Program-made: the position numbers and the translations under genes | The notes under the pieces: model-generated | Databases searched by the model: none | Seen by the model: the letters and a program-made list of their open reading frames with translations, nothing else | What the model was told of the DNA's origin: nothing | Origin: a virus | UHGV virus genome: UHGV-0212970 | Reading direction: 5' to 3' (one strand) | DNA: 53,962 nt | In this document: positions 1 to 53,962 of the stretch, piece by piece | Layout of the letters: each line of letters opens with the position of its first letter | How positions within the stretch are numbered: position 1 is the stretch's first letter

Positions 1-645
1 ATCATTCCAGCGATAAACAATATCAGGGTTATTGACGTTGGCGAAAATTATGCGGTTGGCGAGCGTTATTTATCATGCGATGAAATAGGCCATTTCTGGC
101 GAACGGTGGATGATTCGCAGATCTACCGTCAGAACAAGATAGCATTAAAGCTATTATTGCTCACCGGGTGCAGGGTGGGGGAGTTGCAGAAAATGAGAAG
201 GGAGCACCTCGACCTGGATAACGGGGTGTGGACCGTCCCGGCAGCGGTGGCGAAGACAAGAAGTGAAATCAGGCGGGGATTATCAGATTTGTCGATAAAA
301 ATGCTCAGGGAGGTGTTATCCTCCCATGAGTATGATTACGTGTTCCCGCCAGTGATTAACGGCGGTAACAGGCCAGTAAACGCATCGGTGATAAAAGTAG
401 CCGCAATCTTCGTGCGTAAAAGGATGGGCGGTAAATCATGGTCCTGTCACGACCTCCGCAGGACGTGCCGGACACACCTTTCAGCTATAGGTGTTCCGGT
501 ACATATTGCGGAAAAGATCTTAGGCCATTCATTAAGGGGAATACTGGCGGTGTACGATAAATACGATTATCTTGACGAACAAAAGGAGGCGCTAAATAAG
601 TTTGCTGATTATGTATTATCTTTGGCTGACGTTAAACCAATCTGA
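1..645 (+). CDS. int: Tyrosine integrase, C-terminal catalytic part (5' end lies outside the window)
   Basis: Frame of ORF 106..645 is open back to nt 1; HDLRRT box and C-terminal Tyr region (AVYDKYDY) typical of phage integrases. Confidence 0.85.
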   Translation: MIPAINNIRVIDVGENYAVGERYLSCDEIGHFWRTVDDSQIYRQNKIALKLLLLTGCRVGELQKMRREHLDLDNGVWTVPAAVAKTRSEIRRGLSDLSIKMLREVLSSHEYDYVFPPVINGGNRPVNASVIKVAAIFVRKRMGGKSWSCHDLRRTCRTHLSAIGVPVHIAEKILGHSLRGILAVYDKYDYLDEQKEALNKFADYVLSLADVKPI

Positions 646-839
646 TCAAAGAACTGCATTACGTCCTGATAGCGGTACATAACGCCACGACCGTTACCAA
701 GTACATCAACCGGGTCGGGGAACGGAGTTCCGTTCCGTTCCCATTTTTTACGCCATAAATAAAATGTTCCCCTGCTAATTCCACCAAGCATCCGGCAGAT
801 GGCAGGGCGACTAAGAAGGATTGTCCCTGTTTTATCCAT
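609..839 (-). CDS. AlpA/Xis-like excisionase-family DNA-binding protein
   Basis: 76 aa; pattern LLSRPAICRMLGGISRGTFYLWRKK...FPDPVDVLGNGRG..Y resembles AlpA/excisionase HTH; adjacent to int, overlaps its 3' end tail-to-tail. Confidence 0.55.
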   Translation of the reverse strand: MDKTGTILLSRPAICRMLGGISRGTFYLWRKKWERNGTPFPDPVDVLGNGRGVMYRYQDVMQFFDQIGLTSAKDNT

Positions 840-1498
840 TATTTACCTCCCGTGTATTCAACGTGTCCGATACATCCGTCAATAATAGCTTGTGCCATAT
901 TGCGATAATCACGCGAATAATCATTATCACGATTGAAATTTATTTCTCCTGCCGCATCCTCACCAATAACCTTCGTAGCCAGAGCAAACGCAATTTGCGC
1001 CAGTGCTTTTTCTTTCGGATCAACGTATAAATAATAATTATAAAAACCCCATTCAATAGCATTTTCTTTCTGTATACTGCCTTTTTCTGTGTATACCCCG
1101 TATTTATCACCGATAAACTTAAACATTACAATCCCAATGTAATAGCCATCAGGATAATAACAATCAAGCCACACGCCGCACGGCGGCTTTTCTCCTGGCT
1201 TCCATTCTGTTTTTTCTTGTTGTGTTTCGCAATCATGGCGTTCATCTTCGATTAATTCATCAATGATTTCACTTTCTTTATTCATGCCGTCATCATCCTT
1301 ATTCGATAAATTAGCGTATTTATCAAATTTCCAGCTTGCAGCCATAACCGAATAAGTGCCGCCAGTGTCAGCGCGGACACCCAATAAATAGTATGATCCA
1401 AAATTATATTCTGTGCGGCATGTTGTTACCTCAAACGATGGGTAACATTCAGGGTTAGTGCGATGGCTAATCACGCCAATTGCTTTTAGTTTATTCAT
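839..1498 (-). CDS. Hypothetical protein (about 220 aa)
   Basis: ORF track 839..1513; likely start at MNKLKAIG with GAGGA SD upstream; no motif recognised. Confidence 0.5.
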   Translation of the reverse strand: MNKLKAIGVISHRTNPECYPSFEVTTCRTEYNFGSYYLLGVRADTGGTYSVMAASWKFDKYANLSNKDDDGMNKESEIIDELIEDERHDCETQQEKTEWKPGEKPPCGVWLDCYYPDGYYIGIVMFKFIGDKYGVYTEKGSIQKENAIEWGFYNYYLYVDPKEKALAQIAFALATKVIGEDAAGEINFNRDNDYSRDYRNMAQAIIDGCIGHVEYTGGK

Positions 1499-1513
1499 TT
1501 TGCTTATCCTCAA

Positions 1514-1690
1514 TTACGCCACAGTTACGTTGTCAACTTTGATAAAATATTCAGGGTGATTTTCTATTTCGTGCTGAAAGTGAGCGTGACACAATCGCCA
1601 CTCCCGCGCCTGGTTGTGGAAGTAATAAACATATTCGCCATCAACCTTATACAAAATTCCGGTAGGTTTAGCCATGTAATAACGCGCCAT
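1514..1690 (-). CDS. Small hypothetical protein (58 aa)
   Basis: ATG overlaps the NinB stop (TAATG coupling), SD GGGGG upstream; below ORF-track size cut-off. Confidence 0.3.
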   Translation of the reverse strand: MARYYMAKPTGILYKVDGEYVYYFHNQAREWRLCHAHFQHEIENHPEYFIKVDNVTVA

Positions 1691-2121
1691 TATTTCCCCC
1701 AGCGTTTTATAAATTCCTCGTTTAATTTCGTATCACCCGACCATTGAACATCATGTTCCGCGCCGAACGAGTAAATCAATTCGATTAGTTCGCTGAATTC
1801 TGATTTACTCATTCGACTTGTAGACGTTCCCAATACAACGAAGCCTGATTTATCCAGGTTAGGGACTACGCCATATTTCTTAAGTCCGGCAGTGAATACC
1901 GCTTTCCAGTCTTCCGGCGACAGCTTCTTACCGTACCAATTAACCTGATCGCTAATGTCGGTCAACAGCGCCCAAAGCAACGCATTTTGGCTTAGCGAGC
2001 GGGTTTTCTCCTGAATGGTGATTATCAGCGGGCTTTTGCTATCAGGCTGGATCTCTCTTATCTGCCTGATAGCATTTTCTTTCACTGCGTCGTTGACTAT
2101 CTCAAATCTAATTTGCCTCAT
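1690..2121 (-). CDS. ninB: NinB/Orf-family recombination mediator
   Basis: 143 aa; RSLSQNALLWALLTDIS...WKAVF resembles the NinB family signature. Confidence 0.7.
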   Translation of the reverse strand: MRQIRFEIVNDAVKENAIRQIREIQPDSKSPLIITIQEKTRSLSQNALLWALLTDISDQVNWYGKKLSPEDWKAVFTAGLKKYGVVPNLDKSGFVVLGTSTSRMSKSEFSELIELIYSFGAEHDVQWSGDTKLNEEFIKRWGK

Positions 2122-2344
2122 GATACACCGTTACTATTTCGCCATATAGCACGCGCATACATAATCGCCTGCAAAGAAATTAGCCGCGAGCTTGTCATGT
2201 ATTTTCCTTTAATCTTTTCATATCAACCGTGACAGGCTTATCAGGATCATCGCCGCGCATGTATTCCGCGATCGTGCTTAAATCCTCCACGGTCAATTCT
2301 AAATCCTTGTCCATAATTCCCCCTTACACAATCCGCATTGTGTT

Positions 2345-2530
2345 TCACAATTCCCCACGCAGCGCCCGCAATGCATCGTGCATTGGCACAAAAACCCGGT
2401 TAAATTTTACGTGTTTATATTTCCGCATCAGTGGCGGTGTATACACCTTTGCGTCGTATACTTCCCACGGATAATAAACGCGCGTATCGTCGACAAACGT
2501 TTCAACTGAATAAAAGATTACCCGTCTCAT
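2345..2530 (-). CDS. Hypothetical protein
   Basis: 61-aa ORF in leftward operon, tightly packed with neighbours. Confidence 0.4.
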   Translation of the reverse strand: MRRVIFYSVETFVDDTRVYYPWEVYDAKVYTPPLMRKYKHVKFNRVFVPMHDALRALRGEL

Positions 2531-3084
2531 AATTCTAACCCCGTTTCACCGTTAAGTTTTTCGATCTCAAATACTGGTTTATCCGGTAACAGGCCGTTAT
2601 TTTTCCGGTATTCATTCAGGCGGCTGTCAAAATCAAACGCGAGATCATTAGCGTGACCAAAGCGCCCAGGTTTAAACAGTGAGTAAAAGTTAAGGCCGTG
2701 TTTATTGGTGTCTATGCAAAGCGTTTCATCAAGTACCATTAAACGCAGCGTGCGCGACAGGTAATTCCACGGGATACCAGTTTCCGCGCTAATGTCACGC
2801 ATACACTTCTTAACGCTGTAGTCACTAAATAACGCCGCCACACGATCACGACGTTGTGCATACAAATATTTAATTCGATACCCCAATAATCTGCGGCGCG
2901 GTCCGAAATATGTATATACACGCTCGACAATACCAGTATCAATCAAGTGTTTAATTGTCTCAGGCAAACATCCGGCTTCGTCATATTCCGCTGATAATCC
3001 GGTTTTCTGGCGTAGCTGGTGCATTGTTGCGATGCCGTCCAGTTCAAGGATATTGATAACTTTTGTTTCAAGTTCAATGCTCAT
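2527..3084 (-). CDS. Hypothetical protein
   Basis: ORF track 2527..3120; probable start at internal Met (MSIELETK); no motif recognised. Confidence 0.5.
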   Translation of the reverse strand: MSIELETKVINILELDGIATMHQLRQKTGLSAEYDEAGCLPETIKHLIDTGIVERVYTYFGPRRRLLGYRIKYLYAQRRDRVAALFSDYSVKKCMRDISAETGIPWNYLSRTLRLMVLDETLCIDTNKHGLNFYSLFKPGRFGHANDLAFDFDSRLNEYRKNNGLLPDKPVFEIEKLNGETGLEL

Positions 3085-3163
3085 TGTTTTTCGCCTCGTT
3101 TTAAGCGCGAAAACAGCCACCAGAAAGAGATCAACTTTCCGGTAAGCCGTTTGCTCAAGTTAA

Positions 3164-4585
3164 TTAAAAGGATGCGTTATTCTGGTTATTTCGTGGGGAG
3201 AATCGGCTTGCTGCCGGACGTTGTTGCATTGACTGGATGCAGGCGGACGCCGCGCGAGCCTGGTCGCATGGAATGATGTTGCCGTTATCGTCAAACCGCT
3301 GGTAAACAGTCCCCGTTTTCCCGTGACGGTTTTTTGAAACAATGATCTCCATGTATTCGCGGGCAACTGATTGTTCGTTGTAGTAGCCGTCGCGGTAGAC
3401 CATGATGATCCGGTCTGCGTCTTGTTCAAGATTACCGGAATCACGCAGATCGGAATTGTTCGGGCGCTTGTTCGGTCGTTCTTCAACGCGGCGGGATAAT
3501 TGCGCCAGCGCCGCCACTGGCACGCGCAACTCTTTCGCCATCATTTTCAATGACCACGACAATTGCCCTACGGCGAGATCATGACGTTCGGCCTTAGCCA
3601 GCTTCATTAACCCGATGTAGTCAATCATTACCATCCCCAGGTTAGGATGGTCCTGTTTCATCCGTTCGACGGTGGCGCGTATTTCCTCGACCGTTAACTG
3701 TGATGCGTCAACAATCCACACATCGAGATCGGCAAGGGCGCTCATTCCCTGGGCGACGTGCGCCCATCCTTCATCATCAAGTTTTACCGGATTACGTAGG
3801 CAATCCGTTGATAAGTTCCCAGCGCCAGCGATCGCGCGTTCAGTCATCTGATCGAGTGACATTTCAAGCGTGAACAGTAAAACGCCTACCCGCTGACCTT
3901 CTCCGCCAGGGTATGGACGTTCAGCCGCCGCGCGGGCAATTGCCAGCGCCAATGCCGATTTACCAGACCCAGGGCGTCCGGCGATAAGTACCAGATCAGT
4001 AGCGTTAATGCCGCCTAACATTTCGTCGAGTGGGTCAATCCCTGTTTTGATGTTGTCAGAGTTCACGCCACACTCCATGCGTTTACTTAGCACTTCCGTG
4101 TATTCCTGGACCGCATCGCGCAACAGCACCGGGATAATCTTGTCTTTCGTTACTTTTAATTTTGAATACCGGGAATCAAAATATTTCATCGTCTCCCTGA
4201 CAGCTTCAAGTGTCCCGGTTTCCAGGTTGTAGCGTATATCGTCCATCAGTTCCAACATTTGCCGCCGCTGATATTCCTCCTGTAATAGAGCGGCGTACCC
4301 CTTAAGGTTGGCAGCAGATGGACACGATCGCGCCGTTTGCATTAGCGGGACAAAATTTTCGTTACCGATTTCATCACCGACCATCAGAGCGTCAATAAGG
4401 TTTCTGTTTCTTGCTTGCGCCCGGATGATCTCAAACGCTCGTTTATATAGTGGAATGGTGAAGACTTCAGGATCGAGCGTAGCAAGAACATCTTGCGCGT
4501 TAGGAGTAAGCCCGCCCAACAGGAGGCCACCTATCACAGCCGCTTCCCGTTCCTGGCGTAATGAGTTTATTTGCTCGGTCACCAT
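3164..4585 (-). CDS. DnaB-family replicative DNA helicase
   Basis: 473 aa; Walker A GRPGSGKSALALAIA, DnaB-like N-terminal domain and RecA-like core; SD GGAGG upstream. Confidence 0.85.
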   Translation of the reverse strand: MVTEQINSLRQEREAAVIGGLLLGGLTPNAQDVLATLDPEVFTIPLYKRAFEIIRAQARNRNLIDALMVGDEIGNENFVPLMQTARSCPSAANLKGYAALLQEEYQRRQMLELMDDIRYNLETGTLEAVRETMKYFDSRYSKLKVTKDKIIPVLLRDAVQEYTEVLSKRMECGVNSDNIKTGIDPLDEMLGGINATDLVLIAGRPGSGKSALALAIARAAAERPYPGGEGQRVGVLLFTLEMSLDQMTERAIAGAGNLSTDCLRNPVKLDDEGWAHVAQGMSALADLDVWIVDASQLTVEEIRATVERMKQDHPNLGMVMIDYIGLMKLAKAERHDLAVGQLSWSLKMMAKELRVPVAALAQLSRRVEERPNKRPNNSDLRDSGNLEQDADRIIMVYRDGYYNEQSVAREYMEIIVSKNRHGKTGTVYQRFDDNGNIIPCDQARAASACIQSMQQRPAASRFSPRNNQNNASF

Positions 4586-4622
4586 TATGGTATTGCCTCC
4601 GGTTTACAAAATGGAATATTCA

Positions 4623-5126
4623 GGGTAAAGAAATACCGTGATTGCTATGAAAGTTATACATTCTTTCAGCTTCTTTTCTTGCTTTTACGGCATCATCAAA
4701 TGAGTCACCGTAATAAACGTATATTGTTTTCTTTTTCCCATCAGATCACCTTATACCTATTTGCGCACGCCATTTATTGGTTTTCTTGTTCCACGTAACG
4801 CCAACGCATCCGCTAGTATTACTTGATGGCATTGTTTTGTTTCTGTTATTCTCCTTCCTTGTCACCATCCTTAAGTTTTCGATTCTATCGTCACCAGGTA
4901 CATGATTTATGTGATCTATTTCCATTCCATCAGGAATAGGGCCGTTAAACATTTCCCAGATAATGCGGTGACGCCATGTGCAACAAATACCATTAACGCG
5001 TACAGTCCAATATCCGCGATAATGTTTACATCCAGCCACGCTACCTGCTTTTATTTTGTTATTTGCACGGTTACAAGACCAATATAGAACGCCGTCGCTA
5101 TATGTAAATAAATCATCCCACATCAT
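4623..5126 (-). CDS. HNH endonuclease with AP2-like C-terminal domain, reading frame interrupted by a stop codon near 4746-4748
   Basis: ORF track 4746..5228 (likely start at MMWDD, 5126) has HNH motif EIDHINH...NLRMVTRKEN; 41 further codons after the TGA encode the rest of an AP2-like domain (KKKTIYVYYGDSFDDAVKARKEAERMYNFHSNHG) matching the intact paralog at 32592..33083. Confidence 0.6.
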
Positions 5127-6243
5127 GACACCCCACCATTTCAGGCCTATATACAAAGCGACCAATTTCGCCATAATCAGGACTGTAAATGATAACCGCA
5201 GCGCAACGTTGCGATCTCCATCCTCCATTAGTTGAATAAGCGTCTTTGCCCGCTAACGTGCCGTGGTGTTCAACTATGCCTATAGATGATTCTGTTACTG
5301 ATTTATGGTGCAAATGTCCGACATGGACGTAAACATATTTCGACTTTCCGAAATCCTCCCGCCAGTCAGCTACGCAAGCAGCCAACAAATTTTCCGGCTT
5401 TTTGATAGTGTGCCCGTGGTGGTAAGCAAGGAATGTTTTGCCGTACTGTGTGTGGTGGACGATAGCAGGGGACACATCAACCGTCACGCGCGGTTCATCT
5501 TCGTAAAAAGCCGCCAGCGCCGCGCGTAGCCAAATCATGCCTGACTGATCGTGATTGCCTGATAACACCTGGATTTCAACATCCTTATGATTTAGTAACA
5601 TCTTCCCGACCGCACGCCGGACCGACCGGATCGCCACGTAAACCAGTTTTGCGTAGCGTGAATCGCAATCCAGGACGTGATTGCTTGATGGCGTCACTGG
5701 TAACAGGCCGTCAGTATGAAGCACATCACCGCCGAGAAGTAAAACAGCCTTTTCAGACATTGGCGCAGCGCCTACCGAGTAGTCGAAGAAATCATTTAGC
5801 ACACGTTCAGCGATCCCGGTGTCGTAGCTTTCGCCGCATTCAGCTTTATGAGCAAGCGCCCCGATATGTAGATCGAATACCGGATAAAGGGCCAGGCTTT
5901 TTTGGAAATCAATTTCCGGCACTGGCACGGCCTCCGCGCGTGGCATATCTTCCGTGAAAGCATCGCAAGCCGCTTGCATTAGCCTTTCCATTTCATCGCG
6001 ATCACGGGCTGTTTTAATCCAGCGCATAATCACATTGCCATCCTTATCGACGAGCAAAGACTCACCATTGACGCCAAAACCCGGTGCGCGGCGCGTGGAT
6101 ATTAAACCGCGTTTCGCCAACCGTGCGCCCAGGCGTTCGACGTTGCGTTTTGCCATGCCATATTTTTCTGCGATCTGTTTATACGTCAGACCGTTATTAT
6201 GTTCAGCGATTAACTGTTCATCGCTGATCTTTCTTTGTGACAT
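5113..6243 (-). CDS. Calcineurin-like metallophosphoesterase with N-terminal HTH
   Basis: 376 aa; motifs DLHIG, GGDVLH, GNHD, HHGH, GHLH; N-terminal HTH-like segment (GLTYKQIAEKYGMAKRNVERL). Confidence 0.65.
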   Translation of the reverse strand: MSQRKISDEQLIAEHNNGLTYKQIAEKYGMAKRNVERLGARLAKRGLISTRRAPGFGVNGESLLVDKDGNVIMRWIKTARDRDEMERLMQAACDAFTEDMPRAEAVPVPEIDFQKSLALYPVFDLHIGALAHKAECGESYDTGIAERVLNDFFDYSVGAAPMSEKAVLLLGGDVLHTDGLLPVTPSSNHVLDCDSRYAKLVYVAIRSVRRAVGKMLLNHKDVEIQVLSGNHDQSGMIWLRAALAAFYEDEPRVTVDVSPAIVHHTQYGKTFLAYHHGHTIKKPENLLAACVADWREDFGKSKYVYVHVGHLHHKSVTESSIGIVEHHGTLAGKDAYSTNGGWRSQRCAAVIIYSPDYGEIGRFVYRPEMVGCHDVG

Positions 6244-6395
6244 AACGTTAATTCCTCCGGTTTACAGAATGTATATTTATTTTCCGTAAAACGCGCTACA
6301 ACGCAAAATTCCACCGCGTAACCCATTTGTAAGGGTGCAGTGTCTTTTTTGCGCCAGAGGCGCTATCAGGTGGCTAATTTTCGATTTACAGACTG

Positions 6396-6506
6396 GTAGG
6401 TAGGTTATGGATTAACGAGAAGGTACAAACCGCCGAACAAAGCGACGTTAACAGCGATTACCGCAGCGATGGCAAAAGCCAGGGCGAAAACGTGTTTACC
6501 GTCCAT
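6396..6506 (-). CDS. Small hydrophobic peptide (about 36 aa)
   Basis: MDGKHVFALAFAIAAVIAVNVALFGGLYLLVNP; single predicted TM helix; below ORF-track cut-off. Confidence 0.3.
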
Positions 6507-6639
6507 TTTAAAATCCTCTCTGTAACGCTCTATAACGAGCTAAACCGCTAAAGATATGCAATCGTAGCACCATGCGTGTTTTAGCTCGCTGGCGAGGTTG
6601 TTTTGTGGGTAATTTTGGATTTTTGCGGATCGTGGTTGG

Positions 6640-7692
6640 TCAAAGAACGCCAGCGCGTGTATCACGTAGCGTTTTTGGTTTAAGCAGGAAATCAAGTGTC
6701 GCAGTAAAGCCATTGCCGAAGTAAAAATCTGAAGCCGTGTTTTTGAACGTTTCGAAGTAGGCGACAAAGCCGTTAATGCTTTTGTCTTTCAGGTAGTCAG
6801 TGAACGCATAGATCTTGCGTTCAAGATCCCGATCCAGTTCGGCAGGTGGTAACAGGCCGTCAAACGTGCTGTTAAATGCTTCCACCACGTCGGCAGCGTT
6901 TACAGTAGCTGATAGCTTGCGCCATTGTTCAGCATCAGCCAAATACCCATCAAACTTAGTTACCCGGCAAATGTTGATAGGCTTAGGTGTTCCACCACGG
7001 CTACGCCATTGCGTTAAAGCCCACTCAATCACTAATGTGATCTCATCCTCCGTATACGCTTTACGTGTTTTTGTTTCTGTCAGTAGTTCTACGAATGGCT
7101 TAGCATCACGACATTTGCATCCTGCCTTGTCGTTGTAGAAGGCAAGGCAACGCAATGCCGCTTCGTTTACGCCATCCTGATTGACCATTTTTTGTTCATT
7201 TTCGACAATACACGAAGTGTATATATCTTTTTCTCTTTCTTTTTCTACTTCTAATTCTAATTCATGACCCTTTCCTGACCCGGTCATGACCCTATCATGA
7301 CCTTTTGGTGTTGAATTGATTAACTTTTCTAATTTTAATTGCTCCTTCGCTGTGTTTATGGCGGCCCTGTAAGCGCTTTTAGAAGTCATTGATTGGTCCA
7401 GCCTTTTCAATAACTTTAAACAAGTTATGTGGCCTTGAGAACATTCAAACAAACCAATTTCGATGAAGTATTTCATTATTTCTTCTGTACGTTTTTCAGT
7501 AGATCCGACGTTTCGCGCAATTATTCTTGCGTCATGTCGTAGGTTAAAAGTTAGATTGTGCTGATCTACGTCATAAGTTATTAGTTCTAGGCAATACCAA
7601 TAAAGCCCGTACCCTTCCAGGCCATAATCTAATAAAACGTTTTGAAGTTTTTCATCGCGGTTCGCATCGCTATCATGCTTAAACCACTTCAT
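6640..7692 (-). CDS. Phage replisome organizer / replication initiation protein (DUF4373-like N-terminal domain)
   Basis: 350 aa; N-terminus MKWFKHDSDANRDEKLQNVLLDYGLEGYGLYWYCLELI matches the DUF4373 pattern as I recall it; sits upstream of the helicase. Confidence 0.6.
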   Translation of the reverse strand: MKWFKHDSDANRDEKLQNVLLDYGLEGYGLYWYCLELITYDVDQHNLTFNLRHDARIIARNVGSTEKRTEEIMKYFIEIGLFECSQGHITCLKLLKRLDQSMTSKSAYRAAINTAKEQLKLEKLINSTPKGHDRVMTGSGKGHELELEVEKEREKDIYTSCIVENEQKMVNQDGVNEAALRCLAFYNDKAGCKCRDAKPFVELLTETKTRKAYTEDEITLVIEWALTQWRSRGGTPKPINICRVTKFDGYLADAEQWRKLSATVNAADVVEAFNSTFDGLLPPAELDRDLERKIYAFTDYLKDKSINGFVAYFETFKNTASDFYFGNGFTATLDFLLKPKTLRDTRAGVL

Positions 7693-7695
7693 AGA

Positions 7696-7950
7696 TCATT
7701 CCTCCGGCAATGCAATGTCATAAATGTCGCCGTATTCGTCAGCGCGTTTAATGAATCCTTTGCGGATCAATGAATTTAATGCGTCAACAGCAGTATGCAG
7801 TGGCAGTTCGCACACTTTTGCGATCTCTTCGCGTGAAGCATGTGCGCGGCCTTTGTTGTCTGCCTTTTCTGCAAACGCAATTAAGACAAGTTTTTGGATC
7901 GGGCTGTTAAGTTTTACGTTCCATGCTTCATTCATCATGCGCATACTCAT
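7696..7950 (-). CDS. HTH DNA-binding protein, first gene of the leftward operon (Cro-like or replication-associated)
   Basis: 84 aa; winged-helix-like segment SREEIAKVCELPLHTAVDALNSLIRKGFIK; divergent from the repressor gene. Confidence 0.45.
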   Translation of the reverse strand: MSMRMMNEAWNVKLNSPIQKLVLIAFAEKADNKGRAHASREEIAKVCELPLHTAVDALNSLIRKGFIKRADEYGDIYDIALPEE

Positions 7951-8059
7951 CTTGTTTTTCTCCTATGGTTAGAGTGAACGCGCGGGCGGGCATCCCATTA
8001 GCATTAGATAGCAGTGACTGACCGCTCAACAGATCCCGCCGTTGCGTGATATTTGTTTT

Positions 8060-8092
8060 TCGCTTCGCAGCGACACCGGATTTTTAAAGAGC
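8060..8092 (-). promoter_or_regulatory. nutR-like antitermination site (boxA GCTCTTTAAAAA plus GNRA-loop hairpin) on the leftward transcript
   Basis: Minus-strand GCTCTTTAAAAA is 1 mismatch from the rrn/lambda boxA consensus; about 11 nt further along the transcript is hairpin uCGCU-GCGA-AGCGa. Confidence 0.4.
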
Positions 8093-8168
8093 TTAAGGTA
8101 AGTGCCTTTTGTGCCTTCCGTTATCTTTTTCTTTGCGTCTTTGCAAGTATGGCCTTACCTTGTCTGCA

Positions 8169-8196
8169 AGTTTACAAAATGGAATTTTAAGATCAA
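8169..8196 (-). promoter_or_regulatory. Candidate leftward early promoter (PR-like) overlapping motif copy TTTACAAAATGG
   Basis: Minus strand TTGATC-N16-TAAACT; CCATTTTG element lies in the spacer. Confidence 0.35.
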
Positions 8197-8220
8197 GGCT
8201 TAAAATACACGTTTTGTGAC

Positions 8221-8248
8221 TTGCATCAAACCTTTTGAGGTTATAGGG
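8221..8248 (+). promoter_or_regulatory. Candidate repressor-gene promoter (PRM-like)
   Basis: TTGCAT-N16-TATAGG ending about 7 nt before the cI-like ATG; would give a near-leaderless mRNA. Confidence 0.3.
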
Positions 8249-8255
8249 TAGCGAC

Positions 8256-8903
8256 ATGAAAACAAAATGGTATGACTTAGCAAAGCAGCTCATGCGGGCG
8301 CAGGGCATGAGTCAGGATTCACTCGCAGATCTCATGGGGATAACTAAAGGCGGCCTGTCACACTGGCTTAACGGTCGCCGCGAGCCAAATCTTGAAGATA
8401 TTGCGCGGATTATGCGGGCGCTTGGGCGTCGTCAGTTCACTGTTACACATGATGGTATGGTCATTGATGATTCTGTTTCTAATACACTTCAGGCCGCACC
8501 GCCGCGTGATTTAGGTAGTTACCCGGTTATTGACTGGAAGGACACAGTAAACAATATGGATGACACAAGGCGATCAGCATTACCACACGTTACGACTAGC
8601 GTTATTTGTTCAGATGATAGTTACTGGCTGGTTGCCAAAGGTGAATCAATGAACGCGCCGCAGGGGTTAAGCATCCCGGCGGGGACGATGATACTTGTTG
8701 ACCCGCACGCGCCAGCTATTGACGGCAAACTGGTTATAGCCCAGCTTGAGGAAGGGCAGATACCGACGTTTAAACAGTTGATTATTGATGGAGGTCAAAG
8801 GCTTTTACGTTCGCTGAATCCGCTGTATCCGCCAATCCCTATGAATCCAGAATCAAAAATTATAGGCGTGGTGGTTGATGCGAAGATCGTAAACCTGCCA
8901 TAA
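8256..8903 (+). CDS. CI-like prophage repressor (XRE-family HTH plus S24 LexA-like peptidase domain)
   Basis: 215 aa; N-terminal HTH (SQDSLADLMGITKGGLSHWLNGRR), C-terminal S24 motifs (VAKGESM ... TFKQL). Confidence 0.85.
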   Translation: MKTKWYDLAKQLMRAQGMSQDSLADLMGITKGGLSHWLNGRREPNLEDIARIMRALGRRQFTVTHDGMVIDDSVSNTLQAAPPRDLGSYPVIDWKDTVNNMDDTRRSALPHVTTSVICSDDSYWLVAKGESMNAPQGLSIPAGTMILVDPHAPAIDGKLVIAQLEEGQIPTFKQLIIDGGQRLLRSLNPLYPPIPMNPESKIIGVVVDAKIVNLP

Positions 8904-8908
8904 ACATT

Positions 8909-8934
8909 AGCCGCCGAATGGCGGCTTTTCTTTG
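8909..8934 (+). terminator. Rho-independent terminator after the repressor gene
   Basis: Hairpin AGCCGCC-GAAT-GGCGGCT followed by TTTTCTTT. Confidence 0.7.
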
Positions 8935-9012
8935 CCTGGAAAACACCAAAACGTAAACAGAAAACGTTATTTATTATTTAAATATCAATGGTATATAAAT
9001 ATTTTAAAAAAG

Positions 9013-9024
9013 TATACAAAATGG
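9013..9024 (-). promoter_or_regulatory. Copy of the recurrent 12-nt element (TATACAAAATGG) abutting the -35 of the rightward early promoter
   Basis: Exact motif copy; its reverse complement reads CCATTTTGTATACT (TG plus -10-like hexamer) facing the repressor 3' end. Confidence 0.35.
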
Positions 9025-9025
9025 A

Positions 9026-9054
9026 TTGACTCGGTGTTTTACGGGGCGTATATT
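9026..9054 (+). promoter_or_regulatory. Sigma70-type early rightward promoter (PL-like)
   Basis: TTGACT-N17-TATATT with AT-rich upstream region; followed by a roughly 340-nt untranslated leader. Confidence 0.6.
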
Positions 9055-9308
9055 GCGAATCAAAGGAAGGGCGCAGGTAACAAAAGCAACTTCCTGGCAC
9101 TTTAAAAATCAGGCTTAACACCTTGTCAACCGTGGAGTAACTCCCCGATGGGGGACCGAAAGCGGCACTGATAACAAGGCGCATGGGGTGTTTAAAGCGT
9201 TACATCCCCCACGAAACCGCACGCAAGGCGACGAGTCAGCTTGCTTGGAGTGAGCAAGGTCACGCCGGGAACGGCGATGATTGCGGGATTAGTTGAAAGA
9301 TGTTAAGC

Positions 9309-9347
9309 CGCTCATTAACAATCTGGTCAGCCGCTGGAAGTGCGGCA
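9309..9347 (+). promoter_or_regulatory. nutL-like antitermination site (boxA CGCTCATTAACAA plus boxB-like hairpin)
   Basis: GCTCATTAACAA is 1 mismatch from boxA GCTCTTTAACAA; 12 nt downstream hairpin GCCGC-UGGAAGU-GCGGC with purine-rich loop; just upstream of the N-like gene. Confidence 0.45.
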
Positions 9348-9402
9348 ATTAACGAAGATGATTTTTTATTAAGTATCATCAAGGATATACGGAGATCAGA
9401 TT

Positions 9403-9693
9403 ATGAGCGTTACAATTATATATGGTAAATGTGATAGCAAAATGAATGCCAGGGAACGCAGAAGGATAAAAAGAGAAAACGAAAGAAAATCATCACCTGC
9501 AATCAATAAAACAGACAATGTGGATAAAGCTATTCGATTTGCAAACGAGGAAAGATGCAAACCAAATAGCATTAAAGAACGTCGCAAAGGATCAGTAAAA
9601 TGGTATACGGAAAATGAAAGCGGCAGCTACTACCACGCAACGCAACCACGCCATTTAGGGGAAAAACCCCTGGATAAAGTCCGCTATCATTAA
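9403..9693 (+). CDS. N-like transcription antiterminator (arginine-rich motif)
   Basis: 96 aa; MSVTIIYGKCDSKMNARERRRIKRENERK resembles the P22 gene 24/lambda N arginine-rich N-terminus as I recall it; SD GGAG upstream. Confidence 0.65.
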   Translation: MSVTIIYGKCDSKMNARERRRIKRENERKSSPAINKTDNVDKAIRFANEERCKPNSIKERRKGSVKWYTENESGSYYHATQPRHLGEKPLDKVRYH

Positions 9694-9722
9694 TACAAAA
9701 TGTAAACATCCGGAGATGACAT

Positions 9723-9842
9723 TATGGTTATTCAGGCGCTTCAATTCAAACTGGCAGTAGCGGAAATGCTTCACGATGCCGAAATGTGGAGCGCCGCGAA
9801 TAAAGCCTTATACATAGTGTTAACAGCGAAGGAGGCTAGTTA
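9723..9842 (+). CDS. Small hypothetical protein (39 aa)
   Basis: ATG-initiated ORF filling the gap between N-like gene and HNH gene. Confidence 0.3.
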
Positions 9843-10373
9843 ATGTCTTATTCAAAACATGGAATGACGCACACAAAACTTTATGAAGTTTTTAAAGGAA
9901 TGAAAACGAGATGCAGGAAAACCGATAAGAATCCACGAAATAAACACTATAAGGATAAGAATATAACTATATGTGATGAATGGTTGAATGATTCATCAAA
10001 GTTTATTGAGTGGGCTTTCAATAACGGTTATCAGGAAGGGTTAGAGATAGACAGAATTGATAACGACAAAGGTTATTCACCGGATAATTGCCGATGGGTT
10101 ACACATGCTGAAAACATGCGCAATACATGTAGAACTACGATGTTAACAGTGAGCGGGGAAACTAACACAATACATTATTTTTCCGAAAAATACGGTATAT
10201 GTGAACGCACCATATATACAAGATTACGTCGCGGCTGGAGTCATGAGGCCGCTGTACTTCTTCCTTTAAGAAAGGGGAAACGATGTGAAGAAAGATTTAT
10301 ACAAAAAATTGTGGCTAATTCAGCAACAATTAAAAGCGCCAAAATCTCAGCGCAATTCATACGGTGGATATAA
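9843..10373 (+). CDS. HNH homing-type endonuclease
   Basis: 176 aa; N-terminal TKLYEVFKGMKTRC module, HNH motif IDRIDNDKGYSPDNCRWVTHAENMRN, C-terminal RLRRGWS helix. Confidence 0.75.
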   Translation: MSYSKHGMTHTKLYEVFKGMKTRCRKTDKNPRNKHYKDKNITICDEWLNDSSKFIEWAFNNGYQEGLEIDRIDNDKGYSPDNCRWVTHAENMRNTCRTTMLTVSGETNTIHYFSEKYGICERTIYTRLRRGWSHEAAVLLPLRKGKRCEERFIQKIVANSATIKSAKISAQFIRWI

Positions 10374-10926
10374 TTACAGATCGGCGGAGGATATTTTAGA
10401 GGCTGTTAAGCCTTTATTGGAAGGCATTACGTTAACGCTTAATGATGAAGTGGTGTTAATTGGTGATCGTTATTACATTAAAGCAACAGCGATATTGAGC
10501 GATGGTGAAGATGAAATAACGGCTACTGCTTTCGCCCGCGAGGAAAAAGAACAAAAAGGCATGTCGTCTGGTCAGTTAACTGGCGCGACTTCTTCTTATG
10601 CTCGCAAATATTGTTTAAACGGCTTGTTCTGTATCGACGACGCAAAAGATCTGGATAGCGACGCTTACGCGAAGCAGACAGGCCAGCAGCCGCGACAACA
10701 GAAAAACCCACCAAAACAACAACCGCAGCAGAAGAAAGCGCCGCCAAATCCTGATGAAGTATTAGCACGTTTCTGTGATGCAGCAGCGAAAGCGCAGGAC
10801 GCTAACAAGCTGCGTGAAATATTTGGCAAATGCTGGAAATTACTACCGGAAGGATCGGAGCATCGAATCAAGGCAAAAGATGTTTATGACATCCGGGTAG
10901 CAGAGCTTAACGGGGAGATGGGTTAA
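10285..10926 (+). CDS. erf: Erf-family single-strand annealing protein
   Basis: 213 aa; KLWLIQQQLKAPKSQRNSYGGYNYRSAEDILEAVKP matches the ERF N-terminal signature; Gln/Pro-rich linker. Confidence 0.75.
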   Translation: MKKDLYKKLWLIQQQLKAPKSQRNSYGGYNYRSAEDILEAVKPLLEGITLTLNDEVVLIGDRYYIKATAILSDGEDEITATAFAREEKEQKGMSSGQLTGATSSYARKYCLNGLFCIDDAKDLDSDAYAKQTGQQPRQQKNPPKQQPQQKKAPPNPDEVLARFCDAAAKAQDANKLREIFGKCWKLLPEGSEHRIKAKDVYDIRVAELNGEMG

Positions 10927-11330
10927 TGAGTTTAAATTCAATCACGCTGGGCGGGAATATCGGTAATGATATGGAGGTTCGCTACACACAAAACGGGAAA
11001 GCGATTGGTAGTTTTCCGTTAGCTGTAACGAATGGCTACGGCGATAATAAGCGGACAATGTGGGTCACTTGCCTGGTATTTGGTGAGCGTGCGGAAAAAT
11101 TAGCGCCACATATCCGCAAGGGTGGAAAAATAGTGGTAAGCGGTCGCCTGGATGTTCGGCAATATGACCGGAACGACGGCACGAAGGGAACTGCGGTAGA
11201 AGTGGCGGTCAATGAGTTTGAGTTCATGGCTGTTAACCAGCAAGGCCAGCAGCAGAAAGCGCCGCCGCAGCAGCAGAATAATAACGGGAATAATGTTCCT
11301 CCTGACTTCGATGACGACATCCCGTTTTAA
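10926..11330 (+). CDS. ssb: Single-stranded DNA-binding protein
   Basis: 134 aa; OB-fold region, Gln/Asn-rich linker and acidic C-terminal tip DDDIPF. Confidence 0.85.
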   Translation: MSLNSITLGGNIGNDMEVRYTQNGKAIGSFPLAVTNGYGDNKRTMWVTCLVFGERAEKLAPHIRKGGKIVVSGRLDVRQYDRNDGTKGTAVEVAVNEFEFMAVNQQGQQQKAPPQQQNNNGNNVPPDFDDDIPF

Positions 11331-11345
11331 ATCAATAGGTTAGCT

Positions 11346-11624
11346 GTGGGTGATTATTTAAAACCGCCACCGCCACCGCGAACAAAAGAGCAAGTTCTAA
11401 GAGAAGCCCGTGATCAAATCGATCATGGGCTTTTTTTATGCGGAACGGCAGCGGAACGGATGGCAAAAAGATTTAGTGACCTGTACGCAAAACAAATATG
11501 GCTCGACAACTGGCAGGCAAGTTTTTATCCGCTGCAAAGAAAACCGGATATGCACTGGCCTGAATATGTCGATCCACGTATGCGCAAATATCGCGGGCGT
11601 ATGGGCCGGGTTATTAACGATTAA
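11346..11624 (+). CDS. Hypothetical protein
   Basis: 92-aa ORF (GTG start) in early operon; no motif recognised. Confidence 0.4.
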   Translation: MGDYLKPPPPPRTKEQVLREARDQIDHGLFLCGTAAERMAKRFSDLYAKQIWLDNWQASFYPLQRKPDMHWPEYVDPRMRKYRGRMGRVIND

Positions 11625-11638
11625 TGAGGTATTAAATC

Positions 11639-11863
11639 ATGATCGAAGATAAAGAAGTTGACGGAGAAATTCCTGACGGCGCTGATGAGCTTATCACTTT
11701 CGGCGGCAGGCTGTACGAGTTCGAAACGTCTGCGGGGTGGCACGATAAATGGCCTTTCCCTACTCGCCAGGAATTAAGTGACCGCAAAGCATTCGGCGAA
11801 GATGCAGAACGGCTGGCTAATAACAAATGGCTTGATAAGTTCATTGCGGAGGGTGGCAAATGA
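11639..11863 (+). CDS. Hypothetical protein
   Basis: 74-aa ORF with SD; acidic. Confidence 0.45.
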   Translation: MIEDKEVDGEIPDGADELITFGGRLYEFETSAGWHDKWPFPTRQELSDRKAFGEDAERLANNKWLDKFIAEGGK

Positions 11864-11943
11864 ATCTTGCAAAAATTGCCGCATTGCTTGCGGCTTTATC
11901 TATCGCGTGCTGTATCTCAGCGTGTCGCTTTATATCACGGTAG
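11860..11943 (+). CDS. Small hydrophobic peptide (27 aa)
   Basis: MNLAKIAALLAALSIACCISACRFISR; ATGA overlap with upstream stop. Confidence 0.3.
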   Translation: MNLAKIAALLAALSIACCISACRFISR

Positions 11944-11980
11944 CGATCATTAAACTCATTACTAACATGTGAGGCCAATC

Positions 11981-12100
11981 ATGAAAGTCGGTAAGGACAT
12001 TGTGACGGTCGCGTTTTGCATTATTTTCTTCCTTTTTGTTGTTGTGTTTTGTGGCGCATTTGCTGCGCTTGTTAGCTTTATTTTCAGAGGGTTGATGTAA
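11981..12100 (+). CDS. Small membrane peptide (39 aa)
   Basis: MKVGKDIVTVAFCIIFFLFVVVFCGAFAALVSFIFRGLM; SD GAGG upstream; possible kil-like early membrane protein. Confidence 0.3.
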   Translation: MKVGKDIVTVAFCIIFFLFVVVFCGAFAALVSFIFRGLM

Positions 12101-12369
12101 TGAAAACGTGGGATGCAAAGGCTGGTGATCTTGTCGTATTGCCTGAATATCGTGATGACCCTGGCTTGGTTGTGCTGAATAAGGGGAGCTACGATCAGCG
12201 CCCGTTACTGGTTAAATATCTTGACGGAACAATAATAGAGCCGCGTTTCTTTGACAATATTGAACTGAAGGCCCGAAATGTTCGCGTTAAGCCGTTCCGG
12301 GCTTATGCTGAAAACCACTGGCGGAAATTGTTCGCCGGGCTGAATGGGATGTTCGGCGTATGGCTATAA
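12100..12369 (+). CDS. Hypothetical protein
   Basis: 89-aa ORF, translationally coupled. Confidence 0.45.
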   Translation: MKTWDAKAGDLVVLPEYRDDPGLVVLNKGSYDQRPLLVKYLDGTIIEPRFFDNIELKARNVRVKPFRAYAENHWRKLFAGLNGMFGVWL

Positions 12370-12551
12370 AAGAAGTAAAGGTTAAACACCTGAAAGGTGG
12401 GGAGCGCTTAAAGGCGTGGTGGGGCCGTGAATTTACAGCTACTGCTTTCAGATTCAGGCAAGGCGGAGAGGTCATTATATACGACGAAAACATGGATGAA
12501 GTTGGTAAATGGCATCTTGAGCAATACGTCGAGGTGTTAAATGAAAATTAA
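12360..12551 (+). CDS. Hypothetical protein
   Basis: 63-aa ORF. Confidence 0.4.
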   Translation: MAIKEVKVKHLKGGERLKAWWGREFTATAFRFRQGGEVIIYDENMDEVGKWHLEQYVEVLNEN

Positions 12552-12873
12552 ATTCCATAAAGCATATGATAGCGAAACAAACAAGCTATCACTATTTATC
12601 GAATTCGAACGCCGGATCGTGGTTGTGCCCTGGGCGCGGCGCTTCAATGACGCTGGCGGACGCAGACAATTCGCGGTTGATATGCTGTTACGCGGCTGCG
12701 GCCTTATGCGTCCGCTATCTGATTTAAAACGAATGATGCCGGGATCGTTCGGTCAGATTGATGAAATAGAAATAAGCCCGGAAGAACTGAAACGGGAGCG
12801 TGATTTATTCCTTTCAAGCGAAGGAAACCCGTTTAATTCAGAAACTGAAATGAAATGGCATCACCCACTATAA
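12541..12873 (+). CDS. Hypothetical protein
   Basis: 110-aa ORF. Confidence 0.45.
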   Translation: MKIKFHKAYDSETNKLSLFIEFERRIVVVPWARRFNDAGGRRQFAVDMLLRGCGLMRPLSDLKRMMPGSFGQIDEIEISPEELKRERDLFLSSEGNPFNSETEMKWHHPL

Positions 12874-12886
12874 AAGGATAAATATC

Positions 12887-13507
12887 ATGAAAGACATCAA
12901 AACGGCTTATTCACTCGGCAGCGAAGGCATGTTAATCACTCGCTACACTGAAGACGCAAGTTTTCATGAAGTTGAAATTAAAGATTATCACGAAGTATTG
13001 AAAGATATGGAAGCTGGCAAGTATGACGCTGATTTGAATCTGGCGTTACAGATTGTTGATATTGTGATGGATGCGTCGATCCGCGATTATATGTCTTTAA
13101 ATGCTGAAGAAAAAACTGCCGTAGTTCGTTATGTCTTCTGCCTTACTTTCGTAAAACAAATGGAAGAGGAATATGGACGCGTACCAGTGCCGGAAGAGGT
13201 TGATCCGCTCGCGTTCGGAAGTGCTGTTATTTTCCCGTTGAACAAGGATCAGCTTGGTAGTGTTTCACTGCATTCTATGCGCGGCCTGATGAAAAACATC
13301 TTTGAAGTTAAGATGTTGCAGAAATGCATTGAGGAAGGCCACAAAGAAGAAGAAGTAAAAGCGTTTATGCCGCTGTTTTACTGTGAAATGGTTGGCAATG
13401 ATATGCGCGCAAATGATTTCGGTGTACAGGCGGCTATCGCTGTGCTTAATGATGCACGGAAAAACGCACAGCCGATGCCTGAACAGGAAAAACGTGTACT
13501 GCATTAA
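12887..13507 (+). CDS. Hypothetical protein (206 aa)
   Basis: Long ORF with SD; no motif recognised. Confidence 0.5.
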   Translation: MKDIKTAYSLGSEGMLITRYTEDASFHEVEIKDYHEVLKDMEAGKYDADLNLALQIVDIVMDASIRDYMSLNAEEKTAVVRYVFCLTFVKQMEEEYGRVPVPEEVDPLAFGSAVIFPLNKDQLGSVSLHSMRGLMKNIFEVKMLQKCIEEGHKEEEVKAFMPLFYCEMVGNDMRANDFGVQAAIAVLNDARKNAQPMPEQEKRVLH

Positions 13508-13605
13508 CCGAGTGATTCCGATTACATAAATATACATTATGTATTGTGATCGCATATCCGTTTTGTAAGCCAAAATCAAAAGGTTTACGGTGCGGAGGAA
13601 GCGAA

Positions 13606-13824
13606 ATGGAACGCGAATTGATGCTTTATTGCGTAGAAGGTGGCGTAGGTCACGATGCCTACGTCGCTGGGAAAGGCTATCCAGCCGATGAAGTGCTTTC
13701 TAATATGCACTTCAGAGAAAATGAAAGCCAGGTGTCTGTGTGGAAACGGTGCATTGATGGTATTGAGGTTGTAAGTATAGAACGGTATTTAGGGACGTTT
13801 GATTACGGTGTTATTGAGGCTTAA
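13606..13824 (+). CDS. Hypothetical protein
   Basis: ORF track 13546..13824; probable ATG at 13606 after SD GGAGG. Confidence 0.4.
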   Translation: MERELMLYCVEGGVGHDAYVAGKGYPADEVLSNMHFRENESQVSVWKRCIDGIEVVSIERYLGTFDYGVIEA

Positions 13825-13922
13825 TTATGGACGATACATTGTTTTATATGTGCTGTTGCTGGGGTTTTATTGCCTTATGCCTGTTTATCAGGTGGTTTAT
13901 TGAATACCATATGAGGTGATCT

Positions 13923-14114
13923 ATGAAAAAGGTTGGCGAATACATGATACCGGATAACGCTAAATTAGCCGGAATCGGTCAATTTGGTTGTTATTACTAT
14001 AACTGCGTTGGTGATATTTATCAGGTCAGTATTGTTGGTGGTGTACAGCATTTTTGTCTTATGCACTTTGAATTGAGCGCACTTAAAAAGGCGGTGTTAA
14101 TGTATGAAGTTTAA
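13923..14114 (+). CDS. Hypothetical protein
   Basis: 63-aa ORF. Confidence 0.4.
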   Translation: MKKVGEYMIPDNAKLAGIGQFGCYYYNCVGDIYQVSIVGGVQHFCLMHFELSALKKAVLMYEV

Positions 14115-14307
14115 ACACTATAGGGAATGGAAGATTCCAGAATCAGCAACAAAGGCAGCGCCCGGAAATGTTTTCGGCGTTTATTTTTATATGGAAGGTA
14201 AATGGTATTTCGGCAGCAGGCCGGATCACCATTATCAGGAAATGTGTGATTATCATGTACTTGATATAAAACTTCGCGTGCCAGACGGTGTGATTGAGGA
14301 CGTTTAG
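14104..14307 (+). CDS. Hypothetical protein
   Basis: 67-aa ORF. Confidence 0.4.
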   Translation: MKFKHYREWKIPESATKAAPGNVFGVYFYMEGKWYFGSRPDHHYQEMCDYHVLDIKLRVPDGVIEDV

Positions 14308-14308
14308 A

Positions 14309-14536
14309 ATGATGCGTGCACTTATTGACTTCATTATGGGCTGGCTATTTTGTTCTTTTTTTGTATTCTCATGCATAGCTACGGTTCTTATTGGAATTTT
14401 ATGCGGTGTGTCTTTTGTTACATGGGAACTACCAGAAATGCCATCACCTGATGATGCGCTTTATATGTTAAGGATCATTATTGCTGTTAGTGTATTTGTT
14501 GGGTTCTTTTTCGCTGATTCTACTGATTATTTATGA
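14309..14536 (+). CDS. Small membrane protein (two predicted TM helices)
   Basis: ORF track 14294..14536; hydrophobic segments FIMGWLFCSFFVFSCIATVLIGILCGV and IIIAVSVFVGFFF. Confidence 0.45.
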   Translation: MMRALIDFIMGWLFCSFFVFSCIATVLIGILCGVSFVTWELPEMPSPDDALYMLRIIIAVSVFVGFFFADSTDYL

Positions 14537-14537
14537 A

Positions 14538-14771
14538 ATGGCTTTATTTAACCTGTCAGAGCCGCAATTTAACGCCGTAAAAGCTGCCGCCCGCGCAGCG
14601 CTTTCTGCCTGCAAAGCGGAGGTGGAGAAAAACGGCTACAGCGATAAAGCTACGCGGCTGATATTAGAAAAGCATTATCGCAAGGTCGCCCCGCTAATCA
14701 GTATCGAACGTTTTGTCTGGCTGGTGGGGTATTTAAACAACCGATGGGGAACTGATCAGGATTATTTCTAA
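14538..14771 (+). CDS. Hypothetical protein
   Basis: ORF track 14481..14771; in-frame ATG at 14538 right after upstream stop. Confidence 0.4.
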   Translation: MALFNLSEPQFNAVKAAARAALSACKAEVEKNGYSDKATRLILEKHYRKVAPLISIERFVWLVGYLNNRWGTDQDYF

Positions 14772-14780
14772 GGGGGCGTA

Positions 14781-15320
14781 ATGAAAAATGATTACGGCGG
14801 CAGCCACACGCCGAAAGAAATAAAAGACCTATGGCAGACGCCGAAACCTGTTTTTAGAGGTATGGATCGTGAATTCGAATTCGTCGCGGATGTGGCTGCA
14901 AACAAGGAAAACGCATTAGTTCCGCGATATATAACAGAAGAAATGGACACGCTACATTATCCGTGGGGAGCGGTGGCGATGCCTGGTGAGTATGTCTGGA
15001 TGAATCCACCATATTCAAATCCTGGACCATTCGTCGATAAGGCGGCGCTTGAACACCATAGAAACCATATCGGATGCGTAATGTTATTGCCAGCTGACAT
15101 TTCTGTTAGCTGGTTTATGAACGGCGTGGAGACGGCAAACGAATGCCGATTAATAACGCGCGGGAGGCTGGCATTTATTAATGCCGCTACTGGTAAGCCA
15201 GCAAGCGGAAACAATAAAGGGAGCTTGTTCTTGATCTGGCATCCACGGTGCAGACATGAATGTATTTTCACGCAGATAACACGTAAAGAGCTATACGCGA
15301 GAGGCGAAAATAATGACTAA
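14781..15320 (+). CDS. Phage Dam-like DNA N6-adenine methyltransferase
   Basis: 179 aa; N-terminal WQTPKPVF and catalytic NPPYS (motif IV) typical of the phage N6A-MTase family. Confidence 0.7.
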   Translation: MKNDYGGSHTPKEIKDLWQTPKPVFRGMDREFEFVADVAANKENALVPRYITEEMDTLHYPWGAVAMPGEYVWMNPPYSNPGPFVDKAALEHHRNHIGCVMLLPADISVSWFMNGVETANECRLITRGRLAFINAATGKPASGNNKGSLFLIWHPRCRHECIFTQITRKELYARGENND

Positions 15321-15825
15321 GGCAGCAGATTTATTAAGACTTGCAGCAGAAACCATAGAGCAAAGAGGTAAGCAAAACGGATACGACAAAAAAGAGGAAA
15401 AATCAGCGCCAAAAATAGCAACTATTTACAACGCTAAGAAGGGAGCAAATTTAACACCGCTTGATGTATGGGATCTGCTAATTTGTCTCAAGGAGGCGCG
15501 TTTAGAAGCCATTTTGAGCAATAACAGCGATCCGACAGACACACTAATTGATTTAATTAGCTATAACGCGCTAAAAGCTGAGCAAATATTAACGGAACGT
15601 GAGGAAGAACAAAGAAAGAAACAGGCTGTTTTTGATCTCCCTATCAGCGGAGGGATAAAACTTTACTCTGATATTTCAGTGCCTGACCAGTCGATTATTC
15701 CTGGGAAAATAATTCCTACTGTGAAGTTTAACGGTGAGGTCGCTAATTGGCTTGATTTGAAGTTTGACAGATCGGAATGTATTCATGATAAGAGGTACGA
15801 TCCAAATGGAAAGGGTGACAATTGA
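15313..15825 (+). CDS. Hypothetical protein resembling dATP/dGTP pyrophosphohydrolase-type (MazG-like) phage domain
   Basis: 170 aa; pattern RGKQNGYD...IATIYNAKKGANLTPLDVWDLLICLKEARL recalled as similar to the phage dNTP pyrophosphohydrolase N-terminal domain; not verified. Confidence 0.35.
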   Translation: MTKAADLLRLAAETIEQRGKQNGYDKKEEKSAPKIATIYNAKKGANLTPLDVWDLLICLKEARLEAILSNNSDPTDTLIDLISYNALKAEQILTEREEEQRKKQAVFDLPISGGIKLYSDISVPDQSIIPGKIIPTVKFNGEVANWLDLKFDRSECIHDKRYDPNGKGDN

Positions 15826-16309
15826 CAGGTTATTAGCCTGCGTTTATGTCGCCGTTTTCGTGATTATCAATCTTATTGTTAACCATTGCGGCCCGTGGGT
15901 GATTCCGATCACCACGGTAGCCGCAGTGTGTGTCAATATGATGATCCGTGACCTTCTGTTATATGACGGCGGCCTGAAATGGTCGGCTACAACATGCGCC
16001 GCCGCTGGCGCAATCACGGTGCTGATAAATTACGACGCCGGAATGGTGGCGATCGCGTCATTCGTCGCGGTTGTTTCCGGTGCGCTTATTTCTGGCGGCG
16101 TTTACCGGGTTCTACCTGGTGATTTCGATTCCAAACGCTGGCCTGCAAATATAGCGTCCGCCATTGGCGATGCGTTAATTTTTCCCACGCTATCGTTTAT
16201 GGCATTTATGCCGGAAATATCAGCTATTCAATTCATCTCAAAAATGGCAGCGGTAACGGTGATTACTATCATCATGCGCCGCTATTTCACGTTTGAGGGT
16301 AGAAAATGA
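15806..16309 (+). CDS. Multi-pass inner-membrane protein (possible YhhQ/VUT-like precursor transporter)
   Basis: ORF track 15764..16309; 4-5 hydrophobic helices; family assignment tentative. Confidence 0.4.
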   Translation: MERVTIDRLLACVYVAVFVIINLIVNHCGPWVIPITTVAAVCVNMMIRDLLLYDGGLKWSATTCAAAGAITVLINYDAGMVAIASFVAVVSGALISGGVYRVLPGDFDSKRWPANIASAIGDALIFPTLSFMAFMPEISAIQFISKMAAVTVITIIMRRYFTFEGRK

Positions 16310-17069
16310 GCGGGCTTAGAAATTGGGTTATCTGGTCGCTGTACGACGGAAGCGGGTACGCCGTTAAAGATTGGGCGGAAGCTGGTATAAATGCTATTGC
16401 TTCAACTATGACGGCGCTAATCACGGGGATTATGACGGGGTAAAAATAATTCATCCAAATATTGAATATGTTAACGTATGGATTGACAGCCATTTCCTGG
16501 TAATGTTCTCCCCTGAATTGTCTGTTTATCCAGATCCTGACATTATCTTGGGCTTTCCTCCGTGTGATGATCTTGCCGTATCAGGCGCTCGTTGGTTCGC
16601 TGATAAACGGAAAAAAGATCCTGGCTTCCAGGTAAAGGCGGCGTATAACGCAAAAATTGTAGAAAAACTGGCGAATATGTATAACGTGCCGTGGATGGTG
16701 GAAAATCCAGTTGGCGCACTGTCAACGTTATGGCGTAAACCGGATTTTATCTTCAATCCTTGCGTTTACGGTGGCTACCTGCCTGAAGATGACAAACATC
16801 CTGCTTTCCCGGAATACATTGCCGACCGCGATGCCTACACGAAGAAAACTTGTATTTGGTGCGGGAATGGATTTAAGCAGCCGCTATTCCGTCCTGTGCC
16901 GATGCCAGATGAATGGGAAGACAGTAAGCAGCACGCGAAGTTAGGCGGAAAATCAAAGCGAACAAAGATGATCCGCTCACTAACGCCGCGTGGCTTCGCC
17001 CGTGCTGTATTCCTAGCTAACGACCGGGCCATCAATCGTACTACGCTCAACCGCGTTTTGCCGGACTGA
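16306..17069 (+). pseudogene. DNA (cytosine-5)-methyltransferase split between two reading frames (16306..16443 and 16371..17069)
   Basis: Upstream short frame encodes motif-I-like WVIWSLYDGSGYAVKDWAEAG then stops; ORF-track frame 16371..17069 carries motif IV GFPPC and motif VI ENPVG; junction within 16371..16443. Confidence 0.5.
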
Positions 17070-17091
17070 AGTTTACAAAATGGCGTCATTG

Positions 17092-17107
17092 TGTGATGAA
17101 TGTCACA
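17092..17107. promoter_or_regulatory. Perfect CRP-consensus palindrome TGTGA-N6-TCACA
   Basis: TGTGATGAATGTCACA lies between an inverted pair of the 12-nt element, centred about 60 nt upstream of the TG-TATACT element at 17139-17152. Confidence 0.35.
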
Positions 17108-17138
17108 TAATGGCGCTTTACACTTTGTTAGCACGTAT

Positions 17139-17152
17139 CCATTTTGTATACT
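17139..17152 (+). promoter_or_regulatory. Promoter-like element CCATTTTGTATACT (extended -10 type)
   Basis: Member of the recurrent element family; precedes the 17229 small gene and NinG. Confidence 0.35.
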
Positions 17153-17228
17153 TCAAGCAAACAAAATGCTCTTTAAAAATCCGGCAGCGCTGAAATGCGT
17201 AGAAATCACCTGAAAAGGAGAGAGCATT

Positions 17229-17405
17229 ATGCCTTTTGATAATTACCAATGGCATGACGACTATGAACGAGAAAGCGTTATGCGTGCAATGTGCAATGTA
17301 TGCAGCACGAAGAAAGGAGGCTGTAACGAGTGCAACGAATGCTTAGAACATTGGCTAAGGGCCGGACACGCCGAAAGGCTGAACGAAACAGAGAATCAAA
17401 AATAA
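17229..17405 (+). CDS. Small Cys-rich protein (about 58 aa, putative zinc ribbon)
   Basis: MPFDNYQWHDDYERESVMRAMCNVCSTKKGGCNECNECLEHW...; SD GGAGAG upstream; 3' end coordinate uncertain. Confidence 0.3.
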   Translation: MPFDNYQWHDDYERESVMRAMCNVCSTKKGGCNECNECLEHWLRAGHAERLNETENQK

Positions 17406-17418
17406 TCGGGGTGGTTTT

Positions 17419-18024
17419 ATGCAAAACCCTAAAAAACCCATAAGACGCCGTTGCAAGTGCTGCGGCGTTTTTTTTGAGCCTAAATATCATAATCAAACGT
17501 GGTGCAGCGATGAATGTCTGGAAGAACTGAAGTTTGACCAGCTATGCCGCGACCGTGAAAAGGCTATGAAGGCGATGGAACGGAAGAAACGCCGCAACAG
17601 CCAGCGGGAAGAACGCAACCGGAAGCGTAAGCAGTTAAATCCGCGTAGCTACTGGCTGAAACAGGCGCAAGCGGTATTTAATGCCTATATCCGCGAACGT
17701 GATGCGCGTTTGCCGTGTATATCCTGCGGGACTTATTACGGTGAGCAATGCGGATACGATGCGGGCCATTATAGGACTGTAGCCGCCGCCGGACACCTTC
17801 GCTTCAATGAAGATAACGTTCATAAACAATGCAGGCACTGCAACCAGACATTAGATGGCAACATCGGAGGGTATCGCCCGGCGCTGATTCGAAAAATTGG
17901 CCTCGCCAGGGTGGTGGCGCTGGAGAACAACAACGAAACTCACAAATGGACGATAGAAGAATGTAAGGAAATCATAAAAGTCTATCAGTCTAAATTAGAC
18001 GCCTTAAGGAGAAAGGCAGCATGA
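17419..18024 (+). CDS. ninG: NinG/Rap-family recombination-promoting nuclease
   Basis: 201 aa; Cys clusters and basic region consistent with NinG; precedes RusA as in lambdoid nin regions. Confidence 0.7.
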   Translation: MQNPKKPIRRRCKCCGVFFEPKYHNQTWCSDECLEELKFDQLCRDREKAMKAMERKKRRNSQREERNRKRKQLNPRSYWLKQAQAVFNAYIRERDARLPCISCGTYYGEQCGYDAGHYRTVAAAGHLRFNEDNVHKQCRHCNQTLDGNIGGYRPALIRKIGLARVVALENNNETHKWTIEECKEIIKVYQSKLDALRRKAA

Positions 18025-18449
18025 ACGAATATACATTTATCCTGCCTTACCCGCCATCATGTAACAGATATTACCGCCACGCAAGAGGGGTTAACTATAT
18101 AAGCAAGGAGGGGAAGAAATACAGGGAATGGGTGAGGGAGGTTATAAGGCGTTTTAATCTTGATATAAATCTAAAGTGCAGGTTATCGATAACGGTTTAT
18201 ATTGCGCCGCCAGACAACAGAAGACGCGATATAGATAATATAGGGAAAGCGTTATTTGACGCTATAACCTATTCCGGCTTTTGGGCCGATGACAGCCAGG
18301 TTGCCGCAATGAAGTTTGTTCGTTGCCGGAAGGTAAAAGGCGGACTCTTATTTATCAAGGTACGAGAACGCAACGACATGTTGCCGGATATTAATGAATA
18401 CTTAACTGATATGTGGGGCGACAATGGAGCTAATAAACATTGTTGTTAA
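18021..18449 (+). CDS. rusA: RusA Holliday-junction resolvase
   Basis: 142 aa; ILPYPPSCNRYYRH ... DIDNIGKALFDAI ... WADDSQV matches RusA signature residues. Confidence 0.8.
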   Translation: MNEYTFILPYPPSCNRYYRHARGVNYISKEGKKYREWVREVIRRFNLDINLKCRLSITVYIAPPDNRRRDIDNIGKALFDAITYSGFWADDSQVAAMKFVRCRKVKGGLLFIKVRERNDMLPDINEYLTDMWGDNGANKHCC

Positions 18450-18660
18450 ATGTACTCAATCAAGCGTCGATTTTTTCACTGAAGGTAAAAAATATTCAGG
18501 TTTTATAAAGCATGGATGCTTTGCCTTCATTTTACAAGATGATCTTGTATCTGATTTCGACGAAGCAGACGCATGGCGATTAGTCCAGTATTTCCCATCA
18601 AAAAACGAGTATTTCTTGCAGGGTAATTTTAAAACTAGGTTTAAGGTGGTAGAACAATGA
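18424..18660 (+). CDS. Hypothetical protein
   Basis: 78-aa ORF. Confidence 0.4.
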   Translation: MELINIVVKCTQSSVDFFTEGKKYSGFIKHGCFAFILQDDLVSDFDEADAWRLVQYFPSKNEYFLQGNFKTRFKVVEQ

Positions 18661-18839
18661 AAAACGAAATTAAAGATCTGCAAATAGATATTCAGCGCGA
18701 TGAGCATGATTTAGAAACCGTGCGACAAATACAGGCTTTCCACATGCGAGAATTGCTTGCGCTTAAAGAGCTTGAACGAAAGTTGGTGCAGGCAATATCT
18801 GATCGCAAAAGACTGGTTGCGCGTTACGGGGGCAAATAA
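18657..18839 (+). CDS. Hypothetical protein (coiled-coil)
   Basis: 60-aa ORF, helical heptad-like sequence. Confidence 0.4.
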   Translation: MKNEIKDLQIDIQRDEHDLETVRQIQAFHMRELLALKELERKLVQAISDRKRLVARYGGK

Positions 18840-19561
18840 TGAATCTGGAATCAATTCTTAAATTCCACTTCCCAAAATCACCTCGTTTGTCAGATGAAAG
18901 CCGGGGCACGTCCCCTGATGCGCTTAATACTACGGATGCACTAACTGCCGCAGGTATGGCGCAATCGCGCGTAGAGCTTGGTTACAGCGCTTTTTTAGGG
19001 AAGATGGAACTATCACAAGCCGAAAAACATAAGGCCGTAGTTTTGCTTATAGAACGTTTAAGGGCTATGGCAAAAGACTATGAATACGTTATGGAACTGG
19101 ACGAGGCCAAACGCAATGATCTCATTATTCTTATTGCCGTTTTCGCGTTTCGGGATTATTGCCAGAGCGCCGCGACGGAAAAAACTTGCATGGAGTGCGG
19201 CGGATATAAATTTACGTTTGACGAATACGGTGAAAAACACCTTTGCAAAAAATGCAAGGGGCATGGGACAGTTCGCAATCATTGTAAACAATGCAAGGGC
19301 CGTGGCGAAGTACCGGATAAAGCAGCCAGTGAAGCGGCGGAAATGCCAGTGTTCAAAACGTGCCAGCATTGCGGCGGGCGCGGGTACTCGCGTTTCCCTG
19401 TAGATCTTGTCCGGCAGGCGGTTAATCAGCTTGTTTTCCCGGTAAGCCGATCAACATGGTGGAAGAAATACCGGGCTTTCTATGAAGACGCCATTGCTGA
19501 ATTGTTCAAAGAAGAGGTGCGGGCTGACAACGAAATTAAGCGAGTGACGCGGGGTGAATAA
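18839..19561 (+). CDS. DnaJ-type zinc-finger protein (4 x CxxCxGxG), candidate late-gene regulator
   Basis: 240 aa; repeats CMECGG, CKKCKGHG, CKQCKGRG, CQHCGGRG; position after NinG/RusA is where Q-type antiterminators sit, but identity unproven. Confidence 0.4.
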   Translation: MNLESILKFHFPKSPRLSDESRGTSPDALNTTDALTAAGMAQSRVELGYSAFLGKMELSQAEKHKAVVLLIERLRAMAKDYEYVMELDEAKRNDLIILIAVFAFRDYCQSAATEKTCMECGGYKFTFDEYGEKHLCKKCKGHGTVRNHCKQCKGRGEVPDKAASEAAEMPVFKTCQHCGGRGYSRFPVDLVRQAVNQLVFPVSRSTWWKKYRAFYEDAIAELFKEEVRADNEIKRVTRGE

Positions 19562-19761
19562 TGGATAAGCTGGAAATAAACGATCAGTTTGCCGTTATCT
19601 TATTTGAAGATAAAACAGGCGGCGCATGGTGTAAGAAAGTCACTGGCGCGGAAGCGCGTTTAATATTGGGTATGGCAAGCGCGTTAAATGAAGGCGAATT
19701 GCCAGCCATCCCTATTAATCCTGTAAAAATTTACAAGCGTGGTGACGATGATGAAGCCTAA
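19561..19761 (+). CDS. Hypothetical protein
   Basis: 66-aa ORF. Confidence 0.4.
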   Translation: MDKLEINDQFAVILFEDKTGGAWCKKVTGAEARLILGMASALNEGELPAIPINPVKIYKRGDDDEA

Positions 19762-20020
19762 ATTAAAAGAACATCTATTTGCAAAGCTGGTTAATGACCT
19801 GACATTATCTGCGCGGTTGTGTCGTGATACGCAACAATTAAGGGCGTGGATAGCAAGGGATTTAAGAAAATATATTGAACCAGGCAGGCCAGGCGGAGAA
19901 ATCACGATGGACGAAGCCATCAAGCGCCGTTCGGCTGAATGGTCAGTAAGTAATACAGGATTAACCGGATACATCGAAGGCTATAACGACTGTTTACAGG
20001 ATCATGGTGATGGCAAGTAA
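19739..20020 (+). CDS. Hypothetical protein
   Basis: 93-aa ORF. Confidence 0.4.
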   Translation: MVTMMKPKLKEHLFAKLVNDLTLSARLCRDTQQLRAWIARDLRKYIEPGRPGGEITMDEAIKRRSAEWSVSNTGLTGYIEGYNDCLQDHGDGK

Positions 20021-20315
20021 AGATCTACATTTAAACCTGAAAGGAGAATACTTTTACGCCATCCGGGCGGGAAAGAAGGTGGAAGAATACAGGATTTACA
20101 ATGACTATTGGTGTCAACGCCTGGAAGGGCGGGAATATGAACGCCTGATCATTAAGCTGGGGTATCCAGCCAGCCACGAAGCGCACCGGATTATAAACCT
20201 GCCTTATTTCGGGTACGAAGTAAAAACTATCACGCATCCATTATTCGGCCCTGATCCTGTTAAGGTATTCGCAATTAAGTGTGATGTGAATTGGATGTTA
20301 AGGTGGGGTGAGTAA
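20004..20315 (+). CDS. ASCH/DUF3850-like domain protein
   Basis: 103 aa; LHLNLKGEYFYAIRAGKKVEEYR resembles the ASCH-like N-terminal pattern. Confidence 0.45.
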   Translation: MVMASKDLHLNLKGEYFYAIRAGKKVEEYRIYNDYWCQRLEGREYERLIIKLGYPASHEAHRIINLPYFGYEVKTITHPLFGPDPVKVFAIKCDVNWMLRWGE

Positions 20316-20524
20316 TGAAAAAAGCTGGCCTGTAAATTAGCCGTGTATTGTGCGGCGACGAAAACGAGATCCGCATAGAAATTAAATTTAGCATTGGTAA
20401 AGAGATAATTCTTTACACGACACCTGAAAACATGACGCTGGCGCTTACTGGTAAATCTGAAACGCCGTGCGACGTCCGGTTACGCAATATTGAAATTAAG
20501 GAATTAAGGAAGGGTGAAAAATGA
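20315..20524 (+). CDS. Hypothetical ORF with an in-frame TAA after codon 6, or a 58-aa TTG-start gene
   Basis: Strong SD plus ATG at 20315 (TAATG coupling), TAA at about 20333-20335, then 62 open codons to 20524. Confidence 0.3.
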
Positions 20525-20736
20525 AAAGTAACCGTAAACGCCTGGTAAGGGCGTATGATAAAGCATTAAAGGCTTTTGACGACCTGCGACACAATAAGCG
20601 CCAGCGCCGCAAATGGGCGCGTATGCTTGTTTATGAGTGGCATTATTCTGATGCTTTTATGGAAAGTGCGCCGCTATTAACACAAGAACAAGCCGACGAA
20701 GTAGCTAACGATAACGTTTATTATATGATGTGGTGA
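20521..20736 (+). CDS. Hypothetical protein
   Basis: 71-aa ORF, ATGA-coupled. Confidence 0.45.
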   Translation: MKSNRKRLVRAYDKALKAFDDLRHNKRQRRKWARMLVYEWHYSDAFMESAPLLTQEQADEVANDNVYYMMW

Positions 20737-20740
20737 TAAT

Positions 20741-21106
20741 ATGCAAATAATCATTGATTACCTTTGCTACGCTGCAAATACGCTTTTCGGTTTTTATCAG
20801 AAACCATTCCTGAAAGAATGGGACGAAATGCTTAATGACATCCTCGACAAAGGATTAATAATGGAATTCGGGGAGCTAACAATCAAATTTAATTACGAAG
20901 GCAAAGAATATGACATATGGGTAGGCAACAGATGGTATTCATACGGGCATATTTATTCAATTGGCGGTAAATACATTAAACGAAGTCAGGAATTTAGACC
21001 GCGCTTACGCACAATGCGACGACTGCATGACCTGCATATGAAGATATTTGGAGATCAGGAAGCACGGGAATTATTCAAAATTTACGGGGATAAATCATGG
21101 AGCTAA
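20741..21106 (+). CDS. Hypothetical protein
   Basis: 121-aa ORF. Confidence 0.45.
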   Translation: MQIIIDYLCYAANTLFGFYQKPFLKEWDEMLNDILDKGLIMEFGELTIKFNYEGKEYDIWVGNRWYSYGHIYSIGGKYIKRSQEFRPRLRTMRRLHDLHMKIFGDQEARELFKIYGDKSWS

Positions 21107-21327
21107 AAATCTGGCAGGCTATCGACGTAGTTGATAATGAATTAACAATGTTTGCCACTGACGGAAAACGCGTGGTGATCGCCACATGGACGCACAACCA
21201 TGATGATATTGTTTTTCGTCGCAAAGCTGCGGAATTGCTTTTCTCTGATGAAGGCTACACGATGAACATTGCACAGCTTGCAAGAATGAAGGATGAAAAG
21301 CTGGTAGACAGCTACACAACTGCATAA
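21097..21327 (+). CDS. Hypothetical protein
   Basis: 76-aa ORF. Confidence 0.4.
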   Translation: MELKIWQAIDVVDNELTMFATDGKRVVIATWTHNHDDIVFRRKAAELLFSDEGYTMNIAQLARMKDEKLVDSYTTA

Positions 21328-21337
21328 CGGGGTAAAT

Positions 21338-21571
21338 ATGCGTATTTATGAACACAAGCGGGATAAAACCCGCTTTTTTGTTCGTGCTGGCGTGGCGTAC
21401 CAGTATCACGACTGCGGATATATTGAGGCGCTTGCTTACGACATGGATTTCGAACAAGAAAAAGAATGGTTTGACTTTAAGATTTACCGTAAGCGCAAGC
21501 CAACGCGTGACGAACGACACGCTATCCGGGACTTTTTAATCAGCATAGACCGCTGGGAGGCAGACGAATGA
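21338..21571 (+). CDS. Hypothetical protein
   Basis: 77-aa ORF. Confidence 0.4.
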   Translation: MRIYEHKRDKTRFFVRAGVAYQYHDCGYIEALAYDMDFEQEKEWFDFKIYRKRKPTRDERHAIRDFLISIDRWEADE

Positions 21572-21795
21572 AAGTTAAATTCTTGCACGATCACGGATAC
21601 CCGTCATTGAAACAGGTTGTTGGTAAGGTCGTTAATGTCGTTCATAGCGATGATATTACTTGCATGATTAATGGTGCTGATCTCATTGCTGCTGGTGCTG
21701 ATGACCATTACATCAATCCGGCGTGGTCGTATACGTTCAGCATGGGCGATTTCGTCGGGGACAAGGGGCGCGGGCTTGAGATTGTAGAGGATTAA
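21568..21795 (+). CDS. Hypothetical protein
   Basis: 75-aa ORF. Confidence 0.4.
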   Translation: MKVKFLHDHGYPSLKQVVGKVVNVVHSDDITCMINGADLIAAGADDHYINPAWSYTFSMGDFVGDKGRGLEIVED

Positions 21796-21799
21796 CGGT

Positions 21800-22015
21800 A
21801 TGGACGTTTACGAAGATCTCTACCTACAGACCAATAGTCGCACTTTTTATTTTCTGAAAAGCGGCGTCGTATATCGCAGCGACGACGGGGTAATAATGAA
21901 AGAGTGGTTATTTAAGCGTAAAGACCTACTCGAAGATCTGGTTTTTGCCGGGATATTTCGTAAACGTCCGGCTAACCTGGAAGAAGAAATGTTGATCGAC
22001 GAGGTGTTAAAATGA
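21800..22015 (+). CDS. Hypothetical protein
   Basis: 71-aa ORF. Confidence 0.4.
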   Translation: MDVYEDLYLQTNSRTFYFLKSGVVYRSDDGVIMKEWLFKRKDLLEDLVFAGIFRKRPANLEEEMLIDEVLK

Positions 22016-22257
22016 AAGTGAATTATTTCAGGGCAAAAGACAAGGCAACAGGAAAGCGGGTGGCTATCCTGGTTAATGAAGCAAATTATATGTTTGTTCT
22101 CCAGCCGTGGTGCATGGCTGACTATAACGATGATTATCGTCGTCACGCTGCGCGGCGGGCGGTCGGGATGAAAGGCTGGCAACCGCGCGACATGCTTAAT
22201 TATTGCGACTGGAATCTGATAGCAAAATACACGGTAGATTATAAAGGGGTTTTCTGA
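22012..22257 (+). CDS. Hypothetical protein
   Basis: 81-aa ORF. Confidence 0.4.
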   Translation: MKVNYFRAKDKATGKRVAILVNEANYMFVLQPWCMADYNDDYRRHAARRAVGMKGWQPRDMLNYCDWNLIAKYTVDYKGVF

Positions 22258-22259
22258 TT

Positions 22260-22475
22260 ATGTTTGCAAGATGCGTTTATTCTGACACTACATGCTTTAC
22301 TACTGGCGAACTATATAGCGTTGATCTTCTTAATGGGTGCAAGCGCGGCGCGGGCGGTATTCATTATGTAAAAGATAATGATGGCGATGCGTGGCAATTT
22401 TACGGCGATTACGCAAAAGGGTTTGTTAAGGGTAGTTTTGATAATCGTGTGATGGCGCGTTTTGTTAAGTGGTGA
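22260..22475 (+). CDS. Hypothetical protein
   Basis: 71-aa ORF. Confidence 0.4.
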   Translation: MFARCVYSDTTCFTTGELYSVDLLNGCKRGAGGIHYVKDNDGDAWQFYGDYAKGFVKGSFDNRVMARFVKW

Positions 22476-22484
22476 GGTGGTGTT

Positions 22485-22724
22485 ATGAGACGGAACCATA
22501 GATACCAGTGCACATACTCACGATGCAGCGCGTTTTTTAAGAATGGCAAGATCTACGAGGTTGGCGCGGCATTGGTTGACGCAAAGGATCAGGAATATAT
22601 TCATGCCATTACTGACGACCAGGGGCAGTTATGGCGATTTTATAAGATGGGTTGTGGCACGGCGCTTGTTTATGCGCGTGCTGGTGGTGGTGCTTTTGCT
22701 GCGTTTTCGTATGTAGGGGTATGA
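22485..22724 (+). CDS. Hypothetical protein
   Basis: 79-aa ORF. Confidence 0.4.
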   Translation: MRRNHRYQCTYSRCSAFFKNGKIYEVGAALVDAKDQEYIHAITDDQGQLWRFYKMGCGTALVYARAGGGAFAAFSYVGV

Positions 22725-22911
22725 AAATGATTGGCTGAAAAACCGATGGGATTGTCGCCTAAATTGCCGTTTATCGTCGTGACTGATACTTACGGTCACT
22801 TATGGTATGCGGAGCCGCGCCTGGGAGTTGGTCGCTACGTTGTCCGTAGTTCGGACGGGATGATGATGGTTACTTTCACAGAAGAAACATAATGTAATCT
22901 ACATCACGATG

Positions 22912-22955
22912 TATACAAAATGGCATTGTTTCGGCGGTGCCATTTTGTTATAAAG
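22912..22955. promoter_or_regulatory. Inverted pair of the 12-nt element (TATACAAAATGG - 16 nt - CCATTTTGTTATAAA)
   Basis: Right arm gives TG-n-TATAAA extended -10 about 35 nt upstream of the 22990 gene. Confidence 0.35.
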
Positions 22956-22989
22956 AAGCTGAAGAGAGAACGATGCGGAGGGTAGAAAA

Positions 22990-23262
22990 ATGAAACGCTG
23001 GATTAACGAAGAAACAGAAGCCCGCTTCAATGCAATTTGGGATCTGATTGAAAAAGAGGACGGCGTTTCTAGTCCCTACCTGAACAATCTTGAGTTCCAC
23101 TATGTAGAAGCGATGAACGCAGAGCATGACCACGAAGGCGGTGCTGATGAATTCGCCAAAATATACGGCTTCGATGATGCAAACCATATGATTAACAACG
23201 TGGTGATGCAGGCAGAGGAAGACTACGAATGCAAATCACTTGAATTCGCACGCATGGCATAA
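22990..23262 (+). CDS. Hypothetical protein
   Basis: 90-aa acidic ORF with SD GGAGGG. Confidence 0.45.
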   Translation: MKRWINEETEARFNAIWDLIEKEDGVSSPYLNNLEFHYVEAMNAEHDHEGGADEFAKIYGFDDANHMINNVVMQAEEDYECKSLEFARMA

Positions 23263-23426
23263 GGGGGAAACCATGAACGCTAACGCTAAATATCCGGCCT
23301 GGGTTTTCGAACTGTACGCAAGATACTTTGAATTACTGGCACCAGGTGAAGAAGCATTAAGCATTGACGAATACGCGGAGTGTTTAGGATTTAAAGGAGA
23401 CGAAGAAGAATAAAACACGGGGCTGG

Positions 23427-23756
23427 ATGGCCCCATCAAACCAGAAGGGTGTAATTATGAAAAGCGACAAATTCATTGCTTGCTGTTTTGTTGAAGTGCC
23501 TAAAGGTGATGTTTTCTGCAATTATGAATTTAAAGACAGCTTAGGCAGATCGCATGTTGTTGTTGGTAAGCGCGGCGATTGGTTATATATAACCGATGAC
23601 GATATGATTTTTACCAGAAATCAACTATTTCACATCAACTCAGTAAATAATTATTCGCCAGTTGCCGCTATATCCACAATGGATATGCATTCTAATATGT
23701 GGCTTGAAAAGGACACTGTGCATAAAGCGCGTAGCTTACCTGGTGCGGAGTTTTAA
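23427..23756 (+). CDS. Hypothetical protein
   Basis: 109-aa ORF; alternative ATG at 23457 with better SD. Confidence 0.45.
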   Translation: MAPSNQKGVIMKSDKFIACCFVEVPKGDVFCNYEFKDSLGRSHVVVGKRGDWLYITDDDMIFTRNQLFHINSVNNYSPVAAISTMDMHSNMWLEKDTVHKARSLPGAEF

Positions 23757-23758
23757 TT

Positions 23759-24016
23759 ATGGTTGTGATCAGACTATGGCGCGGCGTTAGTATGCTCGAT
23801 GGCGAGTACAGCCGCGTGATTGAAGATGTTAATCGTGGTCGTTTTTATGAACTGGCATACAGCGAGAAAAGGGAGAACAAATATCTGAATGAATCAACTC
23901 CTATGTGGCGGAAGCTGCGTGGAGAAATAGCTTTCGCAATGCGCCACGGGTTTTATACAGATCACAACACGTTAGTAGATGCCGAACTGGTGACGACTCT
24001 TTACGAAGTAGAATGA
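23759..24016 (+). CDS. Hypothetical protein, tandem paralog A
   Basis: 85 aa; shares LWRG-S--DGE--RV---VN-GRFYEL-Y with the next gene. Confidence 0.45.
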   Translation: MVVIRLWRGVSMLDGEYSRVIEDVNRGRFYELAYSEKRENKYLNESTPMWRKLRGEIAFAMRHGFYTDHNTLVDAELVTTLYEVE

Positions 24017-24034
24017 GTAATTAATAGGTGTGAT

Positions 24035-24289
24035 ATGGAAATAATAAAACTGTGGCGCGGCAATAGCAAGGCTGATGGTGAGTTTTGCCGCGTAGTTCAA
24101 TTTGTCAATTATGGTAGGTTTTATGAGCTACCTTATGACAAAAGGAAGGATGATTTCTATTTAAGCGAATCAATCCCGATGCACAGAAAAATGAAAGCGC
24201 TTAGAGGATTATTGCGAAGCGGTTTTTATTCTTGCCCTAACCCATTAAACAATCCTGAATTGGTGGCTGTTTTTTACGAAGGAGAATGA
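24035..24289 (+). CDS. Hypothetical protein, tandem paralog B
   Basis: 84 aa; paralog of 23759..24016. Confidence 0.45.
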   Translation: MEIIKLWRGNSKADGEFCRVVQFVNYGRFYELPYDKRKDDFYLSESIPMHRKMKALRGLLRSGFYSCPNPLNNPELVAVFYEGE

Positions 24290-24291
24290 AA

Positions 24292-24615
24292 ATGACTAAA
24301 TTTATCAGCGTTAAAGTTTTCCGTGGCACTTTTCCAGAAGATAAAGAAATTGGACAATTCGCAGGTGAACGTTGAGTATGTTTCCGTGTAGCTACTGAAG
24401 ACGATGCGCACGTTAAATGCTTTCACGTATCTGAACCGCCTTTTAATGCAGAACATCTTGAAGACCTGAATAGAATTAAAAGCCTTATTTTTGCCTATCT
24501 GGCGTTCCCTGGCATAGCTAATGCTGATGTGGGATTGGTTGGCGCTGAACTGGTTGCGGAATACAAAATGACTGAAGGTGTAACAGGGGGAACTGACATT
24601 GAGCGCATCAAGTAA
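24292..24615 (+). CDS. Hypothetical ORF interrupted by an in-frame TGA near 24373-24375
   Basis: ATG at 24292, 27 codons, TGA, then 80 open codons with no internal start, ending at TAA 24613-24615. Confidence 0.35.
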
Positions 24616-24850
24616 GCTATACAAGATCAGGTGTAAAGGCGAATACCCTGGCTTTACGATTGGTTGCGAATACCTGGGCCACATTGGGTACGGCCCTTTC
24701 GGTGAGTTGGGGATGAGCACGCTGGACGATGACGGCGACAGCCGGACGCTTGATCTTGATTCTGATGATTTCGAATACATCCCGCCAGTCACTTACCGTG
24801 ACGTCGATGATTTCCTGGCTGAACAAGAAGACGATGAAGAGGATGATTAA
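24599..24850 (+). CDS. Hypothetical acidic protein
   Basis: 83 aa, TTG start after SD GGGGGA; Asp/Glu-rich C-terminus. Confidence 0.4.
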   Translation: MSASSKLYKIRCKGEYPGFTIGCEYLGHIGYGPFGELGMSTLDDDGDSRTLDLDSDDFEYIPPVTYRDVDDFLAEQEDDEEDD

Positions 24851-24985
24851 CTATGGATGACGAATACGTTAATAATTTTATTGTTATGTTTCTTAGTGAA
24901 AACTGGCGCATGTTTGAACATTATTGTTTTGAGCGCGGGGAAAATGCTGAAGAAATATATCAATATTTAGGCGGGGAGAAAGAGG

Positions 24986-25180
24986 ATGATTGAATGTCTT
25001 ATCATTGCTGTGTTTCTCCTTTATATTGCTGGCGCTATCCTGATGTCTTGTTTTATCAAATCTAATGATCTCGATCGTGGTGGTCTTGAGATTCCTTTCT
25101 GGCCTGTAGCGGTGTTTATTGCTCTCGTAGATGCCACGCGCGCGCAGATCAAAAGGGTTATTAAGGAGCGCAAGAAATGA
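24986..25180 (+). CDS. Small membrane protein
   Basis: 64 aa; two hydrophobic segments. Confidence 0.4.
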   Translation: MIECLIIAVFLLYIAGAILMSCFIKSNDLDRGGLEIPFWPVAVFIALVDATRAQIKRVIKERKK

Positions 25181-25359
25181 TTGAAGATGGTATATACGCC
25201 GTAACACTAATCGACAAGATGTTTTATCGCGTAGAGGGTGGTGATATTCGCGTTTGCGTTAGCGATGGTGAGTGGGTAGCGCCAATCATCAAGACGACGC
25301 GAGAAACAATTAAAATCTGGCTTGATAATGGCGATTTGGTGAAAGTTAGTGATTTGTAG
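25177..25359 (+). CDS. Hypothetical protein
   Basis: 60-aa ORF. Confidence 0.4.
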   Translation: MIEDGIYAVTLIDKMFYRVEGGDIRVCVSDGEWVAPIIKTTRETIKIWLDNGDLVKVSDL

Positions 25360-25464
25360 CCATAATCGCGCATAAAAAACAAATAGATTAAAATATTTCC
25401 TAACAATGCGAAATTGTAATTACCCAGCCACGCGCCGGGTTTTTGCTTTGTTGGAGGAAAATCT

Positions 25465-25665
25465 ATGTTCGACAGAATACGGGAGGCGTGTGCGTATGTG
25501 ACTGGGGCCGTAACTGCTTTTTTCGGCGCGATAACCATCAATGACATTGCCGTCTTTGTGGGTATCTTATCAACCGTAGGCACATTTGCCGTTAATTATT
25601 ACTTCAAATTACAGGAGAACAAGCGAGCGCAAGAGGAACACGACGCGCGAATGGGGAATAAGTAA
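25465..25665 (+). CDS. Class II holin (pinholin-like, phage 21 S type)
   Basis: 66 aa; two TM segments and charged C-terminus, architecture like S21 as I recall it; directly upstream of SAR endolysin. Confidence 0.75.
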
Positions 25666-25666
25666 C

Positions 25667-26158
25667 ATGATTAGCCAATCGCTGAAAAATAAGATTATTG
25701 CGGCGGCGGCTGGTGGGGCGATCGCTATTGCGGGGATGATGATAAAAGATCTTGAAGGCGTTGAGTATAAGCCGTACAGAGATGTCATCGGTGTTTACAC
25801 GATATGTTATGGACACGTCGGAAAAGACATCATGCTTGGGAAGACTTACACGCAATCAGAATGCGATGCTTTGTTAAATAAAGATCTACACAAGACCGCG
25901 AAAGCGATTGACCCATATATCAAAGTCGAAATATCAGATTTTACCCGCGCTGCACTTTATTCCTTCGCCTATAACGTAGGCGCTACCAACTTCAAAACAT
26001 CAACCTTATTAAAGCTACTCAATGACGGCAAGAAATCAGAAGCGTGCGCACAGCTTAAACGCTGGATTTATGCTGGCGGTAAGCAGTGGCAAGGGTTAAT
26101 TAACCGCCGTGATGTTGAATATGCCGTTTGCGAATGGGGTGAGACATGGACAAGGTGA
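25667..26158 (+). CDS. SAR endolysin (GH24 phage lysozyme)
   Basis: About 163 aa; Gly/Ala-rich SAR segment [14 protein letters not shown] then [24 protein letters not shown], closely resembling phage 21 R as I recall it. Confidence 0.9.
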
Positions 26159-26616
26159 AGACGCTAATTATCGCCGTTGTTGTTTGCATTATTGCCGGGC
26201 TGACCGCCGTAACGTGTTATTACCAGAGTGAGGCGGCAAGGTTACAGGAAGAAGTCACGGTGACGCAAGGTGCACTAAAGACAGCAAGTAACACTATTCA
26301 GCAGATGAAGGATCGGAACGCCGAACTGTCAAAACTTGATAAGAGGTATCACGATGAGATTAAAGCTATCAGATCTGACATTGCCGATCTGCGTGCTGGC
26401 ATTGATAGCGGTGCTATCCGGTTGCATGTCAACGCCGAGCCAGTGCGATTGCTCGACAATACCGGAACCGCCAGCCGCATTGATGGAGCCACCTGTAGAC
26501 TCACTCCAGACGCTGAATCGGCTTATCTATCCCTCAGAGAACAACTAAAAGAGAAAGATGCGAAGATCGCCGGACTTCAGAGCTATATCAAAACGCAGTG
26601 CTTACGCAAAAAATAA
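26146..26616 (+). CDS. Rz: Rz-like i-spanin
   Basis: 156 aa; N-terminal TM anchor, coiled-coil periplasmic domain, overlaps endolysin stop. Confidence 0.8.
26354..26548 (+). CDS. Rz1: Rz1-like o-spanin (lipoprotein embedded in +1 frame of Rz)
   Basis: Signal peptide with lipobox LSGC, Pro-rich mature part; SD AAGAGG 7 nt upstream of ATG 26354. Confidence 0.75.
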   Translation: MRLKLSDLTLPICVLALIAVLSGCMSTPSQCDCSTIPEPPAALMEPPVDSLQTLNRLIYPSENN

Positions 26617-26894
26617 CAGCGCGTGGACGTGTCGCCGTTTCCGCCAGCCAGCCATAACCGGGTCAATCCTTCCCGCGAGCGACGGCGGAATAGTCAAAAA
26701 CACGTAATACCGGATCATCCATCCCATTAACAGGTCAGGCGCTACCTGGGTAGAAGAAAGCGCCATTTACCAATTTTATAAAATTCTGGAAACGGTACTG
26801 ATGAAGCGCCGTTTTCAGTGTTTTATAGCTGTTTTCACTCCCTGCGGTGTCGAGTTTTGCGGGGGTTATATTTTCAGGATAGAGGAATATTCTG

Positions 26895-27437
26895 ATGGCT
26901 AAGGCTAAAGGCATTAAGTTGCCTCAATTCAAGATCCCGCTCTTTGAGCATACAACCGTTTTCTTTTGCCCGACCCGCGAGATGTTTTATGAATTTTGCG
27001 AAAAGGCAGGAATTCCAATCGAACCTGATTTCGAACTGGCAGGCGGCCTGACATTAACCTGCACAGGTGAGAAAGGCGGTAACTTCTACGTGATTGCAGT
27101 GTTCGACAATGAGCTTGGAACGCTGGTCCATGAAGCGGCGCACACGACATTTCACGTTTTAAGTGATGTAGGTGTCGTGGCAACCACTGGTCCAACTCAT
27201 CCGGCGAACGAGACTTACGCTTACATGGTAGGCCGCATCTTTGATGCATTTTTCCCTATCCTGGCCGAATCAAACGAAGCACAGGTTGCAGCAATGCAGG
27301 CTGCTGAAGTAGTAGAGCGGGCATTAGAACAGGCAGAACAGCCGAAGGAAGAAGAAAAACCCGCTAAGAAAGGCAAACGTAAGCCGAAATCAAAAGAAGC
27401 GTATGTACCGCGCGTAATGAGCTTTAAACGAGGTTGA
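26895..27437 (+). CDS. Hypothetical protein with HExxH zinc-metallopeptidase-like motif and lysine-rich C-terminal tail
   Basis: 180 aa; TLVHEAAHTTFH; C-terminus KPAKKGKRKPKSK. Confidence 0.5.
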   Translation: MAKAKGIKLPQFKIPLFEHTTVFFCPTREMFYEFCEKAGIPIEPDFELAGGLTLTCTGEKGGNFYVIAVFDNELGTLVHEAAHTTFHVLSDVGVVATTGPTHPANETYAYMVGRIFDAFFPILAESNEAQVAAMQAAEVVERALEQAEQPKEEEKPAKKGKRKPKSKEAYVPRVMSFKRG

Positions 27438-27439
27438 TT

Positions 27440-27529
27440 ATGATTGCGTCAATATTAACGTTTATGGGTGGCGTGGCATTCGGATTCATTATTTGCCTGT
27501 TTATGGTGATTATGTCTATGCGAGGCTGA
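27440..27529 (+). CDS. Tiny TM peptide 1 of 9 (29 aa)
   Basis: MIASILTFMGGVAFGFIICLFMVIMSMRG; SD GAGG 7 nt upstream. Confidence 0.4.
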   Translation: MIASILTFMGGVAFGFIICLFMVIMSMRG

Positions 27530-27531
27530 TT

Positions 27532-27627
27532 ATGGACGCTTACATCATCTCCGGATTAATCGGTGTTTCTGTATTTATGGTGGGATTTGTTATTGCCGTG
27601 CTGATAACCGTAAAGAGTAAATTATGA
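27532..27627 (+). CDS. Tiny TM peptide 2 of 9 (31 aa)
   Basis: MDAYIISGLIGVSVFMVGFVIAVLITVKSKL; SD GAGG. Confidence 0.4.
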   Translation: MDAYIISGLIGVSVFMVGFVIAVLITVKSKL

Positions 27628-27698
27628 ACTCCTACGATTTCATCTGGTTATTGGTGCTCATTGTAGGTATTGGCGTGAACATTTGCAGGCTATGGTGA
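27624..27698 (+). CDS. Tiny TM peptide 3 of 9 (24 aa)
   Basis: MNSYDFIWLLVLIVGIGVNICRLW; ATGA overlap. Confidence 0.4.
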   Translation: MNSYDFIWLLVLIVGIGVNICRLW

Positions 27699-27702
27699 AA
27701 AT

Positions 27703-27777
27703 ATGATTGACCCGCTAATTATCCTTTCTGCCTGCGTCGCTGTATGGCTGGCGATCATGATATTCATTGAAAGCTGA
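27703..27777 (+). CDS. Tiny TM peptide 4 of 9 (24 aa)
   Basis: MIDPLIILSACVAVWLAIMIFIES; SD GGTGA. Confidence 0.4.
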   Translation: MIDPLIILSACVAVWLAIMIFIES

Positions 27778-27788
27778 AGGTATTCACC

Positions 27789-27863
27789 ATGAATATTTAC
27801 GATCTCATCTGGTGGTCGTTGGTCGCCGTCATTATCTATTTCTGGTGGAAGAATGTTGTATAG
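27789..27863 (+). CDS. Tiny TM peptide 5 of 9 (24 aa)
   Basis: MNIYDLIWWSLVAVIIYFWWKNVV; SD GAAGG. Confidence 0.4.
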   Translation: MNIYDLIWWSLVAVIIYFWWKNVV

Positions 27864-27871
27864 GTGAAAGC

Positions 27872-27952
27872 ATGAACGCATACGATATGCTATTGCTGGT
27901 GGCTGTTATTACAGTCATTGCCGTTGATGTGTATCGGGAGTTTAAAAAATGA
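27872..27952 (+). CDS. Tiny TM peptide 6 of 9 (26 aa)
   Basis: MNAYDMLLLVAVITVIAVDVYREFKK; SD AGGTGA; same frame and end as ORF-track 27767..27952. Confidence 0.4.
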   Translation: MNAYDMLLLVAVITVIAVDVYREFKK

Positions 27953-28017
27953 AATGGCTTGATTTCTTTTTCCTGATTGTTGCGATTGTTCTTACCATGA
28001 CAGCACTGACTCAATAG
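27949..28017 (+). CDS. Tiny TM peptide 7 of 9 (22 aa)
   Basis: MKWLDFFFLIVAIVLTMTALTQ; ATGA overlap. Confidence 0.4.
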   Translation: MKWLDFFFLIVAIVLTMTALTQ

Positions 28018-28025
28018 GTGAGCTA

Positions 28026-28181
28026 ATGGATGTTATCGAAGCCGTATTATTCGTATGTATCGCCGCGTTAATTATCGTAGGGGTATTATCAATGTCTGAC
28101 AGTGATTTCTTAATCATGGCTATAAGTTCGCTGTTGGTTTTGGTTATCGTCCTTATTACCTGGGCGCTTTCTATTATGTGA
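28026..28181 (+). CDS. Small membrane protein 8 of 9 (51 aa, two TM segments)
   Basis: MDVIEAVLFVCIAALIIVGVLSMSDSDFLIMAISSLLVLVIVLITWALSIM; SD AGGTGAG. Confidence 0.4.
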   Translation: MDVIEAVLFVCIAALIIVGVLSMSDSDFLIMAISSLLVLVIVLITWALSIM

Positions 28182-28191
28182 AGGGTAAACA

Positions 28192-28275
28192 ATGAAAGAG
28201 CTATTCGACTGGTTGGAAGTATTAACATACTGCGCAAGTTTTGTTGCTTGCGTATATATCATCAATAAATATTGA
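28192..28275 (+). CDS. Tiny TM peptide 9 of 9 (27 aa)
   Basis: MKELFDWLEVLTYCASFVACVYIINKY; SD AAGGG. Confidence 0.4.
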   Translation: MKELFDWLEVLTYCASFVACVYIINKY

Positions 28276-28285
28276 GAGGTGAAAT

Positions 28286-28771
28286 ATGGCCCGCACTAAA
28301 AAGGCAAATGCTGACGATAAAAAGCCAGCCGCTAAAAAGGTGGGCCGTCCGCATAGCTATACCGAAGAAAAGGCATTAGAAATATGTGAGCTGGTGGCGG
28401 ACGGTCAGAGCGTTAATAAAATATCGAAGATGCCTGGTATGCCTACCCGTTCAACAATCCTGAAGTGGTTTAGGGATGTGCCGGAATTTTCGGACATGTA
28501 TATGCGCGCGAAAGAAATCGGCTTCGAGGTATTAGCTGATGAGATCCTCGATATAGCTGATGATGCTAAGAACGTTGATAAAGACCAACTACGCCGCCAC
28601 CAACTAATGATTGAAACGCGTAAATGGTTACTGGCAAAACTGCAACCGCGTAAATATGGTGAACGCGTCACACAGGAGATCGTCGGCAACAGGGAGGAAG
28701 CGCCCGTACAGGTTGAAGTCACGAAAGAAGAGATCGCCCGCATCGTCCAGGAAGTAGAAGACGAGGTGTGA
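28286..28771 (+). CDS. Terminase small subunit
   Basis: 161 aa; GRPHSYTEEKALEICELVADGQSVNKISKMPGMPTRSTILKWF ... LMIETRKWLLAKLQPRKYGERV matches the TerS pattern. Confidence 0.8.
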   Translation: MARTKKANADDKKPAAKKVGRPHSYTEEKALEICELVADGQSVNKISKMPGMPTRSTILKWFRDVPEFSDMYMRAKEIGFEVLADEILDIADDAKNVDKDQLRRHQLMIETRKWLLAKLQPRKYGERVTQEIVGNREEAPVQVEVTKEEIARIVQEVEDEV

Positions 28772-30252
28772 TTATGTTGTCCATCAAAGAAAGGGTTATT
28801 CAGTCAAAATGTGAAAACGATGGCCTGTTTTTCAACCGCTATTTCTACAAGCAAGCAAACGGTACGAAGATGTTTGTCTCAGGTCATCACATAGCTATCC
28901 GCGATGCACTGCAACGCGTTATCAATGGTGAGATTACCCGACTCATCATTAACATCCCCCCAGGGTACGGTAAAACCATGATTGCGACCATTAACATGAT
29001 GGCACGCTCCCTCGCAATAAACCCACGCACACGCTTTCTTCACGTTTCCTATTCAGACAACCTTGCATTACTCAATTCCTCGACGGTCAGAAACATGATT
29101 TGCTCGCAGGAATACCAGAAGTTATGGCCCATGAAGATCCGCAATGACGCCAACAGCAAATCAATGTGGTGGACAGAACAGGGTGGCGGGATATATGCCG
29201 CATCGTCACATGGTCAGATTACGGGTTTTCGTGCTGGGTACATGGAGCCAGGCTTTAACGGCGCGATGATTATCGACGACCCATTAAAGCCAGCTGACGC
29301 TTACTCTGATGTAATGCGGGATAAGGTAAAGACCAACTATAACGACACGCTGGCTTCACGTCTGGCAGTGCAAACCACGCCCGTGATCGTCATTATGCAA
29401 CGCATCCACTACGATGATTTGTCCGGCTACCTGTTACGCGGTGGCAGTGGTGAGAAATGGTATCACCTTAACCTGCCAGTGAAGATCGACAATAGCATCG
29501 ACTATTGGGATCTGTACCCTGAAAACGAATTCGCTATTCCTATTGCTCATAACCTGCCAGACGGCTGGCTATGGCCTAAAAAGCACAATGATAGCCATGA
29601 GGCCGGACTGAAAGCGCACCGTAGGTCATTCGAGGCACAGTACATGCAGCGCCCGCGTAAATTCGACGAGGAAGGCGCGTTATGGACTGAAGCCATGATA
29701 ACCGCCGCGCACCGGATGCAGATAACGCAGGACAAGATCCGCACTGTGATAGCCATCGACCCTGCAACAACATCATCTGATGAATCTGACGAAACCGGGA
29801 TCGTGGCATGTTCCGCCTATGGTGGCGGCAAGTACGCACAGTATTCTGTAGACGGTGACTACTCAGGCCGCATGTCTCCTAACGATTGGGCGCAAGCATC
29901 AATTAACGCTTACAACATCCATGAAGCTGACGCGATAGTTATCGAAACCAACCAGGGCGGGGAAATGGCAGAGGCCACGCTACGCAATGCCGGATTTAAA
30001 GGCCGCATTGTTAAGGTGCACGCAAGTAAGGGTAAATTCGCCCGCGCCGAGCCAATATCGGCACTGTATGCTCAGGGAAGGGTAGCCCACACTGGCAGCC
30101 TGTACACGCTGGAAAATCAAATGATGGAATACGTGCCAACTACCGCTAAAAAATCACCTGACCGCCTCGACGCAATGGTATGGGGTGTCACTGAATTAAG
30201 CCAGCCACAGGCAATGGGTCTTATGTTACCGAAGCGCATGCGCGGATTTTAA
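28768..30252 (+). CDS. Terminase large subunit
   Basis: 494 aa; ATPase P-loop-like PPGYGKT, nuclease domain acidic residues; follows TerS. Confidence 0.9.
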   Translation: MIMLSIKERVIQSKCENDGLFFNRYFYKQANGTKMFVSGHHIAIRDALQRVINGEITRLIINIPPGYGKTMIATINMMARSLAINPRTRFLHVSYSDNLALLNSSTVRNMICSQEYQKLWPMKIRNDANSKSMWWTEQGGGIYAASSHGQITGFRAGYMEPGFNGAMIIDDPLKPADAYSDVMRDKVKTNYNDTLASRLAVQTTPVIVIMQRIHYDDLSGYLLRGGSGEKWYHLNLPVKIDNSIDYWDLYPENEFAIPIAHNLPDGWLWPKKHNDSHEAGLKAHRRSFEAQYMQRPRKFDEEGALWTEAMITAAHRMQITQDKIRTVIAIDPATTSSDESDETGIVACSAYGGGKYAQYSVDGDYSGRMSPNDWAQASINAYNIHEADAIVIETNQGGEMAEATLRNAGFKGRIVKVHASKGKFARAEPISALYAQGRVAHTGSLYTLENQMMEYVPTTAKKSPDRLDAMVWGVTELSQPQAMGLMLPKRMRGF

Positions 30253-30330
30253 AAACCATCTCACAATACCCCACAAATTTTTCTATTTTTCGCGTAGCAA
30301 CGCGTAAACATGTATTCAGGAGTAAACATT

Positions 30331-31701
30331 ATGCCATCCAATTTAGAATTGGCGGTTAATGCTGCCTTGTCTCAACGCCAGGCGGCCTTTGCCCGCTATG
30401 CAGCCGCTAACCCATTCTCGATGGGTATTGATGCAAAACGTGATGCTGCGTGGAGTGAATACGGATTCAAAGAAGAAATCACCTATGCCGATTTATACAA
30501 ACTGTATCGTCGCGGTGGTATCGCTCACGGTGCTATTGAGAAGATCATTACTACGTGCTGGCGCACCAGGCCAACGCTGATTGAAGGTACGGAAGACGAG
30601 AAAGCGGAAAAGGAAACTTCGTGGGAAAGAGAAATCAAAAAACAATTTGATAATCGTTTCTGGCGCGTCATAGCTGAATGCGATCGCCGCCGCCTCATCG
30701 GTCGTTATGCTGGACTGTTAATTCACGTCAGGGATAACAAGCCGTGGGATCAGCCAGTAACAAAAGGCGTAGGCATTGCCAAATTCACCCCCGTATGGGC
30801 TGGTGCTCTTACACCGAAGGACTTCGAAGAAAACCAGGATAAAGAAAACTATGGCCTGCCTACATGGTGGGAATACAAGGAGCGCATTAACAGTAAGACC
30901 ATAGCAAGAAAGATACATCCGGATCGCATATTTATCTTCGGTGATTATTCTGATGATGCCATCGCTTTCCTTGAGCCGTCCTATAACGCATTCGTTTCGC
31001 TGGAGAAAGTGGAAGGCGGCAGCGGTGAATCATTCCTGAAAAACGCAGCACGTCAACTGGCTATCTCGTTCGATAAAGAAATTGATTTCCGTTCTCTGGC
31101 TGCAACATACGGTTGCGACGTTACAGAGCTACGCGAAAAATTCAATGAAGCGGCAGAGGATATAAATAAAGGTAATGATGTGATGATGGCATTACAGGGG
31201 GCTACCGTTAGCCCGCTGGTTACTGCCGTAGCAGATCCTTCCGCTACCTATGACGTCAACCTGCAAACCGCAGCCGCTGGTATCGATATTCCAACGCGTA
31301 TTCTTGTTGGGAATCAGCAGGGCGAACGCGCATCAACCGAAGACCTCCGCTACTTCAATAACCGCTGCATGACCCGCCGTGAGGAAATAGGAAGCGAGCT
31401 TGAAGAACTATTCCGCAAGATGGCAGATCTCCGCCTTATCGGTATGCCAGTAGACGTATCTGTACTGTGGGACGACCTTAACGCCATGACAAAAGCAGAG
31501 CTACTCGACGCGGCATACAAAATGGCACAAATCAATCAGGCATGTCTCGCTACTGGTGAGGAAATATTCAGCGGTGACGAGATCCGCGAAGCTGCCGGAT
31601 ACGATGGCCCGGCTAGTGAGGTAGAACTGGAAGAGGAAAACGATGATGAAAGTGAAGAAGATAATCAGGCGAATACCTCCAGCCGCGATAATGCCATCTA
31701 A
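30331..31701 (+). CDS. Portal protein
   Basis: ORF track 30310..31701, likely ATG 30331 after SD AGGAG; about 456 aa with acidic C-terminus; positioned between TerL and MuF-like gene. Confidence 0.75.
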   Translation: MPSNLELAVNAALSQRQAAFARYAAANPFSMGIDAKRDAAWSEYGFKEEITYADLYKLYRRGGIAHGAIEKIITTCWRTRPTLIEGTEDEKAEKETSWEREIKKQFDNRFWRVIAECDRRRLIGRYAGLLIHVRDNKPWDQPVTKGVGIAKFTPVWAGALTPKDFEENQDKENYGLPTWWEYKERINSKTIARKIHPDRIFIFGDYSDDAIAFLEPSYNAFVSLEKVEGGSGESFLKNAARQLAISFDKEIDFRSLAATYGCDVTELREKFNEAAEDINKGNDVMMALQGATVSPLVTAVADPSATYDVNLQTAAAGIDIPTRILVGNQQGERASTEDLRYFNNRCMTRREEIGSELEELFRKMADLRLIGMPVDVSVLWDDLNAMTKAELLDAAYKMAQINQACLATGEEIFSGDEIREAAGYDGPASEVELEEENDDESEEDNQANTSSRDNAI

Positions 31702-32587
31702 CACCGAAGACCCGACCATGACAGGTAAGTTGCGGTCGGGCGCTATTAAGCGTTTTAAATCCTGCCTGAAGAAAATAGCCGATCCATATATCGCCATACT
31801 GGACAGAATACAATATAGCCTGGCTGTTAATAAGAAATACACCTTCCAGATTTACATGGATGAATTGCACGACATGCTGGAGGACGCCAGCAACATGATT
31901 GATGAGATATTCGAACTAACCGACCCGGAAAGTTTTTGGTTCTGGCAGGAATACGTGAAGGTGGCCTATCAGCGCGGCACGGCACAGGAATACGCCAACA
32001 TCGCTAACCAGTCTGTCACGTACTCAAGCGCATACCCTGATGTATCTGCCGTGTTATCAAGCACAACTTACCGCACCCGCCTTGCCCTGGTGCGTACCCG
32101 TGTATTTGAGGAAATGCGCGGGCTGACCGCACAGATCAAAAAGGATATGGCCCGGCGATTAACTGAAGGCATGGCCCGTGGTTTAAATCCACTGGAAATA
32201 GCGCGCACATTGAATCAGGAAACGCAATTGCCACTGTACAGGTGCAAACGTATTGCCCGAACTGAAATATGCACAGCGTTACGCACAGCACGTATGGATG
32301 AGGCCGAAGCGGCGACAGAAGAATTTAATCTGCGCACTATGCAAATGCACATTTCGGCATTATCACCGACTACCAGGCTATCGCACGCGCAGCGGCACGG
32401 GAAAACATACACCATAGATGAGCAGCGCGAATGGTGGAGCAGATCCCCAAATTCTATTAACTGCAAATGTAGCACGATTACCGTATTAGTTGACGAAGAC
32501 GGTAACATATTAAACGAAAGAATATTAGATCGGGCGCAAGAAAACTATAAGGTTGCGCACGCTAAATATGGCGAAGATTGGGAGTAA
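31691..32587 (+). CDS. Head morphogenesis protein (Mu F / SPP1 gp7 family)
   Basis: ORF track 31643..32587; C-terminal region RIARTEICTALRTARMDEAEA ... HAQRHGKTY resembles the MuF-like domain. Confidence 0.7.
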   Translation: MPSNTEDPTMTGKLRSGAIKRFKSCLKKIADPYIAILDRIQYSLAVNKKYTFQIYMDELHDMLEDASNMIDEIFELTDPESFWFWQEYVKVAYQRGTAQEYANIANQSVTYSSAYPDVSAVLSSTTYRTRLALVRTRVFEEMRGLTAQIKKDMARRLTEGMARGLNPLEIARTLNQETQLPLYRCKRIARTEICTALRTARMDEAEAATEEFNLRTMQMHISALSPTTRLSHAQRHGKTYTIDEQREWWSRSPNSINCKCSTITVLVDEDGNILNERILDRAQENYKVAHAKYGEDWE

Positions 32588-32591
32588 AACC

Positions 32592-33083
32592 GTGAGTAAA
32601 ATGATTAACTGGCATGATTATTTCACGTATGAATCAGGTCATATTTATTGGAAAATATCACCAACTAACGGCGTACATATTGGCGATCATGCAGGCAATG
32701 ACAGCGGGTTAGGATATTTGCGTGTCCGTGTCAACTATAGGTTATATCTTGTTAGTAGAATCATATGGGAAATGCACAACGGACCGATACCTGAAGGTTA
32801 CGAGATAGATCATATTGACCATAACACGCTAAATAACGATATAACGAATCTAAGGATGGTAAGTCATTACGAAAATACACTAAATGCGCCAATGAGAAAA
32901 GATAATAAAAGCGGTTACATCGGTGTTATTTGGCATAAGGCGTCACGTAAATGGATGGCGTATGTACAAGTGAATAAGAAGCGCAAACATTTAGGTTTAT
33001 TTGACAGCATAGATGAGGCTGTAGCCGCACGCCGACAAGCTGAAAAAGAGAACAATTATCATCCAAATCACGGGAGTGTTTAA
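32592..33083 (+). CDS. HNH endonuclease with AP2-like C-terminal domain (intact paralog)
   Basis: ORF track 32553..33083; HNH motif EIDHIDHNTLNNDITNLRMVSHYEN; AP2-like YIGVIWHKASRKWMAYVQVNKKRKHLGLFDSIDEAVAARR. Confidence 0.8.
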   Translation: MSKMINWHDYFTYESGHIYWKISPTNGVHIGDHAGNDSGLGYLRVRVNYRLYLVSRIIWEMHNGPIPEGYEIDHIDHNTLNNDITNLRMVSHYENTLNAPMRKDNKSGYIGVIWHKASRKWMAYVQVNKKRKHLGLFDSIDEAVAARRQAEKENNYHPNHGSV

Positions 33084-33084
33084 G

Positions 33085-34350
33085 ATGTCAGGTTTAATTC
33101 AAGTAAACGCAAAAATTTCATGTAATAAAATACGCAGGGAGATATACAACGGTAGGGAACACATCGTAGTCCCTTCGTATACACTCCCTTTCGGTATCGT
33201 TATGAATCGTGAATATTACCCGGAAGCTGAAATTATCGCTAATTACCAGTCACTGGAGGGTACACTTGCCCCGCTGGGCCATCCTACCGTTGACGGTAAA
33301 TTTGTTTCCGCATTTAGCCCGGAAGGATTAAACACGGGTTTTTGTGGAGCGTGGAACAGAAACGTTGAATTACGCGGCAATCGTGTTTATGTGGAAAAGT
33401 GGGTGGATATTGAAACAGCCAGCCACTCAGAACAAGGCCGGGAATTGTTGAGCAGGCTGGAAGCACTGGAGAAAGGAGAAAGCAAGGATCCCATCTGGTC
33501 GTCCGTCGCTGTATATCGTCAACGTATGCCAGCTACTGAAGAGATGAAAGCCCAGGGCGCTGACAGCGTTGTTAAAATTATGTCGATCGACCATGACGCT
33601 ATTTTACTGCATGAGCCGCCAGCCGCCTCACCTGAACAGGGTGTAGGGTTGATGGTTAATACTGACCAGGCGAAACCGTTAATGGCGGTGGCAATGAAAG
33701 AAAACAGCTACCGCACGCTTGAGAAACAATTAACCGACGCGGCGCGGGAATTATTCCCTGATGCCGATTATGTGTACGTGGTGGACTTCACTGATAAAGA
33801 GGTGACGATCGCCACTAATACTGAAAGTGCTCAAGTTTGCGCATATGAAAAACAGGCTGATAAAATTATTCTCAATAATGGCGAGCTTGCAACCAACGAG
33901 GAAAGTAAATCCTGGTTTGCTCAGTTCGCTAAACACCTTTCTAATCTTTTCTCCCTGAATGAAAAAATTAAGGCCAATAAATCGGAGGACGATCCCATGC
34001 CTTTGACCAAAGAAGAACGCGCCGAACTGGTAAAAGAAATTAACGAAGGCTTAGCCGCCAATATCGCTAATGCAGTAGCAGAGGCATTAAAACCAGTACA
34101 GGCAAGCGTGGAAGAATTACAGACCAACCAGAAAGCAATTAAAGAAGAAATTGCAGCAAATGCAAATAAAGAAGTAGCAGAAAAACGCGCCGCAGTAGCA
34201 AAAGTACACGGCGAAATTGTTGCTAACGCATTAAATGGTGAAGCGTTAGAAGCAATGTTTAAATCCCTGGGTAAAGCAGCGCCGATGGCAACCAACGCAG
34301 CAAGCGAAGGTAAAAAAGGCGAAGTACCAGACTTTAACACTTATTTCTAA
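33085..34350 (+). CDS. Putative head scaffolding / prohead-associated protein
   Basis: ORF track 33076..34350; globular N-terminal domain plus Ala/Glu/Lys-rich coiled-coil C-terminus; between MuF-like and capsid genes. Confidence 0.45.
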   Translation: MSGLIQVNAKISCNKIRREIYNGREHIVVPSYTLPFGIVMNREYYPEAEIIANYQSLEGTLAPLGHPTVDGKFVSAFSPEGLNTGFCGAWNRNVELRGNRVYVEKWVDIETASHSEQGRELLSRLEALEKGESKDPIWSSVAVYRQRMPATEEMKAQGADSVVKIMSIDHDAILLHEPPAASPEQGVGLMVNTDQAKPLMAVAMKENSYRTLEKQLTDAARELFPDADYVYVVDFTDKEVTIATNTESAQVCAYEKQADKIILNNGELATNEESKSWFAQFAKHLSNLFSLNEKIKANKSEDDPMPLTKEERAELVKEINEGLAANIANAVAEALKPVQASVEELQTNQKAIKEEIAANANKEVAEKRAAVAKVHGEIVANALNGEALEAMFKSLGKAAPMATNAASEGKKGEVPDFNTYF

Positions 34351-34366
34351 TTAAAAGGGGATCACA

Positions 34367-34795
34367 ATGTTTCGTTTTCGTCGTGTAAATATTGATGGCA
34401 AGTCAATTACCGAAACCTATGCAGCCAATGAGGCGGTGAAGCCCGGTGAACTGGTTAAACTGGCTGAAGGTAAATTCGCTAAAGCAGCCCTTGCAGATGT
34501 TGGCAAGGCCCAACTTTTCATCGTTAACCCAGCATTCCATGAAGGCAAAACCATTGCTGATGAAATTGCTAAAGGTGCAACCGTTGTTGCTGATTATGTG
34601 GAGCAGGGCCGTGAGTTTGCTCTTCGTGTCCCTGCCGCAGCATACAAAAAGGGGGCAGCTATCGCTTTCACGGCTACTGGCGTCAAGCTGTTTCCCGAGC
34701 CACTTGAATCAGCACCCGCAGATCCGATTGTCGCATACTGCCAGGAAGACGTAACCCTGGAAGCGGAAGACTTTATCCGCGTTCGCGTCGCTTAA
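34367..34795 (+). CDS. Putative head-associated protein (decoration or assembly)
   Basis: 142 aa ORF directly upstream of major capsid gene. Confidence 0.4.
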   Translation: MFRFRRVNIDGKSITETYAANEAVKPGELVKLAEGKFAKAALADVGKAQLFIVNPAFHEGKTIADEIAKGATVVADYVEQGREFALRVPAAAYKKGAAIAFTATGVKLFPEPLESAPADPIVAYCQEDVTLEAEDFIRVRVA

Positions 34796-34812
34796 TTTAA
34801 AAGGGGGAAAAC

Positions 34813-35880
34813 ATGTACTTTACTAAAGAAAACCTTGCTACCAACGCCCGTATGCAGGGCCATTGGAAAGAACTGTGGGCGCAACGCAATATCTTCAACG
34901 AGCAGCACAACGCCATGATTGCAGCAAATCAGGCAAATATGACCGCTGAAATGTTGACCTGTAACGCCGTCGGCGGCTTCGCAAAAGAATTCTGGAAAGA
35001 AATCGATAACCAGATTATCGAACTGAACACCGAAGAAATCGGTATTGAAATCGTCAACGACCTGATGGGTGTGCAAACCGTACTGCCTATCGGTAAAACG
35101 CTGAAAATGTACAGCGTATCCGGCGACATCAACGATGAAGTCGTGATGTCTATGGATGGTCAAGCGCCGCACGGCTTTGATCACACCGAATACGGCAGCG
35201 ATGGCGACCCGATCCCGATGTTCGCGGCTGGTTATGGTGTCAACTGGCGTCTTGCTCAAGGTCTGAATACTGTAGGTATCGATCTCGCCCTGGATAGCCA
35301 ACGCCTGAAACTGAAAAAATTCAATAAAGCCCGCGTACAGTTCTATCTGAACGGTAACGACAATATCGTGGTAGATGGTCATAAAGCAATGGGTATTAAA
35401 AACCACAAAAACACCCAGCAACTTAAACTGAAATCTGTCGCTAAAATCAACCTGACCACCGCGACTTTCGATAAGATTATTGAATTCTTTACCACTGGTG
35501 AGTTCGGGAAACTGGCCCGCGCCAACTTCGTAGCTAAATACGATGTAATGTGGGTATCGCCAGAAATCATGGCTAACCTGGCACGCCCACACATCGTTAA
35601 TGGCGCAATTGTTGGTAGTGTACTGGATGTTATCAAGCCGTTTGTCCCGGTTGATGATATTCGCCAGACCTATGCGCTGACTGGCAACGAATTTATCGCT
35701 TATCAGCGTAGTCGCAGCGTCATCACCCCGCTGATTGGCATGACCACTGGCGTAGTTCCGTTACCGCGCATGATGCCGACCGATAACTACAACTTCCGCA
35801 TTATGTCTGCTGAGGGTCTTCAGATCACCTGTGATATGAAAGGTCGTTCAGGTGTGGTCTACGGCAGCAATACTGATTGA
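34813..35880 (+). CDS. Major capsid protein
   Basis: 355 aa, SD GGGGGA; followed by a strong terminator, as expected for a highly expressed coat gene. Confidence 0.75.
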   Translation: MYFTKENLATNARMQGHWKELWAQRNIFNEQHNAMIAANQANMTAEMLTCNAVGGFAKEFWKEIDNQIIELNTEEIGIEIVNDLMGVQTVLPIGKTLKMYSVSGDINDEVVMSMDGQAPHGFDHTEYGSDGDPIPMFAAGYGVNWRLAQGLNTVGIDLALDSQRLKLKKFNKARVQFYLNGNDNIVVDGHKAMGIKNHKNTQQLKLKSVAKINLTTATFDKIIEFFTTGEFGKLARANFVAKYDVMWVSPEIMANLARPHIVNGAIVGSVLDVIKPFVPVDDIRQTYALTGNEFIAYQRSRSVITPLIGMTTGVVPLPRMMPTDNYNFRIMSAEGLQITCDMKGRSGVVYGSNTD

Positions 35881-35895
35881 TGTGTTTCTGTAACT

Positions 35896-35923
35896 CCCCG
35901 GCGCGATGCCGGGGATTTTTTTT
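35896..35923 (+). terminator. Rho-independent terminator after the major capsid gene
   Basis: Hairpin CCCCGGC-GCGAT-GCCGGGG followed by ATTTTTTTT. Confidence 0.8.
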
Positions 35924-35940
35924 GTATGTGGAGAAAACAA

Positions 35941-36328
35941 AATGGTCACTACAGAACAGGCGCGGGAATATCTTGAAAGCCAGGGTATTGACCTGCCAGA
36001 CATTATCTTATCTTTGCTGGTGGAGCAGGCAAATAGCGTTAATGAATGCCTTGATGCCAACTATCCGGCCTCCACTGCAACATTGATTCAGCTTTATCTG
36101 ATTGGACTGTTAGGACTCAGCCAGGCTGATAAATACGTCTCATCGCAGACGGGTCCGAACGGTGCAAGCCAGTCATACCGCTATGTCGATTTCAACAAAC
36201 GATGGAAGGCGGCCTATTCGTTGCTTTACTCACTTGATAAACATCACTGTACAGCCGAACTAATTCCAGCAGATCCAGAAAACACCGCGCACGCCGGACT
36301 GTGGATAGGTAAAAGCGGGAGGATGTAA
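35941..36328 (+). CDS. Putative head-tail connector / head completion protein
   Basis: ORF track 35906..36328; ATG at 35941; position after capsid. Confidence 0.4.
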
Positions 36329-36330
36329 CA

Positions 36331-36516
36331 ATGTGGAACGACCTGACATTACCGGATCCGCTATTGCCGAAACTGTTTACCCGCGTGTGGGTGAAGACAG
36401 ACACCGGGCGACAGGTGGCAGCCTACCTCAATGATGCTGGTGAATGGGTAATTCTTTGCCCGCACGTAGCTAAAACCCATCCGAAAATCGTTAAATGGAG
36501 CTATGGCTATGAGTAA
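36331..36516 (+). CDS. Hypothetical structural protein
   Basis: 61-aa ORF in head-tail joining region. Confidence 0.4.
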   Translation: MWNDLTLPDPLLPKLFTRVWVKTDTGRQVAAYLNDAGEWVILCPHVAKTHPKIVKWSYGYE

Positions 36517-36877
36517 GATCGCGAGATTCAGCTATAAGGCATTAGTCACCATTTACCCCGTAACGCGTGACGACTGGACAAACTCCGATGTATACGGCGC
36601 ACCATACCTGGTTGATTGCGCATGGGAACGCACGGACGGCACTGCAACAGACGCAAACGGGAATGAGGTTAGCAACACAATAACCGTATATACCGAACTG
36701 CTTCATAATTTGCAGCCAGTACAGCGCCCGGAAATTGGCTGGATGGTCGCAACTGGTGACACCACTGATATTTCCGACCCGCTGGCGGCAGGCGCGAACG
36801 TTATAACTGGGATCGTTAAATGGGATATGGGTCTATTTTACGATACGCCGGATTATAAGATCGTGACAGGGGGTTAA
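36503..36877 (+). CDS. Putative head-tail adaptor
   Basis: 124-aa ORF, synteny. Confidence 0.4.
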   Translation: MAMSKIARFSYKALVTIYPVTRDDWTNSDVYGAPYLVDCAWERTDGTATDANGNEVSNTITVYTELLHNLQPVQRPEIGWMVATGDTTDISDPLAAGANVITGIVKWDMGLFYDTPDYKIVTGG

Positions 36878-36879
36878 TT

Positions 36880-37344
36880 ATGCCTATTAAGGGTGTTAAA
36901 CGCGTAAGGGAGCGATTAAGGCAGGAGTTAAAGGAAATCACAGATAAAAAGACGCACGAAGTTTTATGGCGCGTTGGTATGCTGGCTGGTGGCTTCGCTG
37001 CAAACATGACCCCGGTTGATACGGGCTTTTTAATTAACAGCCAGTTTCAGTATATAGGGAACACTGCTGACGGTATGCAATTACGCCTGGGATATACGGC
37101 ACGCTACGCTGAATGGGTGCACAACATGCCAGGTACATTAAAAGGACAGCCGCGCGAGCATTTCGGAAAAACAAATAACCTTTCAGATTTCGGACCCAAA
37201 CAGGTAATAGAATTCGGCGGCGGTACTGGTAAGGGTAAATACTGGGATCCAAACGCGGAGCCGGAATTCTTGCGCAAGGCATTCGAAGACCCTAACCACG
37301 CTGATGATATTTACAAAGAAATTGTAGAAGGTTACAAGGTATGA
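36880..37344 (+). CDS. Putative tail component
   Basis: 154-aa ORF, synteny. Confidence 0.4.
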   Translation: MPIKGVKRVRERLRQELKEITDKKTHEVLWRVGMLAGGFAANMTPVDTGFLINSQFQYIGNTADGMQLRLGYTARYAEWVHNMPGTLKGQPREHFGKTNNLSDFGPKQVIEFGGGTGKGKYWDPNAEPEFLRKAFEDPNHADDIYKEIVEGYKV

Positions 37345-37727
37345 AACGCAGCGAAGTGTACGACAATATAAGGGATTGGATTAAATCCCACGGATACGAT
37401 GAAGGCTATATTTTGCAGGCCCGTTTCTGGAATGAAAAATCCAATTCGAATAACGACCGATATATTGTTATCCAGCAAAACGGCGGCGCGGCTGGCGAGG
37501 AAGCAATAACCCGCGACTATTTCCGCATCCTGGTTATTTCTGCGCGTAATGATGCAAATATCAGTGAAGTGGAAGATCTGGCTGACGCCATCCGTCAAAG
37601 TATGTTAACAGAATATAAAACTGATAAAATTACACACATGAAGCCAGTTGGCGCTATTCCTGCGATGCAGACAAGAGAAGGGCGCTTTATTTTTACCGTA
37701 GCTTTTCAAACCATCATATCCAGATAA
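37341..37727 (+). CDS. Putative tail completion protein
   Basis: 128-aa ORF, synteny. Confidence 0.4.
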   Translation: MKRSEVYDNIRDWIKSHGYDEGYILQARFWNEKSNSNNDRYIVIQQNGGAAGEEAITRDYFRILVISARNDANISEVEDLADAIRQSMLTEYKTDKITHMKPVGAIPAMQTREGRFIFTVAFQTIISR

Positions 37728-37740
37728 GAGGTAATTAAAC

Positions 37741-38217
37741 ATGTCTCAGACTTGCGAAAAAGGCTCGTTTTTAGGCCGCGACGTTGCTGTATTCTACGCT
37801 ATCGCTTGTCCTAACGTGAAACCTGAAGACGGCTCTTATAAAGCGTTAGGCATGATGCGCGGCAAAACGCTTTCCGTAGAATGGGAAACCGCAGACGCCA
37901 CCGCTGATAAATCAGCAGACTACACCAAAGAATCACTTGTCACTTACAAATCTGTTTCTTTCTCAGGTGACGGCGTATCCCGTACTGAAGAAATTCATAA
38001 TCAGAAGGCACTTAAACGCCACGTTATTAACCCAGGCGAAACAACCGGATCGCAACCATATGTTTGGCTTAAAATTGTTTCCCCGGCTGATGTGATTGAA
38101 GGTCCGTTTCTTTGCACTTCCTTTAAAGAAGAAGACCCTTACGACGACGTTTCCACCTGGTCCATTGAGTGTTCAAGTGCTGGCAAGGTGACGGTTGGCG
38201 ACATCTCAGTAGCATAA
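37741..38217 (+). CDS. Putative major tail (tube) protein
   Basis: 158-aa ORF two genes upstream of tape measure; SD-preceded. Confidence 0.5.
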   Translation: MSQTCEKGSFLGRDVAVFYAIACPNVKPEDGSYKALGMMRGKTLSVEWETADATADKSADYTKESLVTYKSVSFSGDGVSRTEEIHNQKALKRHVINPGETTGSQPYVWLKIVSPADVIEGPFLCTSFKEEDPYDDVSTWSIECSSAGKVTVGDISVA

Positions 38218-38271
38218 TAATCAATATTAACAATCGGGGCCATCTGGCCCCTTTCTTTTAAGGTGACAGCT

Positions 38272-38949
38272 ATGATCCATGTTCGAACGGGACAATTTGC
38301 GGCGGTGGTAGACGGCAGGCGGTACGTGTTTAATCCCTGCTTCGCTGCAATGGCTAAAATCGGCAGTGACAGCGAACTGGTCGAATACTTCGCAACCATA
38401 CACGGTGGCAAATATCCATCACGATTGCCAGCGGATCCAGACCTTCGCAATCGCATTATGGCGCGGTGTTATGGTGAAATGGTGCAAACGTCCATGCACA
38501 TCCTGAAATGTTGCTCAGACGACGAAATAGGCACGCTATTAGGCGAATGTAGGTTTACTCCTTCCGGCAAGTTACGACTAAGACCAGGACTGATGCCTAC
38601 CAGTGACGTTATCACGCTGGCGCAGCATTGCATGTACCACGGCTTAATCGGTGACGGGCCGGAAGAAGACGCCGGAGAGATCCGGGAAGGGGAATATAAG
38701 CCTACTTTTAACGTGCTGGAATTCGTTTATTCTGCCGTTGCTCACCTGGGCTTGTCAGAATCGGAAGCATGGAATATGACAATGACCGGATATAGGGCCG
38801 CTGTACGCGCTAAAACGCCGCCAGACGAAAGAAACGAGAGAAGCAAGCCAAACATTCACATAAATAAACGTGCTTATGACGAGCAAATGGAGGCCGCTAA
38901 AAAGGCACTAGAAAGAATGAAAAATCGTGAGCAAGAAAAAGCCCGGTAG
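38272..38949 (+). CDS. Putative tail assembly chaperone
   Basis: ORF track 38263..38949; between major tail and tape measure, the position of lambda G/GT; acidic/basic C-terminus. Confidence 0.4.
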   Translation: MIHVRTGQFAAVVDGRRYVFNPCFAAMAKIGSDSELVEYFATIHGGKYPSRLPADPDLRNRIMARCYGEMVQTSMHILKCCSDDEIGTLLGECRFTPSGKLRLRPGLMPTSDVITLAQHCMYHGLIGDGPEEDAGEIREGEYKPTFNVLEFVYSAVAHLGLSESEAWNMTMTGYRAAVRAKTPPDERNERSKPNIHINKRAYDEQMEAAKKALERMKNREQEKAR

Positions 38950-38963
38950 ATCCGGGCGTTTTG
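38941..38963 (+). terminator. Terminator-like hairpin after tail chaperone gene
   Basis: GCCCGG-TAGA-TCCGGGC followed by GTTTT. Confidence 0.5.
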
Positions 38964-39338
38964 CTAATTGAAATCTTTAATTGCTGTACCTGGTGAACTG
39001 TGTGTGATTGTATTGTATACAGACTTTGCCTTACTGCGATCTTTCCATTCTTTTAGGATGCAGTTATCAAACTTTGCGATAACCCTTGAAGGGGATAATT
39101 CTTCAACATCCATGTAAGTAAATCCTATCGTGCTGGTTACTGAATACCATACGTGATAACTATAATTACCGTCATGCTCGATTCTTTGTGGTTCCCCCAT
39201 TATTTTATTCACTTGCTCACAAGTCATTCCAACTTGCAATTTTTTATCAGCTAACTTAACGAAATCAGTTGATCTTGCGCACCCTGTAAGAGCTAAAGCC
39301 ATAACACCAATGAGAGCCGCTTTGATTATGTTTTTCAT
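38964..39338 (-). CDS. Lipoprotein (moron, 124 aa)
   Basis: Signal peptide with lipobox LTGC; opposite strand inside tail cluster; AT-rich. Confidence 0.6.
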   Translation of the reverse strand: MKNIIKAALIGVMALALTGCARSTDFVKLADKKLQVGMTCEQVNKIMGEPQRIEHDGNYSYHVWYSVTSTIGFTYMDVEELSPSRVIAKFDNCILKEWKDRSKAKSVYNTITHSSPGTAIKDFN

Positions 39339-39348
39339 GATTTACCCC

Positions 39349-40008
39349 TTAATTCCAGTTGCAAGCGTTTTTCACTTTGTCGATGTGGTTATAAAGACCA
39401 TCAATGTTAAACACTGCTTTCTCAATGTCGCCAGCTTCCGGCACTACTTCAATGATGAATTGTTTTTCGTTAACCATTTTTTTAATCATTGGGATGGCTT
39501 TTTTGCCATCCCATAATCCAAGAGCTTTATAATTAGTTGACCGCCCCCACTCAGTAGCTACAGCTTTGTGAACGCCGATCCGGTAGTTAATATAAGTAGT
39601 GTCCCCGGCGTCAGTTACATGGTGTGACCATGCTACGAACATTTTTGTTTTATTACCCTGGCAAGCGATTGTTAATACCGGTTTATTCTTATCCTGTGCC
39701 TTCAGTGTCGGGAAAGCATCAAGACTTCCGCTGAATTGTTCTGCTTTCACAAAAAGGAATACGTTTTTTGCGTCCTGCATATCATCTTTTCTTTCAACTA
39801 CAAGCCACTGTTTACCAGCATTTTCTTTTTCTAACTGTGCATCGTATGCGGCTTGTTTTGCTTGTTGTTCTGCAAGCCATTTAGCATTTTTCTCTGCTAA
39901 TGCTTGTTGTTCTTGATTGGTCACTATAGGCGCTTTTTCATTATCCTCATTGCAACCAACCAGACCCAATACCGCCGCAATCATTGCCACTTTTGCTAAC
40001 CGTTTCAT
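39349..40008 (-). CDS. Lipoprotein (moron, 219 aa)
   Basis: Signal peptide with lipobox LVGC; Gln/Ala-rich coiled segment then globular domain. Confidence 0.6.
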   Translation of the reverse strand: MKRLAKVAMIAAVLGLVGCNEDNEKAPIVTNQEQQALAEKNAKWLAEQQAKQAAYDAQLEKENAGKQWLVVERKDDMQDAKNVFLFVKAEQFSGSLDAFPTLKAQDKNKPVLTIACQGNKTKMFVAWSHHVTDAGDTTYINYRIGVHKAVATEWGRSTNYKALGLWDGKKAIPMIKKMVNEKQFIIEVVPEAGDIEKAVFNIDGLYNHIDKVKNACNWN

Positions 40009-40055
40009 AACCCACCACGCTAACTTGATTTACTGACCTTTCCCTTTGGCTTACT

Positions 40056-40099
40056 TATACAAAATGGAGTCGTTGAAGTAAAGCCATTTTGTATAAAAT
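40056..40099. promoter_or_regulatory. Divergent promoter-like pair built from inverted copies of the 12-nt element
   Basis: TATACAAAATGG - 16 nt - CCATTTTGTATAAAAT; each arm gives TG plus TATAA(G/A) -10-like box, facing the lipoprotein genes leftward and tape measure rightward. Confidence 0.4.
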
Positions 40100-40135
40100 A
40101 GATACACAGATCACATTTTTGCATGAGGTTAAATC

Positions 40136-42481
40136 ATGGCTACCAGTGTAGGTACAATTTATTACGAAGTTGATGCAAAAACTGGTCAACTTCTCGTTGC
40201 ACAACGACAGGCAGACCAGGCCTTTGACCGTATAGAGCGCGGCGCAAAACAGGCTGACCGCCAGGTAAACACCCTGAAAACATCCATCAAAGCACTGACC
40301 AGGGTTATCCATTTGCTAATTGCTGCCGAGGCTGTGCGCCAATTTATGGATATGGCGGAGCAAGCAAAAATGCTTCGCGTAAAAATCAAAATGCTTACGG
40401 GCGATGCGGAGTCCGCCGGACGGGTTTTCGACGGCCTGAAAGCAATATCCAGGGAAACGGGGCAAAGCCTGAAGGATACTGGCGAGCTATGGCAAGGTCT
40501 TGCCATCTCACTGAAGAACACGTCAGCTACGGAAGGGCAATTACTTAACCTGGTTGGCACTATTCAGAAAATGGGGGCGTTAGGCGGCGCATCAGCGGAA
40601 CAGATGTCTAACTCTATGCGCCAGTTCCGCCAGTCTATAGACGGCGGCGTGCTGCGTGCTGAAGAATTTAACAGCCTACTTGAAAACACCCCGACCATCG
40701 TACAGACAATGGCCCGTCAGATGGGGTTATCTATGGGCCAGTTCCGCGCCGAAATGCTGGACGGCAAGATCACGGCAGAAAGGATGGTTAACGCAATCCA
40801 GGCGGCTACGCAGGAAACAAACGAGCAGTTTGCTCAGTTGCCGCGCACATCCGGCATGGCTATCAATGAGCTTAAAGTCGAAATCATGGGTCTTGTTGAA
40901 CAGCTTGATGATCTTTTCGGCGTATCAGATGGCGTAGTCTCAGCTATCGACTTAATCACAAAAGGCGTTAAGGGGTTAGGTGAGGGCGCTAAATTCGCTA
41001 AAACCTGCTTCGATACACTCAAAACGGCTGGTGGCGAATTCATCGACATGTTTGATGATGTGGCTGTGAAGGCTGGCGAGGTGGCAGAGAAGATCATCGC
41101 AATGGTGACGCCAATCAAGGCACTTATGGACGCCTACAAATGGATGAAGGAGGTTGTAGATAAGCGCAAGGAAGAACTAAATAGCAACAATGAGAAGAAA
41201 TTCGGCCCTACAGTCGGTAAAGTCATGACTTTTGCAAACGACATTAAAAACGCGACTGCCGCTTATGATGAGTTTATGCAGAAACAGGCAGAAGCCAACG
41301 ACGGCAAGATCACCGGATTCGACAAGCCAGTTGATAAGCCTAAAAAGGGTAAGAAGACTGGCAGCAAGAAAAGCAAAGAGGATACGCTTGGTGACAAGGG
41401 TATAAGCGTTTCTGACCAGTACAATAAAGACGCCGCCGCCATGCGCAAAGCGTTAGAGAACGGCAAGGCCATTGATGCTGCATTCGCCCAGGGTAAAATC
41501 ACCCTCCTTGAGTACCGCGCCGCGCAAAAAGGGATAGGTAAGGAACTGAAGGAAGAATTAGCCCAAATTCCGGTAGATGAATTGCGTGATAAATGGGCGC
41601 AAATAGTAAGCCCGATGAATCAGCTTAAAGGCGAGGTTGACCCTATTCAGCAGGTACAAAATGAATGGGCCGTCCGTAAGCAAATGCTTATCGACCTGGG
41701 CGCTACCGAAGCGCAACAGAAACAGGCATTGTTAGCCTATGAGCAACAGATCCGCGATCTGAAATGGGAGCAATGGCAGGCGCAAAGCCAGACAAACGGC
41801 CTGATCGGTGATTGCGTTAATGGCCTTAAAGGTGGCATGAGCAATGCGCTTGTCGGCCTGCTTAACGGTACTCAATCATTGAGCGATGTTTTTGCTAACT
41901 TAGGGAGCAATATACTAGGGAATATTGGCAACAGACTTTCTGATATAGCAGCCGACTGGATAGCAGATCAGATCATGATGGAAACACAAAGCAAGGCAAC
42001 TCAAGCAAGTACAACGGCAAGCGCGGTTGCCGCTCAGGAAAGCATCGCGGCGGCGGCGGCCCCGGCGGCGGCGGCAACGGCTGCATCAACTGGCGGTAGC
42101 TGGGCGGCGGCTGGTTCGGCTGCGCTCACTGCGATCATGTCGCTGGCTACGTCAATTTTCGGCGGCGGTCGCTTTAATGGTGGTAGCGTCATTGGTGGCA
42201 ATATGTACCGCGTAGGGGAACACAACAGGCCGGAGCTATTCCAGACGTCTAACGGCAACCAATATATGATCCCAGGCGAGAACGGCAGGGTTATTCCTGG
42301 TCGTGATATTGGCGGCGGTGGCGGTTTTAGTATGCCTGTCAGTATCAGTATTCAAACCACAAACGGATTTAGCGAAGAAGACAGCCGCAGACTTGAATCA
42401 ACAATGGAACGTGTAGCAATGAAGATGATAACAAGGGAATCGCAAAGACCTGGCGGGATGTTGCAACCGCGCCGCAAATAA
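40136..42481 (+). CDS. Tail tape measure protein
   Basis: 781 aa; long helical protein with Ala/Gly-rich TM-like region near C-terminus; lambda H-like position. Confidence 0.85.
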   Translation: MATSVGTIYYEVDAKTGQLLVAQRQADQAFDRIERGAKQADRQVNTLKTSIKALTRVIHLLIAAEAVRQFMDMAEQAKMLRVKIKMLTGDAESAGRVFDGLKAISRETGQSLKDTGELWQGLAISLKNTSATEGQLLNLVGTIQKMGALGGASAEQMSNSMRQFRQSIDGGVLRAEEFNSLLENTPTIVQTMARQMGLSMGQFRAEMLDGKITAERMVNAIQAATQETNEQFAQLPRTSGMAINELKVEIMGLVEQLDDLFGVSDGVVSAIDLITKGVKGLGEGAKFAKTCFDTLKTAGGEFIDMFDDVAVKAGEVAEKIIAMVTPIKALMDAYKWMKEVVDKRKEELNSNNEKKFGPTVGKVMTFANDIKNATAAYDEFMQKQAEANDGKITGFDKPVDKPKKGKKTGSKKSKEDTLGDKGISVSDQYNKDAAAMRKALENGKAIDAAFAQGKITLLEYRAAQKGIGKELKEELAQIPVDELRDKWAQIVSPMNQLKGEVDPIQQVQNEWAVRKQMLIDLGATEAQQKQALLAYEQQIRDLKWEQWQAQSQTNGLIGDCVNGLKGGMSNALVGLLNGTQSLSDVFANLGSNILGNIGNRLSDIAADWIADQIMMETQSKATQASTTASAVAAQESIAAAAAPAAAATAASTGGSWAAAGSAALTAIMSLATSIFGGGRFNGGSVIGGNMYRVGEHNRPELFQTSNGNQYMIPGENGRVIPGRDIGGGGGFSMPVSISIQTTNGFSEEDSRRLESTMERVAMKMITRESQRPGGMLQPRRK

Positions 42482-42486
42482 CACTA

Positions 42487-42512
42487 AGGCCGCTATAAGC
42501 GGCCTTTATTTT
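42487..42512 (+). terminator. Rho-independent terminator after tape measure gene
   Basis: AGGCCGC-TATA-AGCGGCCT followed by TTATTTT. Confidence 0.65.
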
Positions 42513-42798
42513 ACATGGTGAGAATATAAATCAAACAGCACAGGAATACAGGTGCGGCGAAGTCGCAAACGCTAGCCATATTCCATGCTTTAGGTAATAA
42601 TCCGCCATACCACGGCATTCTTTCCCGTTTTCCACCGCAAAATTCCGCTATGTAACGATATTCAGCCTGCGTGTGTTCGCGTGCAAAAAAGAATGTACAT
42701 CCAATCAGGCCGCCAGTGAGATAATCACCAGTAAGCAGGCCGATAACAACCTGCATAGCCGCCGCAGCCAGTGCGTGACCAATGACGGTTAAATCCAT
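42511..42798 (-). CDS. Small membrane protein (moron)
   Basis: 95 aa with 3 hydrophobic segments; opposite strand. Confidence 0.45.
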   Translation of the reverse strand: MDLTVIGHALAAAAMQVVIGLLTGDYLTGGLIGCTFFFAREHTQAEYRYIAEFCGGKRERMPWYGGLLPKAWNMASVCDFAAPVFLCCLIYILTM

Positions 42799-42800
42799 TG

Positions 42801-42986
42801 TTAATCCTCCTGATCGTTCTCAAATGTGCCATCTATAAATTTTTGAAGCCCGGCGATAAGTTGCGTCGCCTGCGATTTGTCAATTACGAGGATGTCAGTC
42901 CCCATGAGTTCGGTTATCCATAGCCGACCATCCTCATCAAGATCTAACCTAACTCCGTAACATAACTCTGTTTCGTCAATAATCAT
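42801..42986 (-). CDS. Hypothetical acidic protein (moron)
   Basis: 61 aa; SD GGAGG. Confidence 0.4.
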   Translation of the reverse strand: MIIDETELCYGVRLDLDEDGRLWITELMGTDILVIDKSQATQLIAGLQKFIDGTFENDQED

Positions 42987-43095
42987 TTTTCCTCCTATAA
43001 TCTTCCGTTACGTGCGACGTAACCACTGCCGAACATCACCAACCAAATATTCCAGATCTCCCGCCAGGTGAATTTATCGTCCTCCATGTCCCACC

Positions 43096-43350
43096 TCACT
43101 TATGCACCCCTTTGACTCCACAGTGCCTGTTATATTCCAGATGATCGATAATTAACCAGACTTTTAGGTCTTCGCTAAACAGCCTCCAGTCAGGGTTGAT
43201 GTCGAATTTAAAGCCATAACCATCACGTAACTTTTTGGGGCGCGCCTCTTTCTTCAAAAATGCTTTAAGCAGTTCCTTCCCTTTCTTGATAGTCCTGTCT
43301 TGTGCGTTTTTCTGTACTTTCAGGTTTTTATCAATCGCTACCAGTTTCAT
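43096..43350 (-). CDS. Hypothetical basic protein (moron; possible toxin-like partner of upstream small gene)
   Basis: 84 aa, Lys-rich; SD GGGGTGAG. Confidence 0.45.
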   Translation of the reverse strand: MKLVAIDKNLKVQKNAQDRTIKKGKELLKAFLKKEARPKKLRDGYGFKFDINPDWRLFSEDLKVWLIIDHLEYNRHCGVKGVHK

Positions 43351-43367
43351 AACTCACCCCATCATCC

Positions 43368-43523
43368 TTAGTTGAGTGCCTTCAGGAAGAAATCACGGTA
43401 TTCATCTTCTTTTGCATTCATCATGAATTGAGCGTATTTGAATGCGTCGTCGAACCCCTTAACGATTGCTATTTCCACTTGTTCGAATGCGTTGTTCAGC
43501 ATTACCACTACATAGCGTTTCAT
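43368..43523 (-). CDS. Small protein (moron, about 51 aa)
   Basis: ORF track 43368..43598; internal ATG at 43523 has strong SD GGAGGCC. Confidence 0.4.
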   Translation of the reverse strand: MKRYVVVMLNNAFEQVEIAIVKGFDDAFKYAQFMMNAKEDEYRDFFLKALN

Positions 43524-43594
43524 TTTTGGCCTCCTTCGTTGGTACTGCTTTTCTTCTTGCTTTCTATATACATCTTGTTGCGTACTATGTGAAG

Positions 43595-43675
43595 CCATTT
43601 TGTAAACTAGCTATAATCATTGTGATTAAGATCTCATTTTTCGCGTAGAGGCGCGTAAAGATATATACAAAATGT
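43595..43675. promoter_or_regulatory. Divergent promoter-like pair of the 12-nt element (CCATTTTGTAAA ... about 56 nt ... ATATACAAAATG)
   Basis: Left copy faces rightward with downstream TATAAT; right copy on minus strand reads CCATTTTGTATATAT facing the moron genes. Confidence 0.4.
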
Positions 43676-43691
43676 AACTTATGGGGGTTTT

Positions 43692-44045
43692 ATGCCGGAA
43701 GTGTTCAGATGGACGCCGCAACGAAGCTACAGCGTGACCAGGGAGCCGGACGTATCAGTTGTTAAGCTGGGCGATGGTTATGAGCAAAGACAGGTTAAAG
43801 GTATCAACCCGTTACTTGATAGCTACACCATGGTGTTTAAGGGCAGTAGCGCCGGATGTGGTGATGGTGAAAACGTAGCAATCCAGGCGGAAGCATTCTT
43901 GAGGGCGCGCGGCGCGGTCGAGGCTTTTTACTGGTCGCCGTCAATGGATAACGTGCAAAGGCTTTTTGTTTGCCGTAGCTGGAGCATGACTAAAGACGGA
44001 CCGCTATACACGCTAAACGCAACATTTGAGCAAGTTATTAATTAG
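43692..44045 (+). CDS. M: Minor tail protein M
   Basis: 117 aa; FRW ... GDGYEQR ... FEQVIN resembles lambda gpM as I recall it. Confidence 0.75.
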   Translation: MPEVFRWTPQRSYSVTREPDVSVVKLGDGYEQRQVKGINPLLDSYTMVFKGSSAGCGDGENVAIQAEAFLRARGAVEAFYWSPSMDNVQRLFVCRSWSMTKDGPLYTLNATFEQVIN

Positions 44046-44055
44046 GGGAGGGGAT

Positions 44056-44238
44056 ATGCCTTATTTTTGTGTAGTGGAGCGCACTGGCGCTTTTACATTG
44101 TTTGCCGACTATGAAATTAATGATCTAACTGTACAAGCTGATAACGGCGAGACGTGGTATCTTCATGATATGGGTGATGGATATATCGGCTGTACGACTT
44201 GGGATGGCAAAGAAGTAGCATTTCTATCCTACGATTAA
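44056..44238 (+). CDS. Hypothetical protein
   Basis: 60-aa ORF after SD GGGGAGGGG. Confidence 0.4.
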   Translation: MPYFCVVERTGAFTLFADYEINDLTVQADNGETWYLHDMGDGYIGCTTWDGKEVAFLSYD

Positions 44239-44244
44239 AAAACA

Positions 44245-44264
44245 CCCCGCCACGGCGGGGTTTA
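44245..44264. terminator. Bidirectional terminator between convergent genes
   Basis: AAAAAACA-CCCCGC-CACG-GCGGGG-TTTA; same hairpin as at 51627. Confidence 0.6.
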
Positions 44265-44337
44265 TAGTGTCGATAGCAGAATGCATAACAATCCAATAAT
44301 GATAATGATCATTTCCAGAACGTAATGTTCGCACATC

Positions 44338-44586
44338 TCATAACGCCCCCTTCAAATATGTCAATCCCTTATCAGTGACGAATGAATGATTAACCTGGTT
44401 TTCATCCGTCATGATGATGAATAACTTTTCCTGTAGGTATTTCGCTTTCGGGTACAGCGTTAAACAGACCTGGTACAGTATCCCGCGCTCAATCAGCAAA
44501 TCAATAAATTCGTGCTCATGATAACCGATGAGGCGGGCGGCCTGTTTCAGCGTGTACACATAATCGCCGTGATTGCGCCGCCCCAT
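44338..44586 (-). CDS. Hypothetical protein (moron)
   Basis: 82-aa ORF. Confidence 0.45.
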   Translation of the reverse strand: MGRRNHGDYVYTLKQAARLIGYHEHEFIDLLIERGILYQVCLTLYPKAKYLQEKLFIIMTDENQVNHSFVTDKGLTYLKGAL

Positions 44587-44595
44587 GTTGCCGCC

Positions 44596-44943
44596 TTATT
44601 TATCGAATGCGGCCAGGTTATCTATGCAGAAGTCTTTCGCAGCTTTTTCGTATTCGCGTTTTGCTTCTGGATTGTCAGCCGGGAAGCCTTTTGCGTGTAT
44701 TTCACCAGGGCAAGCCTGATCCATAGAATCAGCAAATTCAACATTGACGTTAAAGTTAATATCTTTCGGATTCATGTTTTCCACCTCATCAATTATCTGC
44801 ACCGGATTAGCAGCATATTTCACTGGATGGCCTAAACTACATTCAAGAATCCTTCCTTCTTCCAAAGCTGCCTCTTCGCTATCAAATAATCCGAAACACT
44901 CCTTGCAACCACTTAACCACACATCAAGACTATATTTTTGCAT
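44596..44943 (-). CDS. Hypothetical protein (moron)
   Basis: 115-aa ORF. Confidence 0.5.
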   Translation of the reverse strand: MQKYSLDVWLSGCKECFGLFDSEEAALEEGRILECSLGHPVKYAANPVQIIDEVENMNPKDINFNVNVEFADSMDQACPGEIHAKGFPADNPEAKREYEKAAKDFCIDNLAAFDK

Positions 44944-44955
44944 TTCGTTAACCTC

Positions 44956-45111
44956 TCATTTGACAAGTTCGATCCTGTACCCCAAAACGCGTTCGTCTTC
45001 AGCAAGTAAAAGCGCGTCAGTAAGTGCCTCGCCTTCATCCTTATACAGAGCTACAGTCATTTTTCTGCCATCAGTCAGGAATACCGTCAACCTCCACACC
45101 TTATCAGCCAT
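44956..45111 (-). CDS. Small protein (moron, about 51 aa)
   Basis: ORF track 44956..45186; internal ATG at 45111 with SD GGAGGTG. Confidence 0.35.
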   Translation of the reverse strand: MADKVWRLTVFLTDGRKMTVALYKDEGEALTDALLLAEDERVLGYRIELVK

Positions 45112-45125
45112 CTCACACCTCCGCG

Positions 45126-45202
45126 CCATTTTGTTAACTGCGCTTCCGTTTGAGTAAAATATACATATTGTATAAACCGCGATCAATCCATTTTGGTATG
45201 AT
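45126..45202 (+). promoter_or_regulatory. Two direct copies of the 12-nt element with -10-like boxes upstream of gene L
   Basis: CCATTTTGTTAA at 45126; TTGAGT-N15-TATAAA at 45150-45176; CCATTTTGGTATGAT at 45188. Confidence 0.3.
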
Positions 45203-45240
45203 TTAGCGTGACGCAGATCACAAAATCAGAAGGTGAGAAA

Positions 45241-45945
45241 ATGCGCAATATACCTACAGAGATGATTATTGATTCCGTGGACGCTGGTGTGGGCGCGGTG
45301 ATTGACTTGTTCGAACTGGACTTGTCGCCCATGGGTGGCGAGGTTATCCGCTTCCATTCCGGCGCGAATGGCTATTACGGCCCGGTTATCTGGAAGGGAT
45401 TAACTTACAACAGCTACCCGATCGAGGCTACTGGCTTCGAAATGAAAAACGAGGGCGTTTATTCGCGGCCTCAAATGGTTGTAGCCAATATCGGCGGGCT
45501 AATCACAGGGATGAATAACGACTTCAACGACCTAAGAGGCATGAAGGTTACGCGCCGCCAGGTGGAAGTAAAATACCTGGACGCCGTTAACTTCCCAAAC
45601 GGCAATCCAGATGCAGATCCATCTATTGAGGCTGTATCTTTTTACGTCGTGGAGGCCATGAGCGAGGAAACAGCGGATCAGGTGCAATATGAGCTGTCAA
45701 CGCCAATTGATGCTGATAAGGCCGTTATCCCTGGGCGCACCATCCTTGCTGACGTTTGCCAGTGGCAATACAGAGGCGACGGGTGTATGTACGCTGGCGG
45801 ACCAGTAGCAAACGATAAAGACGAGCCGACAAGCGATCCTAAAGCCGACAGATGCAGCCACCGTCTAAGCGGTTGTCGTTTGCGTTTCCCGCGTCCGAAT
45901 CCGTTACCGATTTCCTGTTTCCCTGGTTCCAGCAAGGTAGGTTAA
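45241..45945 (+). CDS. L: Minor tail protein L
   Basis: ORF track 45208..45945, ATG 45241; extended similarity to lambda gpL as I recall it (VANIGGLITGM, YLDAVNFPNGN, C-rich C-terminus). Confidence 0.8.
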   Translation: MRNIPTEMIIDSVDAGVGAVIDLFELDLSPMGGEVIRFHSGANGYYGPVIWKGLTYNSYPIEATGFEMKNEGVYSRPQMVVANIGGLITGMNNDFNDLRGMKVTRRQVEVKYLDAVNFPNGNPDADPSIEAVSFYVVEAMSEETADQVQYELSTPIDADKAVIPGRTILADVCQWQYRGDGCMYAGGPVANDKDEPTSDPKADRCSHRLSGCRLRFPRPNPLPISCFPGSSKVG

Positions 45946-45947
45946 TC

Positions 45948-46679
45948 ATGGTAATGGAAGACAAAATGTTGCGTTATGCCGCCGCGCATCCGTTTGAAGA
46001 AGTTTGCGGACTGGTAATAGATAACGAATATTTTTACCCGTGCGCTAACGTGTCTGAAACGCCCTACAACAGCTTCAAAATCTCGCCTGACGATTATATC
46101 AAAGCTGACGAATTAGGCGTTATAACCGCCGTTTTCCACTCCCACGTTGATGACATTCCGGTATTGTCAGCGCGGGATCGACAACAGCAGGTTATTTCCG
46201 GGCTACCGTGGCTTTTGTATTCAGGCGGCAGGATCAGGAAATTCCGTCCGGTGGCGCACCTGTTAGGACGTAAATTCGTACACGGAACGACAGACTGCTA
46301 CGCGCTTTTTCGCGACGCTTATCACCTTTGTGGTGTAGACCTGCCGGACTTCGAGCGCCTTGATGGCTGGTGGCTGCGCGGTGAAAACCTGTATTTGAAA
46401 AACCTGCCATTGAACGGGTTTTATCAGGTTGATGCGCAAAGCATACAGCCTGGTGATGTGATCATTCGCCAGCCATTCAAAGGCGCTGACCCGTGTCACG
46501 CAATGATTTACCTGGGTGATAACACGGTTTTGCATCATGACCATGCCGGATTATTAAGCCGCCGCGAGCAAATGCGGCCTGCTTATGTTCGACAAACGCA
46601 TTCAATATGGAGATCGGATAAATGCTCAAATTTAGATTTACGGGCAATCTTCGAAGATATTACGGCAAAGTGTGTTTGA
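45948..46679 (+). CDS. K: Tail assembly protein K (MPN/JAB plus NlpC/P60 domains)
   Basis: ORF track 45852..46679; FHSHVDD metal motif and Cys/His peptidase residues. Confidence 0.75.
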   Translation: MVMEDKMLRYAAAHPFEEVCGLVIDNEYFYPCANVSETPYNSFKISPDDYIKADELGVITAVFHSHVDDIPVLSARDRQQQVISGLPWLLYSGGRIRKFRPVAHLLGRKFVHGTTDCYALFRDAYHLCGVDLPDFERLDGWWLRGENLYLKNLPLNGFYQVDAQSIQPGDVIIRQPFKGADPCHAMIYLGDNTVLHHDHAGLLSRREQMRPAYVRQTHSIWRSDKCSNLDLRAIFEDITAKCV

Positions 46680-47152
46680 ACGTTGATACGCCAGCGCAAG
46701 GTCTTAGCTTATTGGTTGCGCAGAATCATGAGTTCAAAAAGGCGTTTTTAAGCACCCCATTGCGCTTGCGAATTGCCGGAAAAGATTATGACGAAAAGAC
46801 CGCTCCCGCAGCGGTTAACAGTAAATACCCGGAAGGGACTACCGTCATTGTTGCGCCAGTGGTGGAAGGCGGTATTGCAGGGATTGGCGTTGTAGGCTGG
46901 ATTTTGATCGGTGTTTCGGTTGTTAGCGTTGTGTTCTCGATCTTCATGTCTCGCAACATGAAGATAAAAACATCAGCAGAAAGCGCACAAGATAACACCA
47001 TATCTAACAACACATACACCAGCGTTGAAAACAAGGTTGGCCAGGGTAGACCAGTGCCGATCCTGTTGGGTGAAATGAAAATAGGTTCAAACGTCGGATC
47101 GTTAGGCATAGATACAAGTAACAACAGAGACGCCCTAGACGTTGTAAGTTAA
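46622..47152 (+). CDS. I: Tail assembly protein I
   Basis: 176 aa; hydrophobic central segment and synteny between K and J. Confidence 0.7.
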   Translation: MLKFRFTGNLRRYYGKVCLNVDTPAQGLSLLVAQNHEFKKAFLSTPLRLRIAGKDYDEKTAPAAVNSKYPEGTTVIVAPVVEGGIAGIGVVGWILIGVSVVSVVFSIFMSRNMKIKTSAESAQDNTISNNTYTSVENKVGQGRPVPILLGEMKIGSNVGSLGIDTSNNRDALDVVS

Positions 47153-47165
47153 CAGGAGAAAAGCC

Positions 47166-50100
47166 ATGAGTAGCGGCGGCGGCAAAACCAAAACACCAGT
47201 ATTATTAAACGATAACCTGTATCATAAACAGTTTTATCGTGTTTTAGATATTCTCAGCGAAGGGCCGATATACGGTCCGGTAAACCAGAAAGCGCCACTG
47301 AATGATGTGATGCTTAATGACACGCCTGTTACTGACGCAAACGGGAATACATCAATACCGGGGGTTAGTATAGCCTGGCGCAACGGCACGGCTGACCAAT
47401 CGCCGATTAATGGTTTTAATGCCATTGAGTCAACCGTTATTGTCAACGCAAAGGTAACTCACGACACGCCAATAATCAGGACTGTTTCAGATCCAAACGT
47501 TAACCGCGTAAGGCTGAATCTTGGCGTTGATTCTCTGGTTCAGTCAGATAATAAGGGTAACCAATATAACACATCCGTTATGTTGATGGTTGATGTTAAA
47601 CCATCATTATCTTCTACGTGGTCGCAAATTAAAATCATTACCATCGGTCCAGGCAAACAGAGTGGTGAGTATCTTGAATCTCATATCATAGATGCGCCTA
47701 ATGAAAAACCGTTTGATATTCGCGTGCGCCGCATAACAGCAGACAGCAACAGCGATCTATTGCAGAATGATACGCGGTGGAGTAGCTACAGCGAAATCAT
47801 AGACGACAATCTGTCTTATCCTCATACCGCTGTAGCTGGCGCGGTGATTGACCATGACCAGTACACTGATACGCCTACCCGCACCTATCATCTTCGCGGC
47901 TTGATTGTTGACGTGCCTGATAACTACAACACAGAAACGCGCACATATTCGGGATTATGGCTTGGTGGATTCAAAAAAGCGTACACCAACAACCCTGCGT
48001 GGATTTTCCGGTATCTGGTTAAAAACGAGCGCTTCGGGCTTGCTAAACATGCTGGTTACATTGATGTTGATGATGGCGCTTTGTATGTGCTTTCTCAATA
48101 CTGCGATCAGTTGGTTGATGATGGCTATGGTGGCCTTGAACCTCGCATGACGCTCAACGCCTACATTACGGAGCAAATGAGCGCACGCGACTTGCTGGAT
48201 AACATTGCAGGTATGTTCCGTGGTATCGCGTTATGGGACGGGCAGCGCCTTACGGTGATGATTGATGCACCGCAAGATCCAATTGCCACCATTACAAATG
48301 CAAACGTCGTTGATGGCGCGTTTACTCGTTCAAGTCTTCCGCTTGCAGAGTGTTACAATGCCGTGATCGTATCATGGACTGACCCGGAAAACGGCTGGGA
48401 GCAATCAAAAGAATACGTAGCAGATGATGAACTAATCGCCCGCGATGGTTATAACGAAACCACGTTGGAGGCGTTCGGGTGCACGTCACGCGGGCAAGCC
48501 CACCGCGCTGGGAAGTGGCTGATAGAAACAGCAAAACGCGAGCCGTCAAAATTCACATTTAAAATGGCCCGTGACGCGATTCACTTTACGCCAGGGGATA
48601 TTATCGAGATCCTCGACAATAACCGCGCAGGTGCGCGTTTAGGCGGTCGTATCGTGGCGAATAATGGGAACGTGATAACAGTTGATAAGGTTGACAGCGA
48701 GTACATCACGGCAGGCGACACTATCAGCCTGCTTGATAGCGATGGCAAATTTAAAAAACATCAGATCACTGGTATCAACGGGAACAAAATCACACTGGCT
48801 GCGGCCCCTGCATGGATTAGAAACGGTACTGTTTTTGCTGTATCAACCGAAGCAGCAAAACCCGTTTTATGCAGAATCACCAGTGTAGCCGAAACCGAAA
48901 ATAATAGCGTGTATACCATCGAAGCCGCGCAACATGACCCTAACAAACAAGCAGTAGTCGATGAAGGCGCGGTATTTGAAATCAACAACGACACGCTTAA
49001 TCACTTCCGTGTACCGAATATTGAAAATCTGAAAGTGGTAAACATCGGATCTGAAACGGTTCAATGCCGCGCAACATGGGAAACGCAGACAACTACGCAT
49101 CGCATGACATTTGAGATCCGCATATATAACACGGATGGTGCGGTGGTAAAAAGCTACGAAACCAATAAATATAGTTATGATTTTTACGGTATTGATGCCG
49201 GATCGTACTCGTTAGGAGTTCGAGGAAGAAATGATACTGGCATGAAGGGTGCCGAAAGTATCGTTGACCTTGTTATCGGTGCGCCAGCAGCACCGATCGG
49301 CGTTAATTGGGTTCCCGGTGTATTCCAGGCGACAGTTTACCCTATTAGCAAAACCACACTTACTACCGATACGTCATACGAATTCTACTATGCAGGGGAA
49401 AACCAGATCACAGATCCGGCAAAAATAACCACGTCGGCACAGTTTACCGGGCGCGGGTATCAGTGGACGTTCGGCGGCATGAATACGGGCCATACTTATT
49501 ACGTTTATGTGCGCACTCGTAATGCTTTTGGTGTGTCTGATTTCGTCGAGGTATCAGGTAAGCCAACAGAGGATTTTGACGAAATCACTGATTACGTTAC
49601 AAAGGATGTAATGAAATCAGAGCAATTCAAGGAGATGATTAGCGACATTAAAGATCTTGGTGATCGCACTGATATTGTAGAAGGAGCTACCGAAGACCTT
49701 AAAATAGCTACAAGGGATCTTAAAGCTGACACAGATACACTTAAAAAAGACACCGAAGACCTTTATAAAAAAGTCGAAGAAAACGCCGATGAAATAGGCA
49801 AACATGAGGTAAGAATAGACTCATTAGAGGTATCAAACGAAAACGTTAACAATGAACTGGCACAGACAAAAGCAAGTTTACAAAACGCCTCGCTTGCTCT
49901 AATCAATAACTCGCTTGCTCAAACTAACACGCGGGTTACTCTTACCGCTCAATATAAGAAAGGTCGCAACGAAACAAAAGCGCAGATTGACCGCATTGAC
50001 AACGTTATCGCAGAGGAGAAAAAAGCGACAGCGGAATCACTGGAAACCATCACAGCCGAAATAAGCACGATGGACTCAAACATCAAAGGAGAAATAGCAC

Positions 50101-51620
50101 GCGTAGACAAAGCAATAGCAACCGAAACGCAGGCGAGAACGGAGGCTATAAGCAACGTTAACGCCAGTATCAGCAGCCTGGAAAATAAAACTGATGCTAG
50201 CGTTTCTCGTCTCGATCAAGCTATCGCTGATGAGTCAAGCGCCCGCGCTCAGGCAATATCAGGAATTAGTGCGGAGCTTGGTCTTGTTGAAAATGAGGTT
50301 GATAAAAACAGCGACGAAATAGATCAGGCGAAAGCAAGTCTGCAAAACGCCTCGATTGCACTTATCAACAACTCAATAGCGCAAAGCAAGATGAGCACCG
50401 TTATTGAGGCGAAGTACAGGAAAGGCCAGACAAAAACAAAAGCGGAAATAGCAAGGATCGACACAGCAATAGCAGACGAAACCCAGGCCCGCGCGGAGGC
50501 TATAGCATCGCTTGAGGCAAATATTAATGAAAACATTTCAGCAAAAATAACGGATGTTTCAACGGCACTCGCAACTCACGAGGCATCAAGCGCTGAAAAA
50601 TTTGTCCAGATCTCGGCGTCTTTCGATGATGTAAACTCAAGCATCACGGAATGGTCACAGTCTATGGCAACGGCAGACGAGGCATTATCAACCAGAATCG
50701 ACCAGTTGAAAGTAACTATTGACGGAAACACAACAGCCATAGAGACAACATCGAAAGCGTTAACGGACTTTAAGGGGGATGTCGATGCATCATACTCTAT
50801 TAAGATCGCGACAGACAGCCGGGGCGTAAAATACGCTACTGGTATGTCACTTGGCCTTACTGGTAGCGGAACTAACGTGCAATCGCAGTGTATTTTCCTC
50901 GTTGACCGCTTCGTGTTAATGACTGCGGCAAACGGTTCATATCAGACCCCGTTCTATGTTACTAACGGCGCTTGCTACATTCGTGAAGCGTGGATCAAAG
51001 ACGCATCCATCACTACCGCGAAGATCGCGCAGCAAATCCAGTCAACCAACTATGCATCTGGTTCGGCTGGCTGGATGCTAAACAAAAACGGTAACGCGGA
51101 GTTCAATAACGTCACTGTTCGGGGTACGGTATACGCCACAAACGGTAAATTTACTGGTGAGATTCAGGCCACAAGCGGGACGTTTAAAGGGACTGTACAG
51201 GCTAACAAATTTGTCGGTGATATTGTGGCTATTCACACTTTCCCTGATTCCAGCACTGTCTATAACTCAAACCAGCGTGTAGCGCGTTTCTGTTATCGCT
51301 ATGTGGACTCAACATCCGATGGGACTTATAAAAACGTTATGTTCCAGGCAAGGTTATCAGGGGCTACCGGCAACTCACAGATCAATACCTGGATAGCAGG
51401 TACTCAGGTATTGGTCGGTAAGAAATACGGTAACGAAAACTCAAACGGCATGTTCTGTTTCGGTAGGGATGGTGTAACAAATCAGACGGTCGATGTTATT
51501 ATCGAGATCCACACTCCGTGGTCAACAGGTAACATCACCGGGATTACGTTAAGTTGCCCGACTATGTTTATCGGTCGCAGTAACGGCACATGGTCGAAAT
51601 GGGAAGAATCACACGACTAA
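47166..51620 (+). CDS. J: Host specificity protein J (central tail fibre / tip attachment)
   Basis: 1484 aa; N-terminal region and C-terminal region similar to lambda gpJ as I recall it. Confidence 0.9.
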   Translation: MSSGGGKTKTPVLLNDNLYHKQFYRVLDILSEGPIYGPVNQKAPLNDVMLNDTPVTDANGNTSIPGVSIAWRNGTADQSPINGFNAIESTVIVNAKVTHDTPIIRTVSDPNVNRVRLNLGVDSLVQSDNKGNQYNTSVMLMVDVKPSLSSTWSQIKIITIGPGKQSGEYLESHIIDAPNEKPFDIRVRRITADSNSDLLQNDTRWSSYSEIIDDNLSYPHTAVAGAVIDHDQYTDTPTRTYHLRGLIVDVPDNYNTETRTYSGLWLGGFKKAYTNNPAWIFRYLVKNERFGLAKHAGYIDVDDGALYVLSQYCDQLVDDGYGGLEPRMTLNAYITEQMSARDLLDNIAGMFRGIALWDGQRLTVMIDAPQDPIATITNANVVDGAFTRSSLPLAECYNAVIVSWTDPENGWEQSKEYVADDELIARDGYNETTLEAFGCTSRGQAHRAGKWLIETAKREPSKFTFKMARDAIHFTPGDIIEILDNNRAGARLGGRIVANNGNVITVDKVDSEYITAGDTISLLDSDGKFKKHQITGINGNKITLAAAPAWIRNGTVFAVSTEAAKPVLCRITSVAETENNSVYTIEAAQHDPNKQAVVDEGAVFEINNDTLNHFRVPNIENLKVVNIGSETVQCRATWETQTTTHRMTFEIRIYNTDGAVVKSYETNKYSYDFYGIDAGSYSLGVRGRNDTGMKGAESIVDLVIGAPAAPIGVNWVPGVFQATVYPISKTTLTTDTSYEFYYAGENQITDPAKITTSAQFTGRGYQWTFGGMNTGHTYYVYVRTRNAFGVSDFVEVSGKPTEDFDEITDYVTKDVMKSEQFKEMISDIKDLGDRTDIVEGATEDLKIATRDLKADTDTLKKDTEDLYKKVEENADEIGKHEVRIDSLEVSNENVNNELAQTKASLQNASLALINNSLAQTNTRVTLTAQYKKGRNETKAQIDRIDNVIAEEKKATAESLETITAEISTMDSNIKGEIARVDKAIATETQARTEAISNVNASISSLENKTDASVSRLDQAIADESSARAQAISGISAELGLVENEVDKNSDEIDQAKASLQNASIALINNSIAQSKMSTVIEAKYRKGQTKTKAEIARIDTAIADETQARAEAIASLEANINENISAKITDVSTALATHEASSAEKFVQISASFDDVNSSITEWSQSMATADEALSTRIDQLKVTIDGNTTAIETTSKALTDFKGDVDASYSIKIATDSRGVKYATGMSLGLTGSGTNVQSQCIFLVDRFVLMTAANGSYQTPFYVTNGACYIREAWIKDASITTAKIAQQIQSTNYASGSAGWMLNKNGNAEFNNVTVRGTVYATNGKFTGEIQATSGTFKGTVQANKFVGDIVAIHTFPDSSTVYNSNQRVARFCYRYVDSTSDGTYKNVMFQARLSGATGNSQINTWIAGTQVLVGKKYGNENSNGMFCFGRDGVTNQTVDVIIEIHTPWSTGNITGITLSCPTMFIGRSNGTWSKWEESHD
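49872..50520 (+). repeat. Diverged tandem duplication inside gene J (coiled-coil segment)
   Basis: Units at about 49872-50075 and 50333-50520 encode KASLQNAS(L/I)ALINNS(L/I)AQ ... (Y/K)KKG ... TKA(Q/E)I(D/A)RID. Confidence 0.6.
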
Positions 51621-51626
51621 CACCAA

Positions 51627-51648
51627 CCCCGCTACGGCGGGGTTTTTA
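51627..51648 (+). terminator. Rho-independent terminator after gene J
   Basis: CCCCGC-TACG-GCGGGG followed by TTTTT. Confidence 0.8.
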
Positions 51649-51731
51649 ATACATATCGTAAACACAAGTTCGTCCGCGCAATGACAAGACGTTAAAATAG
51701 TATGGTTAATTAACATAATGGAGTCATTGCG

Positions 51732-53528
51732 ATGATTTACACAACAGGCACGATAGCCGTTAGCGGAAAAACAGTTACCGGAACGGGGACTGAATTCAAC
51801 GCCGCATTATCTCTGATCAGAGTGGGTTGCACTCTTATTGCTATTAGCGATCCTGTGCAGATTTTTTCAATCACAGAGGTAAAAAGCGCAACAAGTTTGT
51901 CGGTAACTCCGGCGGCAAGTCCGGCTATTCCGGCTGGAACTAAATTTAGCATCCTGCTTTCAGATTCGATCTCTGTGGATGGTCTTGCTCAGGATGTTGC
52001 CGAAACACTGCGTTACTATCAGGGCAAGGAATCAGAAATAGCTGACGCCGTCGAATTTTTCAGCGACAACAAAGATGTGATTTCAGCCTCAAAATTAGCG
52101 TCACAATCAGCTACCACTGCAACTAACGCAGCAAAAACAGCGACAACCGCAGCTGATTCAGCAAAGAAATACAGAGATGAGGCACACGAATACGCCAATC
52201 AGACTGCGCAGCCTTACGCATATGTTTTGCAGCCACTGCCGGACGTATGGATACCGTTTAATGATTCACTTGATATGATCACTGGATACGGCCCTGGCAC
52301 TAAAAAAGTAACCATTGATGAGGAAGAAAAAACAATACCATCAGATAAGGTTGTTTCTTTCTCACGCGCAAGCACGGCTACTTACATTAATAAATCAGGT
52401 GTTTTAACTGTGGCTGGTATTAATGAGCCACGTTTTGAACGCGAAGGATTGCTGATTGAGGGGACGCGTACAAACCTGTTAATAAACAGTATAGACCCTT
52501 CAAAGTGGAACAAATCATCAAATATGATTTTAAATACATCAGGAGTGGATAATTTTGGCTTCACTTACGGAAAATTCACATTAAAAGAAACAATGGTAGG
52601 GCAAACTTCAGCGATTAACATAGTAACCGTTAGTGGCAATAAAGGTTTTGATGTAACAGGCGGTGAAAAGTATGTAACAGCATCATGCAGGGTACAAAGT
52701 GGCACTCCAAACATAAGATGCTGCTTGAGATTTGAGGAATATGGTGAATCTGGCTACACTTTTCTTGGTGACGCATACGTGAATTTGACAGATTTATCTA
52801 TTAGTAAGACAGGCGTTGCATCAGATCGTATTACTGCAAAAGCTGTTAAAGATGAAGCAAGTGAATGGATCTTCTTTGAAGCAACAATTAAGGCACTTGA
52901 TACAGAAAATATGATCGGTGCAATGGTGCAATATGCTCCACCTGTGGGTGGAAGCACTGGTGTTGACGATTATATATATGTTTCAACCCCTCAAGTAGAA
53001 GGTGGCGCGTGTGCTTCTTCGTTTATTATCACTGCGGAAACAGCAACAACGCGCGCAAGTGACATGGTATCGGTCACGATGAAAAATAACCTTTATGGTG
53101 CACCATTTACTATTCTTTGCGAGGCGCATAAAAATTGGTATAAAACGCCAAATGCAGCAACGCGTGTTTTTGACACAGGAGGTCATCAGAGTGGCGCGGC
53201 TATGATCCTTGCTTTTGGGTCGTCGAAAGAATACGACGGATTTCCTTATTGCGATATTGGTGAGTCAAACAGGCGCGTTAACGAAAACGCATCACTACAA
53301 AAAATGATTATCGGTATGAGGGTTAAAAGCACCTATGATACATGTTGTGTCAGTAATGGACGCATATCAAGCGAAGCAAAAACAACATGGAGATATATAT
53401 CTAACGCAGCAATATTCCGTTTCGGCGGTCAAACAACAGCAGGGGAGCGACATCTTTTTGGACATATTAGAAATTTCAGGGTATGGCACAAAGCATTAAC
53501 CGATGCGCAAATGAGCGAGATTGTTTAA
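51732..53528 (+). CDS. Tail fibre protein
   Basis: 598 aa; N-terminus typical of side tail fibres; AT-rich C-terminal half. Confidence 0.7.
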   Translation: MIYTTGTIAVSGKTVTGTGTEFNAALSLIRVGCTLIAISDPVQIFSITEVKSATSLSVTPAASPAIPAGTKFSILLSDSISVDGLAQDVAETLRYYQGKESEIADAVEFFSDNKDVISASKLASQSATTATNAAKTATTAADSAKKYRDEAHEYANQTAQPYAYVLQPLPDVWIPFNDSLDMITGYGPGTKKVTIDEEEKTIPSDKVVSFSRASTATYINKSGVLTVAGINEPRFEREGLLIEGTRTNLLINSIDPSKWNKSSNMILNTSGVDNFGFTYGKFTLKETMVGQTSAINIVTVSGNKGFDVTGGEKYVTASCRVQSGTPNIRCCLRFEEYGESGYTFLGDAYVNLTDLSISKTGVASDRITAKAVKDEASEWIFFEATIKALDTENMIGAMVQYAPPVGGSTGVDDYIYVSTPQVEGGACASSFIITAETATTRASDMVSVTMKNNLYGAPFTILCEAHKNWYKTPNAATRVFDTGGHQSGAAMILAFGSSKEYDGFPYCDIGESNRRVNENASLQKMIIGMRVKSTYDTCCVSNGRISSEAKTTWRYISNAAIFRFGGQTTAGERHLFGHIRNFRVWHKALTDAQMSEIV

Positions 53529-53538
53529 GGTGGTGAAT

Positions 53539-53805
53539 ATGAAAGATGTTAGCTTGCAATTTACTGATAAACAGCAATACAACGACATTGTGATTAATAG
53601 CGGATGGCTGGATGCCAACTGGTCTACCGTATTTGTCGATGATATAGGTTTTGTTCTTGTATTCGATGATCCAGAAAGCGAGACGCCTGTACTGATTGAG
53701 AAAAAATGCTATTATGTCAACATGCGCATAACTGGTGACGATGTTGATTTGTCGCCGCTGGAAAAATTCATCGTTCCAGATCCAGGCGTCCGCGTGTGGG
53801 CTTGA
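53539..53805 (+). CDS. Hypothetical protein (possible tail fibre assembly/accessory)
   Basis: ORF track 53521..53805; ATG 53539 after SD AAGGTGGTG; last gene before terminator. Confidence 0.35.
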   Translation: MKDVSLQFTDKQQYNDIVINSGWLDANWSTVFVDDIGFVLVFDDPESETPVLIEKKCYYVNMRITGDDVDLSPLEKFIVPDPGVRVWA

Positions 53806-53849
53806 TGGTGCGATAGTAACAGCATGGTGATGTTGAAGACATCGCCGCG

Positions 53850-53878
53850 AAACGAGGCTAACGCCTCGTTTCTTTTTG
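53850..53878 (+). terminator. Rho-independent terminator at end of late operon
   Basis: AAACGAGGC-TAAC-GCCTCGTTT followed by CTTTTTG. Confidence 0.75.
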
Positions 53879-53962
53879 TGTACCAAATTGTGACCAAATA
53901 TCAAAAATCAAAAACAAAAATAATGTAATGTGCTGTTTTATAAATGATTATTCGTTGCGCTA

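What the first reader, a model, noticed from the sequence alone, without database searches (positions are those of the whole stretch)
27440..28275. Tandem array of nine tiny transmembrane-peptide genes between lysis cassette and terminase
Nine consecutive ORFs of 22-51 codons, each with its own SD and a single hydrophobic helix (the 51-aa one has two), are packed head-to-tail with ATGA overlaps. Several share an N-terminal M-(N/D)-x-Y-D-(F/L/M)-I-W/L pattern (peptides 3, 5, 6; weaker in 2 and 4), so they look like a diverged paralogous family. They are invisible to the 60-aa ORF cut-off. The upstream HExxH protein may belong to the same module. I do not recognise this arrangement from known lambdoid phages; candidate roles are membrane-active toxins, antiholin or superinfection-exclusion peptides, or regulators of membrane proteins.
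Basis: seen in the sequence. Interest (0 to 1): 0.8.

Follow-up and report, generated by a model that had tools for sequence, protein, structure and literature searches.

The report
Shuffled array of tiny membrane-peptide genes
A temperate E. coli phage carries, just upstream of its DNA-packaging genes, nine real but mostly unannotated genes for 22-51-residue membrane peptides; related phages carry different subsets of these genes, and their function is unknown.

Summary
Window 27440-28275 contains nine head-to-tail plus-strand ORFs of 22-51 codons. All are hydrophobic and together they cover 95% of the stretch; none of 2000 shuffles matched this.

They are genes, not chance ORFs. Across 65 related loci (mEp021/mEpimmI-group coliphages and E. 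coli prophages) there are about 21 peptide families. Pooled dN/dS is 0.25 in the called frame, against 0.95 and 1.45 in the other two same-strand frames. More than 98% of 576 copies are intact. SD motifs are enriched, and 93% of junctions are 15 nt or shorter.

The array is modular. Each phage has 3-13 cassettes, about 48 compositions were seen, and the order is always colinear. Indel breakpoints lie at start codons of similar 5' ends, which points to unequal recombination between paralogues. The window's 51-aa "two-helix" ORF is a derived fusion of three one-helix genes.

A sister phage has the HExxH gene directly abutting terS, so the array is an insertion and the HExxH gene is not part of it. 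Peptide 1 alone is shared, at 97% nucleotide identity, with about 90 lytic rV5-like phages.

No peptide matches a known family. The most likely role is late-expressed, N-out single-pass inner-membrane microproteins that bind membrane proteins. This role is inferred, not shown.

The parts
26777..26827 (+). Terminator-like hairpin followed by a U-run, between the Rz/Rz1 spanin genes and the HExxH gene. It marks the upstream edge of the HExxH-array-terminase block.
   Evidence: dG -26.3 kcal/mol, z -4.7, 0 of 200 shuffles as stable. The corresponding site is annotated as a Rho-independent terminator in the mEp021 and mEp013 records.
26895..27437 (+). Upstream neighbour, not part of the array: 180-aa HExxH...E zincin-like protein (phrog_1365, function unknown). 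Its last codons carry the SD for p1.
   Evidence: H79, E80, H83 and E106 are invariant in 60 homologues; it abuts terS directly in sister phage L068. AF2 model pLDDT 92, with no informative structural neighbour.
27440..27529 (+). p1, family A1, 29 aa: MIASILTFMGGVAFGFIICLFMVIMSMRG. The GGxxxG motif is conserved. The same microgene is present in lytic Vequintavirus phages.
   Evidence: 96.7% nt identity to an intact ORF in rV5 that is unannotated in that record, and matches in about 90 related records. dN/dS 0.30.
27532..27627 (+). p2, family B, 31 aa: MDAYIISGLIGVSVFMVGFVIAVLITVKSKL.
   Evidence: Present in 57 of 65 loci. dN/dS 0.27. The exact sequence is in nr as DAH35107.1, a hypothetical protein.
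27624..27698 (+). p3, family C, 24 aa: MNSYDFIWLLVLIVGIGVNICRLW. Variable cassette with an ATGA overlap with p2.
   Evidence: Present in 12 of 65 loci. dN/dS 0.19. Its 5' end is paralogous to p5 and p6 (repeat D1, C-G z 7.6).
27703..27777 (+). p4, family D, 24 aa: MIDPLIILSACVAVWLAIMIFIES. Near-universal core cassette.
   Evidence: Present in 62 of 65 loci, and all 61 detected DNA homologues are intact. dN/dS 0.30.
27789..27863 (+). p5, family E, 24 aa: MNIYDLIWWSLVAVIIYFWWKNVV.
   Evidence: Present in 44 of 65 loci. dN/dS 0.34. Deletion breakpoints lie at CATGAA...CATGAA.
27872..27952 (+). p6, family G, 26 aa: MNAYDMLLLVAVITVIAVDVYREFKK. Core cassette with a basic C-tail.
   Evidence: Present in 63 of 65 loci. 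dN/dS 0.26.
27949..28017 (+). p7, family I, 22 aa: MKWLDFFFLIVAIVLTMTALTQ. Core cassette with an ATGA overlap with p6. Member of the H/I/K/L/R paralogue subfamily.
   Evidence: Present in 60 of 65 loci. dN/dS 0.14. Paralogy z 5.7-6.6.
28026..28181 (+). p8, 51 aa: a derived in-frame fusion of three ancestral one-helix genes, J (codons 1-20), K (about 1-13) and L (about 10-23).
   Evidence: (alignment A2): a 1-nt deletion (GGGGT-ATTATCA) joins J to the K frame, and a 65-nt deletion joins K to L in frame. Relatives have separate J, K and L. The fusion allele is seen on a few other contigs.
28192..28275 (+). p9, family N, 27 aa: MKELFDWLEVLTYCASFVACVYIINKY. Universal and the most constrained cassette. 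Its 3' end carries the terS SD.
   Evidence: N or its variant N2 is present in 65 of 65 loci. dN/dS 0.07 with pS 0.25.
28286..28771 (+). Downstream neighbour: Sf6-type small terminase subunit (terS), 10 nt after p9. terL follows at 28768-30252.
   Evidence: PF20901, E 1e-37; phrog_1482.

Best explanation
SHOWN. The region is an operon-internal array of genuine protein-coding microgenes. Each encodes one hydrophobic helix, typically with an acidic N-tail and a neutral or basic C-tail. The array was inserted between a zincin-like gene and the small-terminase gene in the mEp021/mEpimmI group of temperate coliphages. It consists of a near-universal core (families D, G, I, N and mostly B) plus variable cassettes. 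Its content changes through deletion, fusion and probably duplication at the similar 5' ends of paralogous cassettes, always preserving cassette order.

INFERRED. The genes are transcribed with the packaging and late genes. There is no room for, or sign of, separate promoters or terminators, and gaps are 11 nt or less, which suggests translational coupling from the HExxH gene through to terS. The peptides are too short for co-translational SRP targeting, so they would insert post-translationally (via SRP, SecYEG or YidC) as N-out/C-in single-pass inner-membrane microproteins. Each would then act, as characterised bacterial small membrane proteins do, by helix-helix binding to a larger integral membrane protein of the host or of a competing phage during lytic growth. 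That would make them an interchangeable accessory toolkit for host takeover, exclusion or counter-defence, rather than dedicated partners of this phage's holin. The targets are unknown.
For: Coding: pooled Nei-Gojobori dN/dS is 0.25 in the called frame against 0.95 and 1.45 in the other two same-strand frames. Every family falls between 0.07 and 0.38, and third-position changes dominate. The neighbouring terS and HExxH genes give 0.16 and 0.10. Of 576 cassette copies, only about 8 carry real disruptions. An SD of 4 nt or more precedes 83% of 605 cassettes, against 34% of random positions, and 93% of junctions are 15 nt or less. The shuffle test gives 0 of 2000.

Membrane character and topology: hydrophobic cores throughout. 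The N-tail has net negative charge in 17 of 21 families and the C-tail has charge of zero or above in 19 of 21. GGxxxG is invariant in p1 across alleles only 73-80% identical.

Insertion and accessory nature: sister phage L068 has the HExxH stop 3 nt before the terS ATG. There are 3-13 cassettes per phage and about 48 compositions in 65 loci, all colinear.

Recombination mechanism: breakpoints lie at ATG..ATG, CATGAA..CATGAA and TATGATTG..TATGATTG. The window carries a J::K::L chimera. Paralogue z-scores reach 8.5, and junction and 5'-end repeats are present.

Late or lytic role: no plus-strand sigma-70-like site or convincing terminator lies inside the array. p1 is conserved in about 90 strictly lytic Vequintavirus genomes. 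Holin alleles do not co-vary with array content.

Insertion route and mode of action of small membrane proteins: review PMC12648545.
Against: There is no direct evidence of transcription, translation, membrane insertion or any phenotype. No peptide matches Pfam, and PHROG hits are marginal, so function rests on analogy. One antisense frame also shows a low ratio (0.34). This is the expected echo of the shared wobble position, and antisense ORFs are not conserved in length (36-125 aa), but it shows that dN/dS alone cannot fix the strand. An internal promoter of a type the scan does not model cannot be excluded. N is universal and more constrained than terS, which fits a core function better than an 'accessory toolkit' role. 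Late expression is unusual for exclusion functions.
Confidence: 0.55

Rival explanations
1. The peptides tune lysis. As small membrane peptides made alongside the holin, they would act as antiholin- or holin-like modulators, or as mild depolarisers that set the time of holin triggering. Cassette content would then adjust lysis timing.
For: They lie about 820 bp downstream of the holin-endolysin-Rz/Rz1 cassette and on the same strand. Late co-expression is plausible. p8 has a weak PHROG holin hit, E 0.1. Established knowledge: accessory membrane proteins modulate lysis in P1 (Lyd), P2 (LysA/B), T4 (RI) and Mu.
Against: A terminator-like hairpin and the HExxH gene separate the array from the lysis genes. 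One identical holin allele occurs with nine different array compositions, so there is no co-variation. The sister phage has the same type of lysis cassette (holin, lysozyme, Rz-like) and no array. In rV5, p1 sits among small hypothetical genes, with no lysis gene annotated in the flanks examined. There is no significant match to a holin family.
Confidence: 0.15
2. The peptides are membrane toxins. They would resemble type I toxins (Ibs, Ldr, TisB, Hok) or the single-gene lysis peptides of small phages, depolarising the membrane or blocking a membrane step of cell-wall synthesis to shut the host down.
For: Their size (22-51 aa), single helix and short tails match the description of type I toxins (PMC12648545). 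Tandem paralogous copies recall the ldr and ibs loci of E. coli, and single-gene lysis peptides can be as short as about 35 aa (both from my own knowledge).
Against: The genes are operonic with ordinary SDs and short junctions rather than being monocistronic and translationally masked. No conserved antisense promoter or RNA family was found. Nine to thirteen co-expressed toxins would be redundant in a phage that already has a holin, endolysin and spanins. Prophages keep the genes more than 98% intact without a visible antitoxin, which is only tolerable if they are silent in lysogens.
Confidence: 0.12
3. The genes are lysogenic-conversion or superinfection-exclusion genes. The prophage would express them from an unrecognised internal promoter to protect or benefit the lysogen, like other morons at the lysis-packaging boundary (for example lambda bor).
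For: The array is extra DNA between genes that are adjacent in a relative, which is the moron criterion. It shows presence/absence polymorphism typical of accessory genes. Lambda carries bor at the analogous position.
Against: No plus-strand promoter-like site lies in or just before the array, and no terminator follows it. Junctions of 11 nt or less tie it to the HExxH and terS genes. p1 is maintained in strictly lytic phages, where lysogen benefit cannot apply. The group's known exclusion factors are a repressor and Lpp lipoproteins encoded elsewhere (PMC11893012).
Confidence: 0.1
4. The peptides themselves have no function. The stretch would be a cis-acting element (a packaging-recognition or translational-coupling spacer for terS) or a nursery of de novo ORFs in T-rich DNA.
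For: It lies directly upstream of terS with tight coupling. It shows high turnover, fusions and occasional start-codon loss. There are no homologues outside the group other than p1.
Against: Constraint is frame-specific and at the amino-acid level, with abundant synonymous change: pS 0.28 against pN 0.07. ORFs are intact in more than 98% of copies. Array length varies from 318 to 1154 nt and the array is absent in a sister phage, which is hard to reconcile with an essential cis site. No DNA-level tandem repeat or RNA family was found. In P22/Sf6-type phages pac lies within terS (my own knowledge).
Confidence: 0.04

Closest known systems
Bacterial small membrane proteins that regulate larger membrane proteins (AcrZ, MgrB, MgtS, KdpF, CydX, YohP; reviewed in PMC12648545)
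   Same: They are 50 aa or less, have one transmembrane helix with very short tails, are missed by annotation, and insert post-translationally. Their mode of action is helix-helix binding within the bilayer, which is the mechanism proposed here.
   Different: There is no sequence relationship (Pfam shows nothing significant). The known examples are single chromosomal genes, usually stress-regulated. They are not a phage operon of 3-13 paralogous cassettes with presence/absence shuffling.
Type I toxin peptides in repeated loci (Ibs/Sib, Ldr/Rdl, Hok/Sok, TisB, DinQ)
   Same: Tiny hydrophobic single-helix peptides, some occurring as tandem paralogous copies in E. coli.
   Different: Type I toxins are monocistronic, translationally masked, and paired with an antisense RNA. 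Here the genes are co-directional, preceded by SD motifs and closely spaced, and no antisense promoter or RNA family was detected.
Phage morons at the lysis-packaging boundary (e.g. lambda bor; concept of Hendrix and colleagues)
   Same: Extra DNA lying between two genes that are adjacent in a related phage, in a region where lambda also carries accessory genes. Content varies among close relatives.
   Different: Classical morons carry their own promoter and terminator and are often expressed from the prophage. This array has neither, and reads as part of the late/packaging transcript. It is a multi-gene paralogous family rather than a single gene.
Holins, antiholins and accessory lysis membrane proteins (lambda S, T4 RI, P1 Lyd, P2 LysA/B, holin-like genes next to actinophage lysins)
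   Same: Small phage membrane proteins made late, near the lysis genes. Several such genes can sit in a row.
   Different: The phage has its own class II holin (PF16080) upstream. The array peptides are 2-3 times shorter than typical holins, match no holin family, are separated from the cassette by a terminator-like hairpin and another gene, and do not co-vary with the holin.
Pf3 and M13 coat-type membrane insertion
   Same: A short acidic N-tail, one helix and a basic C-tail predict N-out/C-in orientation and Sec-independent or YidC-type insertion (cites Kiefer and Kuhn 1999).
   Different: Those are virion coat proteins of filamentous phages. The similarity lies only in charge layout and the likely insertion route.

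Membership tests
Translated small membrane protein (50 aa or less, single transmembrane helix) | ORF of 50 codons or fewer (p8 has 51) with one hydrophobic helix long enough to span the bilayer | tested here: met
   every family has a 15-residue hydrophobic core (Kyte-Doolittle 1.9-3.4). p8 has two because it is a fusion.
Translated small membrane protein (50 aa or less, single transmembrane helix) | Evidence that the ORF is a gene: purifying selection on the reading frame, a conserved start and stop, and an SD | tested here: met
   dN/dS 0.25 against 0.95 and 1.45 in the other same-strand frames; more than 98% of copies intact; SD before 83% of cassettes against 34% of random positions.
Translated small membrane protein (50 aa or less, single transmembrane helix) | Peptide detected and located in the inner membrane | not testable with these tools
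   Requires Ribo-seq, tagging with fractionation, or mass spectrometry.
Holin / antiholin | Sequence membership of a known holin or antiholin family | tested here: not met
   no Pfam holin hit. The best PHROG holin hit is E 0.1, for p8 only.
Holin / antiholin | Gene lies within the lysis cassette and co-evolves with its holin | tested here: not met
   a hairpin and the HExxH gene intervene; one holin allele occurs with nine array compositions; the sister phage has a lysis cassette but no array.
Holin / antiholin | Alters the timing of membrane permeabilisation | not testable with these tools
   Needs lysis curves of deletion and complementation constructs.
Type I toxin-antitoxin | Small hydrophobic toxin peptide of under 60 aa | tested here: met
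Type I toxin-antitoxin | Antisense or divergent small-RNA antitoxin with its own promoter | tested here: inconclusive
   only two weak minus-strand promoter-like sites inside p8, and the total number of sites is below shuffle expectation; no Rfam family. Absence of an unknown sRNA cannot be proven.
Type I toxin-antitoxin | Stand-alone, translationally repressed toxin mRNA | tested here: not met
   the genes are operonic with SDs, and junctions are mostly -4 to +11 nt.
Moron | Extra DNA between two genes that are adjacent in a related phage | tested here: met
   in L068 the HExxH stop (4022) is followed directly by the terS ATG (4026). Array length is 318-1154 nt elsewhere.
Moron | Own promoter and terminator, allowing autonomous expression | tested here: not met
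   no plus-strand sigma-70-like site and no convincing terminator in or flanking the array. Only consensus scans were possible.
Tandem paralogous gene family | Members more similar to each other than composition alone explains | tested here: met
   H-L z 8.5, C-G 7.6, I-R 6.6; 25 of 210 family pairs have z above 3; 36-nt 5' ends of p3, p5 and p6 are 61-72% identical. Met for subfamilies (H/I/K/L/R and C/E/G/F/M). Not demonstrated for all families, e.g. A1, D and N.

The most novel reading that the evidence does not exclude
The array is a recombination-driven combinatorial set of transmembrane microproteins. In this reading it is a distinct kind of phage accessory locus, in which unequal crossing-over between the similar 5' ends of 70-100-bp genes continually creates, deletes and fuses single-helix peptides. 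Individual SD-ORF-SD units can move between unrelated phages, as p1 has between temperate siphophages and lytic rV5-like myophages. Each peptide would neutralise a different membrane-embedded target, such as a defence effector, an injection route used by competitors, or a host transporter.
Probability: 0.15. Interest if true: 0.85.

Novelty: new variant of a known kind. Interest (0 to 1): 0.62.

Why it matters
[quoted passage not shown] NCBI's pipeline annotates almost none of them, phage gene callers annotate them inconsistently, and the paper describing the group does not mention them. The locus offers a compact, natural experiment. Dozens of isolates differ mainly in which cassettes they carry, cultured members exist (mEp010, 013, 044, 515, 554, 021, MagusPhagus), and a natural array-less relative shows the deletion is viable. 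This makes the function and evolution of phage microproteins directly testable, including gene fusion and fission at the 20-codon scale and horizontal transfer of a 105-bp gene between lytic and temperate phages.

Tried and rejected
1. Family assignment. Pfam and PHROG scans of all nine peptides gave nothing significant. The best hits were p1 against phrog_6302 (E 1e-3) and p8 against a holin PHROG (E 0.1).

2. Wider homologues. The 47-aa M family has only relatives of 70% identity or more. A degenerate DNA pattern for peptide N found nothing in 100,044 species-representative genomes, and found only the same phage group in IMG/VR. terS found no relatives in the representative genomes.

4. DNA or RNA element hypotheses. 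No tandem repeats, no Rfam family or tRNA in the window, and no excess of promoter or terminator consensus sites.

5. Antisense genes. The 60-81-aa minus-strand ORFs, and a PGAP-annotated 129-aa minus-strand CDS in one genome, were rejected. Their lengths vary from 36 to 125 aa among loci and none is hydrophobic. The one antisense frame with a low dN/dS (0.34) is the frame that shares wobble positions with the sense frame.

6. Literature. Searches on mEp021, small phage genes, and small membrane proteins in prophages found no description of this array.

7. Holin co-variation was tested and not found.
Full report
WHAT IS THERE. The window is a temperate coliphage of the mEp021/mEpimmI group. 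Its closest records are Escherichia phage MagusPhagus and mEp010/044/554/013/515/021, at 86-91% identity over the late region. The order on the plus strand is as follows. First come the class II holin (25465-25665), endolysin, and Rz with embedded Rz1. A 278-nt spacer follows, containing a strong terminator-like hairpin (26777-26827; dG -26.3 kcal/mol, z -4.7), which corresponds to terminators annotated in the mEp021 and mEp013 records. Next is a 180-aa HExxH protein gene (26895-27437). Then come nine small ORFs (27440-28275), an Sf6-type small terminase gene (28286-28771; PF20901) and the large terminase gene. Successive genes from the HExxH gene to terS are separated by +2, +2, -4, +4, +11, +8, -4, +8, +10 and +10 nt.

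IS IT MORE THAN CHANCE. All nine plus-strand ATG ORFs of 20 codons or more are hydrophobic, and they cover 95% of the 836 nt. In 2000 dinucleotide-preserving shuffles the mean was 1.6 such ORFs (maximum 6) and mean coverage was 23% (maximum 84%). Codon position 2 is 56% T. This is the only run of three or more such ORFs in the window, and phage lambda, used as a minimal control, has none.

ARE THEY GENES. I assembled 65 loci with the same flanking genes: the window, 7 phage records, 10 E. coli prophages and 47 IMG/VR contigs. The peptides fall into about 21 families. Pooled Nei-Gojobori dN/dS is 0.25 in the called frame, against 0.95 and 1.45 in the two other same-strand frames. Every family lies between 0.07 (N, which is p9) and 0.38, and variable sites concentrate at third positions. 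For comparison, terS gives 0.16 and the HExxH gene 0.10. One antisense frame gives 0.34; this is the frame that shares wobble positions with the sense frame. Antisense ORFs are neither hydrophobic nor conserved in length (36-125 aa). Of 576 cassette copies recognised at the DNA level, about 8 carry a real disruption: one frameshift, one early stop, and a start-codon loss shared by four loci. The other apparent differences are length or start variants. An SD match of 4 nt or more precedes 83% of 605 cassettes against 34% of random positions in the same arrays, and 93% of junctions are 15 nt or less.

ARCHITECTURE AND EVOLUTION. Phages carry 3 to 13 cassettes (median 9). About 48 different compositions occur among 65 loci, and the order is always colinear: A-B-(O/C)-D-E-(Q)-F-G-(H/R)-I-J-K-L-M-N. 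G, N, D, I and B are near-universal (57-65 of 65 loci). J, E and K are common. F, L, H, M, C and the alternative first cassettes are variable. Large indels between arrays begin and end at start codons with short identities: ATG..ATG for F, CATGAA..CATGAA for E, and TATGATTG..TATGATTG for the A1-B-C block. Cassette 5' ends and junctions also repeat within the window. Family consensus sequences are more alike than shuffled versions (H-L z 8.5, C-G 7.6, I-R 6.6; 25 of 210 pairs above z 3). There is no DNA-level tandem repeat. Together this indicates old paralogues that are reshuffled by unequal recombination at their similar 5' ends.

THE 51-AA ORF. The window itself shows this reshuffling. Its 51-aa ORF is a chimera. 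A 1-nt deletion puts gene J in frame with gene K, which in relatives starts 8 nt before J's stop. A 65-nt deletion then joins K in frame to the last 14 codons of gene L. The "two-helix" member is thus three ancestral one-helix genes fused.

DISTRIBUTION. The array occurs in 35 of 5426 complete E. coli genomes, once per genome, and mostly without any annotated feature. Neither peptide N nor terS was found in 100,044 species-representative genomes. In IMG/VR, N occurs only in this phage group. The 2025 paper describing the group does not mention transmembrane or small ORFs in this region. Exact copies of p2 and p8 exist in nr only as "hypothetical protein" from a Caudoviricetes metagenome assembly.

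THE p1 EXCEPTION. A segment of about 105 bp, comprising the SD, the 29-codon ORF and the next SD, is 96.7% identical to an intact ORF in rV5 and matches about 90 other Vequintavirus (lytic myovirus) records. In the rV5 record this ORF is unannotated, lying between ORF137 and ORF138. Homology stops at the CGAGGCTGA(T/A)T motif found on both sides. Within the temperate group, p1 has two allele classes 73-80% identical to each other. The rV5 allele falls inside one of them, and GGxxxG is invariant throughout. A microgene kept by strictly lytic phages must be useful during lytic infection.

HOW IT PROBABLY WORKS. Shown: these are coding genes for single hydrophobic helices, inserted into the packaging operon, with a core-plus-accessory structure and recombinational turnover. 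Inferred from anatomy: there is no plus-strand promoter-like site or convincing terminator inside the array, and junctions are very short. The peptides should therefore be made from the same late message as the HExxH protein and terminase, after read-through of the upstream hairpin. The N-tail has net negative charge in 17 of 21 families and the C-tail has charge of zero or above in 19 of 21. By the positive-inside rule this predicts N-out/C-in topology. At 22-31 residues they are released before SRP can act co-translationally, so they would insert post-translationally via SRP, SecYEG or YidC, as described for bacterial small membrane proteins (PMC12648545). By analogy with those proteins, the most likely activity is binding to larger membrane proteins within the bilayer. 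One identical holin allele is found with nine array compositions, which argues against a dedicated antiholin role. The operonic layout, ordinary SDs and absence of detectable antisense signals argue against type I toxin systems. Frame-specific constraint, and absence of the array in a viable sister phage, argue against a cis-acting packaging element. The targets and the phenotype are unknown, and nothing here demonstrates translation.

VERDICT. I rate the locus a new variant of a known kind (phage accessory small membrane proteins, or morons). It is notable for its cassette architecture, for evolution at the 20-codon scale, and for a 105-bp gene shared between temperate and lytic phages.

Noticed in passing
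window 27434-27534; L004 (rV5 DQ832317) 1501-1602: The p1 microgene with its flanking SD motifs is 96.7% identical to an intact 29-codon ORF in rV5 and matches about 90 other Vequintavirus records. The ORF is unannotated in the rV5 record and in several others. Nine to eleven of the matching records are labelled 'Campylobacter phage' although they are rV5-like, so they may be mislabelled or contaminated.
   Followed up: partly
window 26895-27437: A small zincin-like protein with invariant HExxH plus a downstream Glu, followed by a long helix and a Lys/Glu-rich tail. It sits directly upstream of the small terminase gene in diverse phages. The AF2 model is confident, but no structural or functional neighbour was found.
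   Followed up: partly
window 26801-26902: A 33-codon ORF overlaps the terminator-like hairpin and is annotated as a CDS in MagusPhagus. Its conservation is probably that of the hairpin, not of a protein.
   Followed up: no
window 11860-12100: Two adjacent small plus-strand ORFs with SD motifs: a 27-aa ORF with a lipobox-like LSIAC, and a very hydrophobic 39-aa ORF (MKVGKDIVTVAFCIIFFLFVVVFCGAFAALVSFIFRGLM). They may be further unannotated membrane peptides.
   Followed up: no
window 24986-25180: A 64-aa ORF with two hydrophobic stretches and a basic tail lies about 285 bp upstream of the holin gene. It may be a holin-associated membrane protein.
   Followed up: no
L017 (E. coli O157:H7 LSU61) 1226-1615, minus strand: RefSeq annotates a 129-aa minus-strand CDS running antisense across the array. 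Antisense ORFs here are not conserved, so this is probably a misannotation caused by missing the microgenes.
   Followed up: partly
L014 (E. coli N25) 1926-2072: An extra soluble, acidic 48-aa ORF lies between cassette N and terS. It was seen in two loci and shows that the junction also accepts non-membrane inserts.
   Followed up: no
L007 (mEp013) 1212-1697; L067 2752-3273: HNH endonuclease genes are inserted in the same neighbourhood, between the HExxH gene and the array in mEp013 and between the endolysin and Rz genes in L067. The lysis-packaging boundary appears to be an insertion hot spot.
   Followed up: no
window 28192-28275: Cassette N is present in every array (N or its variant N2). 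Its dN/dS of 0.07 is lower than that of terS (0.16), yet the sister phage lacks it entirely. This is unexplained.
   Followed up: partly

Follow-up and report, generated by a model that had tools for sequence, protein, structure and literature searches.

Genes and regulatory signals at the junction

The locus under study lies in virus genome UHGV-0212970, whose 53,962 nucleotides were analysed as a whole and are referred to below as the window. Between two plus-strand tail genes, a DUF6246 gene and the tape measure gene, two genes are found on the minus strand, the order being DUF6246, orfA, orfB and tape measure (Table 1). An earlier note on this DNA had correctly placed the two minus-strand genes but had named their upstream neighbour a tail chaperone gene, a name whose sole basis is position and which was not retained: the DUF6246/phrog_791 gene occupies the usual place of the tail assembly chaperone, and such a role is putative on that account. 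Furthermore, the phage is a temperate E. coli phage of the mEpimmI (mEp021) group, whose members are Nus-dependent and non-lambdoid (PMC11893012); hence the lambdoid setting assumed in the same note is wrong.

Table 1. Features of the DUF6246/tape measure junction (positions are those of the window; a dot marks features assigned to no single strand).
Feature	Position	Strand	Basis
DUF6246 / phrog_791 gene (left flank)	38263..38949	+	Pfam PF19759, 190.7 bits; phrog_791
Bidirectional intrinsic-terminator hairpin GCCCGG-N5-CCGGGC	38941..38957	.	scan matches on both strands
orfA, 124-aa lipoprotein, DUF6246-proximal cargo position	38964..39338	-	
Intercistronic spacer, 10 nt, AGGGG Shine-Dalgarno	39339..39348	-	read from sequence
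orfB, 219-aa lipoprotein, tape-measure-proximal cargo position	39349..40008	-	
Candidate sigma-70 promoter of the cargo operon	40054..40082	-	read by eye from sequence, inferred
Perfect 13-nt inverted repeat TTATACAAAATGG-N16-CCATTTTGTATAA	40055..40096	.	repeat search
Tape measure protein gene (right flank)	40136..42481	+	Pfam TMP_3, 168 bits; phrog_1538

The slot between the tail genes has a GC content of 0.395 compared to a mean of 0.457 for the window, which places it in the lowest 0.7% of windows of 1186 nt and bears out the earlier description of AT-richer DNA. The dN/dS values against diverged homologues are 0.06-0.16 for orfA and 0.18-0.26 for orfB, and both are under purifying selection; given that dN/dS is below 0.3 in both cases, orfA and orfB are real genes. 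They are probably co-transcribed, since the short spacer between them carries a Shine-Dalgarno sequence.

The hairpin at 38941, previously read as a terminator, was confirmed as such by the scan of both strands and by RNA folding (-14.8 kcal/mol with z about -3.5, and -17.7 kcal/mol with z about -4.4). Its T-tail is better on the minus strand (TTTTTCTT), where it closes the cargo operon, while on the plus strand it stands 3' of the DUF6246 gene, and the equivalent site in mEp013 and mEp021 carries an ARNold terminator annotation. At the other end of the operon, the candidate promoter is composed of a -35 element TTTACT (40082-40077), a 17-nt spacer and a -10 element TATAAG (40059-40054). Its match to the consensus is weak, and it was missed by our consensus scan because the scan reports only -10 hexamers that end in T (position 6); the region is conserved among slot alleles.

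The inverted repeat, formed by the 12-nt pair at 40056/40084 with a 16-nt spacer, precedes the ATG of the tape measure gene by ~ 40 nt. As an RNA hairpin it folds at about -13 kcal/mol (z about -4). The repeat is one occurrence of a 12-nt motif that recurs throughout the phage and is over-represented in the window, with 22 matches at up to 2 mismatches for 7.9 +/- 2.8 expected. The 12-nt pair reported at this place is thus real and flanks the cargo genes at the end opposite the terminator, but it is part of the phage backbone: of 41 distinct slot alleles, nearly all keep the repeat, independently of the cargo. A search of the slot against Rfam gave matches at chance level only.

Family membership of the two lipoproteins

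Both proteins start with a positively charged n-region and a hydrophobic h-region followed by a lipobox of the form [LVI][ASTVI][GAS]C. In orfA (MKNIIKAALIGVMALALTG followed by C) these segments are MKNIIK, AALIGVMALA and LTG before Cys20, with Ala at position +2; in orfB (MKRLAKVAMIAAVLGLVG followed by C) they are MKRLAK, VAMIAAVLG and LVG before Cys19, with Asn at +2. The lipoboxes LTGC and LVGC noticed beforehand are therefore confirmed, the Gly-Cys pair is invariant across all homologues, and only three lipobox ORFs are present in the whole window. According to the +2 sorting rule, a lipoprotein goes to the outer membrane when Asp is missing from this position. As neither protein carries it, both are predicted to sit on the periplasmic side of the outer membrane, anchored in its inner leaflet.

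In the earlier note the two sequences were not ones that could be recognised. However, both proteins are auto-annotated in public databases, public pipelines labelling orfB as VasI family/TagO and IMG labelling orfA as BamE. The structure prediction and remote-homology search suggested in that note were run and point in the same directions, namely to a VasI/IalB fold for orfB and to a BamE/OsmE/BLIP fold for orfA, with AF2 models of moderate quality (pLDDT 72-73; orfA confident in 1 of 5 models), while sequence searches of the PDB with either protein returned zero matches.

Against the Pfam VasI profile PF11319, orfB scores 57.9 bits (threshold 26.5), its residues 55-218 covering positions 25-184 of the 184 in the profile, and PF11319 is the precomputed family of all 11 of its full-length homologues. 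The model displays a helix of ~ 33 residues (31-63) and then a predicted VasI/IalB-like β-sandwich (about 66-218), which carries the conserved pair Cys116/Cys216. Hence, orfB belongs to the VasI/TagO family (PF11319) as a divergent lipoprotein whose β-sandwich is IalB-like. Bartonella IalB (PDB 3dtd) shares 8% sequence identity and no functional link with orfB, and its own biochemical role is unclear. A profile search of a 5.8-billion-protein index with the orfB alignment yielded no new members, and the clade is isolated at word-index level.

Among the closest known systems, the T6SS-associated VasI/TagO proteins (PF11319, TIGR03360; E. coli O157 Sakai ECs_0222, V. cholerae VCA0118) have a C-terminal β-sandwich as in orfB, keep the same conserved Cys pair (...xxC... 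/ ...ACxW) and are likewise targeted to the periplasm; ECs_0222 and orfB are 32% identical over 110 aa. They differ at the N-terminus, where a lipobox and a helical stalk replace the RLxCYD region in orfB, and by the lack of T6SS neighbours. Indeed, on the VasI/TagO equivalog TIGR03360 orfB reaches 45.8 bits for a cut-off of 124.2, compared to 257.4 bits for ECs_0222, the TagO of E. coli T6SS-2, and 75.9 bits for a P2-like phage protein. The RLxCYD-type Cys motif, a criterion which is our own observation from these two comparators and not a curated definition, occurs in ECs_0222 (ERLDCYDH), three times in the P2-like protein and not in orfB. The genomic contexts of orfB are all phage tail clusters (DUF6246/tape measure) while ECs_0222 adjoins ClpV/TssH. 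By equivalog score, context and motif, orfB is not an orthologue of T6SS TagO.

VasI-like proteins are moreover a recurrent cargo of unrelated temperate phages (P2-like, Pasteurella, Brucella, Labrenzia). The protein gp38 of the P2-like Escherichia phage 500465-2 ('TagO', 297 aa), which is 28% identical to orfB residues 27-218 (E 2e-19), resembles orfB as an exported VasI-domain accessory protein of a temperate phage. Unlike orfB, it is exported by a Sec signal, contains the RLxCYD motif in three repeats and is accompanied by a zinc-ribbon protein with two transmembrane segments; its gene occupies a cargo region between ogr/hok and int, in another phage family and another slot.

The assignment of orfA is more distant. 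With a match limited to residues 32-51, it reaches 20.2 bits against PF04355 (BamE/SmpA_OmlA), below the gathering threshold of 23.2, and the NCBIfam OsmE model gives 16 bits for a cut-off of 65. On the other hand, of 10 remote relatives retrieved by the orfA profile, 8 exceed the PF04355 threshold, and orfA has the alpha-alpha-beta-beta-beta fold common to BamE, OsmE and BLIP. The protein orfA is a divergent BamE/OsmE/BLIP-fold lipoprotein scoring below the Pfam and NCBIfam cut-offs; membership of the BAM complex is not implied. The family is tiny and restricted to phages, with 21 matches at E <= 1e-3 among 1.84 billion representatives.

A hypervariable two-position moron slot

Comparison of related genomes shows that the temperate coliphages of the mEpimmI group have a hypervariable moron slot with two positions at the DUF6246/tape measure junction, of which the present locus is one allele. 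In 14 relatives, whose DUF6246 proteins are 29-41% identical, the two tail genes lie next to each other (0-90 nt apart). The gap between them in the E. coli group is 643-1275 nt with a GC content of 0.37-0.43, and is occupied by at least eight unrelated minus-strand cargo families, most of which start with a signal of the Sec or lipoprotein type or contain transmembrane helices. The moron-type insertion proposed beforehand is therefore well founded: the genes are on the opposite strand, in low-GC DNA, with a terminator that serves them alone on that strand and a plausible separate promoter, and the junction is empty in distant relatives. As such, the two-lipoprotein locus is an ordinary prophage add-on and a typical uncharacterised moron. 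A DUF6246 scan of a further collection retrieved two distant Castellaniella loci only, because this collection keeps one genome per species.

The architectures orfA+orfB (10), c11+orfB (7), orfB alone (2), orfA+c8 (2), orfA+c1 (1) and orfA alone (1) are part of those found, c1, c8 and c11 being alternative cargos, and these counts are not independent since many of the surveyed loci are near-identical prophages. Given this independent assortment, orfA and orfB are separable cargo modules and not a functional pair, and an obligate two-gene system was rejected. Furthermore, mature domains are swapped while the export signal stays. For orfB and c8, identity is 77% in the 5'UTR and 78% in the signal codons but 44% in the remainder; for orfA and the cargo c47, it is 87% in the signal codons and 40% in the remainder. 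The alternative cargos give no functional clue by association, as c1, c7, c8, c11, c40 and c47 returned zero annotation in Pfam and PHROGs.

Possible roles of the slot cargo

The reading that we favour, to which we give a probability of roughly 45%, is that the two separable cargo modules orfA and orfB would be expressed from the prophage and act as periplasmic protein-binding factors that alter the envelope response to attack from outside. The operon would be read leftwards from orfB to orfA, against late transcription, from a weak sigma-70-like promoter inside the conserved backbone inverted repeat to the bidirectional terminator. A promoter and a terminator of its own on the opposite strand would allow expression from the prophage; however, the late tape measure gene has the same inverted repeat before it, and the cargo might therefore share the regulation of lytic genes instead of being expressed in the lysogen. 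In the proposed mechanism, orfB would be a non-enzymatic VasI/IalB-type β-sandwich held about 5 nm off the membrane by its helical stalk, and orfA a small binding module of BamE/OsmE/BLIP type.

The analogies behind this reading concern both proteins, and the recurrence of VasI-like cargo in unrelated temperate phages is a further precedent for a conflict role. For orfB, the defence protein SDIC4B, which has a VasI fold, gives 10-200-fold phage protection alone, and its authors find no BLAST similarity to T6SS VasI (bioRxiv 10.1101/2024.01.28.577318); DefenseFinder now lists SDIC4 among its subtypes (PMC13639185). Compared by description only, SDIC4B of Serratia/Enterobacteriaceae defence islands resembles orfB as a VasI-type fold outside T6SS clusters in mobile or variable DNA, and its two-gene locus, with an active VasI-like protein and a dispensable partner, recalls the way in which orfB and orfA assort independently. 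SDIC4 differs in being BrxR-associated and in residing in chromosomal islands instead of a phage tail slot, and the localisation and mechanism of SDIC4B are unreported by its authors. By this analogy orfB could interfere with other phages independently of the receptor, at or after envelope crossing. A link between SDIC4 and the zinc-ribbon and TagO operon of the P2-like phage may also be envisaged, although the preprint gives no sequences or domain table to support it. For orfA, BLIP and the T6SS immunity protein BtiO both employ a BamE-type fold to bind as inhibitors or decoys (PMC12541434), and an inhibitor- or decoy-type binding of a periplasmic or outer-membrane partner may be envisaged. 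Both folds are nevertheless generic periplasmic scaffolds, also present in housekeeping (BamE, OsmE) and virulence-associated (IalB) proteins.

Part of the favoured explanation is that neither protein would be a receptor-specific self-exclusion factor of the Cor/Llp/Lpp type, as suggested in the earlier note. Under such a reading, which we consider improbable, the lipoproteins would inactivate the phage's own outer-membrane receptor from its periplasmic face. Cor (phi80/N15/HK022), Llp (T5) and Lpp021/Lpp010 are likewise phage or prophage outer-membrane lipoproteins encoded in or near tail genes and classical morons, as orfA and orfB are predicted to be, and exclusion by lipoproteins has been demonstrated within the mEpimmI group for Lpp021/gp81 and Lpp010/gp116 (PMC11893012). 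These known factors are however encoded downstream of J, are about 60-85 aa long and co-vary with J. In our own survey the post-J lipoproteins followed the J C-terminal type (J1-P0 in 9/9, J2-P1 in 5/7 and J4-P2 in 4/5), which served as a positive control for the slot cargo, where co-variation with J type or with tape measure type was absent among the surveyed loci. Indeed, orfB is found with J types J0, J1, J2, J5 and J7, and orfA with J0, J1 and J5 as well as in the LamB-using mEp013 (PMC11893012). The usual post-J lipoprotein is missing from this phage (J5) and from 13/13 J0 relatives, and orfB is present in 10 of these 13 J0 phages, an association confounded by near-identical prophages; slot cargo could thus substitute for this lipoprotein. 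Nevertheless, orfB can coexist with a post-J Lpp (J1 with P0; J2 with P1), and the post-J lipoproteins (70-85 aa) have neither sequence nor fold similarity to orfA or orfB, which fall outside all their sequence clusters. With another locus for the known factors, no co-variation with J and folds that differ from Cor/Llp, the suggested role is disfavoured, and a broader lysogenic-conversion or defence role is plausible. The lack of co-variation with tape measure type likewise led us to reject a tape-measure-targeting exclusion of Ltp type, although a heterotypic action may occur.

Modulation of host fitness or virulence, through OsmE-like envelope or osmotic tolerance, Bor-like serum resistance or IalB-like adhesion and invasion, is unlikely but deserves somewhat more credit than receptor blocking. 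Lambda Bor is the classical case of a prophage lipoprotein with such a role, and the carriers of the slot cassette include human clinical isolates, e.g. a CSF isolate and STEC. In addition, overexpression of Ipe, a small lipoprotein-sized protein of mEp021, causes vesiculation and haemolysis (PMC6379469). Ipe was examined as a possible slot gene and rejected, since its size (72-83 aa, four starts) matches the post-J Lpp021 gene instead. Against a fitness role, the orfB-orfA cassette is rare (15 of 5,426 complete genomes), the OsmE match is far below threshold, lipoproteins facing the periplasm are not surface exposed by default, and the extreme turnover of the slot would fit conflict genes more than niche-adaptation genes.

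A function in T6SS protection or modulation, with orfA as an orphan periplasmic immunity protein or decoy facing an incoming effector and orfB as a VasI paralogue interfering or substituting in the T6SS-2 envelope complex of the host, also seems rather unlikely. Periplasmic lipoproteins are a typical form of T6SS immunity proteins, and orfB does fall in the Pfam VasI family; however, it is far under the equivalog cut-off and devoid of the T6SS TagO motif, T6SS genes or effectors were not found near the locus, and the match of orfA to BtiO is no better than to OsmE, BLIP or BamE. The independent assortment of the two genes speaks against it as well, and the function of VasI/TagO within the T6SS itself is unknown (PMC13584744). 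Far less probable is a late-expressed role in the lytic cycle or the virion, in which the two proteins would be periplasmic helpers of the tail, the tape measure or lysis. Their place in the tail cluster beside the tape measure gene, a conserved inverted repeat common to the region upstream of that gene and to one further place beyond the Q region, on its downstream side, and a faint match of the orfB stalk to an Rz-like spanin PHROG (E 0.088) would agree with it. But both genes are missing in most relatives and are replaceable by unrelated cargo or nothing, they are antisense to late transcription with a terminator of their own, and an Rz/Rz1-type spanin pair is already present in the window (26146-26616). 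Moreover, the slot cargo of mEp021, gp63, is annotated as hypothetical, whereas several other mEp021 genes are labelled virion structural proteins.

Should orfB protect lysogens from other phages, as the favoured reading would have it, the VasI-fold defence represented by SDIC4 would extend to prophage-borne, lipid-anchored versions, and orfB would provide a small tractable model for the function of the VasI/TagO fold. A bolder version, which we regard as a long shot, is that the junction is a dedicated hotspot for envelope-acting cargo, where promoter and export signal are retained and the mature domain alone is exchanged, and that orfB stands for a class of VasI-fold proteins tethered to the outer membrane which block entry of foreign phage genomes in the periplasm, independently of the receptor, or tamper with T6SS envelope complexes; if true, this would tie VasI/TagO to a general periplasmic guarding against trans-envelope machines. 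The slot offers at least eight unannotated cargos, mostly exported or membrane proteins, at one defined position with a shared promoter region, several of them sharing an export signal, and may be of use in searching the E. coli phages of the gut for conflict proteins that act in the periplasm. On PADLOC v2.0, orfA and orfB gave zero defence-family matches, and the neighbouring minus-strand ORFs gave a single weak PDC-M02A match, for the ParE-like protein.

The orfB-orfA locus and its two lipoproteins

The two minus-strand genes under study, orfB and orfA, form a bicistronic arrangement in which the spacer of 10 nt contains, as read from the sequence, an AGGGG Shine-Dalgarno sequence. The N-termini are the lipoprotein signals MKRLAKVAMIAAVLGLVG followed by C for orfB and MKNIIKAALIGVMALALTG followed by C for orfA, and the lipobox Gly-Cys is invariant across all homologues of both; beyond these two, the 54-kb window has a single lipobox ORF, that of an Rz1-like o-spanin. 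Comparison with diverged homologues gives dN/dS values of 0.06-0.16 (orfA) and 0.18-0.26 (orfB), which indicate that both are genuine genes. The cargo DNA between the DUF6246 and tape measure genes, hereafter the slot, spans 1186 nt and has a GC content of 0.395 vs 0.457 for the window, within the lowest 0.7% of equal-sized windows. The earlier note had described two minus-strand lipoprotein genes in AT-richer DNA between tail genes, bounded by a terminator hairpin and a divergent pair of 12-nt elements. All of this was found again, with textbook lipoprotein signals, a hairpin scoring as a strong terminator in both directions and a pair that corresponds to a perfect 13-nt inverted repeat, and confidence in this structural description is high. 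No known RNA families were found in the slot using Rfam.

Features of the window around the cargo slots
Feature	Position	Strand	Remarks
12-nt motif sites	4603, 8171, 9013, 17072/17139, 22912, 40056/40084, 43595/43664		
Rz1-like o-spanin	26354-26548		lipobox ORF
DUF6246/phrog_791 gene	38263-38949	plus	left of orfA
Hairpin GCCCGG-N5-CCGGGC	38941-38957	both	terminator score; better T-tract on minus strand
orfA	38964-39338	minus	124 aa lipoprotein
orfB	39349-40008	minus	219 aa lipoprotein
Candidate promoter TTTACT-17-TATAAG	40082-40054	minus	inferred, weak; no call in promoter scan
Inverted repeat TTATACAAAATGG-N16-CCATTTTGTATAA	40055-40096		repeat search; perfect, 13 nt
Tape measure gene	40136-42481	plus	right of orfB
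Second cargo block	42511-43598	minus	
ParE-like toxin domain protein	43096-43350	minus	PF24732, 39.8 bits
Third block	44338-45186	minus	
ANT/KilAC antirepressor-domain protein	44338-44586	minus	in third block
Post-J region with 598-aa and 94-aa ORFs	51621-53962	plus (ORFs)	

The orfB protein passes the threshold of Pfam VasI PF11319 (57.9 bits, threshold 26.5) and falls far under the cut-off of the NCBIfam VasI/TagO equivalog (45.8 bits, cut-off 124.2), to which the comparator, the genuine E. coli T6SS-2 TagO adjoining ClpV (Sakai ECs_0222), scores 257 bits. The 32% identity between ECs_0222 and orfB is restricted to the last 110 residues. ECs_0222 and a P2-phage homologue carry N-terminal RLxCYD motifs, whose place in orfB is taken by a lipobox and by a helix predicted to span ~33 residues; all three proteins share a Cys pair (IAC... 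/ ...ACNW). For orfA, matches to BamE, DUF7738 and OsmE are all sub-threshold, and among 1.84 billion representatives a profile search gave just 21 relatives at E <=1e-3, 8 of the 10 tested being bona fide BamE-domain proteins. On sequence grounds, the orfA family is very small and BamE-like. Both families, which the earlier note had not recognised, are recognisable and already auto-annotated: the exact orfB sequence is public in 93 contigs as 'VasI family/TagO' and that of orfA in 119 contigs ('BamE' in IMG). No experimental work on either was found in the literature.

VasI-like cargo also recurs in unrelated temperate phages, for instance P2-like (E. coli, Klebsiella, Citrobacter), Pasteurella, Brucella and Labrenzia ones. 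In the P2-like Escherichia phage 500465-2 (L090 2858-4088) and the P2-like loci L091 and L092, a two-gene unit between ogr/hok-like genes and int encodes a zinc-ribbon protein (110 aa, two transmembrane helices) and a Sec-exported VasI-like protein (297 aa) in which the RLxCYD repeat occurs three times. It resembles the reported SDIC4 defence system in distribution (E. coli, Klebsiella, Citrobacter), the feature on which the two were compared.

A modular cargo slot in the tail cluster

The window has nucleotide matches to mEp013, mEp554, mEp010, mEp044, mEp021, mEp515 and MagusPhagus, which are Nus-dependent, non-lambdoid 'mEpimmI' coliphages (PMC11893012), so that the lambdoid setting supposed earlier does not hold. 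Related prophages are present in ~35 of 5,426 complete E. coli genomes and the exact orfA-orfB cassette in 15, always on the chromosome.

The slot was surveyed in 76 IMG/VR loci encoding DUF6246 and in phage records. Where DUF6246 identity is 29-41% (14 relatives), its gene directly adjoins that of the tape measure protein (gap 0-90 nt); for the E. coli group (identity of at least 70%) the distance between the two is 643-1275 nt and the intervening GC 0.37-0.43. The orfA-orfB locus is a moron-type insertion, and the slot that it fills is a modular one with further alleles. Clustering of the minus-strand ORFs in the slot gave the VasI-like lipoprotein orfB (19 loci), the BamE-like lipoprotein orfA (15 loci) and six alternative cargos: c1 (138-aa Sec-signal protein of mEp021 gp63 type, 17 loci), c7 (~100-aa membrane protein, 10 loci), c8 (129-aa Sec-signal protein, 7 loci), c11 (106-aa protein without signal, 7 loci), c40 (165-aa Sec-signal protein, 1 locus) and c47 (245-aa lipoprotein, 1 locus). 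Pfam and PHROG searches gave no annotation for these alternatives.

The tape-measure-proximal of the two slot positions holds orfB, c1, c8 or c40, and the DUF6246-proximal one orfA, c11, c7 or nothing. Architectures include orfA+orfB (10), c11+orfB (7), orfB alone (2) and orfA+c8 (2), and more rarely orfA+c1, orfA alone and orfA with a 59-aa membrane peptide (mEp013), once each; this mixing indicates that orfA and orfB are independent modules, and their independent assortment rules out a dedicated pair. Identity between orfB and c8 is 77% in the 5'UTR, 78% in the signal-peptide codons and 44% in the remainder, and between orfA and c47 it is 87% in the signal codons and 40% in the remainder. 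On these values, cargo exchange retains the export signal and replaces the mature domain. Tail-region morons encoding lipoproteins are classical and VasI-fold defence has been reported; what is new, and modest, is the very small BamE-like family, the exchange of mature domains while the promoter region and export signal ahead of them stay conserved, and, in the tail slot of a siphophage, a VasI variant that is independent of T6SS and putatively lipid-anchored.

A second minus-strand block, between the tape measure and gpM-like minor tail genes, encodes a phrog_1443 protein (95 aa), a 61-aa ORF, the ParE-like toxin domain protein and a 76-aa ORF; its contents differ among relatives and it may be a toxin-antitoxin or defence module. 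A third separates the gpM-like from the gpL-like tail gene. Counting the orfA-orfB slot, the tail cluster is thus broken by at least three opposite-strand cargo slots. In IMG/VR loci L060-L062 and L068 (DUF6246 ~40% identical) the junction of the DUF6246 and tape measure genes holds plus-strand lipoprotein or Sec-signal ORFs (c18, c24, c54), and it seems that exported cargo entered this site independently in that more distant phage lineage.

Candidate functions of orfA and orfB

The lipoproteins Lpp021 (gp81) and Lpp010 (gp116) exclude phages using the matching receptor (PMC11893012), and gp81 of mEp021 lies on the minus strand downstream of J, a locus other than the slot. We surveyed 54 loci anchored on the J N-terminus with 10-kb flanks, spanning the slot, the J C-terminus and the post-J region. 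Post-J lipoproteins (70-85 aa; clusters P0-P2) co-vary with the J C-terminal type (J1-P0 in 9 of 9, J2-P1 in 5 of 7, J4-P2 in 4 of 5, none in 13 J0 loci), which served as positive control for the slot cargo. The latter shows no co-variation with J type across the 54 loci: orfB is seen with J0, J1, J2, J5 and J7, orfA with J0, J1, J5 and the LamB-user mEp013, and c1 with J0-J3. Blocking of the phage's own receptor, the Cor/Llp-type role proposed in the earlier note, is therefore distinctly unlikely. In favour of that role, the phage under study (J5), like all the J0 phages, is without a post-J lipoprotein and orfB is present in 10 of 13 J0 phages, though many of these are near-identical prophages whose counts are not independent.

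Ltp is a precedent for an exclusion lipoprotein targeting the tape measure protein. Given this precedent and the slot position, co-variation of the cargo with full-length tape measure type was also examined and none was found, since every cargo is seen with type T0, and orfA is spread over four types and orfB over two; Ltp-type targeting of the phage's own tape measure protein was rejected on this basis.

Both folds are of non-enzymatic periplasmic type. By analogy, we propose with a probability of roughly 0.45 that orfA and orfB are prophage-expressed periplasmic binding proteins in inter-phage or inter-bacterial conflict, orfB most likely acting as a receptor-independent barrier to heterologous phage infection. 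The pair would be transcribed leftward from the candidate promoter and expressed in the lysogen, and the +2 residue, Ala or Asn, suggests sorting to the outer membrane. Of the VasI-fold proteins, only SDIC4B has a tested function outside T6SS: it gives 10-200-fold anti-phage protection alone, its small partner being dispensable (bioRxiv 10.1101/2024.01.28.577318), and SDIC4 is now a DefenseFinder subtype (PMC13639185). Furthermore, the BamE/BLIP fold repeatedly serves as inhibitor or decoy, BLIP and BtiO being examples (PMC12541434). Together with the recurrence of VasI-like phage cargo, these precedents favour a conflict role. Host fitness or virulence conversion is unlikely, T6SS immunity or modulation quite unlikely, and a lytic-cycle role highly improbable.

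As for the post-J region, the 598-aa and 94-aa ORFs of the window have no Pfam match. The haemolysis-inducing 'Ipe' of mEp021 is one ORF with four nested starts (83, 82, 77 and 72 aa; PMC6379469). Lpp021/gp81 (L011 12677-12895), cloned as 'short lpp021', has 72 aa, and from this size match both names probably denote one gene.

The inverted repeat and the 12-nt motif

Of the 41 distinct slot alleles, essentially all keep the inverted repeat and the stretch to the tape measure ATG regardless of cargo, hence both are backbone elements and not part of the orfA/orfB cargo. A 12-nt motif, T(A/T)TACAAAATGG, recurs across the phage, with 6 exact copies and 6 bearing one mismatch in the window; with up to 2 mismatches, 22 matches were observed vs 7.9 +/- 2.8 expected. 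The motif is not discussed in PMC11893012. Its copies are almost all intergenic and precede operons. They are found at both cargo slots of the tail region, at the repressor gene of the LexA family and at the early-right genes, and one site lies downstream of the Q region. The sites at 22912 and 40056 share one inverted-repeat arrangement, with a spacer of 16 nt and placed ~80 nt ahead of a start codon, and a good -35/-10 pair directly follows the motif at 9013 and at 22912.

Follow-up and report, generated by a model that had tools for sequence, protein, structure and literature searches.

Two described systems resemble the locus considered here. Gene 15 of phage HK97 is a tail-operon moron that encodes a superinfection-exclusion inner-membrane protein (PMC3594210), and the phi80 gene taiEcA is transcribed against the direction of the late operon, which depends on Q (PMC11364771). 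For the mEpimmI group, too, a Q-like protein of late antitermination has been reported, and the phages of this group reportedly match lambdoid phages in frequency among human-gut E. coli (PMC11893012). The DNA analyzed here, the 53,962 nucleotides of UHGV virus genome UHGV-0212970 (hereafter the window), belongs to a temperate coliphage of this group (mEp021-like), with 83-88% DNA identity to mEp021, mEp013 and MagusPhagus, and the layout annotated in those phages matches.

Opposite-strand operons in the tail module

An earlier sequence-only reading of the window had proposed that blocks of opposite-strand genes separate the tail genes. The open reading frames were indeed found on the minus strand, giving the order tape measure (+), block 1 (-), M (+), block 2 (-) and L (+), with five genes in the block 1 operon (42511-43523) and three in the block 2 operon (44338-45111). 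Gaps between genes within the blocks are 2-17 nt, and Shine-Dalgarno sites precede the genes. Against relatives, dN/dS is 0.05-0.24 for all eight frames, as against 0.067 for tail gene M, so the frames are real genes; purifying selection acts on all eight.

42511-42798, minus strand: 95-aa membrane protein, terminator-end variable cargo; phrog_1443, E 1.8e-36
42801-42986, minus strand: 61-aa acidic protein (pI 4.05), variable cargo; phrog_13627; dN/dS 0.23
42995-43087, minus strand: 30-aa peptide with a hydrophobic core; ribosome-binding site GAGGTGG before the ATG; dN/dS 0.06
43096-43350, minus strand: 84-aa basic ParE-like protein (pI 9.9); PF24732, phrog_1525; dN/dS 0.05
43368-43523, minus strand: 51-aa mildly acidic protein (pI 5.1), first gene of block 1; phrog_29810; dN/dS 0.05
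43692-44045, plus strand: minor tail protein M, a late structural gene isolated between the blocks; PF05939, E 8.9e-28
44056-44238, plus (late) strand: 60-aa acidic protein within the M/L insertion; phrog_3249
44338-44586, minus strand: 82-aa stand-alone KilAC (ANT) protein, last gene of block 2; PF03374
44596-44943, minus strand: 115-aa acidic protein with five cysteines; phrog_38567 only; dN/dS 0.18
44956-45111, minus strand: 51-aa protein, first gene of block 2; phrog_29559; ribosome-binding site GGAGGTG; dN/dS 0.24

The ParE-like gene is the sole block 1 gene found in all relatives, and its product is full length in 32 of 35 tblastn matches. Upstream of it, the 51-aa protein (ribosome-binding site AGGAGG, ATG at 43523) is 74-98% identical across the group; a 76-aa reading of this gene was rejected in favor of the conserved ATG. 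Toward the terminator the content becomes variable. The 30-aa peptide, which starts 8 nt past the stop of the ParE-like gene and had no match in family searches (Pfam, PHROG, NCBIfam and PADLOC), is encoded in approximately 19 of 33 mEpimmI loci. The 61-aa protein, acidic as first described, is present in a subset of loci, with some copies merely 42-49% identical, and the 95-aa gene is found in only about 7 of the 33. Homologues of the 95-aa protein (54-59% identity) lie after tail-fibre genes in lambdoid phages. Of the three transmembrane segments initially assigned to it, two are strongly hydrophobic (residues 3-25 and 73-95) and the third is weaker.

In block 2, the 115-aa protein had no match in Pfam, NCBIfam or PADLOC searches. 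The 82-aa protein scored above the Pfam cutoff for KilAC (PF03374, E 1.8e-6, 28.7 bits, cutoff 25.3), covering profile positions 23-102 of 108, and shares 33-41% identity with C-terminal regions of the Rha/Ant antirepressors from Vibrio, Cronobacter and Hafnia phages. It is in essence the KilAC domain alone, without an N-terminal KilA-N, Bro-N or Rha domain. The conserved plus-strand 60-aa gene also belongs to the M/L insertion; it occurs in 32 of 33 mEpimmI loci and is absent from the sister group; in one relative (L013) it was lost together with block 2.

A hotspot for accessory cargo

Comparison with 49 sister-group phages shows that the tape-measure/M gap measures either 3-15 bp or about 300-500 bp (approximately 3 kb in one), and the M/L gap either 43-46 bp or 170-804 bp. 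Where these junctions are filled, the cargo is unrelated to blocks 1 and 2; genes found there in relatives include an IS200 transposase, a CapR/T5orf172 protein, an aspartyl protease and an Arc/Bro-N pair. As the sister-group junctions are either empty or carry unrelated cargo, the hotspot for accessory cargo proposed at these tail-gene junctions is genuine. GC content is 0.443 in both blocks, below the flanking tail genes (0.508 in the tape measure gene, 0.494 in L-K-I). Three of the features by which a moron is recognized are seen: extra DNA at the junction, judged from the sister-group gaps and from L013 without block 2; deviating base composition; and, by prediction, a promoter and terminator of its own for each block. 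By gene order, opposite-strand genes are also embedded in one operon, as in a non-contiguous operon. Blocks 1 and 2 are accessory operons, conserved and placed at a true insertion hotspot; features of this kind are ordinary in phages. Cargo is exchanged at both junctions, tape-measure/M and M/L.

The sequence-only reading counted three independent insertions, the third being an earlier block in the tail genes that follows the same plan.

38941-40096, minus strand: earlier block, with two lipoprotein genes at 38964-39338 and 39349-40008
38941-38957, minus strand: its terminator (hairpin prediction)
40054-40096, minus strand: its predicted promoter; TTTACT, 17-nt spacer, TATAAG; 9/12 matches

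The 219-aa protein of this block has a VasI domain match, and at its promoter the -35 hexamer lies between the two elements of an inverted pair, which also overlaps the -10 and forms a 13-bp perfect inverted repeat. Full independence of the insertions does not hold: the three blocks use one lineage-specific promoter module that is also present at the early promoter beside the repressor gene.

A promoter module shared with the early promoter

All promoters and terminators reported here are consensus predictions. Those of blocks 1 and 2, together with the copies of the 12-nt element around them, are as follows.

42486-42506, either strand: hairpin terminator common to the tape measure gene (+) and block 1 (-); 9-bp stem, 6 GC pairs
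43565-43605, minus strand: block 1 promoter; element at 43594-43605, -35 TTCACA at 43588-43593, -10 TATATA at 43565-43570
43665-43676, plus strand: inverted partial copy of the element, with ACAAAATG at 43667-43674; it lies 71 bp upstream from the copy in the promoter of block 1
44244-44261: block 2 hairpin terminator; 7-bp stem, 6 GC pairs, then a T-run
45125-45136, minus strand: second copy of the element in the block 2 leader; exact match, about +16 to +27
45158-45197, minus strand: block 2 promoter; element variant ACCAAAATGG at 45188-45197, -35 TTGATC at 45181-45186, -10 TATATT at 45158-45163

The first hairpin, detected on both strands, lies between the stop of the tape measure gene (42481) and that of the 95-aa gene (42511). 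The second reads as strong on the minus strand and is annotated as a bidirectional terminator in mEp021. As a caveat to counting it as the block's own, sister-group phages with an empty M/L junction already have a hairpin there.

The 12-nt element GCCATTTTGTWA occurs nine times in the window compared to 1.09 expected, and its 9-mer core 14 times compared to 0.9. With a density per 10 kb of 3.98 in mEpimmI tail regions and 0.08 in the sister group, the element is, as judged from these sequence counts, lineage-specific. It is asymmetric and always oriented toward the -35 hexamer, spanning -47 to -36 with an A-tract at -43 to -40. The block 1 promoter has 9/12 hexamer matches, a 17-nt spacer and a fixed register to the element, with a predicted start near 43558; its upstream region is conserved in 26 distinct relatives, and the inverted copy at 43665-43676 is largely conserved, most of its non-invariant columns being at least 90% identical. 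The block 2 promoter, obtained by promoter scan (9/12 matches, predicted start near 45151), is also conserved in relatives, and the copy in its leader is nearly invariant in 20 distinct relatives. Across four sites the module reaches 9-10 of 12 matches in fixed register, where the background probability of at least 9 is 0.0045. The blocks had first been described as flanked by terminators and copies of the element; the terminator is instead confined to the 3' end, and the element to the 5' end within the promoter.

Outside blocks 1 and 2, the module is found at the earlier block (genes 38964-40008), at 22.9 kb, and at the early promoter beside a CI-like repressor gene. Element copies at 8174, 8262 and 9016 flank this HTH_3 and Peptidase_S24 repressor gene, and the early promoter (9016-9054) lies just downstream of it and upstream of an N-like gene. 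Several of the promoters carry a second copy, either inverted over the -10 hexamer (earlier block and 22.9 kb promoter) or at about +22 (block 2 and the early promoter, degenerate in the latter). The early promoter with this module must be off in lysogens.

Expression and role of the blocks

Taken together, the blocks are probably autonomous accessory operons (morons) held in fixed "expression sockets", expressed in the lysogen and serving an accessory function. A socket, located at the tape-measure/M or the M/L junction, consists of a predicted sigma-70 promoter with the lineage-specific 12-nt site TTACAAAATGGC at -47 to -36; a leader of 35-40 nt; a conserved promoter-proximal core (in block 1 the 51-aa gene and the gene for the 84-aa ParE-like protein, in block 2 the 51-aa, 115-aa and KilAC genes); and a predicted hairpin terminator shared by the block and the converging late gene, at which end new cargo is swapped in. 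A point against this reading is that nearly all of the approximately 33 mEpimmI loci examined, and of the about 47 found via the ParE-like protein, carry the core genes, which behave as core genes of the group rather than as recent additions. The cassettes lie antisense to the late tail operon, itself presumably dependent on the Q-like antiterminator, so their own transcription would fall in times when the late operon is off, most probably in the lysogen. During lytic growth they would be silenced by late read-through, in the manner of a non-contiguous operon. The promoter site common to the cassettes and the early promoter suggests that a phage-encoded regulator ties the cassettes to the immunity state. 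Their products would most likely be prophage or host accessory factors: the ParE-like protein would inhibit growth or act in the manner of an addiction factor, the membrane protein and small peptide would act on the envelope, and the KilAC protein would bind a regulator.

The same promoters allow a second reading, possible if on the doubtful side, in which the blocks are early lytic operons under immunity control and not lysogen-expressed morons. Because the module is shared with the early promoter, and because the second copies look like operators, the blocks could be repressed in the lysogen and belong to the early lytic genes; the CI-like repressor or the Cro-like protein would then use the element as its operator, and infection or induction would set off the cassettes along with the early promoter, allowing the phage to manipulate its host or any resident prophages. 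The promoter layout shared with that at 9016-9054, the copies at about +22 and over the -10 hexamer, and the confinement of the element to a phage group with a single immunity are all consistent with this, as are the KilAC domain, typical for antirepressors, and the distant ParE-like homologues, which sit in arrays of small same-strand genes resembling early regions. On the other hand, a single asymmetric site centered at -41.5 sits where an activator site or an UP element would lie, not where a repressor would bind, CI-type HTH repressors usually bind short palindromes over the core promoter, and the regulator that binds the element is putative. In addition, the known opposite-strand inserts in late operons are expressed from the prophage (PMC3594210, PMC11364771).

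The small/basic pair at the head of block 1 had been noted as arranged like antitoxin and toxin, with neither member in a nameable family. The 84-aa protein does have one, matching Pfam ParE_like (PF24732, E 4.7e-10, 39.8 bits, cutoff 24.4) and thus by sequence of the ParE/RelE type, and in related E. coli prophages the ParE-like protein ("ParE family toxin-like protein") and the KilAC protein are already named by NCBI (RefSeq) annotation. In a true type II module of the ParDE or RelBE kind, the 84-aa protein would poison gyrase or translation and the 51-aa protein would neutralize it, stabilizing the prophage or triggering abortive infection. This reading draws on the small, mildly acidic gene preceding the basic gene by 17 nt, on eight loci in which block 1 consists of only these two genes, and on prophages with a truncated or frameshifted 84-aa gene. 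Structural comparison did not confirm a RelE/ParE fold: the 84-aa AlphaFold model is poor, with a pLDDT of 63.9, its best Foldseek match to solved structures has an E of 3.5, a profile search of solved structures found no match to it, and hhalign comparison with RelE and YoeB returned probabilities of 1-2%. The 51-aa protein, modeled as a single helix, had no Pfam or NCBIfam match even at E up to 10, and carries no RHH, Phd or HTH domain by which a DNA-binding antitoxin could regulate its own operon; the promoter bears the genome-wide phage element rather than a pair-specific operator. Nor does the partner always accompany the toxin-like gene. In two relatives, L026 and L029 (the latter possibly an isolate, as its IMG identifier resembles an isolate-genome ID), the 84-aa gene is intact (94-95% identical) and follows the promoter immediately, while the 51-aa gene is cleanly missing, and homologues of 47-53% identity sit in long same-strand arrays of small genes, one on a 140-kb contig, next to an unrelated upstream gene of 69 aa. 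A toxin-antitoxin pair is only weakly supported, and a true type II module is rather unlikely. The database label "ParE family toxin-like" should not be read as evidence of a toxin-antitoxin system.

The suggestion of defence or exclusion genes was not borne out, as no block protein matched a known defence or exclusion family. Searches of PADLOC-DB 2.0 placed no block protein in a known defence system, with a single weak match of the 84-aa protein to PDC-M02A (E 0.0026, 15.8 bits) and none for the others.

A more far-reaching and quite improbable proposal joins the three cassettes, the early promoter and the 22.9 kb promoter in one regulon under a phage master regulator, with a ParE-like protein that has no obligatory antitoxin. 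The 12-nt site centered at -41.5 would be read by this regulator, for example a CI-like Rep acting as a class II activator (compare lambda CI at PRM), with the extra copies repressing, and the tail operon would hold permanent, immunity-wired "expression sockets" into which foreign cargo is swapped.

That the blocks encode the phage's own tail-assembly or regulation factors is very improbable: they do lie within the tail module, with core genes near-universal in the group and the KilAC-like protein among the core genes of a published pangenome (PMC11893012), but the sister group, with M and L proteins 66-72% identical to those of the window, builds the same tail module with these junctions empty or filled with unrelated cargo, L013 has no block 2, both blocks run on the opposite strand from predicted promoters of their own, and searches of Pfam, PHROG and NCBIfam linked none of the genes to a structural or chaperone family.

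Comparison with known systems

Tail-operon morons and antisense cassettes in late operons are already established, and no new kind of biology is involved here. As mEpimmI phages are so common, their accessory genes would be widespread in commensal and pathogenic strains, and the exchange of cargo at the two junctions, together with one promoter module common to three cassettes and an early promoter, offers a concrete and testable account of how small host-modifying genes are carried and controlled by a temperate phage.

With ParDE and RelBE, block 1 shares a small upstream gene followed 17 nt later by a basic protein above the PF24732 threshold; it differs in that the partner is absent from two relatives and has no antitoxin domain, and in having no pair-specific operator. 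The 82-aa protein shares the KilAC/ANT domain with P22 Ant, P1 Ant/KilA and Rha-Ant fusions (33-41% identity to antirepressor C-termini), whereas characterized antirepressors have a KilA-N, Bro-N or Rha N-terminus that it does not have, and it sits in the tail module instead of the immunity region. Sites for class II activators, and the proximal subsites of UP elements, center near -41.5, as with lambda CI at OR2 activating PRM. The 12-nt element resembles them in its asymmetry, its span of -47 to -36 and its orientation toward the -35 hexamer; unlike them, it has extra copies over the -10, at about +22 and far upstream that suggest repression or looping as well.

The likeness to the phi80 taiEcA/atiEcA non-contiguous operon is one of layout, since in both cases opposite-strand genes interrupt a late operon and are proposed to be switched off in lytic growth. 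The phi80 gene lies upstream of the packaging module, whereas the blocks lie in the tail module and no paired counter-defence gene was identified. With HK97 gene 15 the blocks share extra DNA between conserved tail genes, an own promoter and terminator, GC content unlike that of the neighbors and small-protein products, a membrane protein being among the block cargo too. In HK97 just one gene is inserted, at the chaperone/tape-measure junction; the blocks described here are operons of several genes that run on the opposite strand and occupy the tape-measure/M and M/L junctions, and their promoter module belongs to the phage lineage itself instead of having arrived with the cargo.

Tail-module insertions of an mEpimmI-group phage

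Across 42400-45300 the genome shares 83-88% identity with the Escherichia phages MagusPhagus, mEp021, mEp013, mEp010, mEp044, mEp554 and mEp515. It thus belongs to the already described mEpimmI group of temperate, Nus-dependent, non-lambdoid coliphages (PMC11893012), and the minus-strand genes considered here are already annotated, as the relatives' GenBank/RefSeq records carry the same genes in the same places, mostly labelled hypothetical proteins, with the RefSeq names "ParE family toxin-like protein" and "phage antirepressor KilAC domain-containing protein" among them. Two operons on the minus strand (block 1, 42511-43523; block 2, 44338-45111) lie within a lambda-like tail-tip module on the plus strand.

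Plus-strand genes of the tail region
40136-42481, plus strand, tape measure
43692-44045, plus strand, M (PF05939)
44056-44238, plus strand, conserved 60-aa acidic protein (phrog_3249), after M
after M, plus strand, L, K and I
47166-51620, plus strand, J, after I

Every ORF that a sequence-only reading had listed for the two blocks was recovered in place, and its description of them holds with corrections. Block 1 is a compact five-gene operon encoding, in order, proteins of 51, 84, 30, 61 and 95 aa, with gaps of 2-17 nt and clear Shine-Dalgarno sites, and block 2 is a three-gene operon (51, 115 and 82 aa). All ORFs of the blocks, even that of the 30-aa peptide, have dN/dS values of 0.05-0.24 against the relatives (structural gene M, 0.067), so they are real genes. 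A 76-aa version of the first gene of block 1 had to be abandoned, with its N-terminal extension out of frame in two relatives (L006, L013) and its ATG upstream of the predicted transcription start. Hairpin terminators are found at 42486-42506 and 44244-44261. The blocks had been described as flanked by terminators and by copies of a 12-nt element; both are present, but the element and promoter are at the 5' end and the terminator is at the 3' end. The 60-aa gene, which had gone unmentioned, is part of the DNA inserted between M and L, because L013 has lost it along with block 2 and the sister group (relatives with M 66-71% identical) does not have it.

The 82-aa product of block 2 consists of a lone KilAC domain (PF03374, 28.7 bits, cutoff 25.3) with 33-41% identity to the C-terminal parts of Rha/Ant antirepressors from Vibrio, Cronobacter and Hafnia phages, while matches of the 115-aa and 51-aa block 2 proteins were limited to small PHROG families without known function. 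Searches with all proteins of both blocks gave zero NCBIfam matches and a single weak PADLOC match, and scanning 38.5-45.5 kb against Rfam and for tRNAs revealed no known RNAs, with one sub-threshold match on a terminator hairpin. A RecA-like assignment of the 115-aa protein (E 4e-6 against fused RecA hexamer constructs) was rejected because the score stems from six-fold repetition, at 3.6 bits per repeat. Residues 79-109 of this protein (44596-44943) show a short local likeness to the RecA C-terminal helix (DNPEAKREYEK compared with DNPETAKEIEK), which is probably due to chance.

A junction hotspot with variable cargo

The proposed insertion hotspot is real, as seen in 80 viral contigs encoding M relatives, 31 of which, together with three GenBank/RefSeq records, make up the mEpimmI loci, and 49 the sister group. 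The tape-measure/M gap is 685-2334 bp in mEpimmI loci, compared with 3-15 bp, about 300-500 bp or, in one locus, about 3 kb in the sister group; the M/L gap is 1146-1859 bp (99 bp in the exception, L013), compared with 43-46 bp or 170-804 bp. Sister-group junctions are either empty-sized or filled with unrelated cargo on either strand. L013 represents a deletion in which the 60-aa gene, the terminator and block 2 are gone and the block 2 promoter is left. Both blocks have a lower GC content (0.443) than the tape measure gene (0.508) and L-K-I (0.494).

Within the mEpimmI group, promoter-proximal genes are conserved and terminator-proximal genes vary. Among the variable products are the 95-aa membrane protein (also found after the tail-fibre genes of lambdoid phages), acidic 59-61-aa proteins, a 56-aa protein, an IS200-family transposase (L024 2784-3242) and, in mEp013, a 436-aa protein combining CapR with five treble-clef zinc fingers and a T5orf172 domain (mEp013_88; L002 2887-4197). 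Other cargo at the same junctions comprises a retropepsin-like aspartyl protease (L061 4514-4978) and a 3-kb insert with Arc-like and Bro-N proteins (L040 984-3944).

In three sister-group loci (L036, L041, L074) the "empty" M/L junction carries a strong terminator-like hairpin, AAGCCACCTCCGGGTGGCTTTTTT, just after M. The hairpin may therefore predate the cargo, and could have been its landing site. At the empty tape-measure/M junction, L036 and L041 have overlapping stop and start codons (TAATG), and L074 has a short gap. I/J is another variable junction of the same tail module, with an HNH endonuclease gene in mEp021 (L001 9014-9580, mEp021_78) and none at this place in the present genome, where I runs to 47152 and J begins at 47166.

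An earlier minus-strand block at 38964-40008 encodes a 219-aa lipoprotein (39349-40008, minus strand) matching the type VI secretion family VasI (PF11319, E 1.4e-15), which is unexpected for a phage tail-module insert, and a 124-aa neighbour with weak matches to BamE/OsmE-like lipoproteins. These are not the published exclusion lipoproteins Lpp021/Lpp010, which are gp81 and gp116, downstream of J. Upstream of the packaging genes, the rightward transcription unit is broken by more minus-strand ORF runs (21119-22182, 24274-25583).

The ParE-like protein and its candidate partner

The 51-aa (43368-43523) and 84-aa (43096-43350) genes had been likened to an antitoxin-toxin pair in which neither protein matched a nameable family. 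The latter statement does not stand, as the basic 84-aa protein passes the Pfam model PF24732, ParE_like (39.8 bits against a cutoff of 24.4). This match, the gene order, with 17 nt from the 51-aa gene to the 84-aa gene behind it, and the eight loci in which block 1 consists of these two genes alone are what an antitoxin-toxin pair has in its favour. However, L026 and L029 cleanly lack the 51-aa gene and yet have an intact 84-aa gene, and the sole more distant 84-aa homologues (47-53% identical) sit in long same-strand arrays of small genes, one on a 140-kb contig, with an unrelated upstream neighbour. The 51-aa protein has zero domain matches and is modelled as a single long helix (pLDDT 81, pTM 0.41). 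The AlphaFold model of the 84-aa protein, built with 14 homologues, is of low confidence (pLDDT 63.9), and a Foldseek search of solved structures gave noise only, with no PDB match, so that the ParE fold is not confirmed. Profile searches with the 84-aa family found no match among solved structures, and hhalign against RelE and YoeB gave 1-2% probability. Neither phmmer, run on the whole library, nor a profile word search went beyond the mEpimmI group and the one 47-53% identical lineage, and no mention of PF24732 was found in the literature searched. We consider a true toxin-antitoxin module unlikely, and "ParE-like by Pfam" is kept as a tool result, not as proof of such a module.

The loss of the 51-aa gene in L026 and L029 (about 3579-3906) is precise, leaving the promoter, the leader and the intact ParE-like gene, and all loci examined retain at least one of the genes for the 51-aa protein and the 30-aa peptide. 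Shortened or frameshifted ParE-like copies (46-61 aa) are present in several E. coli prophages (L003 5118-5279; proteins P0033-P0039 and P0103-P0107), one of them NCBI-annotated in strain PAR.

A shared promoter-associated element

There are nine copies of GCCATTTTGTWA where 1.09 are expected, and 14 of its core ACAAAATGG where 0.9 are expected. In the direction of the genes, one base separates the core from a -35 hexamer, and a 17-nt spacer separates that hexamer from a -10 hexamer; scores of at least 9 occur at random positions with a frequency of 0.0045.

Predicted promoters carrying the element (hexamer matches out of 12)
9016: -35 TTGACT, -10 TATATT, 10/12
Block at 38964-40008: -35 TTTACT, -10 TATAAG, 9/12
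Block 1: -35 TTCACA, -10 TATATA, 9/12
22915 (two bases before the -35): -35 TTGTTT, -10 TATAAA, 8/12
Block 2: element variant ACCAAAATGG, with TTGATC/TATATT

The element spans -47 to -36 (centre -41.5) of the predicted promoters, whose predicted leaders are 35-40 nt. An inverted copy lies 25 bp away, over the -10, in the earlier lipoprotein block and at 22915, and another lies 71 bp upstream of the block 1 promoter; a second copy is located at about +22 in block 2, and a degenerate one at the 9016 promoter. The regions upstream of blocks 1 and 2 are largely conserved in 20-26 distinct relatives, with many columns invariant. An RNA element was rejected for the lipoprotein block and block 1, where the copies are upstream of the predicted transcription starts, and a coding start was rejected because the 76-aa ORF beginning in the element is broken in relatives. 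With a density of 3.98 per 10 kb in mEpimmI tail regions compared with 0.08 per 10 kb in the equivalent sister-group regions, the element is lineage-specific.

The terminator of a CI-like repressor gene (8256-8903, HTH_3 and Peptidase_S24) is closely followed by the 9016 promoter, which is upstream of the positional counterpart of the mEp021 N-like antiterminator gene gp17, and more copies are found by the repressor gene at 8174 and 8262. The promoter at 22915 comes shortly after the minus-strand ORF run 21119-22182.

Genome-wide, TTACAAAATGGC occupies -47 to -36 of at least five predicted sigma-70 promoters (9016-9054, 22915-22954, 40054-40096, 43565-43605, 45158-45197), one being the early promoter adjoining the CI-like repressor gene, and other copies flank that gene or form inverted pairs (8174, 8262, 4606, 17075/17139, 31517, 35937). 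As no defined Rep021 operators were found in the accessible literature, TTACAAAATGGC is a candidate for a phage-wide regulatory site. A CRP-like palindrome, TGTGATCTGCGTCACG (45207-45222), lies upstream of the block 2 promoter, immediately ahead of the tail gene L ribosome-binding site; it is for the most part conserved, relatives keeping its TGTGA and TCAC half-sites around a variable central spacer, and at about -64 from the predicted start it is not at one of the classical CRP positions.

Expression and comparison with known morons

The element's position at -41.5 would suit an activator or UP element, and the extra copies and the layout shared with the early promoter would suit an operator. 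The cassettes would be transcribed from their own sigma-70 promoters and end at the hairpins. For the late operon, a Q-like antiterminator has been reported in this group (PMC11893012); late transcription may read through the hairpins and cross the cassettes in antisense, which would make late transcription and cassette expression mutually exclusive. We lean, by somewhat better than even chances, toward expression from the prophage, and the interpretation offered in the sequence-only reading is supported in part. Beyond existing annotation the added value is modest: a shared promoter module specific to the lineage, the picture of a socket with swappable cargo, and evidence against an obligatory antitoxin. 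The classical precedent is HK97 gene 15, which resembles these cassettes as a moron within a tail operon (PMC3594210), and phi80 taiEcA resembles them in the mutual exclusion proposed between late transcription and the cassette (PMC11364771).
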